A DNA stretch of 64,000 nt from Thermoanaerobaculia bacterium. Lineage in GTDB: Bacteria > Acidobacteriota > Thermoanaerobaculia > Multivoradales > Multivoraceae. The position numbers and the translations under genes are program-made. The notes under the pieces were generated by a model that saw only the letters and a list, made by a program, of their open reading frames with translations, made no database searches and had not been told where the DNA came from. Numbering within the stretch: position 1 is the stretch's first letter; each line of letters opens with the position of its first letter. Of the stretch, positions 1 to 64,000 are shown one piece after another. The stretch spans positions 2,080,001 through 2,144,000 of the forward strand of contig OY762911.1 of NCBI GenBank assembly GCA_963666565.1. The letters are read 5' to 3'.

Positions 1-158
1 CGTCGTTCGTCGGCGCGCTGCTGATCATGGCGGCCACCGGCCTCGAAGGGCTGCCGGCCCACGTCGGCGTCGCGTTGCTGATCGTGGTCGGCGTGACCTT
101 CCAGTTGGGACGCCGGCGCGCCGCGGACAAGGACGCGAAGAAGAAGTCCGCCGGCTAG
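1..158 (+). CDS. 3' end of a membrane protein (partial at window edge)
   Basis: Frame from base 3 reads SFVGALLIMAATGLEGLPAHVGVALLIVVGVTFQLGRRR...KKSAG then TAG at 156-158; hydrophobic helices and GC3-rich codons. Confidence 0.6.
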   Translation, partial: SFVGALLIMAATGLEGLPAHVGVALLIVVGVTFQLGRRRAADKDAKKKSAG

Positions 159-1534
159 CGGTTCGGCATCGTCACGGCGACCTTGCCGGCGCCGGCCGCG
201 GCAACCGAACGGGCGGCGGCGGGCAGGAGCGCTGCCTGACCGGGGCGCAGGCGGACCTCGCCGGAGAGGTTGCCGACCTCGATGTCGCCTTCGAGAGCGA
301 GGGCGATTCGCGGGCCATCGTCTCCCGGCAGCGGCGCCGCCGCGTGCTCCGCGACCTCGAGAATCTCCAGCCGGAAGTCTGCCACCGGCGGCGTGAAGCG
401 GGTGCGCCGGCCCCAGGGCGGTTCCTCGACTTCGGTCTCCAGGCCGGGGTCTCCCAGTGTCCTGTAGTGGAGGATGTCGAGGAACGCGTCGGCGTCGACC
501 GGCTTGGACGTCAGGCCGAAGCGGAGCACGTTGTCGGAGCTCGCCATGACCTCGACGCCCGAGCCCTCCAGGTAGCTGTGAGGCACGCCGGGTCCCGTGA
601 ACAGGACCTCGCCAGGTTCGAGGTGAACGAGCCGGAGGAACAGGGGCGCGACGACCAGCGGGTCTTCGGGATGGTGGTCGGCGATGCGGACGATCCAGCG
701 CAGCGCCTCCCTGGTGGCGGCGCTGGCGTTGGCCAAGACGGTCACGGCGCGCCACGCGGCCGCGACGGCTCGCTCGGCGAGGCCGTTGCCCGCCGGCCCA
801 CGCAGCGCCGAGAGCAGACGCGCGTACGCGGCGGCGCCTTCCTTTCTCAAGTGCCGGACGTGCGGCCGGAGTTCGTCGAGGTTGAGAGCGGCCAGCAGCC
901 GCGCGGCCTCCGCGGCCGGCCGGAATCCGGACATGGCCTCGAAAGGCGTCAGCGCGTAGATCAGCTCCGGCTTGTGGTTCGGATCGCGGTAGATGCGACC
1001 CTCGGCGGCAGACCCGCGCGCGCCGCCGTCCGTCTCGGCGGCGAAGCCTCGCTCCGCCTGCTCTCGGTCGGGATGGGCCTGGATCGACAGCGGCCGGTCG
1101 GCGGAGAGGATCTTCGTCAGGAAGGGCAGGGCGGCGCGGGCCTCCCCGGCTCCGCCGGCCCCGAGAATCTCCGCCGGGCGGCCGGCGATCAGGCGGTCGA
1201 AGGGAATCGCGCCGGGTCGGGAGGCGGCCGGCGCCTCGGCCCGTGCGGCGCCGCGTTCGCCGTCGGGGCCGTGGGGCCCGCCCCCGGAACCCGCTTCGAG
1301 GACGACGCTGGCGGGCGCGTCCGGGTGGGCGCCGAACCAGAGCTCGGCTTCCGGCTCGTCCGACGGCTCGCGGCCGAGCAGCCTGGGAATGAAGTCGCGG
1401 GTGCCCCAGTCGTAGCGGCGAACCCGGGGCAGCAGCCGCAACGGACGGTCGAGTGCGCCCGGTTCGACGCGGCCGCCCGCCGGGCCGCGGCTCGTCCGCT
1501 TCGGCGCCCTCTCCGGCCTGCCCGGACCGCTCAC
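155..1534 (-). CDS. manA: mannose-6-phosphate isomerase, class I
   Basis: Motifs YDWG, AELWFGAHP, LSIQAHP, HKPEL, HSYLEG, EVMASSDNVLRFGLT; GTG start at 1534 overlaps the upstream stop (GTGA). Confidence 0.92.
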   Translation of the reverse strand: MSGPGRPERAPKRTSRGPAGGRVEPGALDRPLRLLPRVRRYDWGTRDFIPRLLGREPSDEPEAELWFGAHPDAPASVVLEAGSGGGPHGPDGERGAARAEAPAASRPGAIPFDRLIAGRPAEILGAGGAGEARAALPFLTKILSADRPLSIQAHPDREQAERGFAAETDGGARGSAAEGRIYRDPNHKPELIYALTPFEAMSGFRPAAEAARLLAALNLDELRPHVRHLRKEGAAAYARLLSALRGPAGNGLAERAVAAAWRAVTVLANASAATREALRWIVRIADHHPEDPLVVAPLFLRLVHLEPGEVLFTGPGVPHSYLEGSGVEVMASSDNVLRFGLTSKPVDADAFLDILHYRTLGDPGLETEVEEPPWGRRTRFTPPVADFRLEILEVAEHAAAPLPGDDGPRIALALEGDIEVGNLSGEVRLRPGQAALLPAAARSVAAAGAGKVAVTMPNR

Positions 1535-2274
1535 GTTCGCGCCCGCCCGAAGGTCCACGACCGGGCCTCCGCCTCGGTGTCGATGTCGCGCAGCGGCAGC
1601 GCCGAGTCCAGTTCGACCTGGGCGACCTGCCCGTCCAGACGGTTCAGGAGCGGCCGGGCGCCTCGGTCGCCGCGCAGCCGTTCCAGATCCCCGAACCACC
1701 GCCGCCCGAAGGTGACCGGGGCGCCGCGGCGGCCCCGGAAGGCGGGCGCCACGATGGAGTCCGGCCCGCGGAACCCGCCGAGCAGCCGGTCGATGACGGC
1801 GGCGTCGAGCCCCGGCTGGTCCGCCGGCAGGAACATCGCGCCGTCGGCCCGGTCCGACACGGCGGCCAGCCCCGCGCGCACCGAGCCGCTCTGGCCCTGC
1901 TCGTAGTCCGGGTTGTGGACCGCTCGCAGGTCGAGATCGGCAACCTCCGCTTCAACCTGGCGCCGCGCGTGGCCGGTGACGAGGACGACCTCCGCCAGCC
2001 CGGAAGCGAGCGCCGCGCGGCAGACGCGCCGAACGAGGCTCTCGCCGTCGATTCGGTAGAGCTGCTTCGGCTGTGCCGCGGCGCCGCCGTCCATTTCGGT
2101 ACGGCGGCCCGTCCCGCCGCGGCGGTCCATGAGGCCACGGCTGTTCGTTCCGGCACGGCGGTCCGTGCCGGCGCCGGCGTCCGTTCCCGCACCGCCGGCG
2201 TTTCGGCCTCTTCCGGCGACGAACCGGGTCGACAGCCCGGCGGCGAGCACGACGCCTGAGACCCGCCCGGTCAT
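1531..2274 (-). CDS. mocA: molybdenum cofactor cytidylyltransferase-like nucleotidyltransferase (MocA/NTP_transf_3)
   Basis: VLAAGLSTRF...PKQL, GQSGSVRAG, PADQP, GDRGAR, DIDT motifs; ATGA overlap with xdhC. Confidence 0.82.
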   Translation of the reverse strand: MTGRVSGVVLAAGLSTRFVAGRGRNAGGAGTDAGAGTDRRAGTNSRGLMDRRGGTGRRTEMDGGAAAQPKQLYRIDGESLVRRVCRAALASGLAEVVLVTGHARRQVEAEVADLDLRAVHNPDYEQGQSGSVRAGLAAVSDRADGAMFLPADQPGLDAAVIDRLLGGFRGPDSIVAPAFRGRRGAPVTFGRRWFGDLERLRGDRGARPLLNRLDGQVAQVELDSALPLRDIDTEAEARSWTFGRART

Positions 2275-2999
2275 CGCTTCCCGGCGGCCTGCCGGCCGTT
2301 TCGCACGGCGACCAGTTCCGCGGCGATGGCCATCGCGATCTCCTCGGGCCTGCGGCCGCCGAGGTCGAGGCCGATCGGCGCGTGGATCCGGTCGATCAGT
2401 TCGTCCGGCAGGCCGGCCTCGCGAAGCGACGCGGCCCGCTTCGCGTGCGTGCGCGACGAGCCCAGGGCGCCGGCGTAGCGGACCCCGGCCTCCAGCGCGA
2501 CCCGGAGCGCCGGGTTGTCCAGCTTCTCGTCGTGGGTGAGGAACACGCAGTACGCGTTGGCGTGGAGCGGCGCACGGGCCAGGTAGGCGGCCGGCCACTC
2601 GACGACCAGTTCGTCGGCGTGGGGAAAGCGCTCGGCGGTGGCGAAGGCCGAGCGCGCATCGACGACCACCGTGCGGAACCCGAGCCGCCGCGCGAAGTGG
2701 ACCAGATGGATCGCGACGTGGACCGCGCCGACGACGAACAGTTGCGGCAGCGGCTCGAACGTCTCGACGAACACCTCGACGCCCTCGATCTCGCGCAGGC
2801 CGGTGGCCGGCAGCGCGTCCGCGGTGGCCAGGTCGAGTGCTTCCCGGTCGAGGCCGGCGTCGTTCAGCGTCCCTTCCGCCCGGCCGTCCGTCCATGCCAG
2901 CAGGCGCGCTCCGAGTTCGGCGCCGTCGGCGCGGGTGAACGCGACCACGGGTTCGCCCGCGAGCAGCGACCGGCGGAGGGACTCGAACCGGGATTCCAT
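2271..2999 (-). CDS. xdhC: XdhC/CoxF family Mo-cofactor insertion chaperone, Rossmann-like C-terminal part
   Basis: LFVVGAVHVA, THDEKLD, YAGALGSSRT, APIGLDLGGRRPEEIAMAIAAE motifs; start may extend to ~3029. Confidence 0.88.
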   Translation of the reverse strand: MESRFESLRRSLLAGEPVVAFTRADGAELGARLLAWTDGRAEGTLNDAGLDREALDLATADALPATGLREIEGVEVFVETFEPLPQLFVVGAVHVAIHLVHFARRLGFRTVVVDARSAFATAERFPHADELVVEWPAAYLARAPLHANAYCVFLTHDEKLDNPALRVALEAGVRYAGALGSSRTHAKRAASLREAGLPDELIDRIHAPIGLDLGGRRPEEIAMAIAAELVAVRNGRQAAGKR

Positions 3000-3025
3000 C
3001 GGTACGCGCGTCCGGCCGGCGGGCC

Positions 3026-3340
3026 TCAACCATCGATGCGTTCGACCAGCACCTCGACCTCGCCGCCGCAGGTCAGCCCGACGGACCATGCCTGCTCGTC
3101 CGAGATGCCGTAGCGGCGCCGCTTCGGCCGGCCGTCCTCCAGTACGGACTGCGCCTCCTCGATCACCGCGCCTTCGATGCAGCCGCCGCTGACCGAGCCG
3201 GCGATGCTCCCCGCGTCGGACACGGCCATCTTCGAGCCGAGGGGCCGGGGCGAGGAACCGACGGTGCGGATCACGGTCGCGACGGCCACGCGCCGGCCGT
3301 CCGCGCGCCAGCGATCCACGTCGCTGAGAATGTCCAGCAC
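3026..3340 (-). CDS. XdhC/CoxI family N-terminal domain protein (separate gene)
   Basis: VATVIRTVGSSPRPLGSKM...GSVSGGCIE...VGLTCGGEVEVLVE; GTG start inferred inside a long shadow ORF. Confidence 0.88.
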   Translation of the reverse strand: MLDILSDVDRWRADGRRVAVATVIRTVGSSPRPLGSKMAVSDAGSIAGSVSGGCIEGAVIEEAQSVLEDGRPKRRRYGISDEQAWSVGLTCGGEVEVLVERIDG

Positions 3341-3388
3341 GGCGGCAAGTCTACCGCCAGAGGCGGAGGGGCGTAGACTCCGGGCTGG

Positions 3389-5803
3389 ATGAAGGGTGTC
3401 GATCGCAGGCCGGTGGCGTGGATGGCGCTCCTGTTGGCCGCCTGGGCGGGTACCCCGGCGGCGCGGGGGCAGGCCGGCGCCGAGGACTCCGGCGACGCGG
3501 ACGCGGACGAGACGCCGGCCGTGATGGAGACGCTGACCGTCGTCGCCGAGGCGCCGCGGACCTTCGCGACGAACGTGGTCGCCGAGCCGATGCTCGAGCA
3601 GCAGTCGGCGATCACCAGCGTCCTCGCCACGGTCGACAACCTGCCCGGCGTCTCGGTGCAGGAGGGCGACACCTACGGCTTCGACGCCTGGAGCACCAGC
3701 ATCACGATGCGCGGCTTCCAGCAGCTCCAGGACGAGTCGCAGATAGGCACCACGATCGACGGCATCCCGAACGGCACCTCCGACTACTGGAGCGGCGGCT
3801 CGAACGCGAACCGCTTCGTCGACTCGATCAACCTCGGCGGCGTCGACGTGTCGCAGGGCACGGCCGACATCGCATCGCGCTCGGTGGAGGCGCTGGGCGG
3901 CACGCTGAACTTCACCACCGACGCGCCCCTGCCGGAGCGGGCCTACACGCTGGAGCTCTCGTTCGGCGCCCACGACGGCCAGCGCCAGGCGATGCGGGTC
4001 GACACCGGGCCGCTGTTCGGCGGCGGTACGCTCGCCTGGTTCTCCGTTTCGCGCCGGCAGGCGACGGACTGGGTCCAGGGCGCGGCCCGCAACGAGCGCG
4101 AGCACGTCGCGGGCAAGGTCGAGTCGCGGGTCGGCCGGGTGGACCTCGTCGGCTACTTCTCGTACGACGACGCCCACGAAGAGGACTACGCGCGCCTCTT
4201 CTCGGAGGCCGAGTTCGAGAGCAACCCGCGCTGGGACCGGCTGATCGCCGACTGGACGGACACGCCCTGGGTCAACCAGGTCTACCGCCGCGGCTGGAAG
4301 ACGCCGCGCGCCAACACGTTCGGCTACCTGAAGGCGAAGTTCGAGCCGAAGCCGGGCCTGACCTTCGACGCCGCCGGCTACTACCACCGGCTGAGCGGCA
4401 TCGGCACCTGGCTGCCGCCGTATCTGCTCGACGTGACAGACGACGGCGGCGGCCCCGAGTCGGAGCTCGGCGGCGGCGCCGCGCCGCGCGGCGGATCGCC
4501 CCTGGGCCGCCTGTACTTCGTGGATCCGAACGGCGTCGCCCTCGCCCCCGCGGCCGGCTGCGAGTCGTCGCTCGGCTTCCCGTACGGCGGCGGCGGTGCC
4601 GAGTACGACCCGGGCTGCTACCCGGCGAACGCGATTCCGGTGCAGACCCTCCGCATGGCGCACTACGGCAAGGAGCGCTTCGGCTTCTCGCTCGACCAGG
4701 AGTGGCTGACCGCCATCGGCTCGTCCGGCCGGATCGGCAACACCCTGCGGGCCGGCGTCTGGCACGAGGACGCCCGCCGCCGCCTGGGCAGGGACTGGCA
4801 CAAGGTGATCGACGCGCGGTTCAGCGTCCAGTGGGACCGGGCGCCGTACTGGCGGCAGTACGACTGGGACTTCCCGAAGCGGGTCTTCAAGTGGTATGTC
4901 GAGGACACCGTGGACGCCGGCGACTTCGCCTTCACCGCCGGCGTGAAGCAGTTCCTCGTCGACCTGGAGCGGGTGGATCGGTTCGGCGCCACGGACGCCT
5001 TCGCGGTGGACTCCGACTCGGAGATCCTGTTCTCCGGCGGCGTGACCTGGGACGCGCCCGTGGACGGCCTGGAGCTGTTCGCCGGCTACGCCGAGAACTT
5101 CCGGGCGTTCTCGCCGCGGGTGCTGGAGGTGCCGGGCCGCAGCCTCGACGAACTCGAACCGGAGGCGGCCGCCAACGTCGACTTCGGCGTCCGCTTCGCC
5201 GGCGAGCGGCTGTCGATGACGGCGACCTGGTACGACATCGACTTCGACAACCGGGTCTTCTTCCTGTCGCCGCAGACGGCGGCGGGGCCGGACTACGTCA
5301 TCGCGGGCGGCGGCTCGTACTTCAACGCCGGCGGCATCGACTCGACCGGCATCGAGATCGCCGGCACGCTGCGGCTCGGCGAGGCGACCTCGCTCTACGC
5401 CGCCTACACGCGGAACGACGCCGAGTACGCCGGCGCCGGCGACCCGCTGGTCGACGCGGCGCAGGGGATCGTGCCCGGCATGGCGGTCACCGGCGTGCCG
5501 GAGACGCTGCTCGTCGTGTCGCTCGACCACGCCGGCGAGGTCCTCTCCGCCGGCGCCTCGGCGAAGTACACGGACTCCCGCTCCGTGACCCTGGACGAGT
5601 CCTGGATCGCTCCCGACTACTGGCTGGCGGACGCCTACCTGACCTTCGCCCTCGACGCCTTGCACGAGCGCCTCGCCGGCGCCGAGGTCTCCCTCGTCGC
5701 GAACAACCTGCTCGACGAGTCCTACCTGTCCACCATCAGCGCCCAGGGCGCGTTCCTGGGCGCGCCCCGCACCGTCTCGCTCAACCTGACCGTCTCCTTC
5801 TGA
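3389..5803 (+). CDS. TonB-dependent outer membrane receptor
   Basis: Signal peptide, TonB-box-like ETLTVVAE, plug motifs (LPGVSV, MRGF, IDGIP, GGTLNFTT), C-terminal NLLDESY...GAPRTVSLNLTVSF ending in Phe. Confidence 0.93.
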   Translation: MKGVDRRPVAWMALLLAAWAGTPAARGQAGAEDSGDADADETPAVMETLTVVAEAPRTFATNVVAEPMLEQQSAITSVLATVDNLPGVSVQEGDTYGFDAWSTSITMRGFQQLQDESQIGTTIDGIPNGTSDYWSGGSNANRFVDSINLGGVDVSQGTADIASRSVEALGGTLNFTTDAPLPERAYTLELSFGAHDGQRQAMRVDTGPLFGGGTLAWFSVSRRQATDWVQGAARNEREHVAGKVESRVGRVDLVGYFSYDDAHEEDYARLFSEAEFESNPRWDRLIADWTDTPWVNQVYRRGWKTPRANTFGYLKAKFEPKPGLTFDAAGYYHRLSGIGTWLPPYLLDVTDDGGGPESELGGGAAPRGGSPLGRLYFVDPNGVALAPAAGCESSLGFPYGGGGAEYDPGCYPANAIPVQTLRMAHYGKERFGFSLDQEWLTAIGSSGRIGNTLRAGVWHEDARRRLGRDWHKVIDARFSVQWDRAPYWRQYDWDFPKRVFKWYVEDTVDAGDFAFTAGVKQFLVDLERVDRFGATDAFAVDSDSEILFSGGVTWDAPVDGLELFAGYAENFRAFSPRVLEVPGRSLDELEPEAAANVDFGVRFAGERLSMTATWYDIDFDNRVFFLSPQTAAGPDYVIAGGGSYFNAGGIDSTGIEIAGTLRLGEATSLYAAYTRNDAEYAGAGDPLVDAAQGIVPGMAVTGVPETLLVVSLDHAGEVLSAGASAKYTDSRSVTLDESWIAPDYWLADAYLTFALDALHERLAGAEVSLVANNLLDESYLSTISAQGAFLGAPRTVSLNLTVSF

Positions 5804-5816
5804 CTCGCCGGGTGCG

Positions 5817-5842
5817 CTGGGTGCGCGGGTCTTCCGACCCGC
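5817..5842 (+). repeat. REP-like palindromic element copy
   Basis: CTGGGTGCGCGGGTCTTCCGACCCGC; stem GCGGGTC-TTCC-GACCCGC, 14 bp after the receptor stop. Confidence 0.9.
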
Positions 5843-5879
5843 ATCCGGGCCAAGCCGCGGAGCGGCGTCGGTCGCTGCC

Positions 5880-6190
5880 GCCCGGACGGGGAGCGGAGGG
5901 AGGGTCCCATCGGCCGCGGCATCCGGGCGTCCGCCAGCGGACGCCCGGGCTGCGACGCATGTGGCGCGGGGACGCGCCACATGGGTGCGCGCTTTCCCGG
6001 TAGAGGGAAAGCTGGCGCTCGCTTCGGTCGACTGCGCTCCGCCGCGTCGGCGGTCGATGGAAGGTCATTGGCAGTCGCTTGTCTTCAGCCCGCCGGGACC
6101 CTCCCCCCGGACTCCCGTCGCAGACTGGGCTGTGGTGGGCGTCGCTTGCCTCCAGCCCGCTGGGACCCTCCCTCCGCTCCCCGTCCGGGC
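5880..6190. repeat. 311-bp segment bounded by a perfect 30-bp inverted repeat
   Basis: 5880-5909 GCCCGGACGGGGAGCGGAGGGAGGGTCCCA is the exact reverse complement of 6161-6190; a degenerate third copy lies near 6075-6120. Confidence 0.8.
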
Positions 6191-6224
6191 TGGACGCCGG
6201 CTGGGTGCCTGGGTACGCGGGCCG

Positions 6225-6250
6225 CTGGGTGCGCGGGTCTTCTGACCCGC
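6225..6250 (+). repeat. REP-like palindromic element copy
   Basis: CTGGGTGCGCGGGTCTTCTGACCCGC. Confidence 0.9.
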
Positions 6251-6345
6251 CCCCCGGGGCGACGCCGCGGAGCGGCGGCGTCCAGGGAAGCGGCGAGGCG
6301 AAGCCTCGCTCCGAAATGGCGCCACATGAAACACTGCGGCGACTC

Positions 6346-7644
6346 ATGAACGGTCTCGCGCGCTGCTTCGCAACTGTCATGTTCCTGGCCACGGCCGCAT
6401 TTGCGGAAGTGCGGCTGCTCGACACGCCGGCGGCGGACAGGAGCGGCAGCTATGCCCTGAACGCGGGGCCCGACGGCACGACCGTTCTCAGTTGGGTCGA
6501 GCCCCTGGACGACGGCGGCCACGCGCTACGGTTCGCCGAACTGCACGGAGACGAGTGGAGCGACCCGGCGACGGTGGCCTCGGGCGAAGGCTGGTTCGTC
6601 AACTGGATCGACCATCCGGCCGTCGCGCCCCTGGGCGGTGGCCGCGTGGTGGCGCACTGGCTGGTCCACGACCAGGACCGGGAGGGCGACTACGGCTACG
6701 GCATCCGCTTGGCGTTCTCGGACGACCGGGGCGCCACCTGGCGAGAGGCGTTTCGGGCAAGCGGCGAAGGCGCTGACGGTTACGCCGGGTTCGTCGCCTA
6801 CGCAGCCGTCGCGGACGGATTCGAGATGGCCTATCTGGCGACCCTCGGTGACGACCAGGCCGCGGCGGCCGCCGGTTCGGCTTCCGAGGGTGCCCGAGGC
6901 GCCGGACACGCCGCGGTAGAACCGCGCATGACCCTCCGTTCGGCCCGCTTCAACGCCGACGGCGCACTCGTGGCCGATCGCCAGGTCGACGCCGACGTGT
7001 GCAGTTGCTGCACGACAGCGATGGTCCCGGGCCAGGACGGCCTCTTCCTGGCCTTCCGCGACCGCCGCGAGGGCGAGTTCCGCGACATCTCCTTCGCCCG
7101 CCTCCAGGATGACCGGTGGAGCAGCCCGAGACTCGTTCATTACGACGGCTGGCACATCCGCGGCTGCCCGACGAACGGGCCGGCCCTGGCCGCCGGCGAA
7201 ACGGGCCCGGCAGTCGCCTGGTTCACCGCCGCCGGCGGCGAATCGAAAGCGCGGGCCGCCCTCCGAGAGTCGGGGAAGCGGCGTCGCGACAAGCCCGTGT
7301 CCAGAATGCTGGCCGCTTTCTGGAACCCCACGGAGCAACGCTTCGACAGACCCATCCGCGTCGACGACGGCGCCCCCCGCGGCTGGGCCGGCGTCGCCAC
7401 GCTCGAAGACGGCAGCGCCGCAGTCAGTTGGGTCGAGCGCTCCAAAGCCGGTGCCTTCCAACTCCGAGTCCGCCGCGTCAGTCCCGACGGGAGCATCGGC
7501 GAGGCCCTTATCGTGGCGCCGGTGCCCTCGGGCCGCAGCGCCCTCGGCGTCCCCAAGCTCGTCCGCAACAGGGACCGCCTCATCTTCGCCTGGCGCGACG
7601 GCGGCGTGCGTACCTCCACGATGCCCACCGCAGCTATCGAGTAG
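6346..7644 (+). CDS. secreted BNR/sialidase-like beta-propeller protein
   Basis: Signal peptide; FVNW.DHP, Asp-box SDDRGATW, VCSCC.T, DGWHIRGCPTNGP motifs. Confidence 0.75.
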   Translation: MNGLARCFATVMFLATAAFAEVRLLDTPAADRSGSYALNAGPDGTTVLSWVEPLDDGGHALRFAELHGDEWSDPATVASGEGWFVNWIDHPAVAPLGGGRVVAHWLVHDQDREGDYGYGIRLAFSDDRGATWREAFRASGEGADGYAGFVAYAAVADGFEMAYLATLGDDQAAAAAGSASEGARGAGHAAVEPRMTLRSARFNADGALVADRQVDADVCSCCTTAMVPGQDGLFLAFRDRREGEFRDISFARLQDDRWSSPRLVHYDGWHIRGCPTNGPALAAGETGPAVAWFTAAGGESKARAALRESGKRRRDKPVSRMLAAFWNPTEQRFDRPIRVDDGAPRGWAGVATLEDGSAAVSWVERSKAGAFQLRVRRVSPDGSIGEALIVAPVPSGRSALGVPKLVRNRDRLIFAWRDGGVRTSTMPTAAIE

Positions 7645-7715
7645 CGCGAAGAGCGCCCGCGGGACCCCTCCCCTCGGCCCCGGACCGGCGGGTCCGACCT
7701 CCGCCGCCCGCGCCG

Positions 7716-9176
7716 CTAGTCGCCGGCGCCGGTCGCGGCGCCCTCGGAAGCGTGCTCTTCGTAGTCCTCTTCGGACAGGAACACGAAGTTCGTCCAGCCG
7801 ATCGCCATGTCGTCGACGGTGCGGTTGCCCCAGCCGACCCAGGCGGTCGGGTCGGGGTTGTAGGGGTTGTTCTCCGAGTTGTCGTGGTACGAGGTCACGT
7901 GGAGCACGGTCCCGGCGGGGAAGACCGGCGGGTGCTTGTACGGGTAGGCCACCTGCCAGTTGAAGTCGTAGTTCTGGATGCGGGTGAGCAGTTCGCGGCG
8001 GCCGTCGGGGTGGATCGCCTCCAGCTCCATCCCCTTGCCGCGGTAGTGCATGTGGGCCTGGAAGCTGATCAACTGGATCGGCCGGTCGAGCACGCGGTAG
8101 CCGTCGTGGCGGACGTTGTCGGCGCCGGGCGGGATGGAGAGTTCGTTGTTGCGCCAGCCGCGGTTGCTGGGCAGGCCGGCGAACAGCCGGGTGGAGACGA
8201 TCCGGTGCTTCGGCACGACGCCCCTGGGGTAGAAGCCGAAGCCGACCCGCTGGCGGTCGCGGATCACCTCGCCGATCGAGTGGTAGTGGCCGCTGAAGCG
8301 GATCTTGGCGCCCGCCATCAGCAGCTTTCCGGTGTTCTCGGCGTACAGGTCGCCGGTGTTGCCGACCGCGTACTCGATCAGCAGCGAGCCGACCGGATTG
8401 CCCTCGGCGTCGCGGCGGTTCGGGTCGTCGTCGCGCTCGAAGAAGTCCTCGCCGACGTACTCCGCGTCGTCCTGGATCGCGTAGACCATCGTGTGGTGGA
8501 CGGTCGCGCGGCCCGCCTTGCTCGGTTTGACCTCGATCCAGCGGACGTAGCGGTCCTCGGTCAGGCCGGTGTCGGCGATGAAGTTGACGAACAGGTCGGG
8601 ACCCTCTGACGGCACGACCATGTCCTCCTGCATCTCGACCACCAGGTCGGGCTCGCCGTACTCCCAGGCGTCGCCGTCGGGCCAGTCGATCGGCGCCGGC
8701 AGGTCGGCCGGGTTGCCGCGTGGAGCGCCGCCGTCGACCCAGGCCGCGACCAGGGCGATCTCCTCGTCGCTCAGGCTCGGGTCCGGTTCGTACACGCCGA
8801 TCGTGCGGTCGATGTGCCAGGGCGGCATCTGCCGGGACTCGACCCGGCGCTTGATGGACCGCGCCCAGGGCCGGATCTGCTCGTAAGTGAGCAGCGACAT
8901 CGGCGCCGCCGTCTCGGGCCGGTGGCAGCGCTGGCAGGAGCGCTGGAAGATCGGCGCGATGTCGCGGCTGAAGGTCGGCGTGTCGGCGTCAGCCGCCGCG
9001 GCGGGCGTGGCGAGAATGCTCATCGGCGTCGCGAGGAGGGCGAACAGAAGAGCCTTCGTCGCCGAAACCGCGTGCGGCGGCGCTCCCGCCGGCAGCCGGC
9101 GCGAAGCGCCGGGCGTCCCGCGGTCGCGGCCGGAGTCCTGACTGGCAACGGTCGGCTCCACGCAACTTCGCTTCAT
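7716..9176 (-). CDS. secreted cytochrome c / copper type II monooxygenase-like protein
   Basis: TFSRDIAPIFQRSCQRCH heme motif, MPPW, VHH, HMHYRG, YDFNWQ, final DDM. Confidence 0.78.
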   Translation of the reverse strand: MKRSCVEPTVASQDSGRDRGTPGASRRLPAGAPPHAVSATKALLFALLATPMSILATPAAAADADTPTFSRDIAPIFQRSCQRCHRPETAAPMSLLTYEQIRPWARSIKRRVESRQMPPWHIDRTIGVYEPDPSLSDEEIALVAAWVDGGAPRGNPADLPAPIDWPDGDAWEYGEPDLVVEMQEDMVVPSEGPDLFVNFIADTGLTEDRYVRWIEVKPSKAGRATVHHTMVYAIQDDAEYVGEDFFERDDDPNRRDAEGNPVGSLLIEYAVGNTGDLYAENTGKLLMAGAKIRFSGHYHSIGEVIRDRQRVGFGFYPRGVVPKHRIVSTRLFAGLPSNRGWRNNELSIPPGADNVRHDGYRVLDRPIQLISFQAHMHYRGKGMELEAIHPDGRRELLTRIQNYDFNWQVAYPYKHPPVFPAGTVLHVTSYHDNSENNPYNPDPTAWVGWGNRTVDDMAIGWTNFVFLSEEDYEEHASEGAATGAGD

Positions 9177-9733
9177 GGTTGGCTCCTCGTGCTGGCTGCT
9201 TCGGGTGCGAGGCAGACGCCTTGCTCGGCGGTGGCCGTGTCGATCTGCCTTGCCCGGCGGTAGGCCATGGAGATGTTCTCGATCAGGTAGAGAGTATCGA
9301 CTCCGCCGCGTTCAGTCGTCTGCTCGCTGTGCTCGCCCGAGGTGATCGTCCAGCGCAGGTTGCCCTCGTAGTCGGCCGGCAGCACGATCAGGCAGACGTT
9401 GCGCTGGCGTCCCGGCTCGAAGACGGTGGGTTGGCCGCGGTCCGCCGGGCCCGGGTCGAAGCCGTTCGCCTCGCCCGCCGGGATCTCGACCGCGACCGCG
9501 TTGTGGTTGAAGTACCCGAACACGAGGACCGCCGTGCCGTCGTCGTTGGGCACGTAGCCCTCGTAGACCGGGTAGATCGGTCGGGTCGGCTGCGCCCAGG
9601 CCGCCGGCGCGACCATGGCCGCCAGCACCAGGAACAGGGACAGCGCCGCGGACATCGACGGTGCCGAGCGCACCCGCTTCGACATCTGTGCGGCGCAGGA
9701 CAGCGCCGCGGGTATCGACGGTACCTTCATCAT
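9173..9733 (-). CDS. hypothetical secreted protein
   Basis: Signal-like segment, then PVYEGY.PN.DGT...FGYFN...GQPTVFEPGRQ; ATGA overlap with the next gene; start uncertain. Confidence 0.7.
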   Translation of the reverse strand: MMKVPSIPAALSCAAQMSKRVRSAPSMSAALSLFLVLAAMVAPAAWAQPTRPIYPVYEGYVPNDDGTAVLVFGYFNHNAVAVEIPAGEANGFDPGPADRGQPTVFEPGRQRNVCLIVLPADYEGNLRWTITSGEHSEQTTERGGVDTLYLIENISMAYRRARQIDTATAEQGVCLAPEAASTRSQP

Positions 9734-9740
9734 GGCTCGA

Positions 9741-11312
9741 TCAGGCCGCGGGGTAGGTGTAGCCCGCCTGGAGGCCCAGCGGAATGCCGAGCAGCCAGTA
9801 GCCGACGAGGAAGAGCGTCCAGGTAACGAGCAGCGTGGCGGCGTACGGGATCATCAGCGACAGCACCGTGCCGATGCCTGCCTGCTTCACGTAGCGCTGG
9901 CAGAACACGACGACCAGCGGGAAGTAGGGCATGAGCGGCGTGACGATGTTCGTCACGCTGTCGCCGACCCGGTAGGCGGCCTGGGTCAGTTCGGGCGAGA
10001 TGCCGAGGTTCATCAGCATCGGCACGAAGATGACGGAGAGCACCGCCCACTTGGCGGATGCCGAGCCGACGAACAGGTTGACGACCGCCGACAGCAGAAC
10101 GATGCCGACCACCGTGACCTGCGCCGGCAGCCCGAGGTCGCGCAGGAAGTTCGCGCCCTTGAGCGCGATCAGCAGGCCGACGTTCGAGCTGCTGAAGGCG
10201 GCGATGAACTGGGCGGCGAAGAAGGCCATGACCAGGTAGTAGGCCATCGTGCGCATTGCGTCGCTCATGCCGTCGACGATGTCGCGGTGGGTCTTCACCG
10301 TGCCGGCGACGTAGCCGTGGACGACGCCGGGAATGAGGAAGAAGACGAAGATCAGCGGCACCAGCATCTGCATCAGCGGCGCCGAGAACGCGGTCAGTTC
10401 GCCGGCATCGCTGCGGAGCGGCGACGCCGCGGGCCACGCCCAGAGGAAGAGGACGAGCAGGCCGATCGCCGCCGACCCCATGCCGGCGAGGAAGCCCAGC
10501 CGGTCCTTGCGGCTCGGTTCCTCCATCTTCGGCATCTCGTCCGGGTCGCCGTCGATCTCGGTGCCGCGGAGGCGCGGTTCGATCACTCGGTCGGTCAGGT
10601 ACCAGCCGACGGCGACCACGAGGATGGAGGACAGCGCGGTGAACAGCAGGTTGCAGAGCGGGTTGACCAGGACTTCGGGATCGAGGATCTGGGCCGCGGA
10701 CTGCGTGAAGCCCTGGAGCAGCGGATCGATGCCCGACGGGATGAAGTTGGCCGAGAAGCCGCCCGAGACGCCGGCGAACGCCGCCGAGATGCCCGCGAGC
10801 GGATGGCGGCCGGCCGCGTAGAAGATGACTCCGCCGAGCGGGATGACGAGCACGTAGCCGGCGTCGGCCGCCGTGTGGCTGACGATCGCGGCGAGGATCA
10901 GCATCGGCGTCAGCAGGCTCCTCGGCGTGAAGCCGAGGATCAGCCGCAGGCCGGTGTTGATGAAGCCCGTCTTCTCGGCCACGCCGACGCCCAGAAGCGC
11001 GACCAGCACGACCCCCAGCGGCGCGAACCCGGTGAACGTCGTCACCAGTTGCGCCATGAACGTCGCCAGCGCCTCGCCGGTGAGCTGGTTCTGGATCCGG
11101 ACCGGTTCGCCCGTGACCGGGTGGATGTCCGCGAACTGGACCGGCGCCAGCAGCGCCGAGGCGATCCAGGTCAGGAACAGCAGGAGCAGGAAGAGGATCG
11201 CCGGGTCCGGCAGCTTGTTGCCGACGACCTCGATGGCGGTCAGGAACCGGTCGAGAAGTCCCTTCGGCTTGCCGTTGCCGGCCTTCTGCGCCTCGTCGCC
11301 TGCCTTCGCCAT
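9741..11312 (-). CDS. abgT: AbgT family transporter
   Basis: GNKLPDP, AGRHPLAG, GGFSAN, SASAKW, YRVGDS.TN.VTPLMPY motifs. Confidence 0.93.
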   Translation of the reverse strand: MAKAGDEAQKAGNGKPKGLLDRFLTAIEVVGNKLPDPAILFLLLLFLTWIASALLAPVQFADIHPVTGEPVRIQNQLTGEALATFMAQLVTTFTGFAPLGVVLVALLGVGVAEKTGFINTGLRLILGFTPRSLLTPMLILAAIVSHTAADAGYVLVIPLGGVIFYAAGRHPLAGISAAFAGVSGGFSANFIPSGIDPLLQGFTQSAAQILDPEVLVNPLCNLLFTALSSILVVAVGWYLTDRVIEPRLRGTEIDGDPDEMPKMEEPSRKDRLGFLAGMGSAAIGLLVLFLWAWPAASPLRSDAGELTAFSAPLMQMLVPLIFVFFLIPGVVHGYVAGTVKTHRDIVDGMSDAMRTMAYYLVMAFFAAQFIAAFSSSNVGLLIALKGANFLRDLGLPAQVTVVGIVLLSAVVNLFVGSASAKWAVLSVIFVPMLMNLGISPELTQAAYRVGDSVTNIVTPLMPYFPLVVVFCQRYVKQAGIGTVLSLMIPYAATLLVTWTLFLVGYWLLGIPLGLQAGYTYPAA

Positions 11313-11399
11313 ACTCGGGCTCCTCTCCCGATCATCCTGCCGTGGACGGAAGCGTCATCTTAGCGCCCGCACCTCCGCCGGGCGCACGAGTCTTCTCTG

Positions 11400-11425
11400 C
11401 TGGGTGCGCGGGTCTTCCGACCCGC
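11400..11425 (+). repeat. REP-like palindromic element copy
   Basis: CTGGGTGCGCGGGTCTTCCGACCCGC followed by the shared GCCGCGGAGCGGCG tail. Confidence 0.9.
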
Positions 11426-11511
11426 TTCCGGGCGAAGCCGCGGAGCGGCGCAGCCCGCAAAGAACGCCGCCGGCCGCAGGCCTGCGACAGTTGGACACCG
11501 TTAGCCGAGTG

Positions 11512-11575
11512 CGGCCGATTGCAAGGTTGGAGTACGGCCGATTGCAAGGTTGGGCCTCGGCTGATTGCAAGGTTG
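11512..11575. repeat. three tandem ~23-bp direct repeats
   Basis: CGGCCGATTGCAAGGTTGG / CGGCCGATTGCAAGGTTGG / CGGCTGATTGCAAGGTTGC with 4-5 bp spacers. Confidence 0.85.
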
Positions 11576-11577
11576 CG

Positions 11578-12684
11578 TCAGACGACGATCCGGCCCACTC
11601 GCTCCACGAACCAGAACGCCGCGATGATTCCGGTCGCGTAGACCGGCGCCCGTACGACGAGTTCCGGCACCACGATGCCGATCCGCTTCACCGCCGCCAC
11701 CGCCGCGAGCACTACCGCGACGACCAGGAGCTGCCCGACCTCGACGCCAACGTTGAACAGGAAGAGCGCCATGGCGATCGCCCGCTGCGGCAGGCCGATC
11801 TCGGCCAGGGCGCCGGCGAAGCCGAAGCCGTGGAGCAGGCCGAAGGCGAAGGCGATCAGCCATGGACTCTTCGTCGTGATCGGCGACCGCTGGTCCTCGG
11901 GACGCAGCAGCTCGACCGCCAGGAACAGGATGGACAGGGCGATCACCGCCTCGACCGGCGCGGAGGAGAGCTTGACCACGTCCAGCGACGACAGCGCGAG
12001 CGTGATGCTGTGCGCCAGCGTGAACGAGGTGATGACGCCGACCAGGCGCCAGGGACTGCGGACGTAGAACAGCAGCCCGATGACGAACAGGATGTGGTCG
12101 AAGCCGAACACCAGGTGCTCGACGCCGAGCCGGAAGTAGGGCAGGGCGTTGCCGGCGGCCTCCCGGTCGACCGTCGTCGTGGGCGCCTCCGGCCGGAGCA
12201 GTTGGGTGAGGCTGTCGCCGTTGGCGAAGCTCATCCGTAGCAACACGTCGGTCAGGGTGCGTTCGAGCCCGGCGATGCCGAACGTTTCGCCGTGGAAGAT
12301 GCGGTCCGGGTCGCCGTCGGCCGCCTCGCATTCGACGGTCCAGCGCTCGACCAGGGCGCCGGCCAGGTTCTCCGGCGCCTGCCGGGCGGTCTCGGCGCAG
12401 TGCTCCGGCAGCACCGGGTCGAGCAGGAGCAGCAGCGCGCCGCGGCGGGGCTGCTTCCAGACGACCTCGAACGTCCCCGGCTCGGCCTCGTTCAGTTCGA
12501 GGTAGCCGGGACGGACCTCGTGCGCGCTCGCGGGGACGACCGCCGCCAGCAGGCCGAGGAAGGCTGTCGCCAAGACCAGGAAGCCGCCCGCTGGGTGCGC
12601 GGGTCCTCTGACCCGCTGCCGGCGTAGCCGGCCAAGTACAAGCGCCGGCCGCCAGGCCGGTGTCCGCCTTGGCCGCCGGCTCAG
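11578..12684 (-). CDS. HupE/UreJ family membrane protein
   Basis: AHEVRP after the signal peptide; GVEHLVFGFDHILF, FTLAHSITL, FGLLHGFGFA, FNVGVEVGQ; start uncertain (CTG 12684 or TTG ~12573). Confidence 0.88.
   Translation of the reverse strand: MSRRPRRTPAWRPALVLGRLRRQRVRGPAHPAGGFLVLATAFLGLLAAVVPASAHEVRPGYLELNEAEPGTFEVVWKQPRRGALLLLLDPVLPEHCAETARQAPENLAGALVERWTVECEAADGDPDRIFHGETFGIAGLERTLTDVLLRMSFANGDSLTQLLRPEAPTTTVDREAAGNALPYFRLGVEHLVFGFDHILFVIGLLFYVRSPWRLVGVITSFTLAHSITLALSSLDVVKLSSAPVEAVIALSILFLAVELLRPEDQRSPITTKSPWLIAFAFGLLHGFGFAGALAEIGLPQRAIAMALFLFNVGVEVGQLLVVAVVLAAVAAVKRIGIVVPELVVRAPVYATGIIAAFWFVERVGRIVV
12591..12616 (+). repeat. REP-like element copy at or inside the 5' end of the HupE/UreJ gene
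   Basis: CTGGGTGCGCGGGTCCTCTGACCCGC. Confidence 0.85.
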
Positions 12685-13613
12685 GGCTCGTCTCCCGCCG
12701 CTTCCGCCTCCGCTTCCGCACCGCCTTCCAGCTCGGACACGAAGTCGATCTCCTCGATCTCCACCCGGTAGCGCTCCCGCAGGCGGTCGTGCTCGGCCCG
12801 GTTCGCGGCGTCGCGGGCGTCGCGCCGGGCGTCCTCCAGCACGCGCCGGCGGACATCGTCGAACACCGCCGGCTCGGCCCGGGTGCGGGCGGAGAGGCGC
12901 ACGACGTGGAAGCCGTACGCGGACTCGACCGGTCCCGCCCACTCGCCGAGGGGCAGGTCGTCGAGCGCCTCGACGAAGGCGCCGCCGAACAGCTCGGCGA
13001 GGTCCTCGGCGGTGCGGCGCCCGTACTCGCGGCGGAGCATGAAGGGGTCCCCCAGCCGCCGCCAGAGCGTGTTCTCGGGTGCGGCGTCGTTGCCTTCGGC
13101 GCGGAGCTCATCGAGGATCCCGTTTGCGGCCCGCAAGGCCACCTCGTCGCTGCCGCGGCGGTCGGGGCTGACGTAGACGTGGCGGAGCGTGAAGCGTTGC
13201 GGATCCCCGTAACGGTCCGCGTTCTCCTCGAAGTACCGCTCCAGGTCGGCGTCCGAGACCGCGTCCGAGACCACCGTGTCCTCGATCAGGAAGGACATCT
13301 TCTGGGCCAGCCGGCGGCGGACGATCGTGTCGTCCGCGTCCAGGCCCATGCGCACCGCCTCGCGGACGAGGATCTCCTCCCGGACGTGGTCCTCGACCAG
13401 CGAGTCCAGCTCGGCCGCCGTCGGCAGCCGGCCGATCTGCGCGCTCCAGAGGTCGGCCAGCCGGATCACCTGCGCCCGGGACACGACGATCGTCCGGCTC
13501 TCGGCGTCGAAGACCCCGCCGAACATCCGGTCGAGCGCGAACACGCCGACGCCGATGACGAGGAACACGAAAAGCGGGTCGCGAACGAACCGGCGGAGTC
13601 GCGAATCGGGCAT
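12681..13613 (-). CDS. PpiC-type peptidyl-prolyl isomerase-like protein
   Basis: N-terminal TM (RDPLFVFLVIG), EEILVREA..GLD.DD.IVRRRL.QKM, W.GPVESAYGFHVV. Confidence 0.85.
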   Translation of the reverse strand: MPDSRLRRFVRDPLFVFLVIGVGVFALDRMFGGVFDAESRTIVVSRAQVIRLADLWSAQIGRLPTAAELDSLVEDHVREEILVREAVRMGLDADDTIVRRRLAQKMSFLIEDTVVSDAVSDADLERYFEENADRYGDPQRFTLRHVYVSPDRRGSDEVALRAANGILDELRAEGNDAAPENTLWRRLGDPFMLRREYGRRTAEDLAELFGGAFVEALDDLPLGEWAGPVESAYGFHVVRLSARTRAEPAVFDDVRRRVLEDARRDARDAANRAEHDRLRERYRVEIEEIDFVSELEGGAEAEAEAAGDEP

Positions 13614-13694
13614 GACGGGGAATACTACGCTCTCCACGCCGGCCGGCGGTTCGGCCGGCGGGACTCGAACGCAGCGGTCGGGAGGAGTGTCGAG

Positions 13695-14900
13695 ATGACG
13701 AACGAACGAGACGGCGCTGGTGGAGGACCCACGACGATGTCGCGCACTGGGTGCGCCGCCCCCGCCGGGAAACGGTCGCACACTGGGTGCGCGGGTCCTC
13801 TGACCCGCTGCCGCCAAAGGCGGCCAGGGAATCGCGTCGGCCTCCGTCCGGCGACGAGTCTCCTCCTCCCCGCCTGGCCCCTCCTCGCCGCCTGCCTCCT
13901 CCTCGCCTCCGTGTCCCCCGCGGCCGCCCAGCCCGGCGCCGGCGCCGCCACCGCCACCGCCACCGAACGCGAGAAGGTCCTCTTCGACTGCGACATCGGC
14001 TCCGACATCGACGACGCCTACGCCCTGGCGCTGCTGCTCGCGAGCCCGGAGATCGAGCTCGTCGGCATCACGGTCGGCCACGCCCGCACCGCGGACCGCG
14101 CGCCGCTGGCGCTGCGGATGCTCCGGGATACCGGCCTGGACCGCATCCCGGTGTACGTCGGCCGCGAGACGCCGCTCGTCACCCTGCGCGACGGCAGGCC
14201 GCACGAGCAGTTCAGCGAAGCGCCGTACAACCGGCAGTTCCACTGGGCGCGCGGCTTCGACGAGCTGCGTCCCCAGGAACAGCCGGCCGCCGAGTTCATC
14301 GTCGAGACACTGAACGCCGCGCCGGGCGAGATCACGCTGCTCACCGTCGGCCCGGTGACGAACGTCGGCGACGCACTGGAACTCGACCCGGACGTTCTCA
14401 CGAACGCGAAGCGCGTCGTCTCGATGTACGGCTCCATCCGGTCCGGCTACGACGGCGGCGACGCGCAGCGGGAGTGGAACGTCCTGGCCGACGCCGCCTC
14501 GTCGCGCGTTTTCGACGCGGGCGTGCAGGCCGGCGGCGCCGACGTGGTCTACATCCCGCTCGACGTGACGGACCATGTCCGCCTCGATGCCGAGCGTCGC
14601 CTCCACCTGCACATGCGCGGCACGCCGCTGACCGACGCGGTCACCGCGCTCTACTCCCTGTGGCGGAACGAGGAGCGGAACCAGACGACGCCGCGCCTGT
14701 TCGACGCGGTCGCCGTCGGCTACCTGCTGTGGCCCGACCTGTTCGGCGTCGAGCATGGCCGCGTTACGGTCGATGAACGGAGCATGACCCTGTTCGATCC
14801 CGGCGCGGAACCGGCCTCGACCGTCGCGCTCGAGATCGACGACGCGGCGTTCATCCAGCGGATGATGGACCGCTTCCTGGAGCAGAACCTCCACCGGTAG
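13695..14900 (+). CDS. nucleoside hydrolase (IU-NH family), probably exported
   Basis: DCDIGSDIDDAYAL, GPVTNV, EWNV, PLDVT, LFDAVAV; hydrophobic signal before the domain; start uncertain. Confidence 0.85.
   Translation: MTNERDGAGGGPTTMSRTGCAAPAGKRSHTGCAGPLTRCRQRRPGNRVGLRPATSLLLPAWPLLAACLLLASVSPAAAQPGAGAATATATEREKVLFDCDIGSDIDDAYALALLLASPEIELVGITVGHARTADRAPLALRMLRDTGLDRIPVYVGRETPLVTLRDGRPHEQFSEAPYNRQFHWARGFDELRPQEQPAAEFIVETLNAAPGEITLLTVGPVTNVGDALELDPDVLTNAKRVVSMYGSIRSGYDGGDAQREWNVLADAASSRVFDAGVQAGGADVVYIPLDVTDHVRLDAERRLHLHMRGTPLTDAVTALYSLWRNEERNQTTPRLFDAVAVGYLLWPDLFGVEHGRVTVDERSMTLFDPGAEPASTVALEIDDAAFIQRMMDRFLEQNLHR
13783..13808 (+). repeat. REP-like element copy
   Basis: CTGGGTGCGCGGGTCCTCTGACCCGC. 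Confidence 0.85.
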
Positions 14901-14903
14901 CGA

Positions 14904-15090
14904 CCGGGTGCGCGGGCCTGCCATCCCGCTTGGTGCGCGGGTCTTCCGACCCGCTGCCGCCGCGGGCGGCTGCCAGTAACGTCGCCGGCTGCAGCCGGCG
15001 GCCTTGTTCTCCGGCCTCCGCCGCTCCGCGGCTCCGGCCGCCAGGCGGGTCGGAAGACCCGCGCACCCAGCGCACCCAGCGCACCCAGCG
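14904..15090. repeat. REPIN/BIME-like unit: inverted REP pair between convergent genes
   Basis: Forward REP at 14929-14954, reverse REP at 15045-15070, a degenerate copy at 14904 and tandem CGCACCCAG tails. Confidence 0.85.
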
Positions 15091-15101
15091 GACCTTGGGC
15101 G

Positions 15102-16292
15102 CTACATCGAGGCCAGCAGCTCCCCCAACTGCTCCAAACTTGAGAGGTTGTGAACCGGCAGAAAGTCGTCGACGTGCGGCAGGGCCGCCACGATGCCGCG
15201 GGTCAACGGCCGGTAGTCCGGCGAGCCGAGCAGCGGGTTGAGCCAGATCAGGCGGTGGCAACTCCGGTGCAGACGTTCCATCTCGCGGCCGAGCAAGTCG
15301 ATGTCGCCGCGGTCCCAGCCGTCGCTGATGATGAGGACGGCGGCGCCCTGGCCGAGCAGGCGCCGGCTCCAGGTGAAGTTGAACTCCCGCAGCGCCTCGC
15401 CGGTGCGGGTGCCGCCGCCCCAGTCCTCGATGCGGTGGGCGGCGCTCTCCAGGGCCCGGTCGACGTCGCGTTCGGCCAGTTCCCGGGTCAGCCGCGTTAG
15501 CCGGGTGCCGAAGGCGAACGACTCCACCCGCGAGATGCCCGGATCGGCCGAGCGCGGATGCGAAACGGCGTAGATGAAGTGGAGCAGCAGCCGCGAGTAG
15601 GGCTCCATCGAGCCCGAGATGTCGCAGAGCAGGACCAGCGGACGGCGGCGGTGCTTGCGGTCGCGGCCGACGAGATGGATCAGTTCGCCGCCGTGGGCCA
15701 GGTTGCGCCGGAGCGTACGCCGCAGGTCGAGCCGGTGGCGGCCGCGGCTCGGCCGAAGGCGCCGCGTGCGGCGGGTCTCGAGCTCCCAGTGCATCGTCGC
15801 CATCAGCCGCTTGATCTCGTCCAGCTCCTCGCCCTCGAGCTGTGCGAAGTCCTTCCGGCGCAACGCCTCCCGGGCGCTGTAGAGCTGCGCGCGGGCGGTG
15901 CGGTCGCGGTCGTCCGCGCGGTCTTCGCCGGCGTCCCTGTCGTTGAGCGCCAGCTTCTGGATCGCGGCTCGCTTCGTTCGCTCGGTCCGGCGCTGGATCA
16001 TCAAGCCCAGTTCGAGCTGCTCTAGCTCCCGCGGGTCGCGCGCCTGCCAGAACAGCTCGAAGGCCTTGTCGAACCACGGAAGGTCGCGCCGCCGGCTGAC
16101 CAGGACCGCCCGGGCAGCCGCCTTCACGTCGCTCTTGCGGGCGAGGTCGACCAGTTCGAGCGCGGCGACCCAGTCGCGGAGCTGGGTCGGCGTCACGTCC
16201 AGGCTGCCGACGCGCAGCAGACGTCCGAAGAGGACAATGTTGCGGAGCAGGTGGCCGCGGGCTGCCGCGGCAGCCGTCGGGCCTTCAGTCAC
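15102..16292 (-). CDS. CoxE-like VWA domain protein
   Basis: LDLRRTLR, MIDAS motif CDISGSM, FGTRLT, WGGGTR.G, ISDGWD, WLNPL. Confidence 0.9.
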   Translation of the reverse strand: MTEGPTAAAAARGHLLRNIVLFGRLLRVGSLDVTPTQLRDWVAALELVDLARKSDVKAAARAVLVSRRRDLPWFDKAFELFWQARDPRELEQLELGLMIQRRTERTKRAAIQKLALNDRDAGEDRADDRDRTARAQLYSAREALRRKDFAQLEGEELDEIKRLMATMHWELETRRTRRLRPSRGRHRLDLRRTLRRNLAHGGELIHLVGRDRKHRRRPLVLLCDISGSMEPYSRLLLHFIYAVSHPRSADPGISRVESFAFGTRLTRLTRELAERDVDRALESAAHRIEDWGGGTRTGEALREFNFTWSRRLLGQGAAVLIISDGWDRGDIDLLGREMERLHRSCHRLIWLNPLLGSPDYRPLTRGIVAALPHVDDFLPVHNLSSLEQLGELLASM

Positions 16293-17286
16293 TTGGTGAC
16301 TGGCTCTTCCGCAGCAGCCGGCGCACCGCCTCGTCGTCGACCTTGTCGAGATCGTCCTGGTACTTCAGCAGAACGCCCAGGGTGTCGCGCAGGATCCGGT
16401 CCGAGAGCGTTTCCTGGTCGAGGGCGATCAGGGCGTTCGTCCAGTCCAGCGTTTCGGCGACGCCGGGATGTTTGAACAGGTCCTCCTCGCGGAGCGCCTG
16501 GACCAGGCGGACGATCTCGGCGGCGAAGTGTTCGGGCGCCTCGGGGACGCGGCGCAGGACGATCTGGACTTCCTTCTCGTAGTCGGGGAAGTCGATCCAG
16601 TGGTAGAGGCAGCGTCGCTTCAGCGCGTCGTGGACTTCGCGGGTGCGGTTCGAGGTGACGACGGCGACCGGCGGCCGTTCGGCGGCGACGGTGCCGATCT
16701 CGGGGATCGTGATCTGGAAGTCGGCCAGGATCTCCAGCAGGTAGGCCTCGAACTCCTCGTCGGCGCGGTCCAGTTCGTCGATCAGCAGTACGGGCGGGGC
16801 TTGGCCCGCGCGGCTCTGCCGGACGGCGCGCAGCAGCGGCCGTTCGAGCAGGAAGTCGGAGGAGAAGACGTCGTCGACGGCGGCGCGCGCGTCGCCGGGG
16901 CCGCCGCCTCGGCCGGGACCGCCACCTCCGCCGGGGCCTCCGCCGGCGCCGCCGGCCGCCTCCACGCCGCGCAGGTGGAGCAGTTGCCGGCGGTAGTTCC
17001 ACTCGTAGACGGCGGTCGAGACGTCGAGTCCCTCGTAGCACTGGAGCCGGATCAGCTCCGATCCGAGGCAGCGGGCGAGAGCCTTGGCGACCTCCGTCTT
17101 GCCGACGCCGGGCTCGCCCTCGAGGAAAATCGGCTTGCCCATGCTGAGCGACAGGTAGATCGCGGTGGCGAGGTCGCGCTCGGCGATGTAGTCCTCGGCC
17201 CGGAGCGCCGCGACGACGGCGTCGACGTCGGGGAAGCCGGGGTCCGTGCGGTGGCTGGAGCGCTGGAAATCGGGCGAGACGGTCAT
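16285..17286 (-). CDS. CoxD-like MoxR AAA+ ATPase
   Basis: Walker A GEPGVGKT, RLQCYEG, Walker B LLIDELD, TSNRTRE.HDALKRRC. Confidence 0.92.
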   Translation of the reverse strand: MTVSPDFQRSSHRTDPGFPDVDAVVAALRAEDYIAERDLATAIYLSLSMGKPIFLEGEPGVGKTEVAKALARCLGSELIRLQCYEGLDVSTAVYEWNYRRQLLHLRGVEAAGGAGGGPGGGGGPGRGGGPGDARAAVDDVFSSDFLLERPLLRAVRQSRAGQAPPVLLIDELDRADEEFEAYLLEILADFQITIPEIGTVAAERPPVAVVTSNRTREVHDALKRRCLYHWIDFPDYEKEVQIVLRRVPEAPEHFAAEIVRLVQALREEDLFKHPGVAETLDWTNALIALDQETLSDRILRDTLGVLLKYQDDLDKVDDEAVRRLLRKSQSPSD

Positions 17287-17334
17287 GGTCCTGGAGGCCG
17301 CGGCAGGCTATCGCAGGCGGTGTCCGCCTTTCCG

Positions 17335-17476
17335 CTGGGTGCGCGGGTCTTCCGACCCGCTGTCGGGCGGAGCCGCGAAGCGGCGCAGCCCGAACAAGAA
17401 GGCCGCCGGCCAACGGCCGGCGACGATGCTGGACGCCGCCTTCGGCGGCAGCGGGTCGGAAGACCCGCGCACCCAG
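17335..17476. repeat. REPIN/BIME-like unit: inverted REP pair
   Basis: Forward REP at 17335-17360 and reverse REP at 17451-17476; the spacer resembles that of the 14929-15070 unit in opposite orientation. Confidence 0.88.
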
Positions 17477-17492
17477 CGCTTGCACCCGGCGG

Positions 17493-18980
17493 CTACAGGT
17501 CGATGATCGCGTCGATCTCGGGCGGCAGCGGCTTCGGTTTCGACAGCAGGGAGATGCCGAAGAAGAGCGTCATCGACAGGAGCAGCGAGATGGCGCCGCC
17601 GTGAATGCCGTGGGGCACGCTGATATCGGCGATCTCGATGACGAAGTTGACCAGCAAGCCGGAGACGATCGCCACGTTCGCCGCCAGCGGCGTCGCCCGT
17701 TTCCAGTTGAAGCCGATCGCTACCGTCGGCACCAACGCCGCCGCGAACGTGCCCCAGCCGAAGGCGCCGAGCAGGGCGACCAGGTCCGAGCTCGACAGGC
17801 TCACGAAGAGCGCCGCGAACACGGCCAGCACGAGGGTCGCCACGCGCGCCCAGAAGAGTTCCTTCTTCAGCGGCCTGCCGGTGATCGCCTTCGGAATGTC
17901 GTGGATGATCGCCGCGGCGCCGATGTTCAGGAAGCCGTCCGCGGTCGACATGATCGCCGCGAAGAGCGCGGCGAAGACGATGCCCGCCAGGATCGGGTGC
18001 GCGTACGACTGGAGGAACGCGTAGGCCGCGTCGTCGGGCTGGCCGAGTTCGGGATGGTCGCCGGCCACGACCAGCGCCCGCATGGCGAAGCCGATCGCGA
18101 TCCAAAGCAGCGCCGCGAGCACGCCGGCGATCGCGCTGACCAGGAAGATCTGCTTGAACTGGCGAATCCGCTTGTTCATCATCAGCTTGGTGACGATGTG
18201 GGGTTGCCCGCAGGCGCCGACGACGAACAGGAAGTAGTACGACAGTGCCCCCATGATGCCGAGGGTGCCCCACGGTCCGATCGCCTCCGGGTCGTCGTTC
18301 ACCAGCGTCGTCGCGCCGCCGGCGAGGCCGCCATCGACCGCGTTGACGGCCGCGACCACCACCAGCACGCCCGCGATCGCCATCACCGCGCCCTGCACGA
18401 CGTCCGTGTAGACGCCGGCGATGATGCCGCCGGTCACGCAGTAGAAGACGAGCACGGCGACCGAGATCGCCATCGAGGCGCCCAGGCTGACGTGCGGCAT
18501 GCCGTCGACGCTGTTCAGGATCTCCTGCAGCACGACCGCCATCGCCATGACCTGCGCGGCCAGGTAGCCGACGACCCCGAGGATGATCGCAACCGCCGTC
18601 AGGAACCGGCTCGTTTCGCTCTGGTAGCGGAGCGCCACCGTGTCCGGCAGCGAAACCGTCCGGTACACCTCCGAGAAGATGCGGAGCCGCTTCGCCACCA
18701 GGAAGAAGGTGAAGCAGCTCGCCACCGTGCCGCAGACGATCATCCACACGGACGTCATGCCCTGGCTGTAGACCAGGCCGGGGCCGCCCACGAAGCCGAA
18801 CCCGGAGAGCGTGCTGGAGAACAGGGCGAACGCGGTCACGATGATGCCGAGCTCCCGCCCGGCCATGAAGAAGTCGTGGGACGACTTCGTGCGCCTGAGC
18901 GCCCAGACGCCGACGCCGATGCACAGCGCGAAGTAGATGAGGAGGCAGGTCAGGACGACCGCGTTGCGACTCTCCTCCAT
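17493..18980 (-). CDS. sodium:solute symporter (PutP/PanF-like)
   Basis: DFFMAGR, SGFGFVGGPG, YTDVVQG, GQPH, AAIMSTAD; many TM helices. Confidence 0.92.
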   Translation of the reverse strand: MEESRNAVVLTCLLIYFALCIGVGVWALRRTKSSHDFFMAGRELGIIVTAFALFSSTLSGFGFVGGPGLVYSQGMTSVWMIVCGTVASCFTFFLVAKRLRIFSEVYRTVSLPDTVALRYQSETSRFLTAVAIILGVVGYLAAQVMAMAVVLQEILNSVDGMPHVSLGASMAISVAVLVFYCVTGGIIAGVYTDVVQGAVMAIAGVLVVVAAVNAVDGGLAGGATTLVNDDPEAIGPWGTLGIMGALSYYFLFVVGACGQPHIVTKLMMNKRIRQFKQIFLVSAIAGVLAALLWIAIGFAMRALVVAGDHPELGQPDDAAYAFLQSYAHPILAGIVFAALFAAIMSTADGFLNIGAAAIIHDIPKAITGRPLKKELFWARVATLVLAVFAALFVSLSSSDLVALLGAFGWGTFAAALVPTVAIGFNWKRATPLAANVAIVSGLLVNFVIEIADISVPHGIHGGAISLLLSMTLFFGISLLSKPKPLPPEIDAIIDL

Positions 18981-19603
18981 CAGCCGCCTCCCGCTCCCGC
19001 CGCGCCGCCGCCGGCTTCAAGCTCCTTCCGGCCCTCGCTCTCCCTCTGTCGCTGCGCCGCGGCGAGCTCCGCCACCTTCCGCTCGTCCTCCTCCGTGAAG
19101 AACCAGCGGTCGAAGATCCGCATGTACACGAACATGAGGTACACGGGGAAGGGCCAGACCGCGTAGAACACCCACGCCGTCGGCCTCGGGAAGCCGAGGA
19201 ACAGGGCGTGCGTTTCCCCGGCCGCGTAGCGCTGGTACGAGAAGACGAGCGCGGTGAAGATCGCCGCCAGTACCAGGGTGCCGACGATCAGCGGCTGCTT
19301 CGCCGGCCCCAGGGAGGCGCCGCCGTCCTTGCGCCGCTCCATTCCCATCGCCAGGCAGCCGCCGAAGAACAGCACCTGCAGGAGGATGAAGGCCCAGCCG
19401 ATCCACAGCGTCGTGGCGTGACGTTCCGCGCCCGGCCCGCCCTGGCGCATCGTGGAGAAGCGGTCGTGCTGGAAGCCGCTGCCGCTCACGACCTGCTCGG
19501 TCGCGCCGTCCTGTACGGCCACCTCCGTCGGCGCCACGAACGCCGCGCCGACGGCGAGGCACATGCCGATCAGGGTGAGGAAGACGAACCAGTGCAGCTT
19601 CAT
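18980..19603 (-). CDS. membrane protein, symporter-associated
   Basis: Four hydrophobic segments; 1-bp overlap with the symporter start. Confidence 0.75.
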   Translation of the reverse strand: MKLHWFVFLTLIGMCLAVGAAFVAPTEVAVQDGATEQVVSGSGFQHDRFSTMRQGGPGAERHATTLWIGWAFILLQVLFFGGCLAMGMERRKDGGASLGPAKQPLIVGTLVLAAIFTALVFSYQRYAAGETHALFLGFPRPTAWVFYAVWPFPVYLMFVYMRIFDRWFFTEEDERKVAELAAAQRQRESEGRKELEAGGGAAGAGGG

Positions 19604-19708
19604 GGATGGCGTGACTGTCGCGCGCTCGCGGTCGGGGGAAGGTCGGGGGAGAGCCGGCGCAGCCTACCCCAGCCGCGCCGCGAACGGGCGTTGTTATGGT
19701 CCCGCGCC

Positions 19709-21682
19709 ATGGACGGCGAGCCGGAAGCAAGCCAGAAGCCGCTCGCCCGGCTGTTCGCCTACATGCGCCTCGCGCCCGGCGCCTACGTCCTGGGCGGGGT
19801 ACTCACCCTCCTCTACGTCGCGTTCTTCCAGCTCATCCCGATCGCGGGCCGGAACATCGTCGCGGCGCTCGAAGGCCCGCCCGAGCAGTTCCAGCGGGAG
19901 GTCTGGTTCCTGGTGGTCGCCGCCCTGGGCCTGGCGGTGACGCGGCTGTTCTCGCGGATCGTGATGTTCAACGTCGGCCGGGAGATCGAGTTCCGCATCC
20001 GCAACGACTACTTCACCCACCTGCAGAGCCTGCCGCAGTCGTTCTACCTGGCGCACCGGACGGGCGACCTGATGTCGCGTGCGGTGAACGACATCAACAG
20101 CATCCGCCTGTTCCTGGGGATGGGCCTCCTGAACCTGCTCCAGACGCCGGTGCTGTTCCTCGGCGCCCTGGTCGTCATGCTGCGGGTGGACGCGGTGCTG
20201 ACCCTGTGGTCGATGGCCTCCTTCCCGGTCTTCGTGCTCGTCACGCGCCACTACAGCCGCTTCATGTTCCAGGCCAATCTGGCGGGGCAGGAGCAGCTCG
20301 GCAAGGTCTCGACGGTGGTGCAGGAGAACGCCTCGGGCGCCCTGGTGGTCAAGTCCTACGACCTGGCGGACCTGGAGCGGGACCGCTTCGAGGAGCAGAA
20401 CCAGGAGCTGTTCCGCCGGATGATGAGGGTCGGCGTCATGCAGACGACGATGTTCGCCTCGGTCGGCCTCGTGCCGTCCATTTCGGCGGCGCTGGTGCTG
20501 TGGCTCGGAGGCCGGCGGGTGCAGGCGGGCCTGCTCGGCGTCGAGGACCTGTGGCTGTTCTGGGGCTACATCGCGATGCTGACCTTCCCGATCATGATGC
20601 TGGGCTTCGTCGTGGCGATCACCCAGCGCGGGCTTGCGGCGCTCGAACGGCTGGGCTCGGTGCTCGACATCGTGCCCTCGATCCGCGACCGGGAGGATGT
20701 GGCCGCCGTCTCCAGGGTGGCTGGCCGGGTGGAGTTCCGCAACCTGACCTTCACCTACCCGGGCAGCTACCTGCCGGCTCTGAAGAACATCGACCTCACG
20801 GTCGAGGCGGGCAGCACGGTCGGCATCGTGGGGCCGGTCGGATCGGGCAAGACGACCCTGGTCAGCCTGGTGCCGAGGATCCTGGAGGTCGACGACGGCG
20901 AGATCCTCATCGACGGCGTGGATCTCAACCGGATGCCGGTCCAGGTGCTGCGGTCGAGCATCGCCATGGTGCCGCAGGACAGCTTCCTGTTCTCGATCTC
21001 CGTGGCCGAGAACATCCGGTACGGCGTGCCCGACGCCAGCCTGCGCGAGGTGCGCGCGGCCGCGTCGCGAGCCCAGGTCGAACGGGAGATCGAGGAGTTC
21101 GAGGACGGTTTCGAGACCGTGGTCGGCGAGCGCGGCGTGACCCTCTCCGGCGGGCAGCGCCAGCGGGTGGCCCTGGCGCGGGCGATGATCCTCCGTCCCT
21201 CGATCCTCATCCTCGACGATTCGCTGTCGAGCGTCGACCACGGCACCGAGGAGGCGATCCTGGGCGACATCGAGGGGAAGCGGCGGGGCAGGACCTGCTT
21301 CATCGTCGCCCACCGCATCTCCGCCGTGCGAGGCGCCGACCAGATCGTCGTACTGGAGGACGGCCGGATCACCGAAAGCGGGACGCACCGCGAGTTGGTG
21401 GAGCTCGGCGGCTTCTACGCCAGCCTGCACCGCCGGCAGGAACTGCTGTCGGAGCTGGAACCCGGCTGGAGTGTTCCGGCGCCGGGCGCGGGTCGGTCGG
21501 CGGGCGCGGCGTCGAGCGTAAGGACGGCGCCAGGCGCCGGCGGGGCGCCCGCTTCGCGTGAGCGGCGGCTCGTCCCCGGCGACGGCGGTGCGGCGGTTTC
21601 GGACCAGCGGCGGCTGGTGCCCGGCGACGGCGGCGCGGCCACCTCGGGCCGGCGGCGGCCGGCCCCGGAGGAGCCGTCGTGA
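19709..21682 (+). CDS. ABC exporter ATP-binding/permease subunit 1
   Basis: TMD, GPVGSGKT, LSGGQRQR, degenerate Walker B LILDDSLS; start at MDGEPE. Confidence 0.93.
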   Translation: MDGEPEASQKPLARLFAYMRLAPGAYVLGGVLTLLYVAFFQLIPIAGRNIVAALEGPPEQFQREVWFLVVAALGLAVTRLFSRIVMFNVGREIEFRIRNDYFTHLQSLPQSFYLAHRTGDLMSRAVNDINSIRLFLGMGLLNLLQTPVLFLGALVVMLRVDAVLTLWSMASFPVFVLVTRHYSRFMFQANLAGQEQLGKVSTVVQENASGALVVKSYDLADLERDRFEEQNQELFRRMMRVGVMQTTMFASVGLVPSISAALVLWLGGRRVQAGLLGVEDLWLFWGYIAMLTFPIMMLGFVVAITQRGLAALERLGSVLDIVPSIRDREDVAAVSRVAGRVEFRNLTFTYPGSYLPALKNIDLTVEAGSTVGIVGPVGSGKTTLVSLVPRILEVDDGEILIDGVDLNRMPVQVLRSSIAMVPQDSFLFSISVAENIRYGVPDASLREVRAAASRAQVEREIEEFEDGFETVVGERGVTLSGGQRQRVALARAMILRPSILILDDSLSSVDHGTEEAILGDIEGKRRGRTCFIVAHRISAVRGADQIVVLEDGRITESGTHRELVELGGFYASLHRRQELLSELEPGWSVPAPGAGRSAGAASSVRTAPGAGGAPASRERRLVPGDGGAAVSDQRRLVPGDGGAATSGRRRPAPEEPS

Positions 21683-23628
21683 GCGAGGAGCGGAGCGAGG
21701 CCGTCGAGCTCGGCCGCGAGCGGGATCTCGGCAAGGTCTACGACAGCGAACTGATCGCGCGGCTGTGGCCGTTCATGCGGCCCTACCGCGCCTGGATCGG
21801 GTTCAACTTCGCCCTCATCCCGGCGCGGGCAGTCCTGGAGCTCATGCCGGCGCTGGTCGTGGGCGCGGCGCTCAACTACCTGACCGAGGGCGTCGCGAGT
21901 TCGGAAGTGGGTTGGATGGCCCCCTTCGTCGTGCCGCGGCTGGGGCTGCCGCCGCTGGCCTGGATGTTCGTCCTGGTGCTCGGCATCTCGGCGTTCACGC
22001 TCGGCATGGACTGGCTGCGGGCCTTCACGATGATCTCGCTCGGCCAGCGCACGGTCCGCGACGTCCGCCGGACGCTGTTCGACCACGTCCAACGGCTGCC
22101 GATGCGCTTCTTCGACCGCTACCCGGTGGGCCGCCTCGTGACCCGGCTGACGAACGATCTGGAGAACCTGGCGGAGATGTTCTCGGCCGGCGTCATCGCG
22201 ATGGTCGCCGACCTGTTCGTGATGGTCGTCATCCTCAGCATGCTGTTCGCGATCGAGCCGCGCCTGGCCCTGGCGGCGCTGGCGGTCGTGCCGTTCCTGG
22301 CGGTGGCGGCGACGATCTTCCGCTACAAGGTGCGGGAGGCGTACCGCGAAGTGCGGGTCAAGATCGCGCGACTGAACGCGCATCTGCAGGAGACGATCAC
22401 CGGCATGAAGGTGGTGCAGTTGTTCGCCCGCGAGCGGCGCAACTTCGAGGAGTTCGAGCGCGAGAACGCCTCCCACCGCGACTCCTGGTTGCGCTCGATC
22501 CGCTACGACGCGCTGCTGTTCTCGACCGTCGATCTGGCGACGAACCTGACGAGGGCGCTGATCTTCTGGTACGGCGCGAGGCTGATGGGCGCGGACGAGA
22601 TCACGCTGGGCACGATGTACGTCTTCTCGGACTACATGAGCCGCTTCTTCCGGCCGCTGATGGACCTGTCGGCGAAGTACTCGGTGATGCAGTCCTCGAT
22701 GGCGAGCGCGGAGCGGGTGTTCCAGCTTCTGGACGAGCCGCGGGAGCCGGAGGACCGGGCGGGCGAATCGGCCGTCGCCGTGGCTTCGGGCGCATCGGCG
22801 GCTGGCGCGGAGGTTCCCGGAGGCCGGCGCTCCGCGCCGGATGCCGGCGGGGATGCCGGCACACCCGGTTCCGCGCCGGCCGAACCGGGCGGCTGCGAGG
22901 TCGAGTTCGACGGCGTGACCTTCGCGTACGGCGCCGAGACCGTGCTGCGCGACGTCTCGTTCCGGGTCGCCGCCGGCGAACGGGTCGCGATCGTCGGCCA
23001 CACCGGGTCCGGCAAGACGACGACGCTCAAGCTGCTGGCGCGCCTCTACGAGCTGCAGGATGGGTCGATCCGGGTCGACGGCCAGGACATCCGGGACATC
23101 CCGAAGGCCGAACTGCGGCGCCGGATGGCGTTCGTGCTCCAGGACGTCTTTCTGTTCGACGGCGACCTGCGCTACAACGTGGCTCTCGGCCGCGACGTCG
23201 CCGACGACGTGATCGACGAGGCGGCGCGAGCCACCCACGTCGACGCCCTGGTCGAGCGCCTGCCGGGCGGCTGGGAGCACAAGGTCAGCGAGCGAGGCGT
23301 CAACTTCTCGACCGGCCAGCGGCAACTGCTCTCCTTCGCCCGCGCCTTGGCCCGCGAGCCGCGGCTCCTGCTCCTCGACGAAGCGACGGCGAACGTCGAC
23401 ACCGAGACCGAGGCCCTGATCCAGGACGCCCTCCACAGCCTGATGGAAGGCAAGACCTCGATCGTCGTCGCCCATCGCCTGTCGACGATCAAGGACGTCG
23501 ACCGCATCTACGTCTTCCACCACGGCGCCATCCGCGAGCACGGCACCCACGAGGAGTTGCTGGACCGCCGCGGCGTCTACTGGCGGCTCTACCAGTTGCA
23601 GTACGCGCAGCAGGAGACGGCGGCGTAG
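21679..23628 (+). CDS. ABC exporter ATP-binding/permease subunit 2
   Basis: GHTGSGKT, FSTGQRQ, LLLDEAT, AHRLST; GTGA overlap with subunit 1 (heterodimeric pair). Confidence 0.93.
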   Translation: MSEERSEAVELGRERDLGKVYDSELIARLWPFMRPYRAWIGFNFALIPARAVLELMPALVVGAALNYLTEGVASSEVGWMAPFVVPRLGLPPLAWMFVLVLGISAFTLGMDWLRAFTMISLGQRTVRDVRRTLFDHVQRLPMRFFDRYPVGRLVTRLTNDLENLAEMFSAGVIAMVADLFVMVVILSMLFAIEPRLALAALAVVPFLAVAATIFRYKVREAYREVRVKIARLNAHLQETITGMKVVQLFARERRNFEEFERENASHRDSWLRSIRYDALLFSTVDLATNLTRALIFWYGARLMGADEITLGTMYVFSDYMSRFFRPLMDLSAKYSVMQSSMASAERVFQLLDEPREPEDRAGESAVAVASGASAAGAEVPGGRRSAPDAGGDAGTPGSAPAEPGGCEVEFDGVTFAYGAETVLRDVSFRVAAGERVAIVGHTGSGKTTTLKLLARLYELQDGSIRVDGQDIRDIPKAELRRRMAFVLQDVFLFDGDLRYNVALGRDVADDVIDEAARATHVDALVERLPGGWEHKVSERGVNFSTGQRQLLSFARALAREPRLLLLDEATANVDTETEALIQDALHSLMEGKTSIVVAHRLSTIKDVDRIYVFHHGAIREHGTHEELLDRRGVYWRLYQLQYAQQETAA

Positions 23629-23675
23629 CGGTCAGGCGGCAGCGCCCCTGTGCTAGCTTCCCTGCCGAGGTCGAG

Positions 23676-23945
23676 ATGACGGAACCCGGCGAACATCGTG
23701 AAGGGAGGCGGCGCCTCGTTCGGCTCGTCGAGCAGTTGCCGGACGAGGAGATAGCCGCCGCCGGCCGCTATCTCGAGTCGTTGGTCGGCGGCGAGGATCG
23801 GTTCACGAAGATCCTGCTGGAAGCGCCGGAAGAAGAAGAGGAGCTCAGCGCCGAAGGCAGGCGGCTCGTGGAGGAGGGTCTGGAAGACCTGCGAGCCGGA
23901 CGGGTCCACAGCTTCGACGAAGTGAAGCGGGAGCTCGGCCTCTGA
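23676..23945 (+). CDS. putative type II antitoxin
   Basis: 89-aa acidic protein ending EGLEDLRAGRVHSFDEVKRELGL, typical of RelE/ParE-associated antitoxins. Confidence 0.75.
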   Translation: MTEPGEHREGRRRLVRLVEQLPDEEIAAAGRYLESLVGGEDRFTKILLEAPEEEEELSAEGRRLVEEGLEDLRAGRVHSFDEVKRELGL

Positions 23946-24187
23946 TCGACGGCGTTGCGTTCAGCACGCGAGGTCTACGCGATCTCAGACGGCTGGACCG
24001 CCAGACGAGACGACGGGTCGTGGAAACCGTCGGTCGCTTCGCTGTTTCGGGGGCGGGATCCGTCAGGCGTCTCAGGGCCATCGAACCGCCGATGTGGCGC
24101 CTCCGGGTCGGCGGACGGCGGCGACGATCGCCAGTAACGCCGCCAGCGCGAGGCAGAGCAGGAGCGCATACGACTTCGACTGGGTGA
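23942..24187 (+). pseudogene. truncated RelE/ParE-family toxin
   Basis: CTG start overlapping the antitoxin stop; reads ...RDLRRLDRQTRRRVVETVGRFAVSGAGSVRRLRAIEPPMWRLRVG, then continues as the antisense of the convergent gene in place of the usual D(W/Y)R(V/I) strands. Confidence 0.7.
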
Positions 24188-24602
24188 ACAAGGACGCGAT
24201 CGCCACCTGCCCCGCGGACACGTTCGGGTAGCGAACCAGCATGACGATGATCTGGACGTTCTCGCAAAGATCGAGTGCCCCCGCCGCCAGGGGTAGACAG
24301 GCCAGCCTCCAGGACCGTTCCGTCGGCCGGAACCGGTAGATGACTCCGGCCAGAAGGCTGGCGTAGACGAGGGGCAGCAACGTGTCCAGCGTTGCGGCGG
24401 ACCACGCATACACGCCTCGCCCCCGGTCGCCGTAGCCTTCCATCGCGGCCGCCACGTCTTCGTGCGTGTAGCCCGGTCTCGTGTCGAGCAGTTCGCTGCC
24501 GACGGAGAGCGCCGGGAAAACGGCGAGTACGAGGACGAGCGTCGTCGCAAGCGTGGCCCCGAGAACGAGCGTTCCGCTGACGAAGTCGAGATAGGCCCTC
24601 AT
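24072..24602 (-). CDS. hypothetical membrane protein
   Basis: LLDTRPGY, LDTLLPLVY, DLCEN; four TM-like segments. Confidence 0.75.
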   Translation of the reverse strand: MRAYLDFVSGTLVLGATLATTLVLVLAVFPALSVGSELLDTRPGYTHEDVAAAMEGYGDRGRGVYAWSAATLDTLLPLVYASLLAGVIYRFRPTERSWRLACLPLAAGALDLCENVQIIVMLVRYPNVSAGQVAIASLFTQSKSYALLLCLALAALLAIVAAVRRPGGATSAVRWP

Positions 24603-24618
24603 GCCGGAGTGCGCCTCC

Positions 24619-27276
24619 CTAGCGCGGCCGCGTCTGGTGTCGCGGCGCCTCGATCTCGGTCTGCAGCCCCAGGTCGCCCTGGTCTTCCATCCACGCCCGC
24701 AGGCGTGCGTGCAGGGCGGTGATGCGCTGCCGGTGCTCCGGCCGGTCCGCCAGGTTCGTCAGTTCGTGCGGATCCGCCTCCAGGTCGAAGAACTCGAACT
24801 CGGGCCGATGCTGGTAGCGCTCGTAGAGCGCCTTCGCCGCCGGGTCCGTCTCGCCGGCGTCCCGCCACGAGAAGTAGAAGCCGTCGCGGTTCTCCTCGGT
24901 GACCAGGTTGGTGAAGCGGTTCTCGTGCGCGATGTTCCAGATCAGCTTGTAGCGCTCGTCGCGGATGGAGCGGATGGGGTAGGGCGCGACGTTGGCGATG
25001 ATGCCGGTCGTCGTCTGGATGCCGTAGACGGCGTCGCGGTGCTTCGGGCCCGGTTCGAGCAGCAGGCTGAGCATGCTCCGGCCCTCGATTTCCGGCGGCA
25101 CGGCGCCGCCCGCGGCCTCGATCCAGGTCGGCAGCAGGTCGTTGATCTGGAGCAGCGCGGCCGAGGTCCGGCCGGCCGGAATCCTGCGCGACCAGCGGGC
25201 GACGAGCGAGGTGCGGATGCCGGCCTCGTACAGCGTCCACTTGGCCAGCGGGCCGCTGATCCCCTGCTCGCTGTAGAACATGGTCAGCGTGTTCTCGTGC
25301 GCGGCGTGCTCCTGGAGCAGGTCGAGGACCTGGCCGAGCTGGCCGTCCATGAAGGTGATCTCGGCGTAGTAGCGGGTCAGCGCCTCGCGGGTCTTGGGTG
25401 TGTCGACGAACCAGGGCGGCAGCTTGATCGACGCTGCGTCGTAGCGGGACGGATCGCCCTTGCTCCAGGGCTGGTGCGGTTCCGTCGAGGCGACGATCAG
25501 GGCGAACGGCTGGTTCCCGTCGCGGCCGATGAACTCGCCGATGCGGGCCGGGTCGAGGTCGCGCCCCGCGACCTTCTCGAACGGGTAGACCTCCTCCGGC
25601 GCCACGTGCGACTTGCCGGCCAGGCCGACCCGGTAGCCGAGGCCGTTCAGGTAGTGGACGACGCTCTTCGTGCCGGGGTTCGCCCTGGCGTGGTTCGGGT
25701 AGGCGCCGCTCCGCACGGGGTACTGGCCGGTGTAGAGCATGTGCCGGGTGGGCGAGCACATCGCGGTGGCCGTGTACATGTGGGTGAAGGTCGTCCCCTG
25801 CTCGGCCAGCCGGTCGATGTTCGGGGTGTGGACCTGCGGGTTGCCCAGGGCGCCGGCGTCGCTGTATGTCATGTCGTCGGCGACAAAGAGCAGGATGTTG
25901 GGCCGGTGGGCAGGCGGCGTCCAGCGGTTGACGCCGGGGGTCGGCGGGCGCCAGGCGCCGGCGGTGCGGATCGCCCCGGGCTTGGAGGCAAGCAGGGCGT
26001 CGATCGCCTCGACGCGGGCGGCGCCGTCCGGCGCGAGGCTCGCCGGATCGAGCGGCGACTGCTCGTTCGGGTCGGCGGCGAGATCGAAGAGGCGGCCGTC
26101 GTCGTAGCGCTTGAACCGTTCGTCGAAGGCGTAGCGCGCCGGGGGGCCCGCGTACCAGCGCGACTCGTAGTGGATGAACAGCGCGTCGCGGTCGAGCGGC
26201 GGCCCGCCCTTGAGCATCGGCAGCAGGCTCTCGCCGTCGAGGTCGAGGCCCGGCGGCAGGCCGGCGCCGGCGGCTTCGACGAGGGTCGGGAACACGTCGC
26301 CGACGTCGACCAGCGTCTCGTTCGCCTGCCCAGCGGGGATCGTTCCCGGCCACCAGGCCAGGAACGGCACGTGGCTGCCGGTCTGGAGCGACCGGCCCTT
26401 GCCGCCGGGGACTTCCCGGCCGTTGCGGACCGACGCGATGCGGGTCGAGGTGCCGTTGTCGCCGATGAACAGGAGCAGCGTGTTCCGGTCCAGCTCGTGC
26501 TCGACAAGCTTCGCCCGGACGCGGCCTACCAGGTCGTCCATGTAGGCGACCATCGCCGCGAACCGCTCCTGGTTCGACTCCGCGTCCGGGCGGTGCGGCG
26601 TGGTCACGAACGGATCGTGAGGCAGCGCCATCGGGTAGTAGACGAAGAGCGGCTGGCGGGTGGCGGGATCGGCGGCGGCATGCTCGTCGATCGCGGCAAG
26701 CACGAAGTCGTTCGTCAGGTCCGGCCCGAAGACGTCGTCGCCCCAGGTCTCCTTCCTGTCGTTCGTCACCAGGGTCGGCCCCCAGTAGCGCGAGCCGCGC
26801 CCTTCGCGCCGGAGCTGCCAGAGGCGGTGCTCGTCGAAGCCCGCCTGCTGCGGCGAGGCGCCCTCGTGGACCACGTAGAGGTTGTTCGTCAACTGCCACT
26901 TGCCCGAGATCACCGTCCGGTACCCCGCCTGCGCCAGCACGTGGGCGAAGGTGACATCGGCCGGGTCGAGATACATGAACTCCCGGTAGTTCCGGTAGTT
27001 GTGCAGGCCCGTCATCAGCTTGACCCGCGTCGGCGTGCACAGCGGTTGCGAGTGCCCGTTCTCGAACCGCATGCCCTCCGCGGCGATGCGGTCGAGTTCC
27101 GGCGTCGCGTAGGAGGTGCCGCCGTACGCGCCGAGCGTCTCGACACCGAGGTCGTCGGCGAGGATGACGACGATGTTGGGGCGCGGAGACGCTTGACCCG
27201 CCGCGACGCCTGCCGAGAGGACGAGAGCGGCCGCAGCGCCGGCCAGGGCGGCAGCCGGACGGAGCGTAGTGGGCAT
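24619..27276 (-). CDS. secreted tandem (two-domain) Cys-type sulfatase
   Basis: Two PNI...ADD + CxPxR sets (CTPTR and CSPTR), with GKW/GKSH, and YMDDLVG/FMDGQLG. Confidence 0.92.
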   Translation of the reverse strand: MPTTLRPAAALAGAAAALVLSAGVAAGQASPRPNIVVILADDLGVETLGAYGGTSYATPELDRIAAEGMRFENGHSQPLCTPTRVKLMTGLHNYRNYREFMYLDPADVTFAHVLAQAGYRTVISGKWQLTNNLYVVHEGASPQQAGFDEHRLWQLRREGRGSRYWGPTLVTNDRKETWGDDVFGPDLTNDFVLAAIDEHAAADPATRQPLFVYYPMALPHDPFVTTPHRPDAESNQERFAAMVAYMDDLVGRVRAKLVEHELDRNTLLLFIGDNGTSTRIASVRNGREVPGGKGRSLQTGSHVPFLAWWPGTIPAGQANETLVDVGDVFPTLVEAAGAGLPPGLDLDGESLLPMLKGGPPLDRDALFIHYESRWYAGPPARYAFDERFKRYDDGRLFDLAADPNEQSPLDPASLAPDGAARVEAIDALLASKPGAIRTAGAWRPPTPGVNRWTPPAHRPNILLFVADDMTYSDAGALGNPQVHTPNIDRLAEQGTTFTHMYTATAMCSPTRHMLYTGQYPVRSGAYPNHARANPGTKSVVHYLNGLGYRVGLAGKSHVAPEEVYPFEKVAGRDLDPARIGEFIGRDGNQPFALIVASTEPHQPWSKGDPSRYDAASIKLPPWFVDTPKTREALTRYYAEITFMDGQLGQVLDLLQEHAAHENTLTMFYSEQGISGPLAKWTLYEAGIRTSLVARWSRRIPAGRTSAALLQINDLLPTWIEAAGGAVPPEIEGRSMLSLLLEPGPKHRDAVYGIQTTTGIIANVAPYPIRSIRDERYKLIWNIAHENRFTNLVTEENRDGFYFSWRDAGETDPAAKALYERYQHRPEFEFFDLEADPHELTNLADRPEHRQRITALHARLRAWMEDQGDLGLQTEIEAPRHQTRPR

Positions 27277-27360
27277 GCCCGTCAAGTTAGCAGCCCGTTG
27301 CCAAAGCAGTTACTTGCGGGTCTCGTCGCGGAGTAGACTCGGGACCTGAGGACTCGATAG

Positions 27361-27582
27361 ATGTCCACGATCAACAGGGAGCTACTCATCCGCATCACAG
27401 CCCGCCCGGACGTCTTCGGCGGCAAGCCGATCATACGCGACATGCGGATCTCCGTGGAACTGATCCTCAGCCTTCTCGCTCAGGGTGTCACCGACGAAGC
27501 CATCCTGGAGGACTACCCCGAGTTGGAAGCTGACGACATTCGAGCCTGCATCCTGATCATGCCTAGCCATCGTCGGTCCTGA
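27361..27582 (+). CDS. DUF433 family antitoxin-like protein (no toxin follows)
   Basis: RITARPDVFGGKPIIRDMRISVELIL...ILEDYPELEADDIRAC. Confidence 0.85.
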   Translation: MSTINRELLIRITARPDVFGGKPIIRDMRISVELILSLLAQGVTDEAILEDYPELEADDIRACILIMPSHRRS

Positions 27583-27684
27583 CCGATCAGTTCTCGCCGC
27601 CATGTAGCGCGTGCCGCCAAGTACGGTCGCGCACTCTTCGTCGAGTAGCCTCTCCGAGGCCAGCCTTGAGGACGTTTAGCGCAC

Positions 27685-28527
27685 TCAGGTCGCGAGAATA
27701 GAGAACGGCCGATTGGCGTTCTCCCAAGACTGGACGCCGGCCCACATGCCCGTCTCCTCCAGGCTCTCTCGCTTGGCCGCCAACCGGAGGTCCTTGGCTA
27801 TGTCAGCGACGCCGACGCTGTTTGGCAGATCGCCAAGGACGCGCTTGAGACCCGTTCGCAGAATCTCGATCATGTCGTGCCCTCGTGCCACGTACCATGA
27901 TTCCTCCGTCCCGAGAGCAGTAATCCACTCTCGCCATTCCGTCAGTTCCGAATCGGAGCGCGTGGCGACCATCTCCATCAGGGTGTCGGTGTCGACCGTC
28001 CAACTCCGTTCGTCGAGAAACCTGGCAACCCTAATCTCGGCCATCGCATCGGTGGCGCCGTGGAGAGTGGCCGCGAGCCTGATCCGGCCGAAGACCAGCG
28101 CCCGTTCAAGGAGAGCTTGCCGGACGCCCATCTGGGATCTATCCCGAAAGCGTGCGATCTTCCTTGGGTCGCCGCGCTCATGCAAGACGGCATCGAGGGC
28201 GTCTGAACGACAGAGTAGGCACTCCAAGTCATGCGCATCCGTCGCGACGAGGTTGGCCGAGGGAAGGTCGGCCCCCACAAACATGTCGTAGTCGCTGTCG
28301 ACCAGGCCGAGGACGCCCGAAACTGACCGCGAGTCCAGTCGCTGCACCACTCCAAGCACGTTGAGCTTCCCCTCACCGTCAACCAGCTCGCACCGGGTGT
28401 GACGCCACTTCCTCCAGAAGCGCACGTCGTCCGCGCCTTCGACGACAAGAAACGCACCAGAGTGCGTGTCGCGGTGCAACCTGATCTCCGCAGCCAGGAT
28501 TGCCGGCGTCTTCTCCCCGAAAGGCAC
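27685..28527 (-). CDS. DUF4435/TOPRIM-like protein (AriB-like)
   Basis: VVEGADD, GK..V, GLVDSDYD, HDLE, RGHD motifs; directly downstream of an ABC-type ATPase. Confidence 0.82.
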   Translation of the reverse strand: MPFGEKTPAILAAEIRLHRDTHSGAFLVVEGADDVRFWRKWRHTRCELVDGEGKLNVLGVVQRLDSRSVSGVLGLVDSDYDMFVGADLPSANLVATDAHDLECLLCRSDALDAVLHERGDPRKIARFRDRSQMGVRQALLERALVFGRIRLAATLHGATDAMAEIRVARFLDERSWTVDTDTLMEMVATRSDSELTEWREWITALGTEESWYVARGHDMIEILRTGLKRVLGDLPNSVGVADIAKDLRLAAKRESLEETGMWAGVQSWENANRPFSILAT

Positions 28528-28604
28528 GTTGCTCCCCGTCCCTCAGTAGGGTCGCCGGCCAACCTCGACTTGGCGAAGCACTGCCTTCTCTTGCCACTCC
28601 CGTG

Positions 28605-29957
28605 TCAAGCCGGATCTCCGAGGCCGACCATCAGATCCTCGCGATCACCGATGATGTAAGGGGAATGAGTGGCCACGATCGTGTCGAAAGCAGATAGATC
28701 CGCGAATTCGAGCAGGTCTGGAAGAAATCGCTTTTGCCACGATACGTGAAGCGACAGCTCCGGCTCGTCGATCAGTACGATCGTGTTTTCCCTGACTCTG
28801 AACAGCAGATCGTAATGCAGAACCAGTTCATGCTGTTCACCGGATGAGAGAGAGCTCAGCGGCAGACGGGCACCGGAGTCGGTCTCGGCGACGAGTCCTT
28901 CTTTCCGGTCAATGCGCAGCCTCTTGTGTCTGTACTTTCCGTTGATACTCTCCAGAAGACTGCGAACTCTTCGCGCAACGTCCGCGAGTGCCTTGAGCTT
29001 GCGTTCTGTGTCCTGAACGTACAGCGTCATTACGCGGAGTTGCGTCGCGTCTAGCGTTGGCTGTACGGCCAGTCCGTGACTAGGCTGTTCAGAGGCCTCG
29101 TCCAGAATGCCGAGGGCCTTCAGTTGATCGGTCTCCTTCTTCAAGGCGGCCATACGCTCTTGAAGCTCGTCATCTCCGAAGCTGTCTTTCGCGTCGACTA
29201 GTCGCTGCGGAAAGGTCTGATCGAGAAGTTGGGCCTGTCGGCCGTAGTTGGCCATGGTTTCGCTAAGCAGTTCACTGAACTCGCGGCTTCGTGCCAGTAC
29301 CGTCGGTGTCGTGGAACGGTGAAACCGAGGGTTCCGCCATGCTGGCCGATAGGGTCGGGACCGCACTAAACGCTGAGCCTCGATGAAGTAGACGCGAGCG
29401 TGTTCCAGGAACTCTGGGAACCACTGCGGGAGGTCGCCGGTGTGTCCGCGCCGCGGTAGGCCGCGCAGGGGGCGGCCGCTGCCAGGAGAGGGGGGATCAC
29501 CGAACCGCGACAGGATCTCGCGTTCCGAGAGTACTTCGTTGTCGCGTACGTCGATCCAGGTGCTTGGCGTCCCCTCAAGGCGCTCTAGGAACTTGTATCG
29601 CTTGGCGATCTTCTCCGCTTCTGTATCCAGGCGGATGACTTCGGTGATGGGTTCACCGTTCGTCGTCAGTACGAGTTTTCCTTGGCGTCTCTCCCGATCT
29701 GTTGGATCGACGAGGAGCTCAATACTGCTGTCGGCGAAGGTGAGCTTGAAGCGTCTGCAGGGTACCCGCAGGAAGTAGCTGGTGTCGCTACCAAGCAGGG
29801 AGTTGATCATTCCCAGCGTGTGGGTCTTGCCAACGCCGTTCGGGCCGTGCAGCAGGGTGATGCGGTCCTTCAGGTTGAGGTCGATTCGGTGGTCGTAGAT
29901 GCCAAAGAGGCCTTCGACCTCGACCCGTTGTAACTGGATCAGTTTTGGCTCGTCCAT
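28605..29957 (-). CDS. ABC-type AAA ATPase (AriA-like)
   Basis: GLFG, GPNGVGKT, LSSGEQH, LIDEPELSLHVSWQ, ATHSP; ATG at 29957. Confidence 0.88.
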   Translation of the reverse strand: MDEPKLIQLQRVEVEGLFGIYDHRIDLNLKDRITLLHGPNGVGKTHTLGMINSLLGSDTSYFLRVPCRRFKLTFADSSIELLVDPTDRERRQGKLVLTTNGEPITEVIRLDTEAEKIAKRYKFLERLEGTPSTWIDVRDNEVLSEREILSRFGDPPSPGSGRPLRGLPRRGHTGDLPQWFPEFLEHARVYFIEAQRLVRSRPYRPAWRNPRFHRSTTPTVLARSREFSELLSETMANYGRQAQLLDQTFPQRLVDAKDSFGDDELQERMAALKKETDQLKALGILDEASEQPSHGLAVQPTLDATQLRVMTLYVQDTERKLKALADVARRVRSLLESINGKYRHKRLRIDRKEGLVAETDSGARLPLSSLSSGEQHELVLHYDLLFRVRENTIVLIDEPELSLHVSWQKRFLPDLLEFADLSAFDTIVATHSPYIIGDREDLMVGLGDPA

Positions 29958-30159
29958 GGCGTTCCCTGGTTCTGGGGCGTTCCGGCCTCGCCCGGCCCGC
30001 AACGAGGACGGCCGGGCGACTGTTACCGGCAAGACTCTACTCTAGGTCGTTCAGGCTGTGAAGAGGCGCAGTTCAAGGGTCGGAGGGTCGTGGTTGGGCG
30101 GTTTGGCGCCTCAGGCGCGTGGCGGACGAGCAGTTGGTGCGAGGGCGCGGACGGCTCGG

Positions 30160-33100
30160 CTACAACACATCGAGAAACTCGGCCAGAACGTCGGCTGCCC
30201 CTAAGCCTCGCTCGTTCTCCGCGGCCAGTTCGATCGGTCTGAACTCGGGGTTCAGGGGCTCCAGCACGATCCGGACGTGCCGCCAGGGCCCGTCCGTCGC
30301 GGCCCGCTTCTCGCTGCGGTAGCGCTTCACGGTGAAGCGTTCGCCGGTTTCCGGGTCCACCGCGTCCCGCAGGCGGGCCAGGACGATGCGGCCGTTTCGG
30401 GTCCCGCCTACGCCGCTGCGGAACAGGCAGATCGCCCCGTCGGGGATTCGTGGCGCCATCGACCGGCCGACGACCGTGGCGGCGAACATGCCGGGCGCCA
30501 GCGGACGCCCGGAGTCGACTTCGATCCAGCGGGTCTCGGGGTCGGCGGGTTCGCCGAGGGGTCCGTGCGTTTCGCTGAAGTCGCCCGCGGCGGCCTGCAG
30601 ATCCTCCACGAACGGCACGCAGGTCCGGTAGCGAGTCTCCGGCGTCGGCTGGACGAACCGGAGTACGTCTCCCGGCGGCTCGCGGAGGCTCTCGGCTGAA
30701 CTCGGCGTGACGGCGTTCGCGTCGTCCGGGCCGTCCGCAGCGTCCGGGTCTTCGGCACCGTCCCCAGCCGCCGGTGCGCTGGCCGCCGCGAACCAGCGGT
30801 CGTCGTTGACGCGTGTCCGTGCCTCACCAGCGTCCAGGTATCTCGCCAGCTTGCGGAAGTGCTGCGTCATCGCTCCGGCGTCGTCCAGGTCCGTGACCGT
30901 GATCTCCACGACCTCGTAGCCGCGTTGCCGCAGCCAGTAGCGGATCTCGCGGTCCTGCTCGGCGGTTCGGGGGTTGCCGTGCAGGTGCTCGCTCAGGCCG
31001 TCGAGGTAGATGCAGACGTCCGGCGCGTCACTGTCGCCGCCGCCGGCACCGCCGGCACCGCCATCGCCGCGGTAGACGACGTCGGGCGTCGTCGTCTTGA
31101 GGCCGGGTCCGAGGCTTATCTGTTCGCCGCGAACGCCCTCGCCGAAGCCGGCCGCCAGCAGGAGCTGCCGGAGCCTTCGTTCGGCCTCGTTGACCGGCTG
31201 CCCGCTCGCCTCCCGGCCGGCGGGGACGGCGGCGGGAATCGCGTGCGAGAACGACAGGCTCCGGCCCCACGCGCGCAGGCACGCCAGCGCCACGTGACGG
31301 TCGAGGTTCCCGTGGAAGTAGCCGTTGCGGAAGGTCTGCAGACAGTCGATGCAGGAGTGCCCGCAGGCGGAAGCGCAGCCGCCGACGACGGCTTCCGCGG
31401 CCCGCACGACCTCGCCCCAGCGCTCCGCGAGCTGGTCGAGCAGCCCCGAACCGCCCGGCATCGGGTCCCACAGCAGCGCGTCGACCTGCGGGCGGTCGAC
31501 GTGGCCCGCCACCAGAACCTGCAGGTCCTCCAGGTGCATCTCAAGCACCTGCGCGGCGCCGAACCGCAGCGCTTCCAGCACGCTGTACGCGGTCGTCGGA
31601 TCGGGCAGGTCCGGCAGCGAGAAGACGTCGGCCACGATGTCCGCGTGGAAGCCGATGCGGTTCACCGGGCGGCCGCAGCGTTCGCCGTGCTTCTCGGCGA
31701 AGTCCCGCTGCTGCCGCTCGGAGGACAGCGGCGAGACGCTCTGGCCGCAGACGGTGCAGACCGGGTACCCGAGGCCGCCGCCGTCGCCGATCGCGGACGA
31801 CGAGCCGACATTCACCAGCCGCAGTTCGACGCCGTGGCGCAGCAGCGCGTCCGCCCCGCCAGCGTCGGCGGGGCGAGCGCCCGCGCCTGCTCGAACGGCA
31901 CCCCCGCCGGCACCGAGTGGCCCTCGTCCTCCAGGATGTCCCGCCGGGTCTGCCGGATGCCGGCTTCGTCGTCTGCCGCCAGCCTGCCCGCCCGGCCCGC
32001 CCCAGCGGAACGCCCGGCCGCCGCAGTGACCTCCGCGTTCGATGCCATGCACGGCGACCGGCATCTGGAACCGGTAGTCCTCGTCGTCCGAGATCTGGGA
32101 CTGGTGCATGAGATCCACGTCGCACACGGCGAGCGTGCGGAGCGCTCCGGCGCCGAGCAGGGACGCGGGCGCCCCGGGATCGCACTGCCGCACGGCCTGG
32201 TTCTCGACGGAGACCTCGAAGGCCGGCATCTCCTCCCGGTCCTCGCCGGCCGACCGCAGGAAGCGGCGGGCGACGAAGCGGTGCCCGTTGGCATAGATCA
32301 GGTTGCCGGGTACGTACTCCCGCAGCGCCATGCCGGTCGGGCGGGGCAGGTTGAAGGCGAGCGCTCCCGAGTGCCAGAAGGGGACCTCGGCCATCGCCTG
32401 GACGGACCCCGTTTCGAGCCCGTAGCCGGGGAGGAAGCCGTGGGCCGCCAGCACGTTGAAGGTGTTCGCGTCGTCCTGGCCCTGGGCGTCGCGGCGGCTC
32501 GGGCGCGCCTGCCCCTTGAGCCGTTTGACCAGCCGGTCGCAGCGGCGGAACAGGGCGTCGTCTTCCGGGTCGAGCGCGCCGTGCCGGCGGCGGGTCTCGT
32601 GCAGCCTCTCCATCTGCGCTCGCGCCCAGTCCAGCCGGCGGCGCAGGGACCGGGCCGCGTCCTCCAGGCCGAAGACGAACTCGTCGATGCAGCGGCCGAG
32701 CGCGTCGGTGGCGACGGCCGCGGCGTCCGCCTCCGGCCAGCCTTGGCCGAAGGCGGCCTCGGCTTCGGCTAGCAGTGCCCCGCGATGCCGGCGGACGACG
32801 TCAGCGAGCGGCCCGAAGTCGAACGGGGCGGCGCGCACGGAACCTCCATCGAACAGCCAGGACGAGACGCGGCGCGGCAGGCAGCCTTCGAGCGCGGCCC
32901 GGATCCGCTCCCGCTCGGCGGGGTCGTCGCCGTCGTCGGCCTCTTGGCGGGTAAGCCGCTGGAGCCCGGTGAGCACGCATGCGTTGACGTGTTTGCGGAC
33001 CATCACGTCGTTGCTCAGGTTGAAGGCGGGCGGGTCGACCCGGCCGGCGAGCAGCTTCTCGGGCTCCGCGAAGTAGGCGCGGTCGTGCGACACGGGCCGG

Positions 33101-36100
33101 CAGTAGGTGAGATCGACCGCCATCCGGTGCCGCCGGCCGGCGCGGCCCGCGCGCTGCCAGTAGTTGGCCGGCAGCGGCGGCACGTTGCGCATGAGCACGG
33201 CGTCCAGCGAGCCGATGTCGACGCCGAGTTCGAGGGTCGCGGTGCAGACGAAGCAGTTCACCGCGTCGCTCCCGCCCTTGAACAGGTTCTCCAGGCGTTC
33301 CCGTTGCTGGTGGGGGACCATCGCCGTGTGCTCTTCGGGGCGCAGCATGGAGTAGCCGCCGTCCAGGAGCTGCAGGTCGTAGTCGTCCGGGTCTTCGCGC
33401 AGCCACTCGAGCGTGCCGTTGCACCGCCAGGCGGGGCAGCGCTCGTGCGGCGTCCGGCGGACGGTGCGGGCGCGGCAGCTCCGGCAGCGGTAGACGCCGT
33501 GGTGTGGCGACAGTTCGAGGCGGTCGCCGTCGACCTGGCAGACGCCGCTCGCGTTCGGCAGCGGCCGCCCGTGGGCGCCGACGAGCCGGACCGGCCGGAG
33601 CAGTCCGCGCTCCGTGAGCATCCCGAACAGGCTCCGCAGCAGGTCCTCCGTCTGCTCCGGCTCGGCGCCCCACTTGGCCGCCATCTGCTTCATCGTCGTC
33701 TGGCCGCCGTCGCTCAGCCACTGGAGGACCCGGTCCGGCGAGTCGCCAGGGCCGCGCTGCAGCTTGACGCCCCTCGGCCCGCCGAATCGCCGGAGGTACC
33801 CGTGCTGCCTCTCCAGGTCGCCGGCGAGGCGGAACTTGGTGAACGTCAGGTACTCCCCGTCGTGGAGGATCTTCCGTCGGCGCACGTAGTCGAGCGCGGC
33901 GGCGACGCCCTCCCGCATGGACTCCGGCGGCAGCCCGAGCCGGTTCGCCCAGTCCCGGATCCACGGAAGCGAGGCGTCCAGCCCGGCGTAGTCGACCTTC
34001 ATCCGGCCCCACGGCTCGAGACCCAGAGGCTGCCGGGCGGACTCCGCGACCTCCTGCAGCACCTGCATCCGCAGGAACTTCAGGCGCTCGTCGCGGTGGC
34101 GGCGACCGGCCGCCTCCGGGCGGGCCACCACCCACACCTCGGGGATCAGCGCGCGCGAGAGCGCCTCGTTCTTCTCCAGGGCGTCGTCCAGGTACCAGGT
34201 CAGGTCGCCGACCGAGCGGCAGCCGCCGGGGCCGAGCCCGTCCGCCATCAGCGACCGCAGCCGGAACCGGCGCGCGTGGTCCTTCATCCAGCCGGCCTGG
34301 AAGGCGGCGTCCTGGCGGTTGTCGCAGAACACGAGCAGGCGCGGGCGGGCCGAGTGGTGGACCATGTCCTGGGCTAGGACGTGGACGTCGGCGGCGTTGC
34401 TGGCGCGAACCGATCGCGCTGGCTCGCGGTAGCGGCCGCCGCCGGCGCGGTGGCCCGGTGTGCTGCATGAGAGGCAACTCGTCAGGACGCCGGGGCGTTC
34501 GCGGTTCTGCCGCACCGCGTGGAGCCGGACGCGGGGGTCGGGAGCGCCGCAGCCGAGGCAGGCGCCGCCGGCTCGTTCGTGCGCGGCGCCGCAGTGCCGG
34601 CAGAGGTGGACGGGCGCGGTGCGGCGCTCGAGGACGCTTGGGGCTTCGCCGGTCCCGGCGCCGCGGCCGGGTGCCGGGCCGCCGCCGTTGGTGCTCCCGT
34701 CGCGGCGGCCGGATCCCGTGCCGTGCCCCTTCTCGTCTTCGCCGTCCTCCTCGTCGCCGCCGATGAGCCGGTCGACCAGAACCGCCCTCCTGCCCCCGAG
34801 CGCCTCGTCCAGCGGGGGCCAGAAGACGCCGCGGTCGCTCGGTTCGCCGCCGCCGGGGCGGCGTCCGTCGAAGGAGAAGTCCTGGAGATGGGCCTCGAAG
34901 TAGTGCTGCCCGCAGGTCGTGCAGGTCAGAACCGGCAGACGGGCCGTTTGCAGCGCTTCGTCTTCGGGAACCTGGGCTGCGCTCTCGCGCGCCGCACGCG
35001 AACCGCTCCGAACGCCCATCGGCCGCCCGGACGCCATGCGCTCATCCTGCCCGCTTCCGGTCTTCCCGGTCGCTTCGGCACTGGCGGTGCCGGCGGCCTC
35101 GCCATGCTCGATCTCGTCTTCCGCCGCCAGCCACAGCCGCGGTTCGCCGGTCTCGTCCGGGAACGAAACGACCGCGCCGGGGATTCCGCGCACGAAGCCG
35201 TGGACCACGGGCCGCAGCAGGGGCCGCCCCTTGCTGCGGGCCGCCGCGGCCAGGGTCAACCAGGCCAGGATCTCGGCCTCCGCGATCTCCCGGCCGATGG
35301 CTTCCCGGAGTTCCGCCGGCAGTTCGTGCAGCGGCCGCGGCCGGTGAAGCGCCTCGTTCAGCCGGTAGACGATCTCGCTCCGTGCCAGGGCTTCGTACAG
35401 CGCCTCGGGCCACGCGCCGGCGGCGAGCTCGTCGCCTGCGAGCGCCCGGTACGCGGCCCGAACCGCGTCGCCGGGTCCATCCGGGTCGTCCTCGACCGCC
35501 TCGACGCAGGCGGCGAGAAGGCCGGCCGCGTCTTCCGGCCCAGTGGCTGCCTCTTCAGGCCCGGCGCCGCGGCCGCCGCTCGCGGACGGAGCGCCAGCCG
35601 CCGCGGCGGCGCCCATCTCTTGGGCTGCCGCGTCATGCCGCCGCCGCGCCTCGCTCCAGACCTCCGGCTCGTAGTCCTCGCCGACCGTCTCCACCGACTC
35701 CTCCGGCACGCCGAAGAACCGCGATGCGAACGCGCGGGCCGCGCCGGGCCGCTCGGGGTCGACGATCGTCGCCGAGGTGGCGACGCAGACCGTGTCCGCG
35801 GCCCGGCGGCCGCAGAACGCGCGCAGCCGGCGAACGAGGCACGCCGTCTCGGCGCCCATCGCGCCGGTGAACGTGTGCGCCTCGTCGAACACGAGAAAGT
35901 CGAGCCGGGCGCCGTGGAACAGCTCGGCGTCCCGCTGCCGGGTGAGCAGCAGTTCCAGTTGCTTCACGTTCGTCAGCAGGATGCGCGGCTGCCCGCCGGG
36001 GGAGCGCATCGCTTCGCGCGAGCATGCTTCCTCCGGCGGAAACACGGACTCGCCGCTCTTCGCGGCCTGCACCTCGGCGAGCCTCGCCTCGTAGTCGGCC

Positions 36101-36690
36101 CGCGACGCGCCCCGCGGCAGGCGGATGCCGGCGACGCCGCTCTCGTTCTCCGGCGTCTTGCCGACGTACATCCCGAACGAGACGCCCGTGCCCGCCAGCA
36201 GCGAGCGCAGCCGCATCAACTGGTCCTCGGCCAGCGCGTTCATCGGGTAGACGATCACCGCGCTGATGCCGGACGGCGCGCCCTCGTCCCGCAGCTTCAG
36301 GCAGCGGCTGACGACGGGGTAGAGGAAGCACTCCGTCTTGCCCGAGCCGGTACCGGTCGAGACCAGCGTCGAGCACCCCGCGGCGATGGCGCGGATGGCC
36401 TGCTCCTGGTGCCGGTAGAGCGCCTCGATGTCCTCTGGAATCCGCTGCTCCAGGTGCGGATGCAGCAGCCCCTCGGCCGCCAGGTCCGCCACCGGCGAGC
36501 CCGTCCGAAACGGCCGCGAGAGACTGACGAACGGCCCCCGCAGCAACGGCGACCGCCGCGCCTCGTCGAGCGAGAGGAGTTCCCGCATCTGCCCGTTCAA
36601 CCGCGGATCCGCGAACGGATAGGCCCGCAACTGGTAACGGAGGAAGCTCTGGAGGACCTTCTCCGTGAAGACGACGGGGTTCAGCGCCAT
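30160..36690 (-). CDS. giant DEAD/DEAH helicase with DUF1998, Vsr/DUF559-like nuclease and C-terminal S24 peptidase domains
   Basis: TGTGSGKT, YPMNALAEDQ, DEAH, TSAT, ATLELGVDIG, QRAGRAGR; DPMPGGSG...C-x3-C-x3-CxxC; PD..IYLDG..H; AAG/GRSM/TVKR; start MALNPVVF. Confidence 0.9.
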   Translation of the reverse strand: MALNPVVFTEKVLQSFLRYQLRAYPFADPRLNGQMRELLSLDEARRSPLLRGPFVSLSRPFRTGSPVADLAAEGLLHPHLEQRIPEDIEALYRHQEQAIRAIAAGCSTLVSTGTGSGKTECFLYPVVSRCLKLRDEGAPSGISAVIVYPMNALAEDQLMRLRSLLAGTGVSFGMYVGKTPENESGVAGIRLPRGASRADYEARLAEVQAAKSGESVFPPEEACSREAMRSPGGQPRILLTNVKQLELLLTRQRDAELFHGARLDFLVFDEAHTFTGAMGAETACLVRRLRAFCGRRAADTVCVATSATIVDPERPGAARAFASRFFGVPEESVETVGEDYEPEVWSEARRRHDAAAQEMGAAAAAGAPSASGGRGAGPEEAATGPEDAAGLLAACVEAVEDDPDGPGDAVRAAYRALAGDELAAGAWPEALYEALARSEIVYRLNEALHRPRPLHELPAELREAIGREIAEAEILAWLTLAAAARSKGRPLLRPVVHGFVRGIPGAVVSFPDETGEPRLWLAAEDEIEHGEAAGTASAEATGKTGSGQDERMASGRPMGVRSGSRAARESAAQVPEDEALQTARLPVLTCTTCGQHYFEAHLQDFSFDGRRPGGGEPSDRGVFWPPLDEALGGRRAVLVDRLIGGDEEDGEDEKGHGTGSGRRDGSTNGGGPAPGRGAGTGEAPSVLERRTAPVHLCRHCGAAHERAGGACLGCGAPDPRVRLHAVRQNRERPGVLTSCLSCSTPGHRAGGGRYREPARSVRASNAADVHVLAQDMVHHSARPRLLVFCDNRQDAAFQAGWMKDHARRFRLRSLMADGLGPGGCRSVGDLTWYLDDALEKNEALSRALIPEVWVVARPEAAGRRHRDERLKFLRMQVLQEVAESARQPLGLEPWGRMKVDYAGLDASLPWIRDWANRLGLPPESMREGVAAALDYVRRRKILHDGEYLTFTKFRLAGDLERQHGYLRRFGGPRGVKLQRGPGDSPDRVLQWLSDGGQTTMKQMAAKWGAEPEQTEDLLRSLFGMLTERGLLRPVRLVGAHGRPLPNASGVCQVDGDRLELSPHHGVYRCRSCRARTVRRTPHERCPAWRCNGTLEWLREDPDDYDLQLLDGGYSMLRPEEHTAMVPHQQRERLENLFKGGSDAVNCFVCTATLELGVDIGSLDAVLMRNVPPLPANYWQRAGRAGRRHRMAVDLTYCRPVSHDRAYFAEPEKLLAGRVDPPAFNLSNDVMVRKHVNACVLTGLQRLTRQEADDGDDPAERERIRAALEGCLPRRVSSWLFDGGSVRAAPFDFGPLADVVRRHRGALLAEAEAAFGQGWPEADAAAVATDALGRCIDEFVFGLEDAARSLRRRLDWARAQMERLHETRRRHGALDPEDDALFRRCDRLVKRLKGQARPSRRDAQGQDDANTFNVLAAHGFLPGYGLETGSVQAMAEVPFWHSGALAFNLPRPTGMALREYVPGNLIYANGHRFVARRFLRSAGEDREEMPAFEVSVENQAVRQCDPGAPASLLGAGALRTLAVCDVDLMHQSQISDDEDYRFQMPVAVHGIERGGHCGGRAFRWGGPGGQAGGRRRSRHPADPAGHPGGRGPLGAGGGAVRAGAGARPADAGGADALLRHGVELRLVNVGSSSAIGDGGGLGYPVCTVCGQSVSPLSSERQQRDFAEKHGERCGRPVNRIGFHADIVADVFSLPDLPDPTTAYSVLEALRFGAAQVLEMHLEDLQVLVAGHVDRPQVDALLWDPMPGGSGLLDQLAERWGEVVRAAEAVVGGCASACGHSCIDCLQTFRNGYFHGNLDRHVALACLRAWGRSLSFSHAIPAAVPAGREASGQPVNEAERRLRQLLLAAGFGEGVRGEQISLGPGLKTTTPDVVYRGDGGAGGAGGGDSDAPDVCIYLDGLSEHLHGNPRTAEQDREIRYWLRQRGYEVVEITVTDLDDAGAMTQHFRKLARYLDAGEARTRVNDDRWFAAASAPAAGDGAEDPDAADGPDDANAVTPSSAESLREPPGDVLRFVQPTPETRYRTCVPFVEDLQAAAGDFSETHGPLGEPADPETRWIEVDSGRPLAPGMFAATVVGRSMAPRIPDGAICLFRSGVGGTRNGRIVLARLRDAVDPETGERFTVKRYRSEKRAATDGPWRHVRIVLEPLNPEFRPIELAAENERGLGAADVLAEFLDVL

Positions 36691-36825
36691 GAAGTCGGCA
36701 AGGCTACCGCCTTGGGTCTCGTCGTTTCGCCGACGTCGAGCGTCCCGGGTCGGATTGACTGGTGCCTGCCGTGGTACGTCCCTGGCGGCCATATGCTCGG
36801 AGACCGGCCACGCCAGAGGAGTGCC

Positions 36826-37068
36826 ATGAACAAGGAACCGGACTACAGAGGGGTCGCCAAGGTGTTCTGGAGCGGAGGCAGCCAGGCGGTGAGGCTTCCG
36901 GCGGCGTGCCGGTTCGAGACCTCCGAGGTGGACGTCATCAAGGAGGGAGACCGGCTCACGCTGCTTCCGCGCGGGAAGAACTGGGGCGCGTACTTCGATT
37001 CCAAGTCCCGCGGGAGCCTTCCGGCGCGCAGCCAGTCGCCACTTGAGGAGCGGGACCGTCTCCGCTGA
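36826..37068 (+). CDS. AbrB/VapB (VagC-like) antitoxin, no toxin downstream
   Basis: AKVFWSGGSQAVRLPAACRF...V.V.KEGDRLTLLP; AGGAG upstream. Confidence 0.88.
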   Translation: MNKEPDYRGVAKVFWSGGSQAVRLPAACRFETSEVDVIKEGDRLTLLPRGKNWGAYFDSKSRGSLPARSQSPLEERDRLR

Positions 37069-37080
37069 TTCCGTTCTCGG

Positions 37081-37578
37081 TCAGGTACGTGACGGCGTCA
37101 GCCGTCGTGAGCAACGGCGGCGGTGGAGGAAGTCGTTTCGACGCGCCGGCGCCTCCTTGGCCGGGAACGCGCTACGCCGGTGGCCGGGGATCTCCGGCAG
37201 GAACCGGAGGTCCTCGAAGTCGGTCTTGAGATTCTCGTCGTGAGCGACGATCACGAGTGCGTCCGACGCTGCCGCCAGCGCGAGCATGGGCTTGTCCTTC
37301 TCTCCGGAACGCGTCTCCACGTCGCGCAGGCGATCCTCTTCGCGCCGGACGAGTTGGTCTTCGATCAGAAGCGCAAGGCCGTTCTGGCTGTAGCGCCGAA
37401 AGAGAGCGGAGACGTCGGAGTCCCGCTCGAGCTCCCGACCGGCGCGACCGTAGGTCGAGAATGCGACGCGCCCGTGGCCATCGCCGATCCAGCGTCGAAG
37501 CTGTTGGCCCGCCGATTCGGGAGACGCCTGCTTGAACACATCGAACGCACTCGCGTCGAACACCACCCGAGTACACAT
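37081..37578 (-). CDS. PIN-like domain protein
   Basis: N-terminal VVFDAS, then E, KDKPMLALA..SDA.VIVAHDENL - an acidic pattern typical of PIN folds. Confidence 0.65.
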   Translation of the reverse strand: MCTRVVFDASAFDVFKQASPESAGQQLRRWIGDGHGRVAFSTYGRAGRELERDSDVSALFRRYSQNGLALLIEDQLVRREEDRLRDVETRSGEKDKPMLALAAASDALVIVAHDENLKTDFEDLRFLPEIPGHRRSAFPAKEAPARRNDFLHRRRCSRRLTPSRT

Positions 37579-37587
37579 GGACGGCGC

Positions 37588-38886
37588 CTACCGGCGAAAA
37601 CCGAGGAGCCGCTCGGTTTCGTCGAGGAAGAAGTGCCGGAATCCTGGCGGCGCGTCGCCCAGGTTCGCCTGCCTGTCGACCCGGATGCCGTGCAACTCGG
37701 TGGACATCCGGTCGTCGGCTCTCTCGAAGTAGACGATTCCGAGATCGTCCGGGTCAACTTCCCCCGACATGACGGCGATGCGAAACCAGTCGGGGACGTG
37801 ATCGCTGTGCGACTCGACCAGAACCCGGCCTCCGCGTGAGGCGATCGACCGAACCAATGCCGCTTGAGCTCGCGGATGCAGGTGGGCTTCCGGCTGCTGC
37901 AGGAGGATTGTTGCCTCCTCCGGCGCCGAGGCGATCGCTTGGAGCAACGGCAGCGCACTCTGGATGCCGAAGCCGACATGGACCAGGTTGTAGGGTTCAC
38001 CCGAAGCGTTGGCCCAGACTTCGTAGTGACCCAACGCTCCCCGCCGCACCTCCAGGTCGCTGAAGATCCCCAACTTCCTGCCCAGTTCGCGGATCTCCTC
38101 CAGCGTGTGTGCGTCTACGTTCCGACCGAACGGGTTCGACCCATAGGCGGGCCTGCGTTCCCATCCGTCCGGGTCGTTGTTCGCGATGACCAACGCGCGT
38201 TCGGGGGTACGCAAAGGAACGTTCCGGCGAAAGAAGTTGACGAATCCGGCAAACATTCTGTCCGATTCCGGCGTCGGGTCGCCCGTCTGCTTTCGCCGGA
38301 GCGTGAGATTTCCGTCATATGGCAGATGGCCTCGCATCACGGACCGTGACAGCCAGGTGCTGGGCTGCGCATAGGAAACGGACGACTGCGCGAAGTCGAA
38401 CTCGAAGCCCGGTCCGACGACGCGCCAGGTTTCGTCGTCTTCGGAGGAGGATCGGTCGACGCGAATGACCTTGAAAGCTGGCCCGTCTTCGCCGTCCGTC
38501 GCGAAACGGAGCTCCAGCTCGCGCTCTCGTGGTTCGCCGTTGGCGCCCCTGTCGTACGTGACGCGGATCCGGTCGTAGTGGTGGTCCCGCAACGTGGCTT
38601 CGAGAGAAAACGTCGCCGACCCGGAGCGGGCCATGGCCGCGAAGGAGTCCATCCAGAACGGAGGCCGGGCGAAGTGGTTCTCGTCGTCCAAGTCGTCCCA
38701 GGTGGAGCGTTCCCGATCCCACTTCTGCAGGTTCGCCACATGCGCAAGCCCCTGCAGGCATCCGAGAAAGGTCGACTTGCCCGCGCTGTTTTCGCCCACG
38801 AGCACCGTGATGCGGGGCAGTTCAGCCTGATGGGTGCCCGCGAAGCAGCGGACGTCGGTCAGAGAGAGCTGGGTCAGTGCGCTCAT
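37588..38886 (-). CDS. ABC-type ATPase with DUF3696-like C-terminus
   Basis: VRCF, GENSAGKST, VGFGIQSALP, LLQQPEAHLHP, VESHSDH, C-terminal PPGF..FF; ATG 38886 overlaps the upstream stop. Confidence 0.85.
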   Translation of the reverse strand: MSALTQLSLTDVRCFAGTHQAELPRITVLVGENSAGKSTFLGCLQGLAHVANLQKWDRERSTWDDLDDENHFARPPFWMDSFAAMARSGSATFSLEATLRDHHYDRIRVTYDRGANGEPRERELELRFATDGEDGPAFKVIRVDRSSSEDDETWRVVGPGFEFDFAQSSVSYAQPSTWLSRSVMRGHLPYDGNLTLRRKQTGDPTPESDRMFAGFVNFFRRNVPLRTPERALVIANNDPDGWERRPAYGSNPFGRNVDAHTLEEIRELGRKLGIFSDLEVRRGALGHYEVWANASGEPYNLVHVGFGIQSALPLLQAIASAPEEATILLQQPEAHLHPRAQAALVRSIASRGGRVLVESHSDHVPDWFRIAVMSGEVDPDDLGIVYFERADDRMSTELHGIRVDRQANLGDAPPGFRHFFLDETERLLGFRR

Positions 38887-40361
38887 GGTCCGGAAGGTCC
38901 CGTGAGTCTTCGCAGGAACCGTTGCAGCCGTATCACGAGCCCGGGAGCGCCGGAGGCCGGCGCTTCCGCCCCAGGCTGGGCCTGTTCGTCCAGGAACGGG
39001 TACACCGCCCGGTCCCCCAGTGCCGTTCGGGCCTCTACTTCGCACCGTTCGCGGCACCGCTCGTCCGCGACGCCGAGCGTCCCCGGCACGTAGCTGTAGT
39101 GGAGCTTGCCCGCGTCCTGCGGCCACCAGTCGTCGCCGACCACCATGCGCAGCATCTCCAGGGTCATCAGGCTGGCGAGGTTGGCGCTGAACGGGAACAC
39201 GTTCTGGTTCGTCGGCTTGCCGCCAGCCATCCTGGCGAGGTAGGCGGGGTCGTCCAGGGAGCCGTCCCGCTCGAGCACGACGTCCGACGTCGTGTACTGT
39301 CCGTCGCAGCGCAGGCAACGGCGTTCCGGCCCCGAGCGGACCACGCTCCAGGTCGCCTGGCCGAGCGTGCCGTCCTTCTTCGTGTCGACGAAGACCCCTC
39401 CGAAGACGACGGGAATACAGTGGGCGTAGGCGATGTGGTTCATCAGGTCCTTCGGCAGGGGGCGGTCGACGCAGGAGAACAGGATGTCGCAGTCGAGCGC
39501 GGCGGAGAAACAGTCGCGCTGCTGCAGCCAGCCGGCGTGGGCGTCCACCCGGAACCCGGCGGCCGTCGCCGAGCGGCGCAACCCGTCGGCGGCGAGTTCC
39601 ACCTTGAGCCGACCCACGTCGTTCTCGCCAGCGTACAGGAGGCGGTCGAGGTTGTGCGCCTCCACTCGGTCGGCATCCACGAGGACGACGCGCTCGACGC
39701 CGATGCGCGCCAGCGTCTCCGCCACCAGGCAGCCCACGCTGCCCAGTCCCACGACGCCGACTCGCAGGCGCGCCAGGTCGGCCTGGCGGGCGGCGCCCCA
39801 GGTGTCGATGGTCCGCCTCAGGGCGCGGCGCCGCTCCGGCGGGGGCGCCAGTTCGTCGTTGCAGGTGAGCCTCATGCGACGACCGACAACGCGCACCTTT
39901 CGGCACCACGTTCGCTCGAATCCGCTGGCGGTCCGATCCCAGAAACGCGCGCTCCAGGCCTCGTCCGTGCCGAGGGTGAGCCCCACGAGGGGCAGGTGGG
40001 TCGCTCGCGCCGGCGCGGCGATGCGGTCGCGTTCGGCGCTCACGTCCTCCCGGCTCATTCCCTGCCAGCCGGGGCTGGGGTGGCTGTGGAGGAAGGCCAG
40101 CCCCGCCTCTTTCTCGCAGGCCAGGCGCACGGCGCGCGACAGGTAGTCGGCTTCGAAGCTCGCGCCGCCGTGGAGCGCTCGTTCTCCTTTCCGCGGGAGG
40201 ATCAACTCCGAGACCAGCGCCGTCGTCCGGCTCGCGCCCCGGCTGGGATTCCAGAGCGCGAAGCAGAGGTCCTCCTGCCTCCTCCCCGCGCGCAAGTGGG
40301 CCAGCAGGTGCTTGCAGGCGGCTTCGTGAACCGGTTCGGCGAGCGCGGCTTCGAAGTTCAC
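38883..40361 (-). CDS. JAB peptidase - E1/ThiF adenylyltransferase fusion
   Basis: JAB E...HSHP...S..D; ThiF GLGSVG, DADRVEAHNLDR, SCVD, Zn-binding CLRC and CRERC; GTG start overlaps the E2 stop. Confidence 0.88.
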   Translation of the reverse strand: MNFEAALAEPVHEAACKHLLAHLRAGRRQEDLCFALWNPSRGASRTTALVSELILPRKGERALHGGASFEADYLSRAVRLACEKEAGLAFLHSHPSPGWQGMSREDVSAERDRIAAPARATHLPLVGLTLGTDEAWSARFWDRTASGFERTWCRKVRVVGRRMRLTCNDELAPPPERRRALRRTIDTWGAARQADLARLRVGVVGLGSVGCLVAETLARIGVERVVLVDADRVEAHNLDRLLYAGENDVGRLKVELAADGLRRSATAAGFRVDAHAGWLQQRDCFSAALDCDILFSCVDRPLPKDLMNHIAYAHCIPVVFGGVFVDTKKDGTLGQATWSVVRSGPERRCLRCDGQYTTSDVVLERDGSLDDPAYLARMAGGKPTNQNVFPFSANLASLMTLEMLRMVVGDDWWPQDAGKLHYSYVPGTLGVADERCRERCEVEARTALGDRAVYPFLDEQAQPGAEAPASGAPGLVIRLQRFLRRLTGPSGP

Positions 40362-40732
40362 AGTTGCTCCAGAACGCGCAGGAGGTGGCGCCTGACGTAG
40401 GTTCGCATGTTCTTCTGGGACGGCTCCAGCGTGTCCCAGAAGTCGCTTGGAGGGAAGCTGAACGCCCACCACCGGGCGCCTTCGAACTCGTGCTCCGAGT
40501 GCTTCGTAAAATGCGTGCCTTCCAGGTTGCGAAAGTGAATGAAGTGCGGCGGATACTCCGGGTAGGCATCTTCCTGGAAGCTCAGCCCGATAAGAAGCGT
40601 CCGTCCCTTGAAACGACCGTTCTCGACGTGGAAGGGAAAGATGACTCCCGCTTCCCCGGCGCCGTTCCAGGACTCGACGACGCGGGCTTCGAATCCGAGT
40701 TCCCTCAGTTCGCGGGCGACCTCTTCAAGCAC
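40358..40732 (-). CDS. prokaryotic E2/UBC-like protein (no cysteine)
   Basis: 124 aa with YPEYPPHFIH and WWAFSF, located between the Ubl and E1 genes. Confidence 0.72.
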   Translation of the reverse strand: MLEEVARELRELGFEARVVESWNGAGEAGVIFPFHVENGRFKGRTLLIGLSFQEDAYPEYPPHFIHFRNLEGTHFTKHSEHEFEGARWWAFSFPPSDFWDTLEPSQKNMRTYVRRHLLRVLEQL

Positions 40733-40736
40733 GGGC

Positions 40737-41195
40737 TCAGGCGACAGGCGTTCGTCCGGCGTGAAGCGCCACGAACTGGTCGCCGTCCGCGATCGGCACT
40801 TCGTCGCCGAGGTTCTCGTACCGGGCTCCGGTGCGGACGTTGTCCAGGTAGTAGCTCTCCAGCTCGCTCGTGTCGATCGCGGCCTCCGAACCGGCCCGCC
40901 GCAGGATCTCCTCCAGCGTCAACGGCGTCTTCGCCGTCACCTGGCGCTCGCCGTTCACGGTGTACCGGATCCGCGTCCCCACGGGATCCGGCGGCGCCTG
41001 CCCTGGCCTGGCCCCGAACGCGTCGCCGTCCCGCAGGTCGACCTCGGCGGCCGGGTCGGTCCACTTCTCTCCGGTTTCCACGCGCACGAGCACGGCGCCC
41101 GTCGAGTCGATGCCCGCCTGCTCCAGGAGCCACGCGACCGTGACCGGACTCCGCGGAGACGTGAACCTGCGGTCGTTGATCGTGAAGCGGTACAT
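40737..41195 (-). CDS. multi-ubiquitin domain protein (two beta-grasp repeats)
   Basis: Repeats FTINDR...TVAWLL..AG...VDLRDGDAF and YTVNGE...TLEEIL..AG...VPIADGDQF; ends G-RTPVA; GAGG upstream of ATG 41195. Confidence 0.8.
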   Translation of the reverse strand: MYRFTINDRRFTSPRSPVTVAWLLEQAGIDSTGAVLVRVETGEKWTDPAAEVDLRDGDAFGARPGQAPPDPVGTRIRYTVNGERQVTAKTPLTLEEILRRAGSEAAIDTSELESYYLDNVRTGARYENLGDEVPIADGDQFVALHAGRTPVA

Positions 41196-41394
41196 GCTGG
41201 CTGTCGCCTCGATTCTGGCGGCCTGTACTTCGTCGGCCGTGAGTGGCCCGTTGGGCTGACGCGACTCTTCTTCGACTGGCCGTCGTTCTGCGGCGAGACT
41301 ATACCGGCCGTGAGGCCGGGGGCCGGACATCTCAGGCCTTCCGCCGCGGGCGGGAGCCGACTGGCGCCGTGGGCTTGCGCTGTAGATTCCGGCC

Positions 41395-41919
41395 ATGCCG
41401 TCCGAGCGCAAGATCCTCGTCATCGCCGGGCCGAACGGGGCCGGGAAGACCACCTTCGCCAGGGAGTACCTGCCGTTCGAGCCGGCGTGTCCGATCTTCG
41501 TCAACGCCGACCTGATCGCGGCGGGCGTCTCGCCGTTGAACCCGGAAGCGGCGGCGTTCCGGGCTGGCCGCCTGATGCTGGAGGAGATCGACCGCCACGC
41601 GAGGCAAGGCAGGAGCTTCGCCTTCGAGACGACCCTGGCCGGGCTCGGCTACGTGCGGAGGATCCGGCGCTGGCGGAGATCGGGCTACGTCGTCAAGCTG
41701 ATCTACCTGCCCCTCGCGACGCCCGAGGAAGCGCTCAGCCGCGTGGAGCAGCGAGTGAAGCAGGGCGGCCATCGGATTCCTGAAGATCTCGTCCGGCGGC
41801 GCTTCGACAGGAGCGTGGCGAACTTCCGGAAGGTCTACCGCGATCTCGTAGACTTCTGGGTAGTCGTTGACCGGCGAGGTCGCAGATTGGTCGTTGTCGG
41901 GGAGGGAGCAAACCAGTGA
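41395..41919 (+). CDS. zeta-toxin-like P-loop protein
   Basis: IAGPNGAGKTT, VNADLIA, FAFETTL, RV..RV.QGGH.IPE. Confidence 0.88.
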   Translation: MPSERKILVIAGPNGAGKTTFAREYLPFEPACPIFVNADLIAAGVSPLNPEAAAFRAGRLMLEEIDRHARQGRSFAFETTLAGLGYVRRIRRWRRSGYVVKLIYLPLATPEEALSRVEQRVKQGGHRIPEDLVRRRFDRSVANFRKVYRDLVDFWVVVDRRGRRLVVVGEGANQ

Positions 41920-42119
41920 GCGCGGAGAAAGAACAGCGTCCCGTGCTGAAGCTCGACGATCCCGACATCCAGGCGGTGCCTGCGGCGCTGGAACGCGCGG
42001 TCCGCCGCGCACACAGGGATGCGCACCGGCACGGCACCGGCGTTCTCGTGGTCGAGGACGGCAAGATGGTGGAGGTTCCCCCCGATCCGGCGCTGTACGA
42101 AGACGACAGGGCTCCGTAG
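41916..42119 (+). CDS. small partner protein of the zeta-like ATPase
   Basis: GTGA overlap; ALERAVRRA...VLVVEDGKMVEVPP. Confidence 0.75.
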   Translation: MSAEKEQRPVLKLDDPDIQAVPAALERAVRRAHRDAHRHGTGVLVVEDGKMVEVPPDPALYEDDRAP

Positions 42120-42172
42120 GCCGCCTCGCCTCGCCCGACCCGAGGCGCGGTGTTCCCCTGGAAGCGATTCAG

Positions 42173-42403
42173 ATGAAGCTGACCCTCACAGTGGATCGGG
42201 AAATCCTCCGGCGAGCCAGACTACGAGCGCTTCGGGAGCAGACGTCAGTGAATGCGGTGCTTCGGGGCCATCTCAAGGCGTACGCTGCGGTCGAATCGCG
42301 GCGATGCCGCGAGGCTGTCGACCGTCTCTTGAGGCTCTCACGAACCGCTGGCGCTGGCCGCGGAGCTGCCGCATGGACTCGCGACGAGCTCCACGAGCGG
42401 TGA
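42173..42403 (+). CDS. RHH-type (VapB-like) antitoxin, no toxin downstream
   Basis: MKLTLTVD.EILRRAR..A....TSVN...WTRDELHER. Confidence 0.8.
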   Translation: MKLTLTVDREILRRARLRALREQTSVNAVLRGHLKAYAAVESRRCREAVDRLLRLSRTAGAGRGAAAWTRDELHER

Positions 42404-42430
42404 GCGGGACTTGACGCTAAGGAGGGACGC

Positions 42431-43612
42431 ATGGCGCAGTTCACGGTCGCGGAATGGAAGTGCATCGAGGACGAACTGACGGCGAACCCCGGGAGGTACG
42501 GGTTTCCAGACAGGGTCTACGGCTCCGTCCTTCTGGGGTCGTTCAACGTCAGGAAGCTCGGGGCGGCGAAAGGCCGGAACAAGCGGACCTGGGAGTTCCT
42601 GGCCCGCATCTGCAAGCAGTTCGACCTCATCGCGATCCAGGAGGTGATGGACGATCTCGGCGGGATGCGCCGGTTGATGGAACTCTTGGGCCCGGACTTC
42701 GAGATGATCGTGTCGGACAAGACGGGCACCTTTCCCGGAGAGCCGGGTCTCGGAGAGCGGCTGGCCTTCGTCTACAACCGGCGTGTCGTCGTTCGCACCG
42801 AGGTTGCGACGGACATCACCTTCGACCGTTCAAAGATCCTCTCGACCCTGATCGCCAACCGCGACGACGTGCACGAGGCGCTCGACCCCATGGTCGCGTA
42901 CGAGAAGAAGCTCGCGTCTTGGCAGCGACACCGGCGGGGAAGACGGCCGCGGCGGCCGAAACTCAAGCTGCCGACCTTTCTGGCGTTCATCCGCGCTCCG
43001 TTCTGCGTGAGCTTCGAGGTTCCCGGACATCCGGGAACCGAGCCGTACCGGTTCATGGGCGTGAACGCTCACCTGTACTTCGGCAACTACATCGACGACC
43101 GGCGCCAGGAGTTCGACGCGCTGATGGACTGGATCGTGAGCCGCGTCGACGAGAACGACGCGACGTACTACCCGAACTTCTTCCTGTTCGGCGACCTGAA
43201 CCTGGACTACGACAACCCGGCCAAGGACCGCGACCGAGTGGAGCGACACCTGAAGCGCTTCGACGGGGAGAGCGCCGAAGGAGTGCGGGTCAACTTCCCG
43301 TTCCTCGACCCGCATCCCGGCCGCGAAACCGTGTTCCGAACGAACGCGCGCATGACCGAGACGTTCGATCAGATCGGCCTGTTCTTCCGGGACCAGAGGT
43401 TCCCGCCGTGCGACGTGAACGAAGACATGGGCAGCCGCCCGGAGGGACCGGACTACGGCGTCTTCGACTTCGTCGACCTCTTCGCGCAGGCCGTCTTGAA
43501 GAAGCCGTTCGCCGATCTGCAGAAGCAGGAGAAGACGGACCTCGTGAAGAGGTTCGAGCACAAGGTGAGCGATCACCTGCCGATTTGGATCCGGCTGCCA
43601 CTCCCGCGCTAG
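42431..43612 (+). CDS. endonuclease/exonuclease/phosphatase (DNase I-like) protein
   Basis: SFNV, DLIAIQEV, NAHL, GDLN, FDQI, SDHLPI; AGGAGG RBS. Confidence 0.9.
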   Translation: MAQFTVAEWKCIEDELTANPGRYGFPDRVYGSVLLGSFNVRKLGAAKGRNKRTWEFLARICKQFDLIAIQEVMDDLGGMRRLMELLGPDFEMIVSDKTGTFPGEPGLGERLAFVYNRRVVVRTEVATDITFDRSKILSTLIANRDDVHEALDPMVAYEKKLASWQRHRRGRRPRRPKLKLPTFLAFIRAPFCVSFEVPGHPGTEPYRFMGVNAHLYFGNYIDDRRQEFDALMDWIVSRVDENDATYYPNFFLFGDLNLDYDNPAKDRDRVERHLKRFDGESAEGVRVNFPFLDPHPGRETVFRTNARMTETFDQIGLFFRDQRFPPCDVNEDMGSRPEGPDYGVFDFVDLFAQAVLKKPFADLQKQEKTDLVKRFEHKVSDHLPIWIRLPLPR

Positions 43613-43721
43613 ATACACGAAGACCCATGCTGCAGCGTGGGCCTCGCAACGAGGGGTGGACCTGCGGCCTGCGAGCAGGTCGGCGGCGCCGCTGCGTTCC
43701 GTACGCCGGGCTGCCGTCGGT

Positions 43722-45818
43722 CTAACTGAATTGAGGGAGCCCAGCGTCGGCATTGGCCAGAGCGACGTCTTCAAACAGCCGTCGCCACGGTTCCCGAGCG
43801 GGCTCCGCCTGTCTGCTGTAGGGAACGTCCAGGTCCGGGTAGACCGCGCTCAATCGACCTCCCCAAAGTCCCTCGTTCTGTCGGGCTTCCTGCCGAAGCT
43901 TGGCGCGATCCCCGGGGGCAGCGAACGGGTAACCGAGCCACTTGTTCCAATGCCGATGTTGGGGGAACTCGGACCGCACTCGCGAGAACTCTTCCCGGTC
44001 GGGTCCGTGGCCGTTGATGCTTCTCGACAGCGCCAACAGCCGCGCGCTGTACGATGCCGGTCGTACGCTGAGCCACGAGTCCAGGCTCTCGTCTCGTTGC
44101 GGCGATGCGCCCGTCCGGCAGGCCACTACGAGCTCGAGCTCAGAGGTCGGCGGCGCCTGCGCGGCCCGGTCGCGAAGAACCGAGGCTTCGCTGGGCGGTG
44201 AGAAGTAGCGCTCCATGAGTTCCGTGCGGTTCCTCAGCGACGCGAGAACAGAACGGACTTGCGGCCCCATCTCCGGCTCAATCGCACGGTGTTGGAAGCC
44301 CACCGTGCGGAAGAACTGCTCGTCGTCGATGACCTTTCGAATCCGGTTCGCCAAGGGATCGTCGGTGTGGCGCATCGCCCTCTTCGATACCGCACTGCTC
44401 CACCGTTTCGTTCCCAGTAGGCGCGGCTCGATCACGTCGTTGGGGAAGTCCCGCGAAGTCTCTTTGAGCAAGTTCTCCGCCAATGTCAGCCGTTCTCTGT
44501 TTGCGAGCGCGACGATCAGCGCCGTTCTAGGCACCAGATTGTCGGGGAACCGCCGTACTGTCTCCCATCTGACATCGAGGGAAGTCTCGACGGCGCCCAC
44601 GGCCGCCAGGACCTTAGCCCAGAGGTCCCAGACGTACGAGTTACTGTTCTCGGCCTGCAGCGACTGAAGCGTCCAGTTGAGGATTTCCGTCAACTGCGCG
44701 CCGGACGGACTCTTGCGGAGCAGTCGGTCGCACAGATTGTGGGTGGTACGAACCGCGTAGTAGCTGTGGTGCGCGTAGCGGGCGTAGTTCCAGTGCCGGG
44801 TGAGCAGGGCACGCGCCTTGCGCCAGAGGCCATCGTCCAGGGCTTCGGCCGCATCCACCGCAAGAACCACCTCATCGAGCTCTGCTTTCCGTGGCAAGTA
44901 TGCGGATCGTCGCGCGGCCCGCGGCCGGTTCCCACGAGCAGGTACGTTGCGGCCAAGCCCGGTCTCGGGGACACACTGGCGTGGAAGGGCCAAGCGGAGC
45001 CAGTCGTTGTGCGCCACTGACCGGTGGCGCCCGAATCCGTGGAGGCTGCCCAATGCGCTCGCCCAGGTTTGCTTCCAGTGACTGTGATGCCGGGGATACA
45101 GGACAGTCAAAGTCGAGACGTGGCGCCGGAACTCGGCTCGCAGTTCGGAGGAATCCGTGCCGCGCTGCGACGACAAAGCGGCGAACCTCGCCAACGCCGT
45201 AGCGACCAGTCGCTCGGGCTGTACCTTGGTCGGGTCCGGGATCTTGCGGAGCCCGAGCAGCCCGATCTCGAGGCCGTCTTGCCAGTACGGGCCGGCCCAG
45301 GCCGCCTCCTCGCAAGAGGCGAACCACCTCGCCGCCAGCCGCTCGTCACGCTGGTGCTGCGCCAGGGCGAGGTCGAACTGCCGAAGGAGGTCGATGTCGT
45401 CGGGCCAGCGCAGGCTTCGAAACCGGTTGTCCCAAATGGCCACGTCGTCGATCAGGCGCGCCGGGGACGACGACAAGGGCAGGCGTGCGACCACGGCCAA
45501 CGCGTCGGAGAATTCGGCCACGTACGCTCGCGTACCGAAACGAGCGATTCGATCCGGTGGCCAGGTGCTGCGCTCTTCCAGCCACTCGATCAGCGCACCG
45601 TCGATGGTCTCCACCAGCGCATCGCGGCGAGAGCGCAACGCCTGCTGTGCTAGGAGGTCGGCAAGAAAGTCGGCCGGCTCGGCTAGCTGAAACGCGCCGC
45701 GCGCACCCCTGCCTTCCAGCAGGCTCGAGATGGCTGTGCCGGGATCGGACGACAGTGCTTCGGCCCAGGCCGCGAAGGTGCCGTCCGGACGGCGAGTCGA
45801 GTTTTCTTTGGCGACCAT
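43722..45818 (-). CDS. hypothetical ~700-aa helical/TPR-like protein
   Basis: Long ORF starting MVAKEN, 2 bp after the upstream gene; TPR-like NSYVWDLWAKVL...RRFPDN segment. Confidence 0.7.
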   Translation of the reverse strand: MVAKENSTRRPDGTFAAWAEALSSDPGTAISSLLEGRGARGAFQLAEPADFLADLLAQQALRSRRDALVETIDGALIEWLEERSTWPPDRIARFGTRAYVAEFSDALAVVARLPLSSSPARLIDDVAIWDNRFRSLRWPDDIDLLRQFDLALAQHQRDERLAARWFASCEEAAWAGPYWQDGLEIGLLGLRKIPDPTKVQPERLVATALARFAALSSQRGTDSSELRAEFRRHVSTLTVLYPRHHSHWKQTWASALGSLHGFGRHRSVAHNDWLRLALPRQCVPETGLGRNVPARGNRPRAARRSAYLPRKAELDEVVLAVDAAEALDDGLWRKARALLTRHWNYARYAHHSYYAVRTTHNLCDRLLRKSPSGAQLTEILNWTLQSLQAENSNSYVWDLWAKVLAAVGAVETSLDVRWETVRRFPDNLVPRTALIVALANRERLTLAENLLKETSRDFPNDVIEPRLLGTKRWSSAVSKRAMRHTDDPLANRIRKVIDDEQFFRTVGFQHRAIEPEMGPQVRSVLASLRNRTELMERYFSPPSEASVLRDRAAQAPPTSELELVVACRTGASPQRDESLDSWLSVRPASYSARLLALSRSINGHGPDREEFSRVRSEFPQHRHWNKWLGYPFAAPGDRAKLRQEARQNEGLWGGRLSAVYPDLDVPYSRQAEPAREPWRRLFEDVALANADAGLPQFS

Positions 45819-45820
45819 CG

Positions 45821-46783
45821 CTATGCCACGCAATCTGCCCCGTAGTCGGCGTTGCCCGGCGTACGGCGGAGGCACCGCAGATGCGTGTCCCTGAGCTGGT
45901 TGATTGCCGCGGGGTTCGAGTCCCGGCTTTCGCTCAACGTGCCCACCGCGACCCAGTGCTCGGGCCGATAGTCCATCCTGGCATGAATGAGCTCCGCTGC
46001 CAGATGAGTGCAATCCGATTCGGGCGCGAGTCCTACGGCGTGACCGACGTTCGAGAGCTTCGGAGCGCTGAAGTACGTGTTCGACATCGGAAGATCCAGC
46101 ACCGTCGGCGCGGCAAACACCGTGGCGCGTGGTTCAACTTCGGAGTAGACGTCCAGGACTTCCTGGACGCTGTACTTGAACAACGCCAAGGTCAGAGACT
46201 CCCCAGTGAAGTGGTGCGCGAGTCCGCATCGCTCGGAGAACACCCGGGGCCAGTCGGTACGGTGCTCCAGATCGGGGAACTCTGCGGCGAACGCGACGAA
46301 CCGAGGTCGCCCGTCAGCGAACTGCCGGTTGAGGAACCGCGTGAAGGCGGCAAGGGCGTCGTCGGTCGGCGAAGGAGTGCCGGTAGCCGTTGGGCCGGCG
46401 GGACGCTTGGCATGCCGGTTCGAGATCCACTGGCGGAGTCGGTCCACGCTGAGGGCTCCGGCAGCGTAGTCGTTGAGCGGTTTGTCTATCCGCTCGGCGC
46501 GGTAGAGTTCCTGGTTGGCTTCAAGGTGTGGCCTGAGCGCATCGCCAGGATCGAACGCGGCGCTCAGGGGGTGTCTGCGGCGCACGTCTACCTTGACGTA
46601 GCGGCGGTGCGCTGTACGCCAATCGTCCCAATTGGCCGGTCGGTCCATGCGGGCCTCGTAGACCGCTTGGCGGGGTGGGGAGACGCGTTCCTCCAGACAG
46701 AGGTTCGCCCACTCGGCGGCGGCTTCCTGCTCCGCGGGTACGGTCGCCATCAGGTCTGACAGGGCGGTGTCGGCGAAGTTCAT
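45821..46783 (-). CDS. hypothetical protein (possible ADP-ribosyltransferase-like fold)
   Basis: 320-aa ORF; LYR, RPRFVAF, RCGL.H, PTVLD, AELIH motifs. Confidence 0.7.
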   Translation of the reverse strand: MNFADTALSDLMATVPAEQEAAAEWANLCLEERVSPPRQAVYEARMDRPANWDDWRTAHRRYVKVDVRRRHPLSAAFDPGDALRPHLEANQELYRAERIDKPLNDYAAGALSVDRLRQWISNRHAKRPAGPTATGTPSPTDDALAAFTRFLNRQFADGRPRFVAFAAEFPDLEHRTDWPRVFSERCGLAHHFTGESLTLALFKYSVQEVLDVYSEVEPRATVFAAPTVLDLPMSNTYFSAPKLSNVGHAVGLAPESDCTHLAAELIHARMDYRPEHWVAVGTLSESRDSNPAAINQLRDTHLRCLRRTPGNADYGADCVA

Positions 46784-46875
46784 CGGGGAATCCGTGGCGC
46801 GTCCGCCTTTCGGATGGGGAGTCTACGTCAGGCTCGCTCCTCAGGTTGCCGGCTGATCGCTCTGCCAGCGGCCGA

Positions 46876-47343
46876 CTACTCCTCACGGAGGGCCGCCAGC
46901 CACTCGGCCGAGGACGTGAAGTAGCGGCCCTCGGGCGATTCGGCCTTGTCCCTGAGTCCCTCGGAGATCAGGAGGGCCCAACGGACTTCCTGCATCGTGC
47001 CGACGATCCGGGTGTACAGGTTGTCCAAGCGGTCGAGTGCCTCGAAGACGCCGTGCGAAGGGGGGTGCCGGCGTCGACGAAGGCGCGGCGCGAGTGCCTT
47101 AGCTGCTCCTGACGGCGCTTGAAACAGACCTCGGCCTGTTCGAGGGCAGGCGCGACTTCGCCGTCGGGGTCGGGTCTCCCCGGAGGCGAGCCTCTCGATC
47201 GCCTTCGCCAGCGTGTTGCCCGCCCAGTCGATCACGGAGAGGAGGTTGTCATACTGCTGGCACAGCCCGTTCGTGAGGGGGTCGAGCAGGCCGTCGGCCG
47301 CCCGTGACGACTCCTTCGCCCGAGCCACCGCCTCCTCCGCCAT
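46876..47343 (-). CDS. hypothetical protein, possibly degraded
   Basis: Protein-like N- and C-termini (ending FTSSAEWLAALREE) around an Arg/Pro-rich middle that looks out of frame. Confidence 0.45.
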   Translation of the reverse strand: MAEEAVARAKESSRAADGLLDPLTNGLCQQYDNLLSVIDWAGNTLAKAIERLASGETRPRRRSRACPRTGRGLFQAPSGAAKALAPRLRRRRHPPSHGVFEALDRLDNLYTRIVGTMQEVRWALLISEGLRDKAESPEGRYFTSSAEWLAALREE

Positions 47344-47446
47344 CGGCCCAGTGGGCGACCTGATGCGCGCCGCTGTGCCGGGGAGAATCGCCCGACTCGG
47401 CGCCGCTACCGAGGCCGCTGAGAGTGCTAGCCTCGGCTGCGGCACG

Positions 47447-47671
47447 ATGGCTACGAGAACCGCATTCGACGTCTTCCGCGGCTGCGGCGGCCTGACTCTC
47501 GGACCGAAGCAGGCGGGCTTCCGCGTGGTCGGCGCCGTCGACATCGACCGGCTCGCACTCGCGGCGTACGAGTCGCGCGTTCAGCATGCACGTGCGCAAG
47601 TGGTGCGCCGGTGCGGAGACCGGCTTCGCTCTCAGGATAGACGACCTCACGAAGCCCTGCGACGAGGTTGA
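47447..47671 (+). pseudogene. DNA cytosine-5 methyltransferase N-terminal remnant
   Basis: MATRTAFDVFRGCGGLTLG.KQAGFRVVGAVDID (motifs I-II), then similarity is lost; no PCQ motif. Confidence 0.82.
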
Positions 47672-48513
47672 GCACGTTGTCACTGGCGGCACGACCGGCA
47701 CGGCGCCAGCCGACCTGGGCGCTCATGGCGAAGACCGCAAGGCAGATCGAGACTGCCGGGGACGATCCCGAAACCCTGCGGGCGCTCCTGGGCCACCTCC
47801 GGGATTGGAAGGTGCTGGAGAGCCGGGCGACTCTCGAAGTCGTCCGCGGCCGCCTGGAGATCGTCGAGAAGTTCCGGCGCATGATCGCGAGCGACGCACC
47901 GGAGACCGCGCCGCGGGTGGGCACCGACAACATCTGCGATCTGCTGGCCGGCTATCCCTGGTTGCTCAATCCCGAGTGGCAGGCACTGTCCGAAGAGAAG
48001 GCCGTCTCGACTCAGCTCCGCGAGTGGATTTCGGAGGACGTCGAGGATGAAGACGAGTGGCTGCGATACGAGTATCTGGCGCTCAGCGACGAGCGGCGGT
48101 TGGTTGTCGTGGACATCAAGCGTCCGGGCTCGGCAGTGACGTTGGACGAGCTTCAGCGACTCGAGCGCTACAAGGAGCGTCTGGCCTTCGTCGGCGGGAA
48201 GGAGATCAGCATGCTGATGGTGTGCGGTCCCAACCTGAACGTGACTCCGGAGATCGAGCGAACGTGGGCCCGGAGGAGCGACGGAGAGATTCTCCGCTGG
48301 AGCAGCCTGTGTGATCGGGCCAAGGCGCACTACGAGCACTACCGCGCCATCCTGGAGAGGCACGTCGACGATCCCTTCTTCGCTCGGAAGGAAGAGGAAG
48401 TCCGGCGGACCCGACGGGTGTTGGAGAGCGGTACGGCCTGTCGAGGCCCGGATGCTCGGGCACGTGGCCTCGGCTCGGAGGATGTCGCGTCGGGGAACGA
48501 CGGAAAGAACTGA
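47668..48513 (+). pseudogene. C-terminal fragment of a restriction-endonuclease-like (PD-(D/E)xK) protein
   Basis: YPWLLNPEW, RYEYLAL...VVVDIKRPG...ELQRLERY; N-terminus appears deleted together with most of the MTase. Confidence 0.6.
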
Positions 48514-48528
48514 AGGCCCGGCAGACTG

Positions 48529-49105
48529 CTACTCGACTCGCGCTGTCAGTGCCGGGCGCCTCAAGGTGGGCGGCCACCGCCACGGGCGCTCCCTGATGTC
48601 GCGCAGGGCCATGGGCTCGCCGTTCCGGACCGGCATGGATTCTTCGCCGGTGATCACGATCTCCGCTTCTTCCAGGCGTTCGATCAGCTCGCGGGCGGGG
48701 TCCGGGCCCATTGGGCACCGAGGGGAGACGCGTGCAACGACCGGCTGCGGGGATGGTCGAACTACACGCCCCGGTCGTCCATGCTGACGGTGAAGTCGCC
48801 CTCGTAGAGCAGGCGGTGGAGCTCGCGGCAGAGGGGCTCGAGGATCAAGAGCTTCGTTTCGCCGCTATCGGCCCTGTGAACGACGTGATGCGCGTCGCAG
48901 TGCCGGGAAAACCACCCAGGAGGCGTCAACCTCATTGCGGAACACTAGGGCGCGGCGGGTCGGCGTCGGGATGGTGCGGGTCTTGCGGCCGACGCGGAGG
49001 ATCCGGCCGGAGTTGTGCTGCATATCGACCTTGCCGGCGCCGCACGCGATGCGCCGGGCCGTCTCATCGCTGACCGGGACGTGGGAGTCGCCGAGCTAGG
49101 CACCG
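48529..49105 (-). pseudogene. degenerate HNH endonuclease remnant, copy A
   Basis: Minus strand at ~48790-48920 reads PG..SRHCDAHHVVHRADSGETKL..L.PLCRELHRLLYEG. Confidence 0.65.
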
Positions 49106-49626
49106 TGGAGGGACGGACCTTCGGACCGCGACGAGGTCGACGGCGCTGGGTGTAGAACGTGCCGGCGCTCTTACGCCAATGCCGGCGGATTGGCTCAGAG
49201 CACTGCCGGAAAGAGCCGTCCTGCCCATGAGAGCGGATCAAAGCCGAGTTCCGTGTCGCGATCGTGTGGTACTCTCCACATATGCGCAACTTCGGCTCCG
49301 CTTGCGGAACGGCGTGGATCAAGCTATGGGAGTCGGAGGCAGAGTCGCGGACGGCTCTACTGACCGGCGCCGACGACGCGAACGGAGTGAAGCAGTGACC
49401 GAGCGCTCTGCTTCCATGCAGACCATGAGACGTTCCCCTGACAATGACCTAACGAGGCTTCGCCTCAGACCGACGAGCATGTTCGCGGCGGTGGTCGGCC
49501 TCGGCCTTGGCGTCGATCGGACTCCGGTCGCTGCTTCAGCTGCGGAGTGAATCCGCCGTATTGTCGCTCTGCGGCGAAGGTGGCCTTAAGCTGGCCGGTG
49601 AGAAGCCCATCGACCGGAGTCCGCTG

Positions 49627-51228
49627 ATGAAGGTAGCACGCACGGCAGCCGAGGTTCTTGAGGAGCATGTGTCGTTGACGCTGGAGTGCGTCGATCGGAT
49701 GTACCTCAACGTCTACGTACCGGTGCTTCAGCGTGGCGCGGGCGCGGCCTGGTTCTTCCGGGAGGTGCGGGGCGCGCAGGTGCCGTCGTCGGTGCTGATG
49801 GCGCCGATGACGAGGCGGTTCGTGGCCGCGATCAAGGGCTACGCGCGGCAGCATCGGATCGACATCGTCCCGTTTCGGCGCGGCGAGCGCAAGGACGACC
49901 GCACCCGCGAGTACCTTCGCCGGTGGCATGGAGGCGAGGGGGTGCTGTACGTCGGCAAGGCGCAGGAGAAGGCTCGGGTGCTGCGTACCGAGCGTCGTTA
50001 CGACTCGGCGACCGACGCGGGCTATCCGTGGCTGGTGCACTCGACGGCGATGGTCAACCAGTACTACTTCTACGTGTTCGACGACGACTTCGGTCCGTTC
50101 TTCCTGAAGTTCTGCTCGTACTTCCCCTACAACGCCAAGCTGTGCATCAACGGACACGAGTACCTCAAGCGCCAGTTGAGCAAGCGGGGGATCGAGTACG
50201 AGGCGCTGGACAACGGCATCCTGCGCTGCTCGGACCCGGAGGCGATGCAGCGGCTCGCCGACGGCCTCGACGCGGACAAGATCGACGCGCTGCTGCGCAA
50301 GTGGCTGGCTCGCCTGCCGCATCCGTTCTCCGCCGGCGACCGGCGGCGGGGCATCCGCTACGCCGTCTCGATCCTCCAGGCCGAATTCGCCCTGACCCAG
50401 GTCTTCGACCGCCCGGTGCAGGGTCGGGTCTTCTTCGAGGAGGTGCTGCGCGAGCACCTCGACATGGGACGGCCCGAGCACGTGCAGTTGATCTTCAAGC
50501 GCCGCGTCACGCGACGCACCCCCTCGCGGTATCGCACCCGCGTCATTACCGACGGGGTCTCCCCGTCGCTGCACGTCGACTACAAGCACTCGCGCATCAA
50601 GCAGTACCACAAGGAAGGGCGCGCCCTGCGCACCGAGACGGTGATCAACGACACCTACGACTTCGATGTCGGTCGTTTGCTGAGAAACCTCGATGACCTC
50701 AAGAAGGTCGGCTTCGCCGCCAACCGACGCCTGCTCGGCGTCCAAACTCTCAGCCACGACTGTCTGCTCGGAGCCGAAACGCTCGACGATCTGCACCGTC
50801 CGCGGTGCATCTCGGGTCAGCGCGCTTCGGCGCTTCGCTTCGGAGACCGCAGGGTGCAGAGTCTCTTCGCCGCCCTGCTGCGCTTCAGCCTCCTGCCCAA
50901 CGGCTTCCGCAACCGCGACCTGCGGCCCGCGGTCGCCAGTCTGTGCGGACTCACGCCGGACCGCTACGGACCCTCCCGCATGACCTACGACCTGCGCCGA
51001 CTGCGACTGCGGGGAATCGTCGAACGGGTTCCGCGCACCCACCGCTACCGGATCACCGACTGGGGACTGCGCGTAGCGTTCGCCTACCACCGGACCCACG
51101 CCCGAGTGCTCGGCCCCGTCATGTCCGCCACCCTCGACCCGGAAGCCAACGCCCGGCTACGAAGAACCGTCGCCAGCTACGACCGCGAGGTCCAAAGAGC
51201 TTGGCGAGGACAGCGACTCGCAGCCTGA
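49627..51228 (+). CDS. uncharacterised putative transposase/replication-initiator-like protein with C-terminal wHTH
   Basis: 533 aa; YKHSRIKQYHKEGRALRTETVIND and C-terminal MTYDLRRLRLRGIVERVPRTHRYRIT; host-like codons amid decayed DNA. Confidence 0.7.
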   Translation: MKVARTAAEVLEEHVSLTLECVDRMYLNVYVPVLQRGAGAAWFFREVRGAQVPSSVLMAPMTRRFVAAIKGYARQHRIDIVPFRRGERKDDRTREYLRRWHGGEGVLYVGKAQEKARVLRTERRYDSATDAGYPWLVHSTAMVNQYYFYVFDDDFGPFFLKFCSYFPYNAKLCINGHEYLKRQLSKRGIEYEALDNGILRCSDPEAMQRLADGLDADKIDALLRKWLARLPHPFSAGDRRRGIRYAVSILQAEFALTQVFDRPVQGRVFFEEVLREHLDMGRPEHVQLIFKRRVTRRTPSRYRTRVITDGVSPSLHVDYKHSRIKQYHKEGRALRTETVINDTYDFDVGRLLRNLDDLKKVGFAANRRLLGVQTLSHDCLLGAETLDDLHRPRCISGQRASALRFGDRRVQSLFAALLRFSLLPNGFRNRDLRPAVASLCGLTPDRYGPSRMTYDLRRLRLRGIVERVPRTHRYRITDWGLRVAFAYHRTHARVLGPVMSATLDPEANARLRRTVASYDREVQRAWRGQRLAA

Positions 51229-51389
51229 GGCCGACCTCCGTCACGCCGAATCGACACGGACACCCCGAACCAAACTTGACTCAACTGTTAAGACGCCCCT
51301 TGTTCAAGGAGTCTAGGGAAGTTCGCGGTTTGTGGGGCCGCCCGGGAGCGTCGGAACGAGGAAGCAGCTTGCAGGTCGTGACGACTGGG

Positions 51390-52286
51390 ATGAAAATGTC
51401 GTACTATGTCATTCGGGGCGACTTTCATCTCTTTTACCGGTCGTCGAGGCACGTTGGCTCGCGGCCCGACGGTGACTCAGTCTGGTTTAGGCCGAAGAAC
51501 GTCGCCCGCTTGAAGCGCCTCAGGGGACGTAGCGCTCATCGGAATGCCGGAGGGTTTACCCAACTACGGTTTGAGGGGATCGACGCATTAGAGTTGCACT
51601 ACAGAGGAAGCAACCACCAGGTCGCGCGGAATTCCATTGGTGCCCGAGACGAGATCCTGACACTGGTTGGATTTGGTAACGTCACGTACGCTCCACACGT
51701 ACGCGGAAAGATCGATACCAGTGTGCGGTCTGCGGCCTGTCACCCTCGAAGCGGCTATATTGTGGCCCGTAACGTGGATGTGTTCGGGCGACCAGTGGCT
51801 TTTGCCTTTGTGGGCCGGACGCAATACCGGGACGGTGCGAGAGTCTTCCTTGATACTCCTCTAGTCAACAGGAGCCTCAACGCCCGACTGATGGAAGGCG
51901 GACATGTGTATCCAAGCTTCTACACGACCCTTCCCGCCAACCTTAGAAATCGACTGCAGCGCATCGCGCTCACAGCCCGGAACAAGGGACTAGGGCTATG
52001 GCCCTCCGACGCTACGAACGGTAACCCTCTTGTCCGGGGCTTGGCGGACCTTGAGTCGATTGCCATCTGGCCTAAGCTCTACCGGCGGCTATTCGCCTAC
52101 TTTCAATCCGGCAAGGGGAGCTTGACGGGGTTTGATCGCTGGCTACGGGCAGATCCCAAGAGAGACGACGAATTGCGGATTGGCAGCCAAGCACGCGTCG
52201 GGAGAATTCACGACGTCGTGACTGTCAATCAGAATCGTATCACCATGAACTTCGACCCGGCTGACCTCGTGATCGTGCCGCGTTAG
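51390..52286 (+). CDS. thermonuclease (SNase-like) protein
   Basis: PDGDSV, LRFEGIDALE, DVFGRPVA, NARLM..GH, ARNKGLGLW; visibly lower GC. Confidence 0.8.
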   Translation: MKMSYYVIRGDFHLFYRSSRHVGSRPDGDSVWFRPKNVARLKRLRGRSAHRNAGGFTQLRFEGIDALELHYRGSNHQVARNSIGARDEILTLVGFGNVTYAPHVRGKIDTSVRSAACHPRSGYIVARNVDVFGRPVAFAFVGRTQYRDGARVFLDTPLVNRSLNARLMEGGHVYPSFYTTLPANLRNRLQRIALTARNKGLGLWPSDATNGNPLVRGLADLESIAIWPKLYRRLFAYFQSGKGSLTGFDRWLRADPKRDDELRIGSQARVGRIHDVVTVNQNRITMNFDPADLVIVPR

Positions 52287-52309
52287 TCTGGCCGGCAGAC
52301 GCGAAGTCG

Positions 52310-52968
52310 TGCTGGAAAGCGGTAACAGCCTATGGAGGCTCGGGCACGTGGCCTCGGCCCACCGGATGTCGCGTTGAAGGACGACGCGAGGAACTGAGGG
52401 CCCCGTCAGGCTGCTACTCGGCTTGGGCCGCCCGCGACGGACTCCTTTCCCGCGCCACCGCCGCCTCAAGGCGCGGTGCGGCCCGCCACAGGCACTCCAT
52501 GACGGAGCGCAGGTCCATCGGCTTGCCGTCCCAAGCCCGGCATCGACTCTTTGCCGGCGATCAGGATGCCCGCTTCTTCCAGGCGTTCGACCAGTTCGCC
52601 GACGGGGTTCGGGCCCATCTGGGGGTGGCGAGGACACTCGTGCAGCGGCCGGCCGCGGGGATGTGCGAACCGCACGCGCCCCGGTCGTCCATGCGGACTG
52701 TGAAGAGGCCTTAGTGGAGTAGGCGATGGCTTCGGCTGCAGAGGGGCAGCAGGTTCCACAGGTTCGTTTCGCCGCTATCGGCCAGTGAACGAGGAAATGC
52801 GCGTCGCTGTGCCGGGAAAGAGCGGTCCGGAAAGCGGCACCCTTGGTCGCGGAGCTCCCTGGCGCGGAAGTTGGGCGGCCCGATGGCGCGCTCTTTCGGC
52901 CAACGCCGGGGATCCGGCCGGCGCCGTGTGGCATCTCGACCTTGCCCGCGTCGAAGGCGGTGCGCCGC
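52310..52968 (-). pseudogene. degenerate HNH endonuclease remnant, copy B (interrupted by IS)
   Basis: RDQGCRFP...ADSGETNLWNLLPLCSRSHRLLH; DNA is a diverged repeat of ~48420-49056. Confidence 0.65.
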
Positions 52969-53007
52969 GGAACCTGTCAACGAGTTTGACACAGGGGCTT
53001 CTCGGAT

Positions 53008-54006
53008 TTACTGAGCCATCTCCGATGCTTCGGGGCTCGGCTTGTTGATCCAGACGGCCTGAGGCAGGGGTTGGTGCATCGGCTCGCCGCCGACGAATCG
53101 TTCCGGGTGGCGTCTCCAGGCGGCGCTCAGCGCTCGCTGGCGCTGTTCGATCGCGGCTTGGGCCCGGCCGTAGTGGACGGTCTCCGGAGTCAGCATGGCG
53201 ATGCCGGCATGCCGGTGCTCGGTGTTGTACCAAGGGAAGAAGGACCTGCAGTAGCCGGTCGCCGCGTCCTGGTCGGGGAAGCGGTCGGGAAAGCCGGGGT
53301 GGTACTTCAGGGTCTTGAACTGGGCTTCGGAGAAGGGGTTGTCGTCGCTGACGCGAGGTCGGCCCAGGGATCGGTTCACGCCGAGGCGGGCGAGCAGTTG
53401 GGCGGTACCCTGGCTGGTCATGGGCGCGCCCCGGTCGGAGTGCAGGGTGAGCACCGAGGGTTTCACGCCGTGCTTGAGGCAGGTCTCCTCGATGAGCCTC
53501 TGGGCGAGCGCGGCATTCTCGCGGTCGGCAACCATCCAGCCGACCGCGTAGCGGCTGAAAAGGTCGAGCAGGACGTAGAGGTAGTAGTAGCTCCAGGGCC
53601 GCGGGCCGAGCAGCCTGGTGATGTCCCACGACCACACCTGGTTGGGCGCGGTGGCGACCAACTCCGGCTTGGCGTAGGGCGGGTGGACCCGCTGGTTGCG
53701 ACGGTCCTTCACCTCCCCGTTCGCGCCCAGGATGCGGTACATCGTGCGTTCCGAGCACAGGTACCGGCCCTCGTCCAGCAGCGTCGCCACCACCTCCGCC
53801 GGCGAGCGATCCACGAACCGGGGAGACGCGAGCGTCGCCTCGACCCGCTCCCGCTCGATCTCGCTCAGCGCCCGGGCGGGCGCGGGTCGGGGCAGCTGGC
53901 GCCCGGGAGCGGGCCTCGCTCGACGGTAGAAGGTCGATCGCGACACGCCCAGCGCCCGGCACGCCGGCGCGACGCCGACCTTGCTTGCCAGGGACCGGGC
54001 CGCCAT
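53008..54006 (-). CDS. IS3 transposase OrfB (DDE/rve)
   Basis: PNQVWSWDIT, LDLFSR, HSDRG, DNPFSEAQFKTLK, WYNTEHRH. Confidence 0.93.
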   Translation of the reverse strand: MAARSLASKVGVAPACRALGVSRSTFYRRARPAPGRQLPRPAPARALSEIERERVEATLASPRFVDRSPAEVVATLLDEGRYLCSERTMYRILGANGEVKDRRNQRVHPPYAKPELVATAPNQVWSWDITRLLGPRPWSYYYLYVLLDLFSRYAVGWMVADRENAALAQRLIEETCLKHGVKPSVLTLHSDRGAPMTSQGTAQLLARLGVNRSLGRPRVSDDNPFSEAQFKTLKYHPGFPDRFPDQDAATGYCRSFFPWYNTEHRHAGIAMLTPETVHYGRAQAAIEQRQRALSAAWRRHPERFVGGEPMHQPLPQAVWINKPSPEASEMAQ

Positions 54007-54521
54007 CAGCAGTCCTTCCCGTCTTCGAGGCTGAATCCCAGCAGCCCTGCAACTTTTCCCTGCACGTCCAGGATCGTGTGGGCGGCGGCGAGCTCCCTCT
54101 CCAGCCGCTTCACCTTGGCCTCCAGCCGCTTCACCTTCGGCGCCAGAGGGTTGGCCTCGGTCGGCTTGCGGCCCCGCTTCTTCGGCCGCAGACCGGAAAG
54201 CGCGCCCTCTCGCCGCGCCTTGCGCCAGTTGGCCAGGTGCGAGCTGTACAGACCCTCTCGCCGAAGCAGACGGCCCACTTCGCCGCGGTCCGTGCATCGG
54301 TCCGCCTCCTCCAGAATCCGCAGACGGTACTCCGCCGTGAACTGCCGTCTGGTCGGCTTCGCCACGACCTCCGGGTCGGGAACACCCCCCGCGGGCGACG
54401 CGCCGGCCCCGGGGGCCTCGTCGCTCCGCTCCTCACCCCCCGGGGCCGGGAGCTCCGGGCCACCCCAACGTCTCTGCTCTCGTCTCGCCATCGATCCTCC
54501 TTGCCAACGTGTGCCCTCCAC
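54006..54521 (-). CDS. IS3 transposase OrfA (HTH + leucine zipper)
   Basis: RRQFTAEYRLRIL, LRREGLYSSHLANWR; slippery GGGAAAA at 54054-54060 shifts -1 into the OrfB frame. Confidence 0.9.
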   Translation of the reverse strand: MEGTRWQGGSMARREQRRWGGPELPAPGGEERSDEAPGAGASPAGGVPDPEVVAKPTRRQFTAEYRLRILEEADRCTDRGEVGRLLRREGLYSSHLANWRKARREGALSGLRPKKRGRKPTEANPLAPKVKRLEAKVKRLERELAAAHTILDVQGKVAGLLGFSLEDGKDC

Positions 54522-54913
54522 TATTCAACGGGATCCCCGCTGTGTCACGTACGTTGGCAGAGAGGGCCGCGCGATCTTGGCGATGACGGGAAGCCGGAGT
54601 CGCGGAGGCAGCACCAAAGGGGGTCGCCTTGCTCGTTTCCCTCCAAGTCCTGAGCGCCGAGAGAAGACCGGGTGAGGACGCCACCGGATCGGCCCAGCCC
54701 GACAATGCGACTTGGCCGATACAATCCCCGCATGGAAGAAGGGACGGTCGCAGTGACGCCGATCGCCACAGTTGCATCGGCAGTAACCGTGGTTGCTGCC
54801 GCTCCGGCGGGATGGAACACGTCCCGCCCTCAACCGGAACTGGCGCCTGCCGGCGAGCAACCGTCGGGCTGCTGACCTGAACCTCCGCACGCTAGATCGA
54901 AGAGCAAGAGTCC

Positions 54914-56080
54914 ATGACTAGCAAGCCGACAAGACTCCTGGAGCAAGCGCACGCCGAGTTGGACGTCCTTTGGCGAGCGGGGAAGCCGGGCCTCCGCGCG
55001 GCAGAGGCGGCCTTTCGCGGTGAGATGGACGAGTACTGGGGGCCGGCGTTTGAGCGCTTTGAGGAGCTCTTCTACTTCTACGTGGACATCGCGGAGATGC
55101 TGAGCCGGCAGTGCCACAACGAGAACGGACTGTGGGCAATCGACCTTACCTCCGGCGTTCCGCCTCCGGGCGGCTGGCTGAGTCAAGCGGTTCATGTAAC
55201 CAACATGAAGACGGTGAGGACTTCATTAGCGGCGCTCCAGTTGGCGAAGGCGGGGATGTGCAACGATGCCTATGCTCTCTGCCGAGTGCTCTACGAAGTG
55301 TATCTTGTAAGGGGATTCATCGTACAGCATATGGACGCCCTGCTGGTCGCTCAGCGGTACTTCGATCACGTCGCGGTGACTGAAGAGCGCACCAAGAGGT
55401 CCATGGAACCTTGGCTGTCTGAAGAAGAACGCGCCTCGATCCGGGACGAAAGGAACGACCCGGGGAGCGGGATCAACAGACTGAAGCAGAAGTACGGAAG
55501 TGAGTGGACGTACTTCCGTAAGGACTATGGCTGGGCGTTCCCAAACCGGGAGGATCGTAACGGTACCATTGTGGCGAGCCCGAACCTGGAGGATCTCGCG
55601 CGCTTCGTGACGAAAAGCGGCGGCCACCACTACGTCTACAGGAAGGCCAGTCAGCAGCTGCATGCTAGCGTCGCAGGGACGCTAGGTTTTGGTTCCTGGG
55701 ACGAAGTTCCAATAGCGCCTGTACTTCGTGGCGTAGACACGATACTCCGCTACGTGGCGCCATGGATCCGAGACGCCGGCTTCACCAGCTTGGAGGTGAT
55801 GGCTAGAGATGACGAACAGGCGCTGGGACTGGAGGAAGCCGATCAGGCCTGCGTCGATCTTCTGGCGAAACTCACCGATGAGCTTGATGATGCGGTGGAA
55901 GACTGTCGAAGACGGGTGAGAGAGCGACAGAAGAGCGACTTGGGGAAGCGTGACAACATGTATGAGACCCTTCGAAGGGAGAAGCTCCTCGGGATCCGAA
56001 GAGGCCAGGATGACGGCACGGAGAGCGGCTGGGAAGCCCTTAGCGAGTCTCTCAGAAGGGGTGAGGGAGGCCCTTCCTGA
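54914..56080 (+). CDS. DUF5677-like (HEPN-superfamily-like) protein
   Basis: AYALCRVLYE, YGWA, Y.YRKASQQLHA pattern; lower GC. Confidence 0.65.
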   Translation: MTSKPTRLLEQAHAELDVLWRAGKPGLRAAEAAFRGEMDEYWGPAFERFEELFYFYVDIAEMLSRQCHNENGLWAIDLTSGVPPPGGWLSQAVHVTNMKTVRTSLAALQLAKAGMCNDAYALCRVLYEVYLVRGFIVQHMDALLVAQRYFDHVAVTEERTKRSMEPWLSEEERASIRDERNDPGSGINRLKQKYGSEWTYFRKDYGWAFPNREDRNGTIVASPNLEDLARFVTKSGGHHYVYRKASQQLHASVAGTLGFGSWDEVPIAPVLRGVDTILRYVAPWIRDAGFTSLEVMARDDEQALGLEEADQACVDLLAKLTDELDDAVEDCRRRVRERQKSDLGKRDNMYETLRREKLLGIRRGQDDGTESGWEALSESLRRGEGGPS

Positions 56081-56152
56081 ATGCGCCCAGGCCGGCTCGT
56101 GCGTTGGACGTTCGGAACCTGTCAACGAGTTTGACACAGGGGCTTCTCGGAT

Positions 56153-57151
56153 TTACTGAGCCATCTCCGATGCTTCGGGGCTCGGCTTGTTGATCCAGAC
56201 GGCCTGAGGCAGGGGTTGGTGCATCGGCTCGCCGCCGACGAATCGTTCCGGGTGGCGTCTCCAGGCGGCGCTCAGCGCTCGCTGGCGCTGTTCGATCGCG
56301 GCTTGGGCCCGGCCGTAGTGGACGGTCTCCGGAGTCAGCATGGCGATGCCGGCATGCCGGTGCTCGGTGTTGTACCAGGGGAAGAAGGACCTGCAGTAGC
56401 CGGTCGCCGCGTCCTGGTCGGGGAAGCGGTCGGGAAAGCCGGGGTGGTACTTCAGGGTCTTGAACTGGGCTTCGGAGAAGGGGTTGTCGTCGCTGACGCG
56501 AGGTCGGCCCAGGGATCGGTTCACGCCGAGGCGGGCGAGCAGTTGGGCGGTACCCTGGCTGGTCATGGGCGCGCCCCGGTCGGAGTGCAGGGTGAGCACC
56601 GAGGGTTTCACGCCGTGCTTGAGGCAGGTCTCCTCGATGAGCCTCTGGGCGAGCGCGGCATTCTCGCGGTCGGCAACCATCCAGCCGACCGCGTAGCGGC
56701 TGAAAAGGTCGAGCAGGACGTAGAGGTAGTAGTAGCTCCAGGGCCGCGGGCCGAGCAGCCTGGTGATGTCCCACGACCACACCTGGTTGGGCGCGGTGGC
56801 GACCAACTCCGGCTTGGCGTAGGGCGGGTGGACCCGCTGGTTGCGACGGTCCTTCACCTCCCCGTTCGCGCCCAGGATGCGGTACATGGTGCGTTCCGAG
56901 CACAGGTACCGGCCCTCGTCCAGCAGCGTCGCCACCACCTCCGCCGGCGAGCGATCCACGAACCGGGGAGACGCGAGCGTCGCCTGGACCCGCTCCCGCT
57001 CGATCTCGCTCAGCGCCCGGGCGGGCGCGGGTCGGGGCAGCTGGCGCCCGGGAGCGGGCCTCGCCCTACGGTAGAACGTCGATCGCGACACGCCCAGCGC
57101 CCGGCACGCCGGCGCGACGCCGACCTTGCTTGCCAGGGACCGGGCCGCCAT
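56153..57151 (-). CDS. IS3 transposase OrfB
   Basis: Same DDE motifs as copy 1. Confidence 0.93.
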   Translation of the reverse strand: MAARSLASKVGVAPACRALGVSRSTFYRRARPAPGRQLPRPAPARALSEIERERVQATLASPRFVDRSPAEVVATLLDEGRYLCSERTMYRILGANGEVKDRRNQRVHPPYAKPELVATAPNQVWSWDITRLLGPRPWSYYYLYVLLDLFSRYAVGWMVADRENAALAQRLIEETCLKHGVKPSVLTLHSDRGAPMTSQGTAQLLARLGVNRSLGRPRVSDDNPFSEAQFKTLKYHPGFPDRFPDQDAATGYCRSFFPWYNTEHRHAGIAMLTPETVHYGRAQAAIEQRQRALSAAWRRHPERFVGGEPMHQPLPQAVWINKPSPEASEMAQ

Positions 57152-57666
57152 CAGCAGTCCTTCCCGTCTTCGAGGCTGAATCCCAGCAGCCCTGCAACTT
57201 TTCCCTGCACGTCCAGGATCGTGTGGGCGGCGGCGAGCTCCCTCTCCAGCCGCTTCACCTTGGCCTCCAGCCGCTTCACCTTCGGCGCCAGAGGGTTGGC
57301 CTCGGTCGGCTTGCGGCCCCGCTTCTTCGGCCGCAGACCGGAAAGCGCGCCCTCTCGCCGCGCCTTGCGCCAGTTGGCCAAGTGCGAGCTGTACAGACCC
57401 TCTCGCCGAAGCAGCCGGCCCACTTCGCCGCGGTCCGTGCATCGGTCCGCCTCCTCCAGAATCCGAAGCCGGTACTCCGCCGTGAACTGCCGTCTGGTCG
57501 GTTTCGCCACGACCTCCGGGTCGGGAACACCCCCCGCGGGCGACGCGCCGGCCCCGGGGGCCTCGTCGCTCCGCTCCTCACCCCCCGGGGCCGGGAGCTC
57601 CGGGCCACCCCAACGTCTCTGCTCTCGTCTCGCCATCGATCCTCCTTGCCAACGTGTGCCCTCCAC
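57151..57666 (-). CDS. IS3 transposase OrfA
   Basis: Protein identical to copy 1 OrfA. Confidence 0.9.
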   Translation of the reverse strand: MEGTRWQGGSMARREQRRWGGPELPAPGGEERSDEAPGAGASPAGGVPDPEVVAKPTRRQFTAEYRLRILEEADRCTDRGEVGRLLRREGLYSSHLANWRKARREGALSGLRPKKRGRKPTEANPLAPKVKRLEAKVKRLERELAAAHTILDVQGKVAGLLGFSLEDGKDC

Positions 57667-57779
57667 TATTCAACGGGATGCCCGCTGTGTCACGTACGTT
57701 GGCAGAGAGGGGTTCTCGGGGCACGTCGGGAGGACGGGCAAAGGCGTGTTACCACGTCGAGCCGACCGCTCGTCGGGCC

Positions 57780-58706
57780 TCACTCCCTTCGGTCTCGATC
57801 GGCGGCTCTGTAGGGATCGTTCAAGAAGGACTCGGTGATGGCCCAATTCCACTGATTCCTTGCTTCGCCGACCAAGGGAGACAGCTTGAGTGCCTCACCT
57901 AACTGGGCTGGTGAGACGATGGTCGTTCCCAAGTTCCCGAACGGTCCTTTGCGCTGTCGAGCTTTCTCCAGAATCTCTCGATCGACAGTCAGAAAGTAGT
58001 CGATGCCGAACTGGTCTGCCTGGAAGATGTGCCACGCGTCTTGATCTGACTTGCCCTGGAGGACGCTCTCGATCTCCCTGTAACGGGGGAACCGGCTCTT
58101 CGCCCTCTTCAAGCCTTTCCTCAGCGTTGTTCTGCTGTTCGGATACAGGCCGTATGGGTCGACTTCATCCCAACCCTCGAAGCTCTTGAGGACTGTCGTC
58201 GTGTTCGATGGAGGTGTGTTGGGCTTTGGGTAGGAGTCAAGCGTTCTGAATTGGACATTGTTGAATGCGTTGTAGTCTCCGAGTCTTGGGCCACGGTAGT
58301 AACGGCCGGACTTCTGATACGTCTGCTCAAGGAATAGTGCGTGTGACTCGTAGAGGCTGATGAGGCCTTTCCGTGCGAGAGCGCCGATGCCGATAAGCCA
58401 GTCCGTGTGGGAGGTCACGTCTGGGTTCACGCCGCGCCTGACTAGCGGAATAGTGGTTTCTTCGTCGCCGGGCCAGCTTGACGACACATGGAGGTGTGTT
58501 CGCGTGTGCGTTAAGGCGCACTGGCCTCGCACCGAGTTGTCGACGAGAATTCTCATCGGATCACGGTCTATCAACTCACGACGAGCGCGAGCAGTGATCT
58601 CTGTTTCTATGCGGACTGCGAGTTCCGCACGAGGGTCTAGGTCTGGAGCGGGAGAACTACGACGGGGCGGGGTTCGCTTCCAGAGCTTCGTGAGAGTGGC
58701 GAGCAT
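57780..58706 (-). CDS. PIN-like domain protein
   Basis: RILVDNSV at the domain start and DQDAWHI.QA....IDYFLTVD.EIL...TTIVSP near the end; lower GC. Confidence 0.65.
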   Translation of the reverse strand: MLATLTKLWKRTPPRRSSPAPDLDPRAELAVRIETEITARARRELIDRDPMRILVDNSVRGQCALTHTRTHLHVSSSWPGDEETTIPLVRRGVNPDVTSHTDWLIGIGALARKGLISLYESHALFLEQTYQKSGRYYRGPRLGDYNAFNNVQFRTLDSYPKPNTPPSNTTTVLKSFEGWDEVDPYGLYPNSRTTLRKGLKRAKSRFPRYREIESVLQGKSDQDAWHIFQADQFGIDYFLTVDREILEKARQRKGPFGNLGTTIVSPAQLGEALKLSPLVGEARNQWNWAITESFLNDPYRAADRDRRE

Positions 58707-59182
58707 GGCGTCTCATCCGTATCCACGGGCTTCGGGCGGAATCCCGTTGGCGGGGGTTGGCGCGTGCCGAGGACCTGTCGCGGCTGGTTGGTCGGCGGTG
58801 CAGGGCCAGCGGGGCAGAGAGTACAGGATTGTGCGGGAGAAGGGAGGATCGTTGAGGGTCCGCTTGGCGGAGCGTCCGGGGCAAGGGGCTCGGCGGCTAG
58901 CGGAGTAGGTGGTGTCGCGCGCGCAGCGGATACGTGCTTGCGGTTTTACCGGTGCAACTGGGCGGCGTCGGTAGCGTGATGGACCGAAGGACCGGAGAGC
59001 GGTCGGGAGGAGAGTGGGCTGGTGCGGATTCTCGTGGCGGGGGAAAGCGGTGGGTGCGGAGTGAGCCCGCTTTGGTTCCGCTGTGTTCGGCGGTCGCGAT
59101 TCGAGGCGCTGCGGGCCGGCGGAGGCAGAGCCCTCTTGTGGAACAGGAGTGGGTGGGGAGTTGCCCCAACGGAAGCGGAGTG

Positions 59183-62100
59183 TCAGTCGAAGAGGTCGGA
59201 CTGGCCGGTGTCTTTCGCGTTGCGGGTCTTGCTGGCTTCGTCGGTGGGTGCGAGCCAGTCGTCGAAGCGGTGGAGGTCTTCGGCCACCTGGGACGTGGGG
59301 ATCTGGGGGCGGTCGGGGGGCCGGTCTTGGTGGCGCTGGTCGAGGTCGGCGCGAAGTCTACGGTAGCCATGCTCGCCGAGGAGGTTGCGGGCGTGGAGAT
59401 GGGTTTCGGCGCGGGCCTCTTCGGGGGGCTGGGCGAGTTGCCAGTCGTAGAAGCGGGGGCCGAGTTCGGCGGCGACGGGCTGGTGCGTGGTGGCGCGGTC
59501 GTCGTGACCGAGGTTGTAGTCGGCGAGGCGGAGGGTCTCGGGGAGGAGCCAGCCTTCGCCGTGGTTCTGGCTCATGAATGTCTGGATGCCGGCTTCGACG
59601 TCTCCGGCTGCGGTTTCGATGTGACGTTGGAGGTCTGCGAAGGCGACCTGGGCCAGGACGGTGTGGCGAAGCTCGGGGGACTTGTCTCGATCGACTCGCC
59701 AGAATCCCCTCGTGTCCAAGCGGTTCTGGTGGGATGACAGGGTCTTGATGCTCTCGCATGGCAGGTCGGTGTTGTGCAGAAGATGACGCAGGTCCGCGGC
59801 GTCGCATCCGAAAAGAGTGGTCGCGATTGCGTCGGCGATTGCGCGGAGGCGCAGCCGTTCTGCTGGGCACAGTGCGTCGCATGCGTTCAGGGGCCCCTGC
59901 TCCAAGCGGAGGGGTGCATACACCTTGGGGAACAGGTTGATCCGATTCGTGATCATCGCGAGAGCCTCGACGGTCCGTCTCCGGCCGTTGCTCTCCGGGG
60001 GGAGGGCGGTCTCCTGGAGAAGGTGCCAGGTGAGCGCGGCAGCGCCGAGCCGCCGCCGCGCCAGCCAGTCGAAGATGAAGCTGTTCAAGAGCGTTGCGGC
60101 CGCCGGGGTGTTGCTGGCTTTCAACTCGGCTTGAGCAGTGCTGAGAATGGGAACCTTGTGACCGCACGGAAACGGAGGTAGAACGGCACCGATGAACGAG
60201 CGGGCATCGGTGCTCCGGGACACCTCGCGATAGCCGATCTTCGCGTCTCTCGTTCTGAGTTCCTTCAGTGCGGTCTGGCTGTCCACAAGGTACTGCGGGT
60301 TCCAGACCAGCCTGCTCGGCGTGTTGTAGTCCCAGCTGGCTCGCAGTCCCGTGCCGCTCAGCCAGCCTCGGGCGCTTGGCATGAACGGTTGGATCATGAT
60401 TCCTTGGTACAGGGGCAAGGCCATGTCCTTGATGTCTGCCTCGCCGATCCATGCGTCGGCTTCTCTCGACAGGATGATGCCTTCGGGGATGGCGACCCTG
60501 GGCACTGGCAGCCGGTCGTAGGGCGCCTGGGCGCGGCGAACGTGCCAGTTCGTCTCTTGGAGGTCGCCGGGAGCGAGGAGGTGGCCATGGACGAACCGGC
60601 GTTCGGCTTGGCGGCGCTCCGGGCTGGCGTCGGAGTCGGGGAGCCAGTCTTCCAACTCGATGGCTGCGGGCTGAGGGCGGCCCGGGTCGATGCCGAGATC
60701 GGCCCACAGTCCTTCGATGGGTCGCCAGTTGCCGAGGAGCCAGCGGCTGTATTCGTCGGGTCGGTAGCCCATCGCTTCCCTTTGCGGGCGCGGGCGAAAG
60801 AGCGCGGAATCGCTCGTCATATTGAAGTGGCCTTGGGCGAAGCGGATGCCCCAGCCGTCGGGGCCTTCGTCGCCCAAGAGGACGGAGTTCGCGTAGATCT
60901 TCTCGAGGATCTCCAGGTCGCGCCGTGACTCGATCTCCAAGATCGCGCGGCTCGTCGGGCTGAACTGGCGAACTTGTTCGCGGCTGTAGAGGACGGCTAT
61001 GTCGTCCGCCCGCTCCCAGTCGATCAGGTCTCGGCGCATGAAGGTGGCGCGGATCGCTGATGTCTCGCCGCCCTTCTCGATGATGACCGGGTTGAACTTG
61101 AAGCGGCTGTCGATCGGGAAGAGCTTCGCCCGATTCTCGAAGCTGAACAGCCACTCCCAGCGGCAGCGATCAAGAAACAACTCCCGGAGGGGCTGGGTGC
61201 CTTGGTCGGAGTAGAGACCTGCCGGGACGATGAAGCCGAGCCGGCCTCCGCCGGCAAGCAGGGCGTGAGCGGCTTCCAGGAACAACTTGTAGGTGTAGGC
61301 CTTCCCCTTTCCGCGGTGGACGTAGGGGTGTTCCGGGTCGCTGAAGCCGGTTGTGCGGCGTCGAGCCTCGCGCCAGCGCTCATGGAGGTGCGCGTTCGGG
61401 CGGCGACGGGCGAGGGCGAATCGGTCGGCACTCGTGTCGCTTGTGTCCGGGTCGCCGAAGGGCCTGCCCGCGAGCTTCATCCAGTTGGAGAAACTGGCAA
61501 AGCGGCCGTTGTAGTCGAGCCAGTCGCTCTCGGTGGCGGCCGTCTTGAAGTAGCCGGTCTGGTGTCGCAGCGCTTTCTGCTTTCCGTAGGACCGGTAGAG
61601 CGGGTCGATGTTCGAGAAGTACTCCATCGAACTCGGTTGAAGGGTCTCCCACGGCGGGTTGCCCAGCATCGCGTCGAAGCCGGCGCTAGGCGCGCGGAAC
61701 ACGTCCGGGAACTCCAGTTCCCAGTGGAAGAAGCGCATCTCGGCGGCGACGCGGGCGGCCGCGGCGCGGGTTTCGGGCGGCGGGTCGGCAAAGGTGGTGG
61801 GCAGGGGCGCGGAGTCCAGTTCGTCGGCGGGCCAGAACCAGCAGGCGCACCACAGGTCCATCGCCTGCTTGAGGGAGCGCCACTCTCTGGAGCCGCGCAG
61901 TTCTTCGCGGTAGAGGCGGGCGCGGGCGGCGGAGTCCTGGATCGGCAGGCGGTGCATGCGCTCCAGGGACTCGAGCGCCTGGCGGTGGACGGCGGCCGCC
62001 CGGTCGAGCAGGTCCTCGTGGAACAGGGTGCGGCCCTCCAGGACGTGGCGGAGGTCCGGGGTCAGTTCGTCCTTGACGAAGGCCTTGATCGCCCTGGTCC

Positions 62101-64000
62101 GCGCGCCCTTGGCGTGGTGGACGCCGTTCGAGTGGGTCTTGTCGCCGCCTTCGCGGTTCTTCCAGGCCATCGCGGGGTAGTGCTGGAACTGGTCGAACCA
62201 GGCGCCGACGAGGGAGTTGCCGCAGCGGATCTTGTGGTCGAGGAAGGAGAAGGGGAGGTCGCGGTCCATCGTCTCGATCCACAGGGAGAGCTGGCAGAGG
62301 GAGACGGCGAGCGGGTCGAGATCGACGCCGTAGATGCAGCGTTCGACGACGTAGCGGCGGAGCACGGCCTTGAGGCGCGGCTCGAAGTCGGGGGCGGCGG
62401 GCGGGCAGGGGATGAGTTCGTCGCCGGGGCGTTCGAGGGCGTCTCCGCCCAGGCCGAGGAGGCGGACCAGGGCGCGGCTGCCGTGTTCTTCGATTCGCTT
62501 GTGATGCTGAACGGAGGCGTAGAGGGCGTCGGTAAGGAAGCGCAGCGCGGCGAGAGGGAAGCTGCCGGAGCCGCAGGCGGGGTCGCAGACCTTGAGGCTC
62601 AGGATGTCTTCGGGCGGCTTGGGGGTCCACTCGGCGGCGGGGGCGTCGCGGTCGGGCTGGCCGCCCTTGCCGGCCGGCGGGTCCCAGGCGAGGGGGCGCA
62701 GGGTGCGCTGGACGGTGGGGACGGTGAGGCCGGGGCGGGTGTAGAAGCTGCCGGAGCCCTTGCGGGTGCCGCCCCAGCGGACGAGGTACCACTCGCCGGG
62801 AAGGACGACGCGGCTGACAAGGCTGGCGGCGCGTTTGGCGAGTTCCTGTTCGTGGGCCTGCTGGCCGAAGAGGGACGCGGACTGCGATCTGGAGCGGCGG
62901 GGCTTCTTGACGAGGCCGGCGGCGAGGGCGGCGTGGCGGGCCCAGGTTTCGGCGCGGGTGCGGGTGGTTTGGCGGGGGTCCTGGGTGGGGTCGCCGGGGT
63001 GCGGCTCGGGCTCGTCGCTTCGCGACTTCGCGTCCGATGCGGACCGGAAGGTCCGCGCACCCAGAGAATGGGCGTCGGTGTCGGTGGTGTTCTCTACTGG
63101 GGTTGCGGGTGTGTCGTTGCGGGCGGGTGCGGATTCGGCGGCGCCGGTCTTCTTGAAGGCGGCGAAGAGGCTGCGGAGGGCCTTGTCGTCCATGGCCTCC
63201 AGGCGGGACAGGGGCAGGGCGGGTTGTTCGCCGACGGCGAGGAAGATGACCGGGTCGTCGCTGGGGGCGGTCTTCAGTTCGTAGTCGAGCAGGCCCTCGT
63301 AGAGGACGCCGATGTACTCGGTGGAGAGGTCGGAGAAGTTGACGGGCGCGGACACCAGGTGGCTGGCCTTGCCCTGGCGGATGCGGACGTGGGTTCGGGT
63401 GAGGCGTTCCAGGAGGTCGTGGACCTGGGCGTCGGACAGCACTTCCTCGCGCAGGCAGGCGGTCTCGAACGTGGCCAGCGCCCTGGAGAGGCCGTCGCCC
63501 TCGCCGGCCGAGCCGGCAGCGAGCGGGTCGCCGCCGCCGGTGCCGGGCGCGCCGCGTGCGAAGTCGCCGTTGTCGCCGGGCGAGGCGGACGCGGGAGCGC
63601 CGCCATCGGCGCCGGTCGAGCCGGGCGCGAACAGGTCGCCGCCGTAGGCGGGCACGGGCAGTTCGGGGTGATGCGATCCTTCGCGCACCAGCTTGAACAG
63701 GGCCAGCAGCCGCGGCCAGGCGCCGTGGCTGTGAGCCTGCAGGCGGCCGGAGGCGGCGCGGCGCTTGAGCGCTTCGTGCAGGCCGCCCAGGCCGTAGCCG
63801 GCGTCGTACACGGCATCGTCCCGCGGCAGGAGTCCCCGCGCCTCGGCGAACAGGATGACGACGAGCCGCATGACGACGCGGCAGGCGGCGCGGTAGATGT
63901 CGGCGGGATCGACGGCCGCGCAGTCGCGCTTCAGCGCTTCGCCGTGGCCCTGGATCAGCAGTTCGACGGCCTCGCGCACCCGCTCGCCGAGCGACTCGGA
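59183..64000 (-). CDS. large N6-adenine DNA methyltransferase (Eco57I/DrmMI-like), 5' end outside window
   Basis: IGVLYEGLL, RKGSGSFYT, VCDPACGSGSF, IYGVDLDP, FFHWELEFP, GFDAMLGNPPW; TRD-like C-terminal half. Confidence 0.92.
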   Translation of the reverse strand, partial: SESLGERVREAVELLIQGHGEALKRDCAAVDPADIYRAACRVVMRLVVILFAEARGLLPRDDAVYDAGYGLGGLHEALKRRAASGRLQAHSHGAWPRLLALFKLVREGSHHPELPVPAYGGDLFAPGSTGADGGAPASASPGDNGDFARGAPGTGGGDPLAAGSAGEGDGLSRALATFETACLREEVLSDAQVHDLLERLTRTHVRIRQGKASHLVSAPVNFSDLSTEYIGVLYEGLLDYELKTAPSDDPVIFLAVGEQPALPLSRLEAMDDKALRSLFAAFKKTGAAESAPARNDTPATPVENTTDTDAHSLGARTFRSASDAKSRSDEPEPHPGDPTQDPRQTTRTRAETWARHAALAAGLVKKPRRSRSQSASLFGQQAHEQELAKRAASLVSRVVLPGEWYLVRWGGTRKGSGSFYTRPGLTVPTVQRTLRPLAWDPPAGKGGQPDRDAPAAEWTPKPPEDILSLKVCDPACGSGSFPLAALRFLTDALYASVQHHKRIEEHGSRALVRLLGLGGDALERPGDELIPCPPAAPDFEPRLKAVLRRYVVERCIYGVDLDPLAVSLCQLSLWIETMDRDLPFSFLDHKIRCGNSLVGAWFDQFQHYPAMAWKNREGGDKTHSNGVHHAKGARTRAIKAFVKDELTPDLRHVLEGRTLFHEDLLDRAAAVHRQALESLERMHRLPIQDSAARARLYREELRGSREWRSLKQAMDLWCACWFWPADELDSAPLPTTFADPPPETRAAAARVAAEMRFFHWELEFPDVFRAPSAGFDAMLGNPPWETLQPSSMEYFSNIDPLYRSYGKQKALRHQTGYFKTAATESDWLDYNGRFASFSNWMKLAGRPFGDPDTSDTSADRFALARRRPNAHLHERWREARRRTTGFSDPEHPYVHRGKGKAYTYKLFLEAAHALLAGGGRLGFIVPAGLYSDQGTQPLRELFLDRCRWEWLFSFENRAKLFPIDSRFKFNPVIIEKGGETSAIRATFMRRDLIDWERADDIAVLYSREQVRQFSPTSRAILEIESRRDLEILEKIYANSVLLGDEGPDGWGIRFAQGHFNMTSDSALFRPRPQREAMGYRPDEYSRWLLGNWRPIEGLWADLGIDPGRPQPAAIELEDWLPDSDASPERRQAERRFVHGHLLAPGDLQETNWHVRRAQAPYDRLPVPRVAIPEGIILSREADAWIGEADIKDMALPLYQGIMIQPFMPSARGWLSGTGLRASWDYNTPSRLVWNPQYLVDSQTALKELRTRDAKIGYREVSRSTDARSFIGAVLPPFPCGHKVPILSTAQAELKASNTPAAATLLNSFIFDWLARRRLGAAALTWHLLQETALPPESNGRRRTVEALAMITNRINLFPKVYAPLRLEQGPLNACDALCPAERLRLRAIADAIATTLFGCDAADLRHLLHNTDLPCESIKTLSSHQNRLDTRGFWRVDRDKSPELRHTVLAQVAFADLQRHIETAAGDVEAGIQTFMSQNHGEGWLLPETLRLADYNLGHDDRATTHQPVAAELGPRFYDWQLAQPPEEARAETHLHARNLLGEHGYRRLRADLDQRHQDRPPDRPQIPTSQVAEDLHRFDDWLAPTDEASKTRNAKDTGQSDLFD
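63039..63064 (-). repeat. variant REP-like hairpin inside the methyltransferase coding sequence
   Basis: Minus strand CTGGGTGCGCGGACCTTCCGGTCCGC, translated in frame as LGARTFRSA. Confidence 0.8.

Follow-up and report, generated by a model that had tools for sequence, protein, structure and literature searches.

We report that five adjacent genes in the window (the whole stretch of 64,000 nucleotides of DNA that was analyzed) constitute a stable fusion of two modules, a Bub-type trio for ubiquitin-like protein (Ubl) conjugation and a pair encoding an ABC ATPase and a PIN-fold protein. The reading that we favor, although by little more than an even chance, is that this cassette is a co-inherited, translationally coupled operon in which a Bub trio without BubE has acquired the ATPase and PIN genes, that it is likely a mobile anti-phage system, and that Ubl conjugation controls the nuclease. 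An earlier note on this DNA had proposed a single five-gene system of an undescribed combination. A published description of the five-gene system was not found in the literature searched, and the five genes do form a conserved unit, but not an indivisible one. Because both halves also exist alone, the cassette is best described as a fusion of two modules. The placement of an ATPase and an RNase-type nuclease within a Ubl-tagging operon hints at what this still-mysterious pathway controls.

The five genes and their junctions

The open reading frames and their translations show five minus-strand genes, in the order Ubl, E2-like, JAB-E1, ATPase and PIN-like:

41196..41394, no strand, divergent intergenic region 5' of the Ubl gene, presumed promoter region (position only)
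40737..41195, minus strand, Ubl with two tandem ubiquitin-like (Multi_ubiq-like) repeats, 152 aa
40358..40732, minus strand, BubB-like E2, 124 aa
38883..40361, minus strand, JAB/JAMM peptidase fused to an E1 adenylation domain (BubCD-like), 492 aa
37588..38886, minus strand, NsnB-like ABC ATPase, 432 aa
37081..37578, minus strand, PIN-fold protein, 165 aa

The junctions were read from the sequence as TGA + 4 nt + GTG (Ubl/E2), a GTGA overlap (E2/JAB-E1), an ATGA overlap (JAB-E1/ATPase) and TAG + 9 nt + ATG (ATPase/PIN), so that the gene arrangement and all four tight junctions described in the earlier note are present. The gene upstream is divergent, as had been stated, and encodes a Zeta_toxin/AAA_33-like P-loop protein (41395-41919, plus strand). 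A scan of 36500-41700 gave no noteworthy sigma-70-like or terminator-like site. Chance open reading frames in this stretch of 66–71% GC are excluded as an explanation, since the order and spacing of the genes recur across related loci. Between the PIN gene and the neighboring helicase gene there is an opposite-strand open reading frame (36826-37068) resembling MazE/AbrB-type antitoxins, which had previously been missed.

Components of the conjugation module

The two halves of the Ubl are mutually homologous (hhalign 96.4%, E 1.2e-9, 61 columns), and its Pfam match to Multi_ubiq is weak and below the cut-off (E 1.2e-3), with such a match present in 6/11 members of the Ubl family. The Ubl has an invariant AG-x-TPVA C-terminus, its TPVA being the same in all 14 cassette copies, and in three sister operons the Ubl keeps TPV[AS] followed by 0–5 additional residues. 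The E2 had no matches in Pfam, NCBIfam, PADLOC or PDB sequences, and sequence similarity of the cassette E2 and Ubl to the solved BubA/BubB was undetectable. The top structural match of the E2 AlphaFold2 model (pLDDT 89.1) was Citrobacter BubB (9eae_C; Z 7.9, rmsd 3.2, 113 residues aligned), followed by eukaryotic E2s, Atg10 and the Cap2 E2 domain at Z 6–7. The E2 has no cysteine, but has a YPEYPPHF motif and invariant His78-Ser79 and Ser92 (alignment A3).

The domain calls made earlier stand, namely ThiF in JAB-E1 (Pfam, 6.1e-33), AAA_21 (1.5e-17) and AAA_15 (7.4e-12) in the ATPase, and the PIN fold. The JAB-E1 family profile is collinear with Citrobacter BubCD (9ea4; E 2.5e-31, residues 7-408 versus 10-401), and BubCD E28 and D104 align with the JAB residues Glu30 and Asp106. 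Invariant residues of JAB-E1 include H92xH94, S103, GxGxxG at 205-210, R240, D299, Y374 and Cys349/352/436/440. Cysteine is absent from the E1 crossover region (353-400), and the invariant Tyr374 lies five alignment columns from BubCD Y370. Of the "Bil/Bub-type" pathway proposed for this half in the earlier note, the Bub part is retained and the Bil part is not, as the Cys-free E2 resembles BubB and JAB-E1 resembles BubCD; the BubE protease is missing.

The ATPase and the PIN-fold protein

The ATPase has a Walker A motif (GENSAGKST), a Walker B region (LLQQPE) and a GxG signature. Its hydrolysis activity may be weak because QQ replaces the usual DE at the Walker B position. PADLOC ranked NsnB first (1.2e-38), then PDC-M55A (1e-20) and AriA (8e-18), with PtuA matching at 6e-7. 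The ABC ATPase class proposed earlier was borne out, but the closest relative is NsnB of Menshen rather than a PARIS, Septu or Lamassu-type protein. Pfam DUF3696 was undetected at E<=0.01.

The PIN protein had no matches in Pfam, PADLOC or NCBIfam. Nearly all top Foldseek matches of its AlphaFold2 model (pLDDT 86.5) were PIN/VapC/HARP proteins (best E 1.7e-3, prob 1.00), and via structural comparison nearly all of the matches listed were PIN-domain proteins, the best being VapC21 (5sv2; Z 8.8, rmsd 3.0, 119 aligned). Conservation scored over 11 cassette and 49 stand-alone homologs highlighted Asp8, Asp95, Asp114, Asp120, Cys2 and Cys156, and the C-terminal tail is basic. The catalytic aspartates are kept, and the reading that we favor takes the nuclease to be catalytically intact. 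Full nuclease activity is not assured, however, since Gln replaces Glu49, the second catalytic acid, in 6/11 cassette PINs and the C-x-S-x-D-x-H motif of stand-alone PINs is altered in those of cassettes.

Conservation and origin of the cassette

The same five-gene order, with its spacing, is present in 13 intact copies, which come from Acidobacteriota, Gemmatimonadota and one metagenome. All 10 genome loci found via the PIN family have the five genes in the same order, with gaps of 4, -4, -4 and 8 or 9, and a distant copy has gaps of -4, -4, -1 and 13. Three more diverged loci also carry the full set, L079 (ATPase 36% and PIN 32% identity) and L225 and L226 (ATPase 43–44%, PIN 37–41%). At these 10 loci and at L079, L225 and L226, homologous ATPase and PIN pairs do co-occur with Ubl-E2-JAB/E1 genes, a point that the earlier note had raised. 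The pair does not track the helicase, which adjoins only 6/11 close copies and none of L079, L225 and L226. The only open reading frame clusters common to all 11 close copies are these five. Conserved synteny is partly a matter of inheritance, as the cassette copies are relatives.

Purifying selection acts on all five genes, with dN/dS values of 0.08–0.41 for all genes in seven pairs; the one value outside this range, 0.81, came at very low divergence. Over 78 pairs, the pairwise identities of the five genes are correlated (Spearman 0.85–0.94), and the correlation is just as strong across the two halves as inside each. The cassette ATPases fall into one clade (support 0.86), with none of the 45 stand-alone ATPases inside it, and the 14 cassette copies of JAB-E1 form a clade (0.76) nested among three-gene operons. 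Tree supports are moderate (0.76–0.86), and together the trees point to a single origin of the cassette.

Each half is also found alone. The ATPase and PIN genes are an autonomous, widespread two-gene module: in metagenome loci, 61/77 open reading frames downstream of ATPase homologs belong to the PIN family, Bub genes are near ATPase homologs only in the L079-L083 group, and upstream neighbors of the stand-alone pairs are unrelated, mostly metabolic genes. Conversely, five sister Ubl-E2-JAB/E1 operons without BubE (L200-L204) have no ATPase or PIN gene within about 7 kb.

Because both halves are autonomous elsewhere, operon fusion of independent defense systems is a live alternative, although one to which we give distinctly less credence. 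It would have two defense modules share a transcript without crosstalk, brought together by co-selection or co-transfer in defense islands or by shared regulation. The existence of both types of stand-alone locus, the variable flanks of the cassette and its position among other defense genes are as this alternative would have it, and the island-like locus L209 has a transposase in the 7 kb that separate a distant JAB-E1 from an ATPase and PIN pair of the stand-alone type. Several observations argue against this alternative. The JAB-E1/ATPase stop-start overlap is retained in every copy, even at ATPase identities of 36–44%, and module swapping was not seen, given the between-half identity correlation and the monophyly of the cassette copies in both trees. 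Cassette PINs have clade-specific changes. The cassette has also lost BubE and, where sister operons have HTH-M78, it carries no regulator; the earlier remark that no HTH/metallopeptidase or WYL regulator is adjacent extends to all 10 cassettes examined, none of which has an adjacent HTH/M78 or WYL gene. In addition, decayed copies have lost both halves: in L081-83 the Bub part is truncated and the PIN gene is frameshifted too, and L224 has a split ATPase and neither partner.

Genomic setting and proposed function

Neighbors of the cassette include defense or mobile genes, among them a DruE-like helicase, type I RM, transposases, a STAND NTPase, S_4TM and a separate PARIS-like pair 7 kb away in the window. 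The distribution is sporadic (3/401 and 4/401 sampled genomes). The cassette is most likely a mobile anti-phage system of the abortive-infection type. A non-immune role, as a stress-response or RNA-turnover switch or as a selfish addiction module in which an ATPase-restrained PIN toxin stabilizes a Bub-carrying mobile element, seems to us very improbable. PIN proteins are classic toxin-antitoxin toxins, VapC toxins are the structural neighbors here, the distribution is patchy and mobile, and in the available text the Bub authors saw no phage protection and regard stress roles as possible. Nevertheless, most neighbors are recognized defense genes, each of the five genes shows purifying selection across phyla, and the available text of Li et al. 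(PMC12065111) describes ATPase-nuclease pairs of the same class as defense systems.

We infer that Ubl conjugation controls an ATPase-gated nuclease. By analogy with Bub biochemistry (Ye et al.), JAB would trim any Ubl that carries an extension, E1 would adenylate the Ubl C-terminus, and the Ubl would reach its target by way of oxyesters, on Tyr in the E1 and on Ser in the E2. An ATPase oligomer may bind and restrain the PIN protein, as suggested by the predicted NsnB-NsnC complex, PARIS and Septu. Least certain is the last step, in which the PIN RNase would be released or activated, an event that conjugation would license or trigger. Either the ATPase/PIN complex or a phage protein that the E2 recognizes might serve as the target, and, as the BubE deconjugase is missing, the switch might not be easily undone.

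The order of events might also be reversed, with the ATPase and PIN pair sensing infection, or guarding the pathway and firing once a phage blocks it, and the Bub trio executing the response by tagging phage proteins, as Bil does; this we consider unlikely. ABC ATPases of the same class sense in PARIS and have a proposed sensor/transducer role in Menshen (available text of PMC12065111), Bil conjugates Ubl to phage structural proteins (available text of Ye et al., 10.1101/2024.11.21.623953), and stand-alone ATPase and PIN pairs must themselves sense something. However, a PIN nuclease is typically an effector rather than the output of a sensor, and the Bub genes come first, where the available description of Menshen places its proposed sensor, NsnA.

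Comparison with known systems

The conjugation half most resembles Type I Bub (formerly 6E.1/DUF6527; Citrobacter BubAB-BubCD-BubE; Ye et al., bioRxiv 10.1101/2024.11.21.623953). The cassette JAB-E1 is collinear with BubCD and shares its JAB catalytic Glu/Asp and adenylation motifs, BubB is the best structural match of the Cys-free E2, and the Ubl is multi-domain. Separate Ubl and E2 genes also occur among the catalogued Type I operons (available part of Table S1). In contrast to Bub, BubE/DUF6527 is absent from the cassette and from the whole 97%-complete genome, TPVA takes the place of an exposed Gly at the Ubl C-terminus, the E1 has a four-Cys site missing from BubCD at the aligned columns, CapW, CapH+CapP and CapK/S regulators are not adjacent, and the operon continues with the ATPase and PIN genes. 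As far as the available part of Table S1 shows, the Bub catalogue was assembled from DUF6527-containing operons, and a BubE-less branch would therefore be missing from it. Phage protection by Bub operons is not demonstrated in the available texts of Ye et al. (10.1101/2024.11.21.623953) and Chambers et al. (2026).

The other half most resembles Menshen (NsnA-NsnB-NsnC; Li et al., NAR 2025, PMC12065111), a paper in which the words ubiquitin, ThiF and JAB are absent. NsnB is the best PADLOC match of the cassette ATPase and, in the available text, shares its non-canonical Walker B and GxG signature. There, NsnC follows NsnB as the PIN-fold gene directly follows the cassette ATPase, and the predicted complex has the PIN-like domain of NsnC docked on the ATPase. 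The Bub trio stands in the place of NsnA, and the ParB-DUF262 NsnA itself is absent from the cassette. The cassette PIN is single-domain with its catalytic aspartates kept, whereas NsnC is described in that text as an inactive PIN with a C-terminal nuclease. The lack of a Pfam DUF3696 match also sets the cassette apart from Menshen. PARIS (AriA-AriB) and Septu (PtuA-PtuB) likewise have an AAA_15/AAA_21-class ABC ATPase beside a small nuclease that the ATPase probably restrains or releases (available text of Li et al., PMC12065111). Their nucleases are Toprim/DUF4435 or HNH rather than PIN, the HMM scores of AriA and PtuA are far weaker than that of NsnB, and no ubiquitin-like module is described for them in the available literature searched.

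Type II CBASS offers a conceptual parallel, as Ubl-type conjugation machinery is in an operon with the immune effector that it regulates: according to the available text of Ye et al. (10.1101/2024.11.21.623953), Cap2 (an E1-E2 fusion) and Cap3 (a JAB peptidase) prime the immune enzyme by conjugation. CBASS uses thioester chemistry and cyclic-nucleotide signaling and has no separate Ubl, the CD-NTase itself being conjugated, whereas the cassette has its own Ubl gene and lacks a nucleotide cyclase. The likeness extends to structure, the Cap2 E2 domain being a neighbor of the cassette E2 (Z 6.5).

Organization and conservation of the five-gene cassette

ORF calls and translations recovered all five closely spaced genes claimed in the earlier note, which together form the cassette considered here:

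41195–40737, minus strand: ubiquitin-like protein (Ubl)
40732–40358, minus strand: E2-like protein
40361–38883, minus strand: JAB-E1 fusion
38886–37588, minus strand: ABC ATPase
37578–37081, minus strand: PIN protein

The junctions described for these genes were borne out by base-by-base reading: TGA, four nucleotides and GTG between Ubl and E2, a GTGA overlap of E2 and JAB-E1, an ATGA overlap of JAB-E1 and the ATPase, and TAG, nine nucleotides and ATG between the ATPase and PIN. The GC content of this stretch (66–71%) produced many shadow ORFs; despite these, the five ORFs are considered to be real genes because their spacing is preserved across other genomes. A promoter and terminator scan of positions 36500–41700 returned no promoter-like sites and one terminator-like site, located within the PIN gene, which is fewer than in shuffled sequences.

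A search for the PIN family identified 39 proteins, 27 of which were aligned, and the alignment was used to scan one genome per species. Ten loci were obtained from Thermoanaerobaculia (including Ca. Multivorans, Acidobacteriota) and from Ca. Palauibacter/Gemmatimonadota. The ATPase and PIN genes do co-occur with Ubl-E2-E1 genes outside the window, since all ten loci have the five genes in identical order, with junction gaps of 4, −4, −4 and 8 or 9 nucleotides; one of them, L010, has a frameshifted PIN gene. Clustering of the ORFs showed that only the five cassette genes are common to all 11 copies. The five genes are also kept in more diverged loci, at 41% (Ubl), 43% (E2), 55% (JAB-E1), 36% (ATPase) and 32% (PIN) identity in L079, to which L080 is identical, and at 44–45%, 56%, 62–63%, 43–44% and 37–41% identity, respectively, in two Gemmatimonadota genomes (L225 and L226).

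The five genes are under purifying selection, with dN/dS values of 0.08–0.41 in all but one of 35 gene-pair comparisons; the remaining one gave 0.81 at a dS of 0.10. Across 78 pairs among 13 copies, the identities of the five genes rise and fall together (correlations of 0.85–0.94), and correlations between the two halves (Ubl, E2 and JAB-E1 versus ATPase and PIN) are as strong as those within halves. As the copies are kin, this correlation is to be read as co-inheritance without swapping, not as independent events. The distribution of the cassette is sporadic: it was found in 3 of 401 sampled genomes of Acidobacteriota, all from one genus and representing 3 of its 10 genomes, and in 4 of 401 sampled genomes of Gemmatimonadota, which also yielded one split remnant.

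Genes neighboring the cassette

The following features surround the cassette in the window:

27685–30032, minus strand: PARIS-like pair, an AriA/PtuA-like ABC ATPase (28605–30032) followed by a DUF4435 protein (27685–28527)
30160–36792, minus strand: DruE-like helicase of 2210 aa (PADLOC DruE3, 1.3e-107) with an MrfA Zn-binding domain and a C-terminal LexA-like Peptidase_S24 domain
36826–37068, plus strand: MazE/AbrB-type antitoxin-like ORF of 80 aa (PF04014, E 7.2e-6, above the cut-off)
41395–41919, plus strand: Zeta_toxin/AAA_33-like P-loop protein, divergent from the cassette
41916–42119, plus strand: ORF of 67 aa that overlaps the stop codon of the Zeta_toxin/AAA_33-like gene
42431–43612, plus strand: endonuclease/exonuclease/phosphatase-family protein
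43722–46013, minus strand: ORF of 763 aa with no family match

Flanking genes vary among the cassettes and include type I RM, transposases, a STAND NTPase, S_4TM, AAA_21 with DUF4276, or metabolic genes. The observation in the earlier note that no regulator is adjacent extends to the related loci, as an HTH-M78 or WYL gene lies beside none of 10 cassettes. The helicase adjoins six of the seven Acidobacteriota cassettes, on either side and always co-directionally, and was not found in L002, L003, L005, L007, L010, L079, L225 or L226; it was rejected as part of the cassette core, as it adjoins just 6 of 11 close copies. The sulfatase gene (24619–27285 in the window) directly follows the helicase in related loci, and the PARIS-like pair is thus a local insertion. 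The MazE-like ORF is preceded by a Shine-Dalgarno-like AGAGGAG, converges with the PIN gene and diverges from the helicase, and has no same-strand toxin gene after it. It was dismissed as a conserved cassette partner, being absent in 25 of 25 other loci checked. The Zeta-like gene also has copies or remnants close to the cassette in L001, L006 and L009. Directly 5' of the cassette in L010 there is an AAA_21 ATPase and DUF4276 pair (L010:3999–5904) that is MADS3/4- or Menshen-effector-like.

The Ubl, E2 and JAB-E1 proteins

The JAB-E1 fusion matched Pfam ThiF (6.1e-33), and a profile of 13 family members matched Citrobacter BubCD (PDB 9ea4) with an E-value of 2.5e-31 (residues 7–408 against 10–401), the match being collinear through both the peptidase and adenylation domains. 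The next matches, TcdA and MoeB (~1e-19), covered the E1 part only. Invariant residues in the JAB domain are Glu30, His92 and His94 (HxH), Ser103 and Asp106, of which Glu30 and Asp106 aligned with E28 and D104 of BubCD (chain index +2), residues mutated by Ye et al. In the E1 domain the GxGxxG adenylation motif and Arg240 are invariant. The crossover region (353–400) has no Cys and a nearly invariant Tyr356, and an invariant Tyr374 is five HMM-alignment columns from the catalytic Y370 of BubCD, in a loop that aligned poorly, which is suggestive of Tyr374 being the counterpart of Y370. The cassette family differs from BubCD in having four invariant Cys (349, 352, 436 and 440).

The E2-like protein (124 aa) contains no Cys, nor is any Cys conserved across 11 sequences, and sequence searches of Pfam, NCBIfam, PADLOC and PDB returned no match to it. 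Foldseek with its AlphaFold2 model (pLDDT 89.1) was ambiguous (best E 3.5e-2), and it was only in a second look with VIA that Citrobacter BubB (9eae_C) came first, with a Z of 7.9, an rmsd of 3.2 and 113 of 124 residues aligned, followed by eukaryotic E2s, Atg10 and the Cap2 E2 domain at Z 6–7. A top Z below 8 is modest, although the matches rank coherently. Invariant positions include His78-Ser79 and Ser92, and these serines are consistent with the serine-based E2 chemistry of Bub (Ye et al., bioRxiv 10.1101/2024.11.21.623953), with either Ser79 or Ser92 as the candidate nucleophile.

The Ubl is less firmly identified: no useful match emerged from sequence searches of Pfam, NCBIfam, PADLOC and PDB, apart from a weak Multi_ubiq match (E 1.2e-3, sub-cut-off in Pfam) that was present in 6 of 11 members. 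Its halves are homologous to one another (hhalign 96.4%, E 1.2e-9), which supports a tandem repeat. The C-terminus, AG-x-TPVA, is invariant in 14 of 14 cassette copies, with the closest Gly five residues upstream of the end, and the Ubl of L079 has five extra residues beyond TPVA. Three sister operons (Ubl-E2-JAB/E1 only) have Ubls ending in TPVS, TPVA plus four residues and TPVS plus five residues, such that TPV[AS] is kept with 0–5 extra residues. The combination of a conserved motif and an extension of variable length suggests a mature Ubl that ends in Ala or Ser rather than Gly.

PF20137 (BubE/DUF6527) had no matches anywhere in the genome carrying the cassette, which is 97% complete and in one contig, whereas a control genome was positive. 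It was also absent in four of the five genomes carrying the nearest three-gene relatives, and the sole match among these genomes adjoins a different JAB-E1 (26% identity) in an apparently canonical Bub operon.

The ATPase and PIN proteins

By Pfam the ATPase is an AAA_15/AAA_21 ABC ATPase, and its best PADLOC match by a wide margin was NsnB of Menshen (1.2e-38), followed by PDC-M55A (1e-20) and AriA (8e-18); PtuA scored 6e-7. The best stretch of the NsnB model on the ATPase is at profile positions 207–335 of 345, and Pfam DUF3696, which is C-terminal in NsnB, did not come up at E≤0.01. Walker A is intact, LLQQPE replaces the usual DE, and the signature is GxG; NsnB shows comparable motif departures (Li et al., PMC12065111). 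A scan of viral contigs with the ATPase alignment gave 68 loci, whose ATPases have 20–47% identity over partial stretches.

The PIN protein is a single domain of 165 aa with no second domain. It had no family match in Pfam, PADLOC or NCBIfam, and no PADLOC model matched 15 relatives either. Its AlphaFold2 model (pLDDT 86.5) retrieved almost only PIN-domain proteins with Foldseek (best E 1.7e-3, probability 1.00), and the entries listed by VIA were almost all PIN proteins, the best being VapC21 (Z 8.8, rmsd 3.0, 119 residues aligned). All 11 cassette homologs retain Asp8, Asp95, Asp114 and Asp120, as do 47–49 of 49 stand-alone homologs, and position 49 is Glu in 48 of the 49 stand-alone homologs and Gln in 6 of the 11 from cassettes. 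With the modeled fold and the conserved acidic residues of a PIN-domain (VapC-like) nuclease, the protein is predicted to be a nuclease. Two cysteines, Cys2 directly after the start Met (37573–37575, minus strand) and Cys156 in a basic C-terminal tail (37111–37113, minus strand), are shared by all 11 cassette homologs and by 46–48 of the 49 stand-alone ones.

Occurrence of each half alone and origin of the cassette

Scanning metagenomes with the alignment of ATPases yielded 80 loci that were kept. No match to Ubl, E2 or JAB-E1 was found in the 75 of these outside the L079–L083 group, whereas the ORF directly 3' of the ATPase belonged to the PIN family in 61 of 77 cases (56 of 72 outside that group). 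Among 29 ORFs of at least 200 aa located 5' of the ATPase, 19 matched unrelated families, among them GH5 cellulase, DHDPS, IlvD and RtcB, the remaining 10 had no match, and none matched DUF262. The frequent PIN downstream and the unrelated genes upstream indicate that ABC-ATPase and PIN form an autonomous and widespread two-gene module. It occurs with unrelated neighbors in L084–L158 (for example, L096:1055–2838 and L146:8001–9744). The stand-alone PINs (~145–165 aa) keep Asp8/Glu49/Asp95/Asp114/Asp120 and C-x-S-x-D-x-H, and have no PADLOC model. Possibly, this pair is an undescribed two-gene defense or toxin module.

The other half also occurs on its own. The nearest JAB-E1 relatives in Acidobacteriota (38–46% identity) are in five loci, L200–L204, accompanied by a single-domain Ubl and/or E2, and no ATPase or PIN gene lies within ~7 kb of them. 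These are BubE-less Ubl-E2-JAB/E1 operons, as in L203:4242–7078 and L204:6693–9798. Two of the five have a divergent HTH-Peptidase_M78 (CapH/CapP-like) regulator and, in the slot held by the ATPase and PIN genes in the cassette, a downstream gene of ~320 aa with no Pfam family. A distant JAB-E1 (~30% identity; L209:6566–8194) is 7 kb from an ATPase and PIN pair of the stand-alone type (15058–16905) on the same strand, with a DDE transposase, a helicase-PRTase and a DprA/SLOG-like gene between them. This locus may be a second, looser juxtaposition or an island coincidence.

In a tree of 172 ATPases, a clade with a support of 0.86 spans 12 cassette copies and also takes in three remnant loci and 112 of 112 database relatives that lack a known genomic context, but none of 45 stand-alone ATPases. 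The tier of these database relatives with 39–45% identity does include full cassettes, as evidenced by L225 and L226, which were fetched after the tree was made. All 14 cassette copies make up one clade of the JAB-E1 tree (support 0.76), and this clade branches within the three-gene operons. The simplest explanation is that the ATPase and PIN pair was captured once by a BubE-less Bub-like operon, which then spread across phyla. The two halves could nevertheless act independently, each being found without the other in the loci described here. Within the cassette lineage, decayed copies lose both halves: L081–L083 have just a 3' remnant of JAB-E1 and a frameshifted PIN, and in L224 a split ATPase is all that remains of the cassette.

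Proposed mechanism and significance

The cassette has a single origin, is conserved as a block and is located in a defense-island context. Potentially, its JAB-E1 would process and adenylate the Ubl, which would then pass via Tyr and Ser oxyesters as in Bub. By analogy with the prediction for NsnB-NsnC and with reports on PARIS and Septu, an ATPase oligomer may bind and restrain the PIN nuclease. The least certain step is the last, in which conjugation of the Ubl onto the ATPase/PIN complex or a phage protein would license or trigger the nuclease, a step that has a parallel in Cap2-mediated priming in type II CBASS. The direction could also be reversed relative to one leading from conjugation to the nuclease. 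In a more far-reaching version, Cys-free Bub-type machinery would attach a Ubl with an unusual Ala/Ser C-terminus (TPVA) to the complex of ATPase and PIN, or else to some phage protein read by that complex; the tag would serve as the on-switch of the nuclease and, without the deconjugase BubE, the cell would be irreversibly committed to RNA cleavage. We regard this version as tentative and rather unlikely.

Bub pathways have been shown biochemically to conjugate their Ubl via oxyester intermediates (Ye et al., bioRxiv 10.1101/2024.11.21.623953); neither targets nor a biological role have been established for them, and phage protection was not seen (Ye et al., bioRxiv 10.1101/2024.11.21.623953; Chambers et al. 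2026). The cassette is of interest because its Bub-type cascade, hard-wired by overlapping codons to a sensor/effector pair, offers a testable output for such conjugation, namely control of a nuclease by tagging. If the on-switch reading is true, it would give a Bub-type pathway its first assigned functional output, and would be a natural case of a whole conjugation cascade replacing the sensor NsnA of a Menshen-like system. In addition, the cassette defines a BubE-less branch whose Ubl appears to end in Ala or Ser. A by-product of the analysis is the widespread stand-alone ABC-ATPase and PIN (predicted active) module, which may be an undescribed defense system.

Comparison with known systems

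The assignment of the conjugation genes to Bil/Bub-type pathways in the earlier note held for Bub, as the JAB-E1 matches BubCD and the Cys-free E2 is closest to BubB. Bil (BilABCD) was ruled out by the features listed for it by Ye et al. (bioRxiv 10.1101/2024.11.21.623953), as the cassette has a single adenylation domain fused to JAB and an E2 without Cys. Type I Bub consists of BubAB, BubCD and BubE, and all Bub operons are said to possess bubE (Ye et al., bioRxiv 10.1101/2024.11.21.623953). The cassette resembles it in its JAB/JAMM-E1 fusion, homologous to BubCD with the peptidase Glu/Asp and adenylation motifs, and in its UBC-fold E2 (fold from the model), which has a conserved Ser and no catalytic Cys. 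Two listed Bub features are absent: BubE is missing from the genome, and the Ubl ends in TPVA, whereas the C-terminal Gly of the Bub Ubl is exposed by JAB cleavage. The cassette trio thus represents a sister branch of Type I Bub that lacks BubE and has another Ubl terminus, and is predicted to work like Bub. Table S1 of Ye et al. lists solely DUF6527-containing operons, some with Ubl and E2 unfused; neither Acidobacteria nor Gemmatimonadota is named in any of its rows, and it gives no column for an ATPase or PIN. As that catalogue is anchored on DUF6527, a BubE-less branch could not be in it.

The earlier note's likening of the ATPase and PIN to PARIS, Septu or Lamassu-type pairs was not upheld, as AriA (8e-18) and PtuA (6e-7) scored well behind NsnB (1.2e-38) and the partner is a PIN protein, whereas the cognate nucleases of those systems are a DUF4435 Toprim, an HNH and a Lamassu effector. 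The pair resembles NsnB-NsnC of Menshen, in which the PIN-like domain of NsnC is predicted to dock on the ATPase C-termini (Li et al., PMC12065111). However, NsnC has an inactive N-terminal PIN-like domain and a C-terminal nuclease/effector domain, and NsnA (ParB-DUF262, ParBDB) turned up neither in the five genes nor in ORFs that flank 10 cassettes. Menshen was rejected given the absence of NsnA and a PIN that is single-domain with its catalytic aspartates retained.

The claim that the five-gene combination is undescribed stood, as a literature search covering journals other than subscription titles found no prior description. The bioRxiv text of Ye et al. does not mention an ATPase, PIN, nuclease or effector, that of Li et al. 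(PMC12065111) does not mention ubiquitin, ThiF or JAB, Gong et al. do not describe the combination, and Iyer et al. (2006) name PIN only for Ubl-Mut7-C fusions. The cassette is a newly seen combination built from two known kinds of module.

Follow-up and report, generated by a model that had tools for sequence, protein, structure and literature searches.

How could a bacterial operon conjugate a ubiquitin-like protein when neither its E2 nor the crossover loop of its E1 contains a catalytic cysteine? A rare bacterial five-gene cassette raises this question. It lies on the minus strand of the window, the whole 64,000-nucleotide stretch analyzed, and encodes a ubiquitin-like protein (Ubl), a serine-containing E2, a JAB-E1 fusion, an NsnB-like ATPase and a PIN-like protein (p165). 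We favor, with a probability of roughly 0.6, the reading that the cassette is a self-contained five-gene defense-island operon whose first three genes are a diverged relative of Bub without catalytic cysteines. Its features are as follows.

40737..41195, minus strand: Ubl, 152 aa, two predicted beta-grasp (Multiubiquitin-type) repeats (Multi_ubiq, Atlas, hhalign against BubA)
40740..40757, minus strand: C-terminal motif of the Ubl, G147-R-T-P-V-A152, with the stop codon next (conservation in relatives)
40358..40732, minus strand: Cys-free E2 with a UBC fold, 124 aa (AF2 model, match to BubB)
40457..40459, minus strand: Ser92 codon; Ser92 is the putative nucleophile of the E2 (conservation, UBC-fold position)
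40544..40546, minus strand: His63 codon, within the YPEYPPHF motif; His63 may act as the catalytic partner of Ser92 (conservation)
38883..40361, minus strand: JAB-E1 fusion, 492 aa, with a GTG start overlapping the E2 stop
39867..40361, minus strand: JAB/JAMM peptidase domain of JAB-E1, about residues 1-165 (JAMM residues, BubCD collinearity)
38883..39854, minus strand: E1 adenylation domain of JAB-E1, about residues 170-492 (ThiF, BubCD match)
39180..39317, minus strand: E1 crossover-loop region C349-N394, loop Cys-free, with invariant Tyr374 (codon 39240-39242) (family alignment)
37588..38886, minus strand: ABC-type ATPase, NsnB-like, 432 aa, its ATG overlapping the E1 stop (ATGA) (Pfam, PADLOC)
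37081..37578, minus strand: p165, 165 aa, probably PIN-like (Atlas, acidic-residue pattern)

The Ubl start codon at 41195 agrees with the N termini of relatives, the E2 begins 4 nt past the Ubl stop, and start and stop codons overlap at the E2/E1 and E1/ATPase junctions. Oxyester chemistry through an E1 tyrosine and an E2 serine has been demonstrated for Bub and was first reported in 2024 (Ye, Gong, Chambers & Corbett 2024, PMC11601596). That report describes the Type I operon of Citrobacter sp. RHBSTW-00271 (BubAB, BubCD and BubE) with solved structures (PDB 9ea4, 9eae and 9eav).

Homology of the JAB-E1 fusion to nine BubCD sequences extends along its entire length (hhalign probability 99.95%, E 1.8e-38, 436 collinear columns). 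Its JAB domain is collinear with that of BubCD in hhalign, starting at residue 4, and also in the PDB profile alignment, and Citrobacter BubCD (9ea4) is the best PDB sequence match of the fusion (E 8.2e-17 with the single sequence, 3.8e-24 with a profile). In a quick tree, the window E1 belongs to a clade separate from the nine BubCD sequences (split SH-aLRT 99). The E1 domain matches Pfam ThiF (E 6.1e-33), and all 63 family members have the adenylation residues G205, G207, G210, R240 (R227 in Bub), K253 and D299. The same is true of E30, H92, H94, S103 and D106 of the JAB motif, which the initial annotation had correctly read as intact, and of the Zn-site cysteines that it had pointed out in CLRC (C349/C352) and CRERC (C436/C440). 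No cysteine lies between residues 352 and 436 of the window protein, again as it had stated, and columns of this interval contain one in at most 3 of the 63 sequences.

This loop does retain a tyrosine. Tyr374 is invariant in the family (63/63) and is also retained by three sister loci and by four relatives on actinobacterial plasmids, whereas Y356, S359 and S368 are each missing from some of the sister or plasmid relatives. As the sole loop hydroxyl conserved across the wider clade, Tyr374 is our candidate for the acyl-carrying residue. We mapped the catalytic tyrosine of Bub, Y370, via the L072 BubCD (PDB index equals native number plus 2). This residue is invariant in 9/9 BubCD sequences, but its column is a gap in the family of the window E1 (hhalign), and Tyr374 stands 20 residues ahead of the Asn conserved in the following helix, compared with 15 for the Bub tyrosine. 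Because the Bub column is missing and the spacing differs, the role proposed for Tyr374 is one of analogy rather than orthology.

The putative substrate of this E1 is a predicted multi-ubiquitin-like protein. The Ubl family is homologous to BubA (hhalign against nine BubA sequences, probability 91.6%, E 8.2e-7, 143 columns), all 30 of the 30 nearest Atlas clusters are Multi_ubiq (score 0.92), and two plasmid relatives carry the RefSeq name 'multiubiquitin'. The Pfam Multi_ubiq profile (PF14452) reaches the window Ubl at E 0.0012 with 19.4 bits, under its cut-off of 24.5, and matches 5 of 36 relatives at E<=0.01. The protein ends in HAG-RTPVA, as first described, and G147, T149, P150, V151 and A152 are invariant in 36/36 relatives. 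Among the 64 relatives with a Ubl reading frame, 40 end in TPVA and one in TTVA, 16 are extended and seven are fused to the E2. The extended forms continue for 2-13 variable residues past TPVA, and the fused forms are likewise variable there. Sister Ubls and those of the plasmid relatives end in TEVA, TTVA, TGVS, GPVA, GGVA or CAPVA, of which the last three are from plasmids. From this pattern, Ala152 is probably the reactive end of the Ubl. A C-terminal Ala is accepted by Cap2, a bacterial E1/E2 enzyme (PMC10097602).

The initial annotation had proposed a different route, in which the JAB domain removes RTPVA, the E1 adenylates the unmasked Gly147, and Ser92 of the E2 attacks the adenylate directly, with no covalent E1 intermediate. 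Such a route would fit the invariance of Gly147, the cleavage of BubAB by the JAB domain directly after a conserved Gly in Type I Bub (PMC11601596), and the deletion of the Bub tyrosine column, with which a direct hand-off would be compatible. However, T149 to A152 are just as invariant as Gly147, whereas the residues beyond the cut Gly are variable in Bub. Trimming of RTPVA is probably wrong because conservation stops after the Ala, 40 of the 64 reading frames end there, and the Ubl of one plasmid relative (L090), ending in RTCAPVA, has no Gly among its last 12 residues. The direct hand-off also fares poorly, since Bub needs its crossover-loop tyrosine, with Y370F abolishing conjugation (PMC11601596), and the present clade keeps Tyr374 throughout, albeit at another loop position. 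We consider this route unlikely.

Neither a Cys-free protein of 124 aa nor a Cys-free stretch of 83 residues is remarkable by itself. The E2 observation goes beyond chance because the invariance is family-wide and falls where a UBC fold has its catalytic residue. The protein at 40358-40732 lacks cysteine and carries a serine in WWAFSF, here Ser92, as had been noted. Ser92 is kept in 159 of 164 family members, the other five being fragments with gaps, and it is surrounded by a conserved motif (W88, P94, P95, W99 and D100). His63 is present in 162/164 sequences, with a PPHW form in the plasmid relatives. No column of the family contains Cys in more than 6/164 sequences, and the domain is Cys-free in 102/164. 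The UBC fold that the initial annotation presupposed is recovered in the AF2 model (pLDDT 93.9, pTM 0.87), in which Ser92 closes strand 86-92 and the short helix 96-99 follows shortly after. Among 48,161 solved chains compared with VIA-align, the best match to this model is BubB (9eav_D, Z 9.5, rmsd 3.2, 112 residues), the sole chain with Z>=8, and the next E2/UEV chains score 7.5 or lower.

The E2 has no match in Pfam, NCBIfam or PADLOC, a PDB profile search is empty, and the best Foldseek E is only 0.16. The Pfam profile Prok-E2_E (PF14462) misses it even at E<=10, and scores the BubB of L072 (1.4e-26) and two sister E2s (L087, 8.2e-7; L086, 0.0047). The similarity to BubB is insignificant alone (hhalign probability 11%, E 7e-4, global mode). 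In this weak but collinear alignment, Ser92 pairs with the BubB serine of WSRH, Pro94 (151/164) occupies the column of the invariant Bub His two positions past the serine (H335), and His63 occupies that of the invariant Bub Asp (D299, LDMFY).

These missing partners of the Bub serine are one reason to ask whether the protein is instead a non-catalytic adaptor of the UEV/RWD type, the role that Iyer et al. put forward in 2006 for bacterial E2s without Cys. The E1 alone would then activate the Ubl for another fate, such as direct aminolysis, a small-molecule adduct, or non-covalent signaling to the ATPase/PIN-like pair. The VIA-align fold matches do include UEV domains (Tsg101, Z 6.6; Vps23, Z 5.8), and the survey of Iyer et al. 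2006 (PMC1779556) took Cys-less bacterial E2s as inactive. We regard an adaptor as distinctly improbable, as Ser92 and its motif are conserved at the catalytic position and BubB, its closest relative of known structure, works as a serine E2 (PMC11601596). Taken together, the UBC fold with its BubB match, the invariant serine and the homology of JAB-E1 to BubCD make Bub-like Cys-free (oxyester) chemistry the best reading. This part of the initial proposal thus stands along with its sequence observations, while RTPVA trimming and the direct hand-off are not supported.

The five genes are linked as an operon. Across 68 loci, E1 is present in 68, E2 in 66, the ATPase in 65, the Ubl in 64 and p165 in 61, and comparison of these loci reveals no conserved sixth gene. 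The ATPase adjoins E1 in 65/68 loci and the p165 gene lies 3′ of the ATPase in 61/68. In the window, defense genes flank the cassette on both sides, which marks a defense island. Its distribution is patchy, with 10 of 36 species of the same genus carrying it and none of 24 genomes from other genera of the same order. Actinobacterial plasmids carry the three-gene core (Ubl, E2 and E1) without the ATPase and PIN-like genes, and the conjugation core and the ATPase/PIN-like pair may therefore be functionally separable modules. The host genome (one contig, 97% complete) has no match to DUF6527/BubE (PF20137), for which a Caulobacter control scored. Both the absence of BubE and the operon link to the ATPase and PIN-like genes had been overlooked in the initial annotation.

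A canonical Type I Bub operon with bubE lost or located elsewhere, and a chance neighbor in an unrelated ATPase-nuclease defense pair, would account for the multi-Ubl, serine-E2 and JAB-E1 layout, the seven Ubl-E2 fusions and the DUF6527 genes found elsewhere in two cassette-bearing genomes (G002 and G003), but is very improbable given the DUF6527-free host genome, the membership of the G002 and G003 genes in separate Bub operons, the separate E1 clade, the unmatched E2 His/Asp and E1 Tyr columns, and the placement of the ATPase and PIN-like genes behind E1, with codon overlaps, in 61-65 of the 68 loci, which come from many phyla. We class the cassette as a Bub-type variant rather than a canonical operon of that pathway.

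The two remaining genes resemble part of Menshen, which consists of NsnA (DUF262), NsnB (an ABC ATPase) and NsnC (a PIN-like domain plus effector) (PMC12065111). The ATPase matches Pfam AAA_21 (E 1.5e-17) and AAA_15 (E 7.4e-12), and has no Pfam match to DUF3696 at E<=0.01. Its match to PADLOC NsnB (E 1.2e-38) has a best stretch spanning only positions 207-335 of the 345-position profile. The Walker B position reads LLQQPE, and this QQ suggests that the 'ATPase' may not hydrolyze ATP. In p165, D8, E49, D95, D114 and D120 are invariant or nearly so, the N-terminal Cys2 is invariant, and there is no additional domain. Its nearest Atlas clusters are PIN-named (score 0.96), and searches of Pfam, PDB and profiles give no support. 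Since it comes from a language-model match and the acidic pattern, the PIN identity is a lead only.

The homologies, fold, residue conservation and gene linkage are observed, and from them we infer all of the chemistry, step by step, as well as the target and the role in defense. The E1 domain would adenylate the C terminus of the Ubl, most likely at Ala152 of TPVA, and trimming would be unnecessary in this genome. The acyl group may then move to a crossover-loop tyrosine, by analogy Tyr374, and from there, with the help of His63, to the E2 residue Ser92, forming an oxyester, before finishing on a target amine. In relatives, the fused and C-terminally extended Ubl precursors would be substrates of the JAB domain, which, because BubE is absent, probably removes conjugates as well. 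The ATPase/PIN-like pair, which resembles the NsnB-NsnC effector module of Menshen, is probably either controlled by conjugation or the executor of defense.

A bolder reading, which we hold to be a long shot, is that the cassette represents a third, unrecognized type of Cys-free ubiquitin-like pathway, one that activates a C-terminal Ala and has control of a Menshen-type ATPase-PIN nuclease as its output. Its co-varying catalytic set would be 'DDPxY' in the E1, 'PPH...S' in the E2 and '...VA-COOH' in the Ubl. The Ubl could possibly be ligated onto the invariant Cys2 of the PIN-like protein, through an oxyester-to-thiol transfer and then an S-to-N shift yielding a peptide bond. If true, this would be the first instance of Bub-type conjugation joined to an identifiable effector.

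Compared with known systems, the cassette shares with Type I Bub the full-length JAB-E1 homology, a Cys-free UBC-fold E2 with an invariant serine, a Cys-free E1 loop, a multi-beta-grasp Ubl encoded just 5′ of the E2 (fused to it in 7/64 relatives) and a mobile/defense setting. It differs in lacking DUF6527/BubE, in having E2 Pro94 and His63 at the His335 and Asp299 columns, in the deletion of the catalytic Tyr370 (GY[ILV]) column with Tyr374 invariant instead, in retaining the four-Cys Zn site of its E1, in a Ubl end that is a conserved G-x-TPVA with a probable reactive Ala rather than ..NNG plus variable residues, and in the added NsnB-like ATPase and PIN-like genes. Type II Bub (BubA, BubBD and BubE) likewise has a separate Ubl gene and Cys-free Ser/Tyr chemistry, putative in the cassette, but is set apart by its E2-E1 fusion, the usual absence of JAB, the Lys and His beside its serine, and BubE. 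Operon class 6e (Iyer, Burroughs & Aravind 2006, PMC1779556) also combines tandem Ub-like, Cys-less E2-like and JAB/E1 components; it additionally has a Zn-finger (later DUF6527) protein, unlike the cassette, and the survey treated its E2 as inactive.

The cassette resembles Menshen in an ATPase whose top defense-model match is NsnB, with a degenerate Walker B, and in the small, probably PIN-like protein that follows it. Unlike Menshen, neither cassette nor window contains NsnA/DUF262: matches to PF03235 (NsnA ParB/DUF262) lie at 1.05, 1.69 and 4.43 Mb of the genome, and none within the window (2.080-2.144 Mb). Moreover, p165 lacks the C-terminal effector domain of NsnC and retains PIN-type acidic residues, whereas the PIN-like domains of NsnC are described without them (PMC12065111); the words 'ubiquitin', 'JAB' and 'ThiF' are all absent from the text of that paper. 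Type II CBASS Cap2/Cap3 and Bil (BilABCD) are also bacterial E1/E2/JAB conjugation systems in defense, but act through catalytic cysteines and thioesters, which the E2 and E1 loop of the cassette lack; in CBASS the protein conjugated is a CD-NTase, not a Ubl, and the Bil E1 is a tandem-domain enzyme with a Cys domain. Cap2 substrates may nonetheless end in Ala (PMC10097602), as we propose for the Ubl.

The cassette encodes a predicted ubiquitin-type conjugation module, for which homology lends good support to Cys-free chemistry of the Bub kind, followed by an ATPase and a small protein, p165. Its gene order is constant across 68 loci from many phyla, collected with the E2 as bait, in which the E1 was found 68 times, the E2 66, the ATPase 65, the Ubl 64 and p165 61.

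Genes of the cassette
40737–41195, minus strand: Ubl, 152 aa; sub-threshold Pfam match to Multi_ubiq (E 0.0012)
40358–40732, minus strand: E2-like protein, 124 aa; GTG start 4 nt past the Ubl stop; no Pfam match
38883–40361, minus strand: JAB–E1 fusion, 492 aa; GTG start overlaps the E2 stop; Pfam ThiF (E 6.1e-33)
37588–38886, minus strand: ABC-type ATPase, 432 aa; ATG start overlaps the E1 stop; Pfam AAA_21/AAA_15; PADLOC NsnB (E 1.2e-38)
37081–37578, minus strand: p165, 165 aa; 9 nt beyond the ATPase gene; no Pfam match

No conserved regulator or other neighbour accompanies these genes, any flanking protein cluster being common to at most 8 of the 68 loci. A scan of 36700–41600 for sigma-70-type promoters and terminators found nothing exceeding shuffled expectation.

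To our knowledge, Bub pathways are the only ubiquitin-type cascades run on oxyesters. As defined by Ye, Gong, Chambers and Corbett, the Type I pathway consists of BubAB (a Ubl–E2 fusion), BubCD (a JAB–E1 fusion) and BubE (DUF6527, a Ser-His protease); BubAB is described there as cleaved by the JAB domain after Gly229, and conjugation as requiring Tyr370 of the E1 crossover loop and Ser333 of the E2, the latter flanked by His335 and Asp299 (PMC11601596). The top solved sequence relative of the window E1 is Citrobacter BubCD (9ea4; E 8.2e-17 with the single sequence and 3.8e-24 with a 31-sequence profile), with the JAB and E1 parts both matched, in order. When the window E1 family is aligned to nine BubCDs by hhalign, the match is full-length (Prob 99.95%, E 1.8e-38, 436 columns), which settles the homology of the fusion to BubCD. 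The residues read by the initial annotation are confirmed: the Zn-site motifs CLRC (C349/C352) and CRERC (C436/C440) have no Cys between them, and the JAMM motif is intact (E30, H92, H94, S103 and D106). Conservation is complete in 63/63 E1 relatives at every JAMM residue, in the glycine loop, at R240, K253 and D299, and at all four Zn cysteines, and at any column of residues 353–435 a Cys occurs in at most three of the 63.

The E2 lacks cysteine and carries a Ser in WWAFSF (Ser92), as first described. This Ser is found in 159 of 164 E2 relatives (the remaining five are truncated fragments) and His63 in 162, while Cys appears in at most six of the 164 sequences at any column and 102 of the domains are entirely Cys-free. 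Judged from these alignments, the Cys-free features of the E2 and E1, the JAMM motif and the Ubl tail are family properties and no accident. The Cys-less E2s of Bub type were taken by Iyer et al. in 2006 as inactive RWD-like domains (PMC1779556).

The UBC fold proposed for this protein holds: an AlphaFold2 model built from 32 relatives is confident (pLDDT 93.9, pTM 0.87), and its top structural match is BubB. The model contains one helix, a sheet, a beta-hairpin leading to residue 92, a short helix (96–99) and a long helix (109–123). In UBC folds a short helix leads up to the crossover helix, with the catalytic Cys immediately ahead of that short helix; Ser92 occupies this place here. In an exhaustive VIA-align comparison with 48,161 solved chains, the leading match was 9eav_D, Citrobacter BubB (112 of 124 residues at rmsd 3.2 Å, Z 9.5), the sole chain with Z ≥8; E2, UFC1, UEV and Atg3/10 structures came next at Z ≤7.5. 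A Foldseek search of the PDB with the same model returned nothing at E ≤0.001, the top rows (E 0.16–0.5) being mostly E2 enzymes.

Sequence similarity fades across this family. Matches to Pfam Prok-E2_E weaken from E 1.4e-26 for the BubB of a true Type I Bub operon (L072) through 8.2e-7 and 0.0047 for E2s of the sister loci to the window E2, which has no match even at E ≤10. Run against PDB sequences, HMM profiles for the E2, Ubl and p165 families gave no meaningful match, precomputed Pfam domains are absent from 117 E2 and 39 p165 homologues, and NCBIfam has no match for the Ubl, E2 or p165. Aligned by hhalign to nine BubB domains, the E2 family gives a weak match (Prob 11%; E 7e-4, global mode) that is nonetheless collinear over 111 columns. 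In this weak alignment, which agrees with the structural match at three positions, Ser92 falls on the Ser of BubB WSRH, Pro94 occupies the column of Bub His335 and His63 (YPEYPPHF) that of Asp299 (LDMFY).

Catalytic-residue equivalences in the E1 and E2 are based on sequence and profile alignments, with Bub Tyr370 mapped via alignment to the PDB chain (PDB index = native + 2). This Tyr sits in a GY[ILV] motif invariant in 9/9 BubCDs; the segment is absent from the window E1 family, whose crossover loop is about six residues shorter. In this shorter loop, the 63 E1 relatives fully or almost fully conserve Tyr356, Ser359, Ser368 and Tyr374. Once the three sister loci and the four actinobacterial plasmid relatives are taken together with the family, only Tyr374 (motif D-D-P-x-Y-[ILV]) is always kept. 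Tyr356 is replaced by Phe in one sister locus and by Leu in all four plasmid relatives, and Ser359 and Ser368 are missing from two sister loci and all four plasmid relatives. The conserved Asn in the following helix comes 20 residues after Tyr374 but 15 after the Bub Tyr; Tyr374 is a positional variant in a different column. The initial annotation had the Ubl pass directly from the adenylate to the E2 Ser. That Tyr374 alone is always kept argues for a Tyr-mediated E1 step as the more likely route; we infer this, as we do all mechanistic steps of the cassette.

The Ubl family matches BubA (hhalign Prob 91.6%, E 8.2e-7), and 30/30 of the nearest Atlas clusters to the Ubl are Multiubiquitin. The protein does end in HAG-RTPVA, which had been taken as a mask that the JAB domain trims to expose Gly147 for adenylation. 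This trimming is not upheld by the relatives. G147, T149, P150, V151 and A152 are all invariant in 36 aligned Ubls, and among the 64 loci with a Ubl ORF, 40 stop exactly at ...G-x-TPVA and one at TTVA. Another 16 extend by 2–13 unrelated residues, mostly via ORF overlap with the E2 start, and seven are fused to the E2, the sequence past TPVA again being variable. Tails in the sister loci read ...G-R-TEVA (stop), ...G-P-TTVA running directly into the E2, and ...G-E-TGVS plus 10 residues; those of the four actinobacterial plasmid relatives, whose E1s are ~40% identical, read ...AGPVA, ...GGVA (twice) and ...RTCAPVA, the last with no Gly among its final 12 residues. Conservation ends after Ala (or Ser), whereas Bub Ubls are conserved through ...NNG and variable beyond, and for this reason the reactive C-terminus would be expected at Ala. 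We put the odds that Ala152 is the activated residue at about two to one, in which case the window Ubl would be unmasked. Some substrates of Cap2, a bacterial E1/E2, are described as ending in a C-terminal Ala, with a Gly-to-Ala change tolerated (PMC10097602). The JAB domain would then cut the fused or extended Ubl precursors of relatives and, BubE being missing, would probably also deconjugate.

A sulfur-carrier (ThiS/MoaD) role for the Ubl was rejected: no sulfurtransferase partner is present, and the operon includes a JAB domain and an E2 and lies in a defence setting. The reading of Ubl and E2 as a frameshifted fusion was dismissed because 4 nt separate the Ubl stop from a GTG that lies in a different frame, and because most relatives are split too.

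The cassette also differs from Bub in its gene content. A bubE gene is reported in every Bub operon (PMC11601596), the catalogue itself having been drawn from DUF6527-containing operons (PMC11601603). We found no DUF6527 (PF20137) match in the window's genome (one contig, 4.79 Mb, 97% complete), with a control genome scoring; two of five searched genomes with cassette relatives have the domain, both copies elsewhere in the genome. The L072 operon (BubCD versus 9ea4, E 1e-68; BubB versus 9eae_C, E 6.5e-18) shares its genome with a cassette copy (L046), and thus the Bub type and the variant occur in one genome, G002. At L072 (5166–8085), BubA, with a Ubl ending in ..QQGHE, and BubB are encoded by two genes that overlap, as opposed to the fusion described as typical. 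BubCD-like genes in 10 of 401 genomes of the same class yielded nine operons with BubB, BubCD and BubE. In a maximum-likelihood tree of 31 E1 proteins (a quick search, midpoint-rooted, with two long branches unsure), nine BubCDs are split from the window family, sister loci and actinobacterial plasmid proteins by a branch with SH-aLRT 99. The two groups differ in concert, the cassette clade having DDPxY in the E1, PPH...S in the E2 and a Ubl ending ...VA, and Bub having GY[ILV], DMFY...WSRH and ...G. An archaeal plasmid relative carries the Bub-type residue set. This set, on a Haloprofundus plasmid (L096), comprises an E1 with ..GAGYVQGL, an E2 with ..RWSH.. and a Ubl ending ..GSGRS, flanked by phospholipase D-like and DEAD/DEAH helicase genes.

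Relatives of the core occur with other partners. Downstream of the sister loci lie genes for a DUF2971 protein, a Schlafen/AlbA_2 protein (557 aa) and a membrane protein. These three loci (L086, L087 and L088) have close JAB–E1 relatives (E ~1e-130) with other E2 variants (WSRPHP, LSRPPGGFWD), and L087 has a second ThiF-type E1 (4295–5950), to which separate small ORFs, E2-like and Ubl-like, belong. Plasmid forms consist of the three-gene core only, often beside an ImmA/IrrE peptidase gene. The actinobacterial cores (L089, L090, L094 and L095) reside on Rhodococcus, Nocardioides, Pseudarthrobacter and Clavibacter plasmids, as genes for multiubiquitin, a 110–125-aa hypothetical protein and a 'ThiF family adenylyltransferase'; the E2 of L094 is unannotated, yet encoded by an open frame. 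The ImmA/IrrE metallopeptidase gene, near the core in 3/4 of these plasmids, recalls the CapP-type regulators reported beside Bub operons. This arrangement fits a conjugation core with exchangeable partners, and the two halves of the cassette may be separable.

Among PADLOC models, NsnB (Menshen system) scores best with the ATPase. ATPases of this class normally carry Asp-Glu at Walker B; here Walker A is normal and the Walker B position is occupied by an invariant LLQQPE. Within residues 328–338, all of 30 relatives share Q330, P332 and E333, and at least 90% of them have Q331. The same DE expectation is given for relatives of this ATPase in PMC12065111. On these residues, the protein may bind ATP and hydrolyse it poorly, as a switch instead of a motor.

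In p165, Met1-Cys2, D8, W30, D95 and D120 are invariant and E49 and D114 near-invariant, an acidic-residue spacing that fits the D-E-D-D set of PIN domains. The nearest Atlas clusters are PIN-named (0.96). Neither HMM, PDB nor profile comparison confirmed a PIN identity; against a plasmid protein that RefSeq names as PIN, the p165 profile scored Prob 1.6%. Met1-Cys2 is kept in 35/35 relatives (25–87% identity), and a basic tail (FLxRRRC) carries the near-invariant Cys156. Speculatively, the N-terminal Cys, freed by Met removal, could be a chemically apt acyl-ester acceptor. Complex prediction for ATPase and p165 (median score 0.49, one control 0.32) is nonspecific and speaks neither for nor against binding.

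The window is part of a defence island.

Neighbours of the cassette
30160–36792, minus strand: DruE-like helicase, 2210 aa (PADLOC DruE3, E 1.3e-107), with DEAD, Helicase_C, MZB and C-terminal Peptidase_S24 (LexA-like) domains
27685–30032, minus strand: 475-aa AAA_21/AAA_15 ATPase, then 280-aa DUF4435 protein
41395–41919, plus strand: Zeta_toxin/AAA_33-like kinase, 174 aa
within 41395–42119, plus strand: 67-aa ORF, overlapped by the stop of the Zeta-toxin-like gene
42431–43612, plus strand: EEP (Exo_endo_phos) nuclease-family protein, 393 aa

The ATPase/DUF4435 pair beside the helicase looks like a further defence-type module, and the Zeta-toxin-like and EEP nuclease genes are transcribed divergently from the Ubl gene. 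At ~36830–37068 (plus strand), the tail of a spurious long ORF resembles, by eye only, a small AbrB/SpoVT-type antitoxin ('...AKVFWSGGSQAVRLPAACRF...') and converges on p165. No tRNA genes lie within the window. A search of 1.84 billion representatives returned 49 clusters of the E2 family at E ≤0.001, which marks the family as rare; the closest relatives come from metagenome-assembled genomes of Candidatus Multivorans (Acidobacteriota) and other uncultured lineages. Distribution of the cassette within the genus is patchy: 10 of 36 other species have a match, and seven of these matches are strong and differ in chromosomal location. Other genera of the order, sampled by 24 genomes, have none.

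Cys-free Bub chemistry has been in print since 2024. A literature search on BubCD, DUF6527 and 6E.1, at the level of preprint main texts, returned only two 2024 Corbett-lab preprints, and within that scope no description of a Bub-like set joined to an NsnB/PIN module was found. What is new in the cassette is the lack of BubE, a different E1/E2 catalytic constellation, stable linkage with both an NsnB-like ATPase and a PIN-like protein and, probably, a C-terminal Ala. Catalogues anchored on DUF6527 overlook the whole clade, including its actinobacterial plasmid members, which is annotated only as 'ThiF family adenylyltransferase' and hypothetical proteins. As a naturally occurring set for comparison, the clade lends itself to the question of which residues enable Ser/Tyr oxyester transfer. 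According to Ye et al., no Bub operon tested to date gave phage protection (PMC11601596); the ATPase and likely nuclease of the cassette resemble a proven defence effector module, and are a candidate read-out of the effect of conjugation, as nuclease activity or abortive infection.

Compared with Bub, the Cys-free core is retained in the cassette, each accessory catalytic residue is different, and an ATPase and a likely nuclease stand in place of BubE. In the description of Menshen, NsnA carries DUF262, NsnB is an ABC ATPase whose Walker B is degenerate, and NsnC joins a PIN-like N-domain to an effector domain; NsnB–NsnC complexes are predicted (PMC12065111). The cassette differs from it in having no DUF262 gene, the three copies in the genome lying far from the window. 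With an NsnB-like ATPase, a PIN-like p165 and no DUF262, the likeness is to the effector half of Menshen, and by this analogy the cassette resembles that half with a Bub-like module where NsnA would be.
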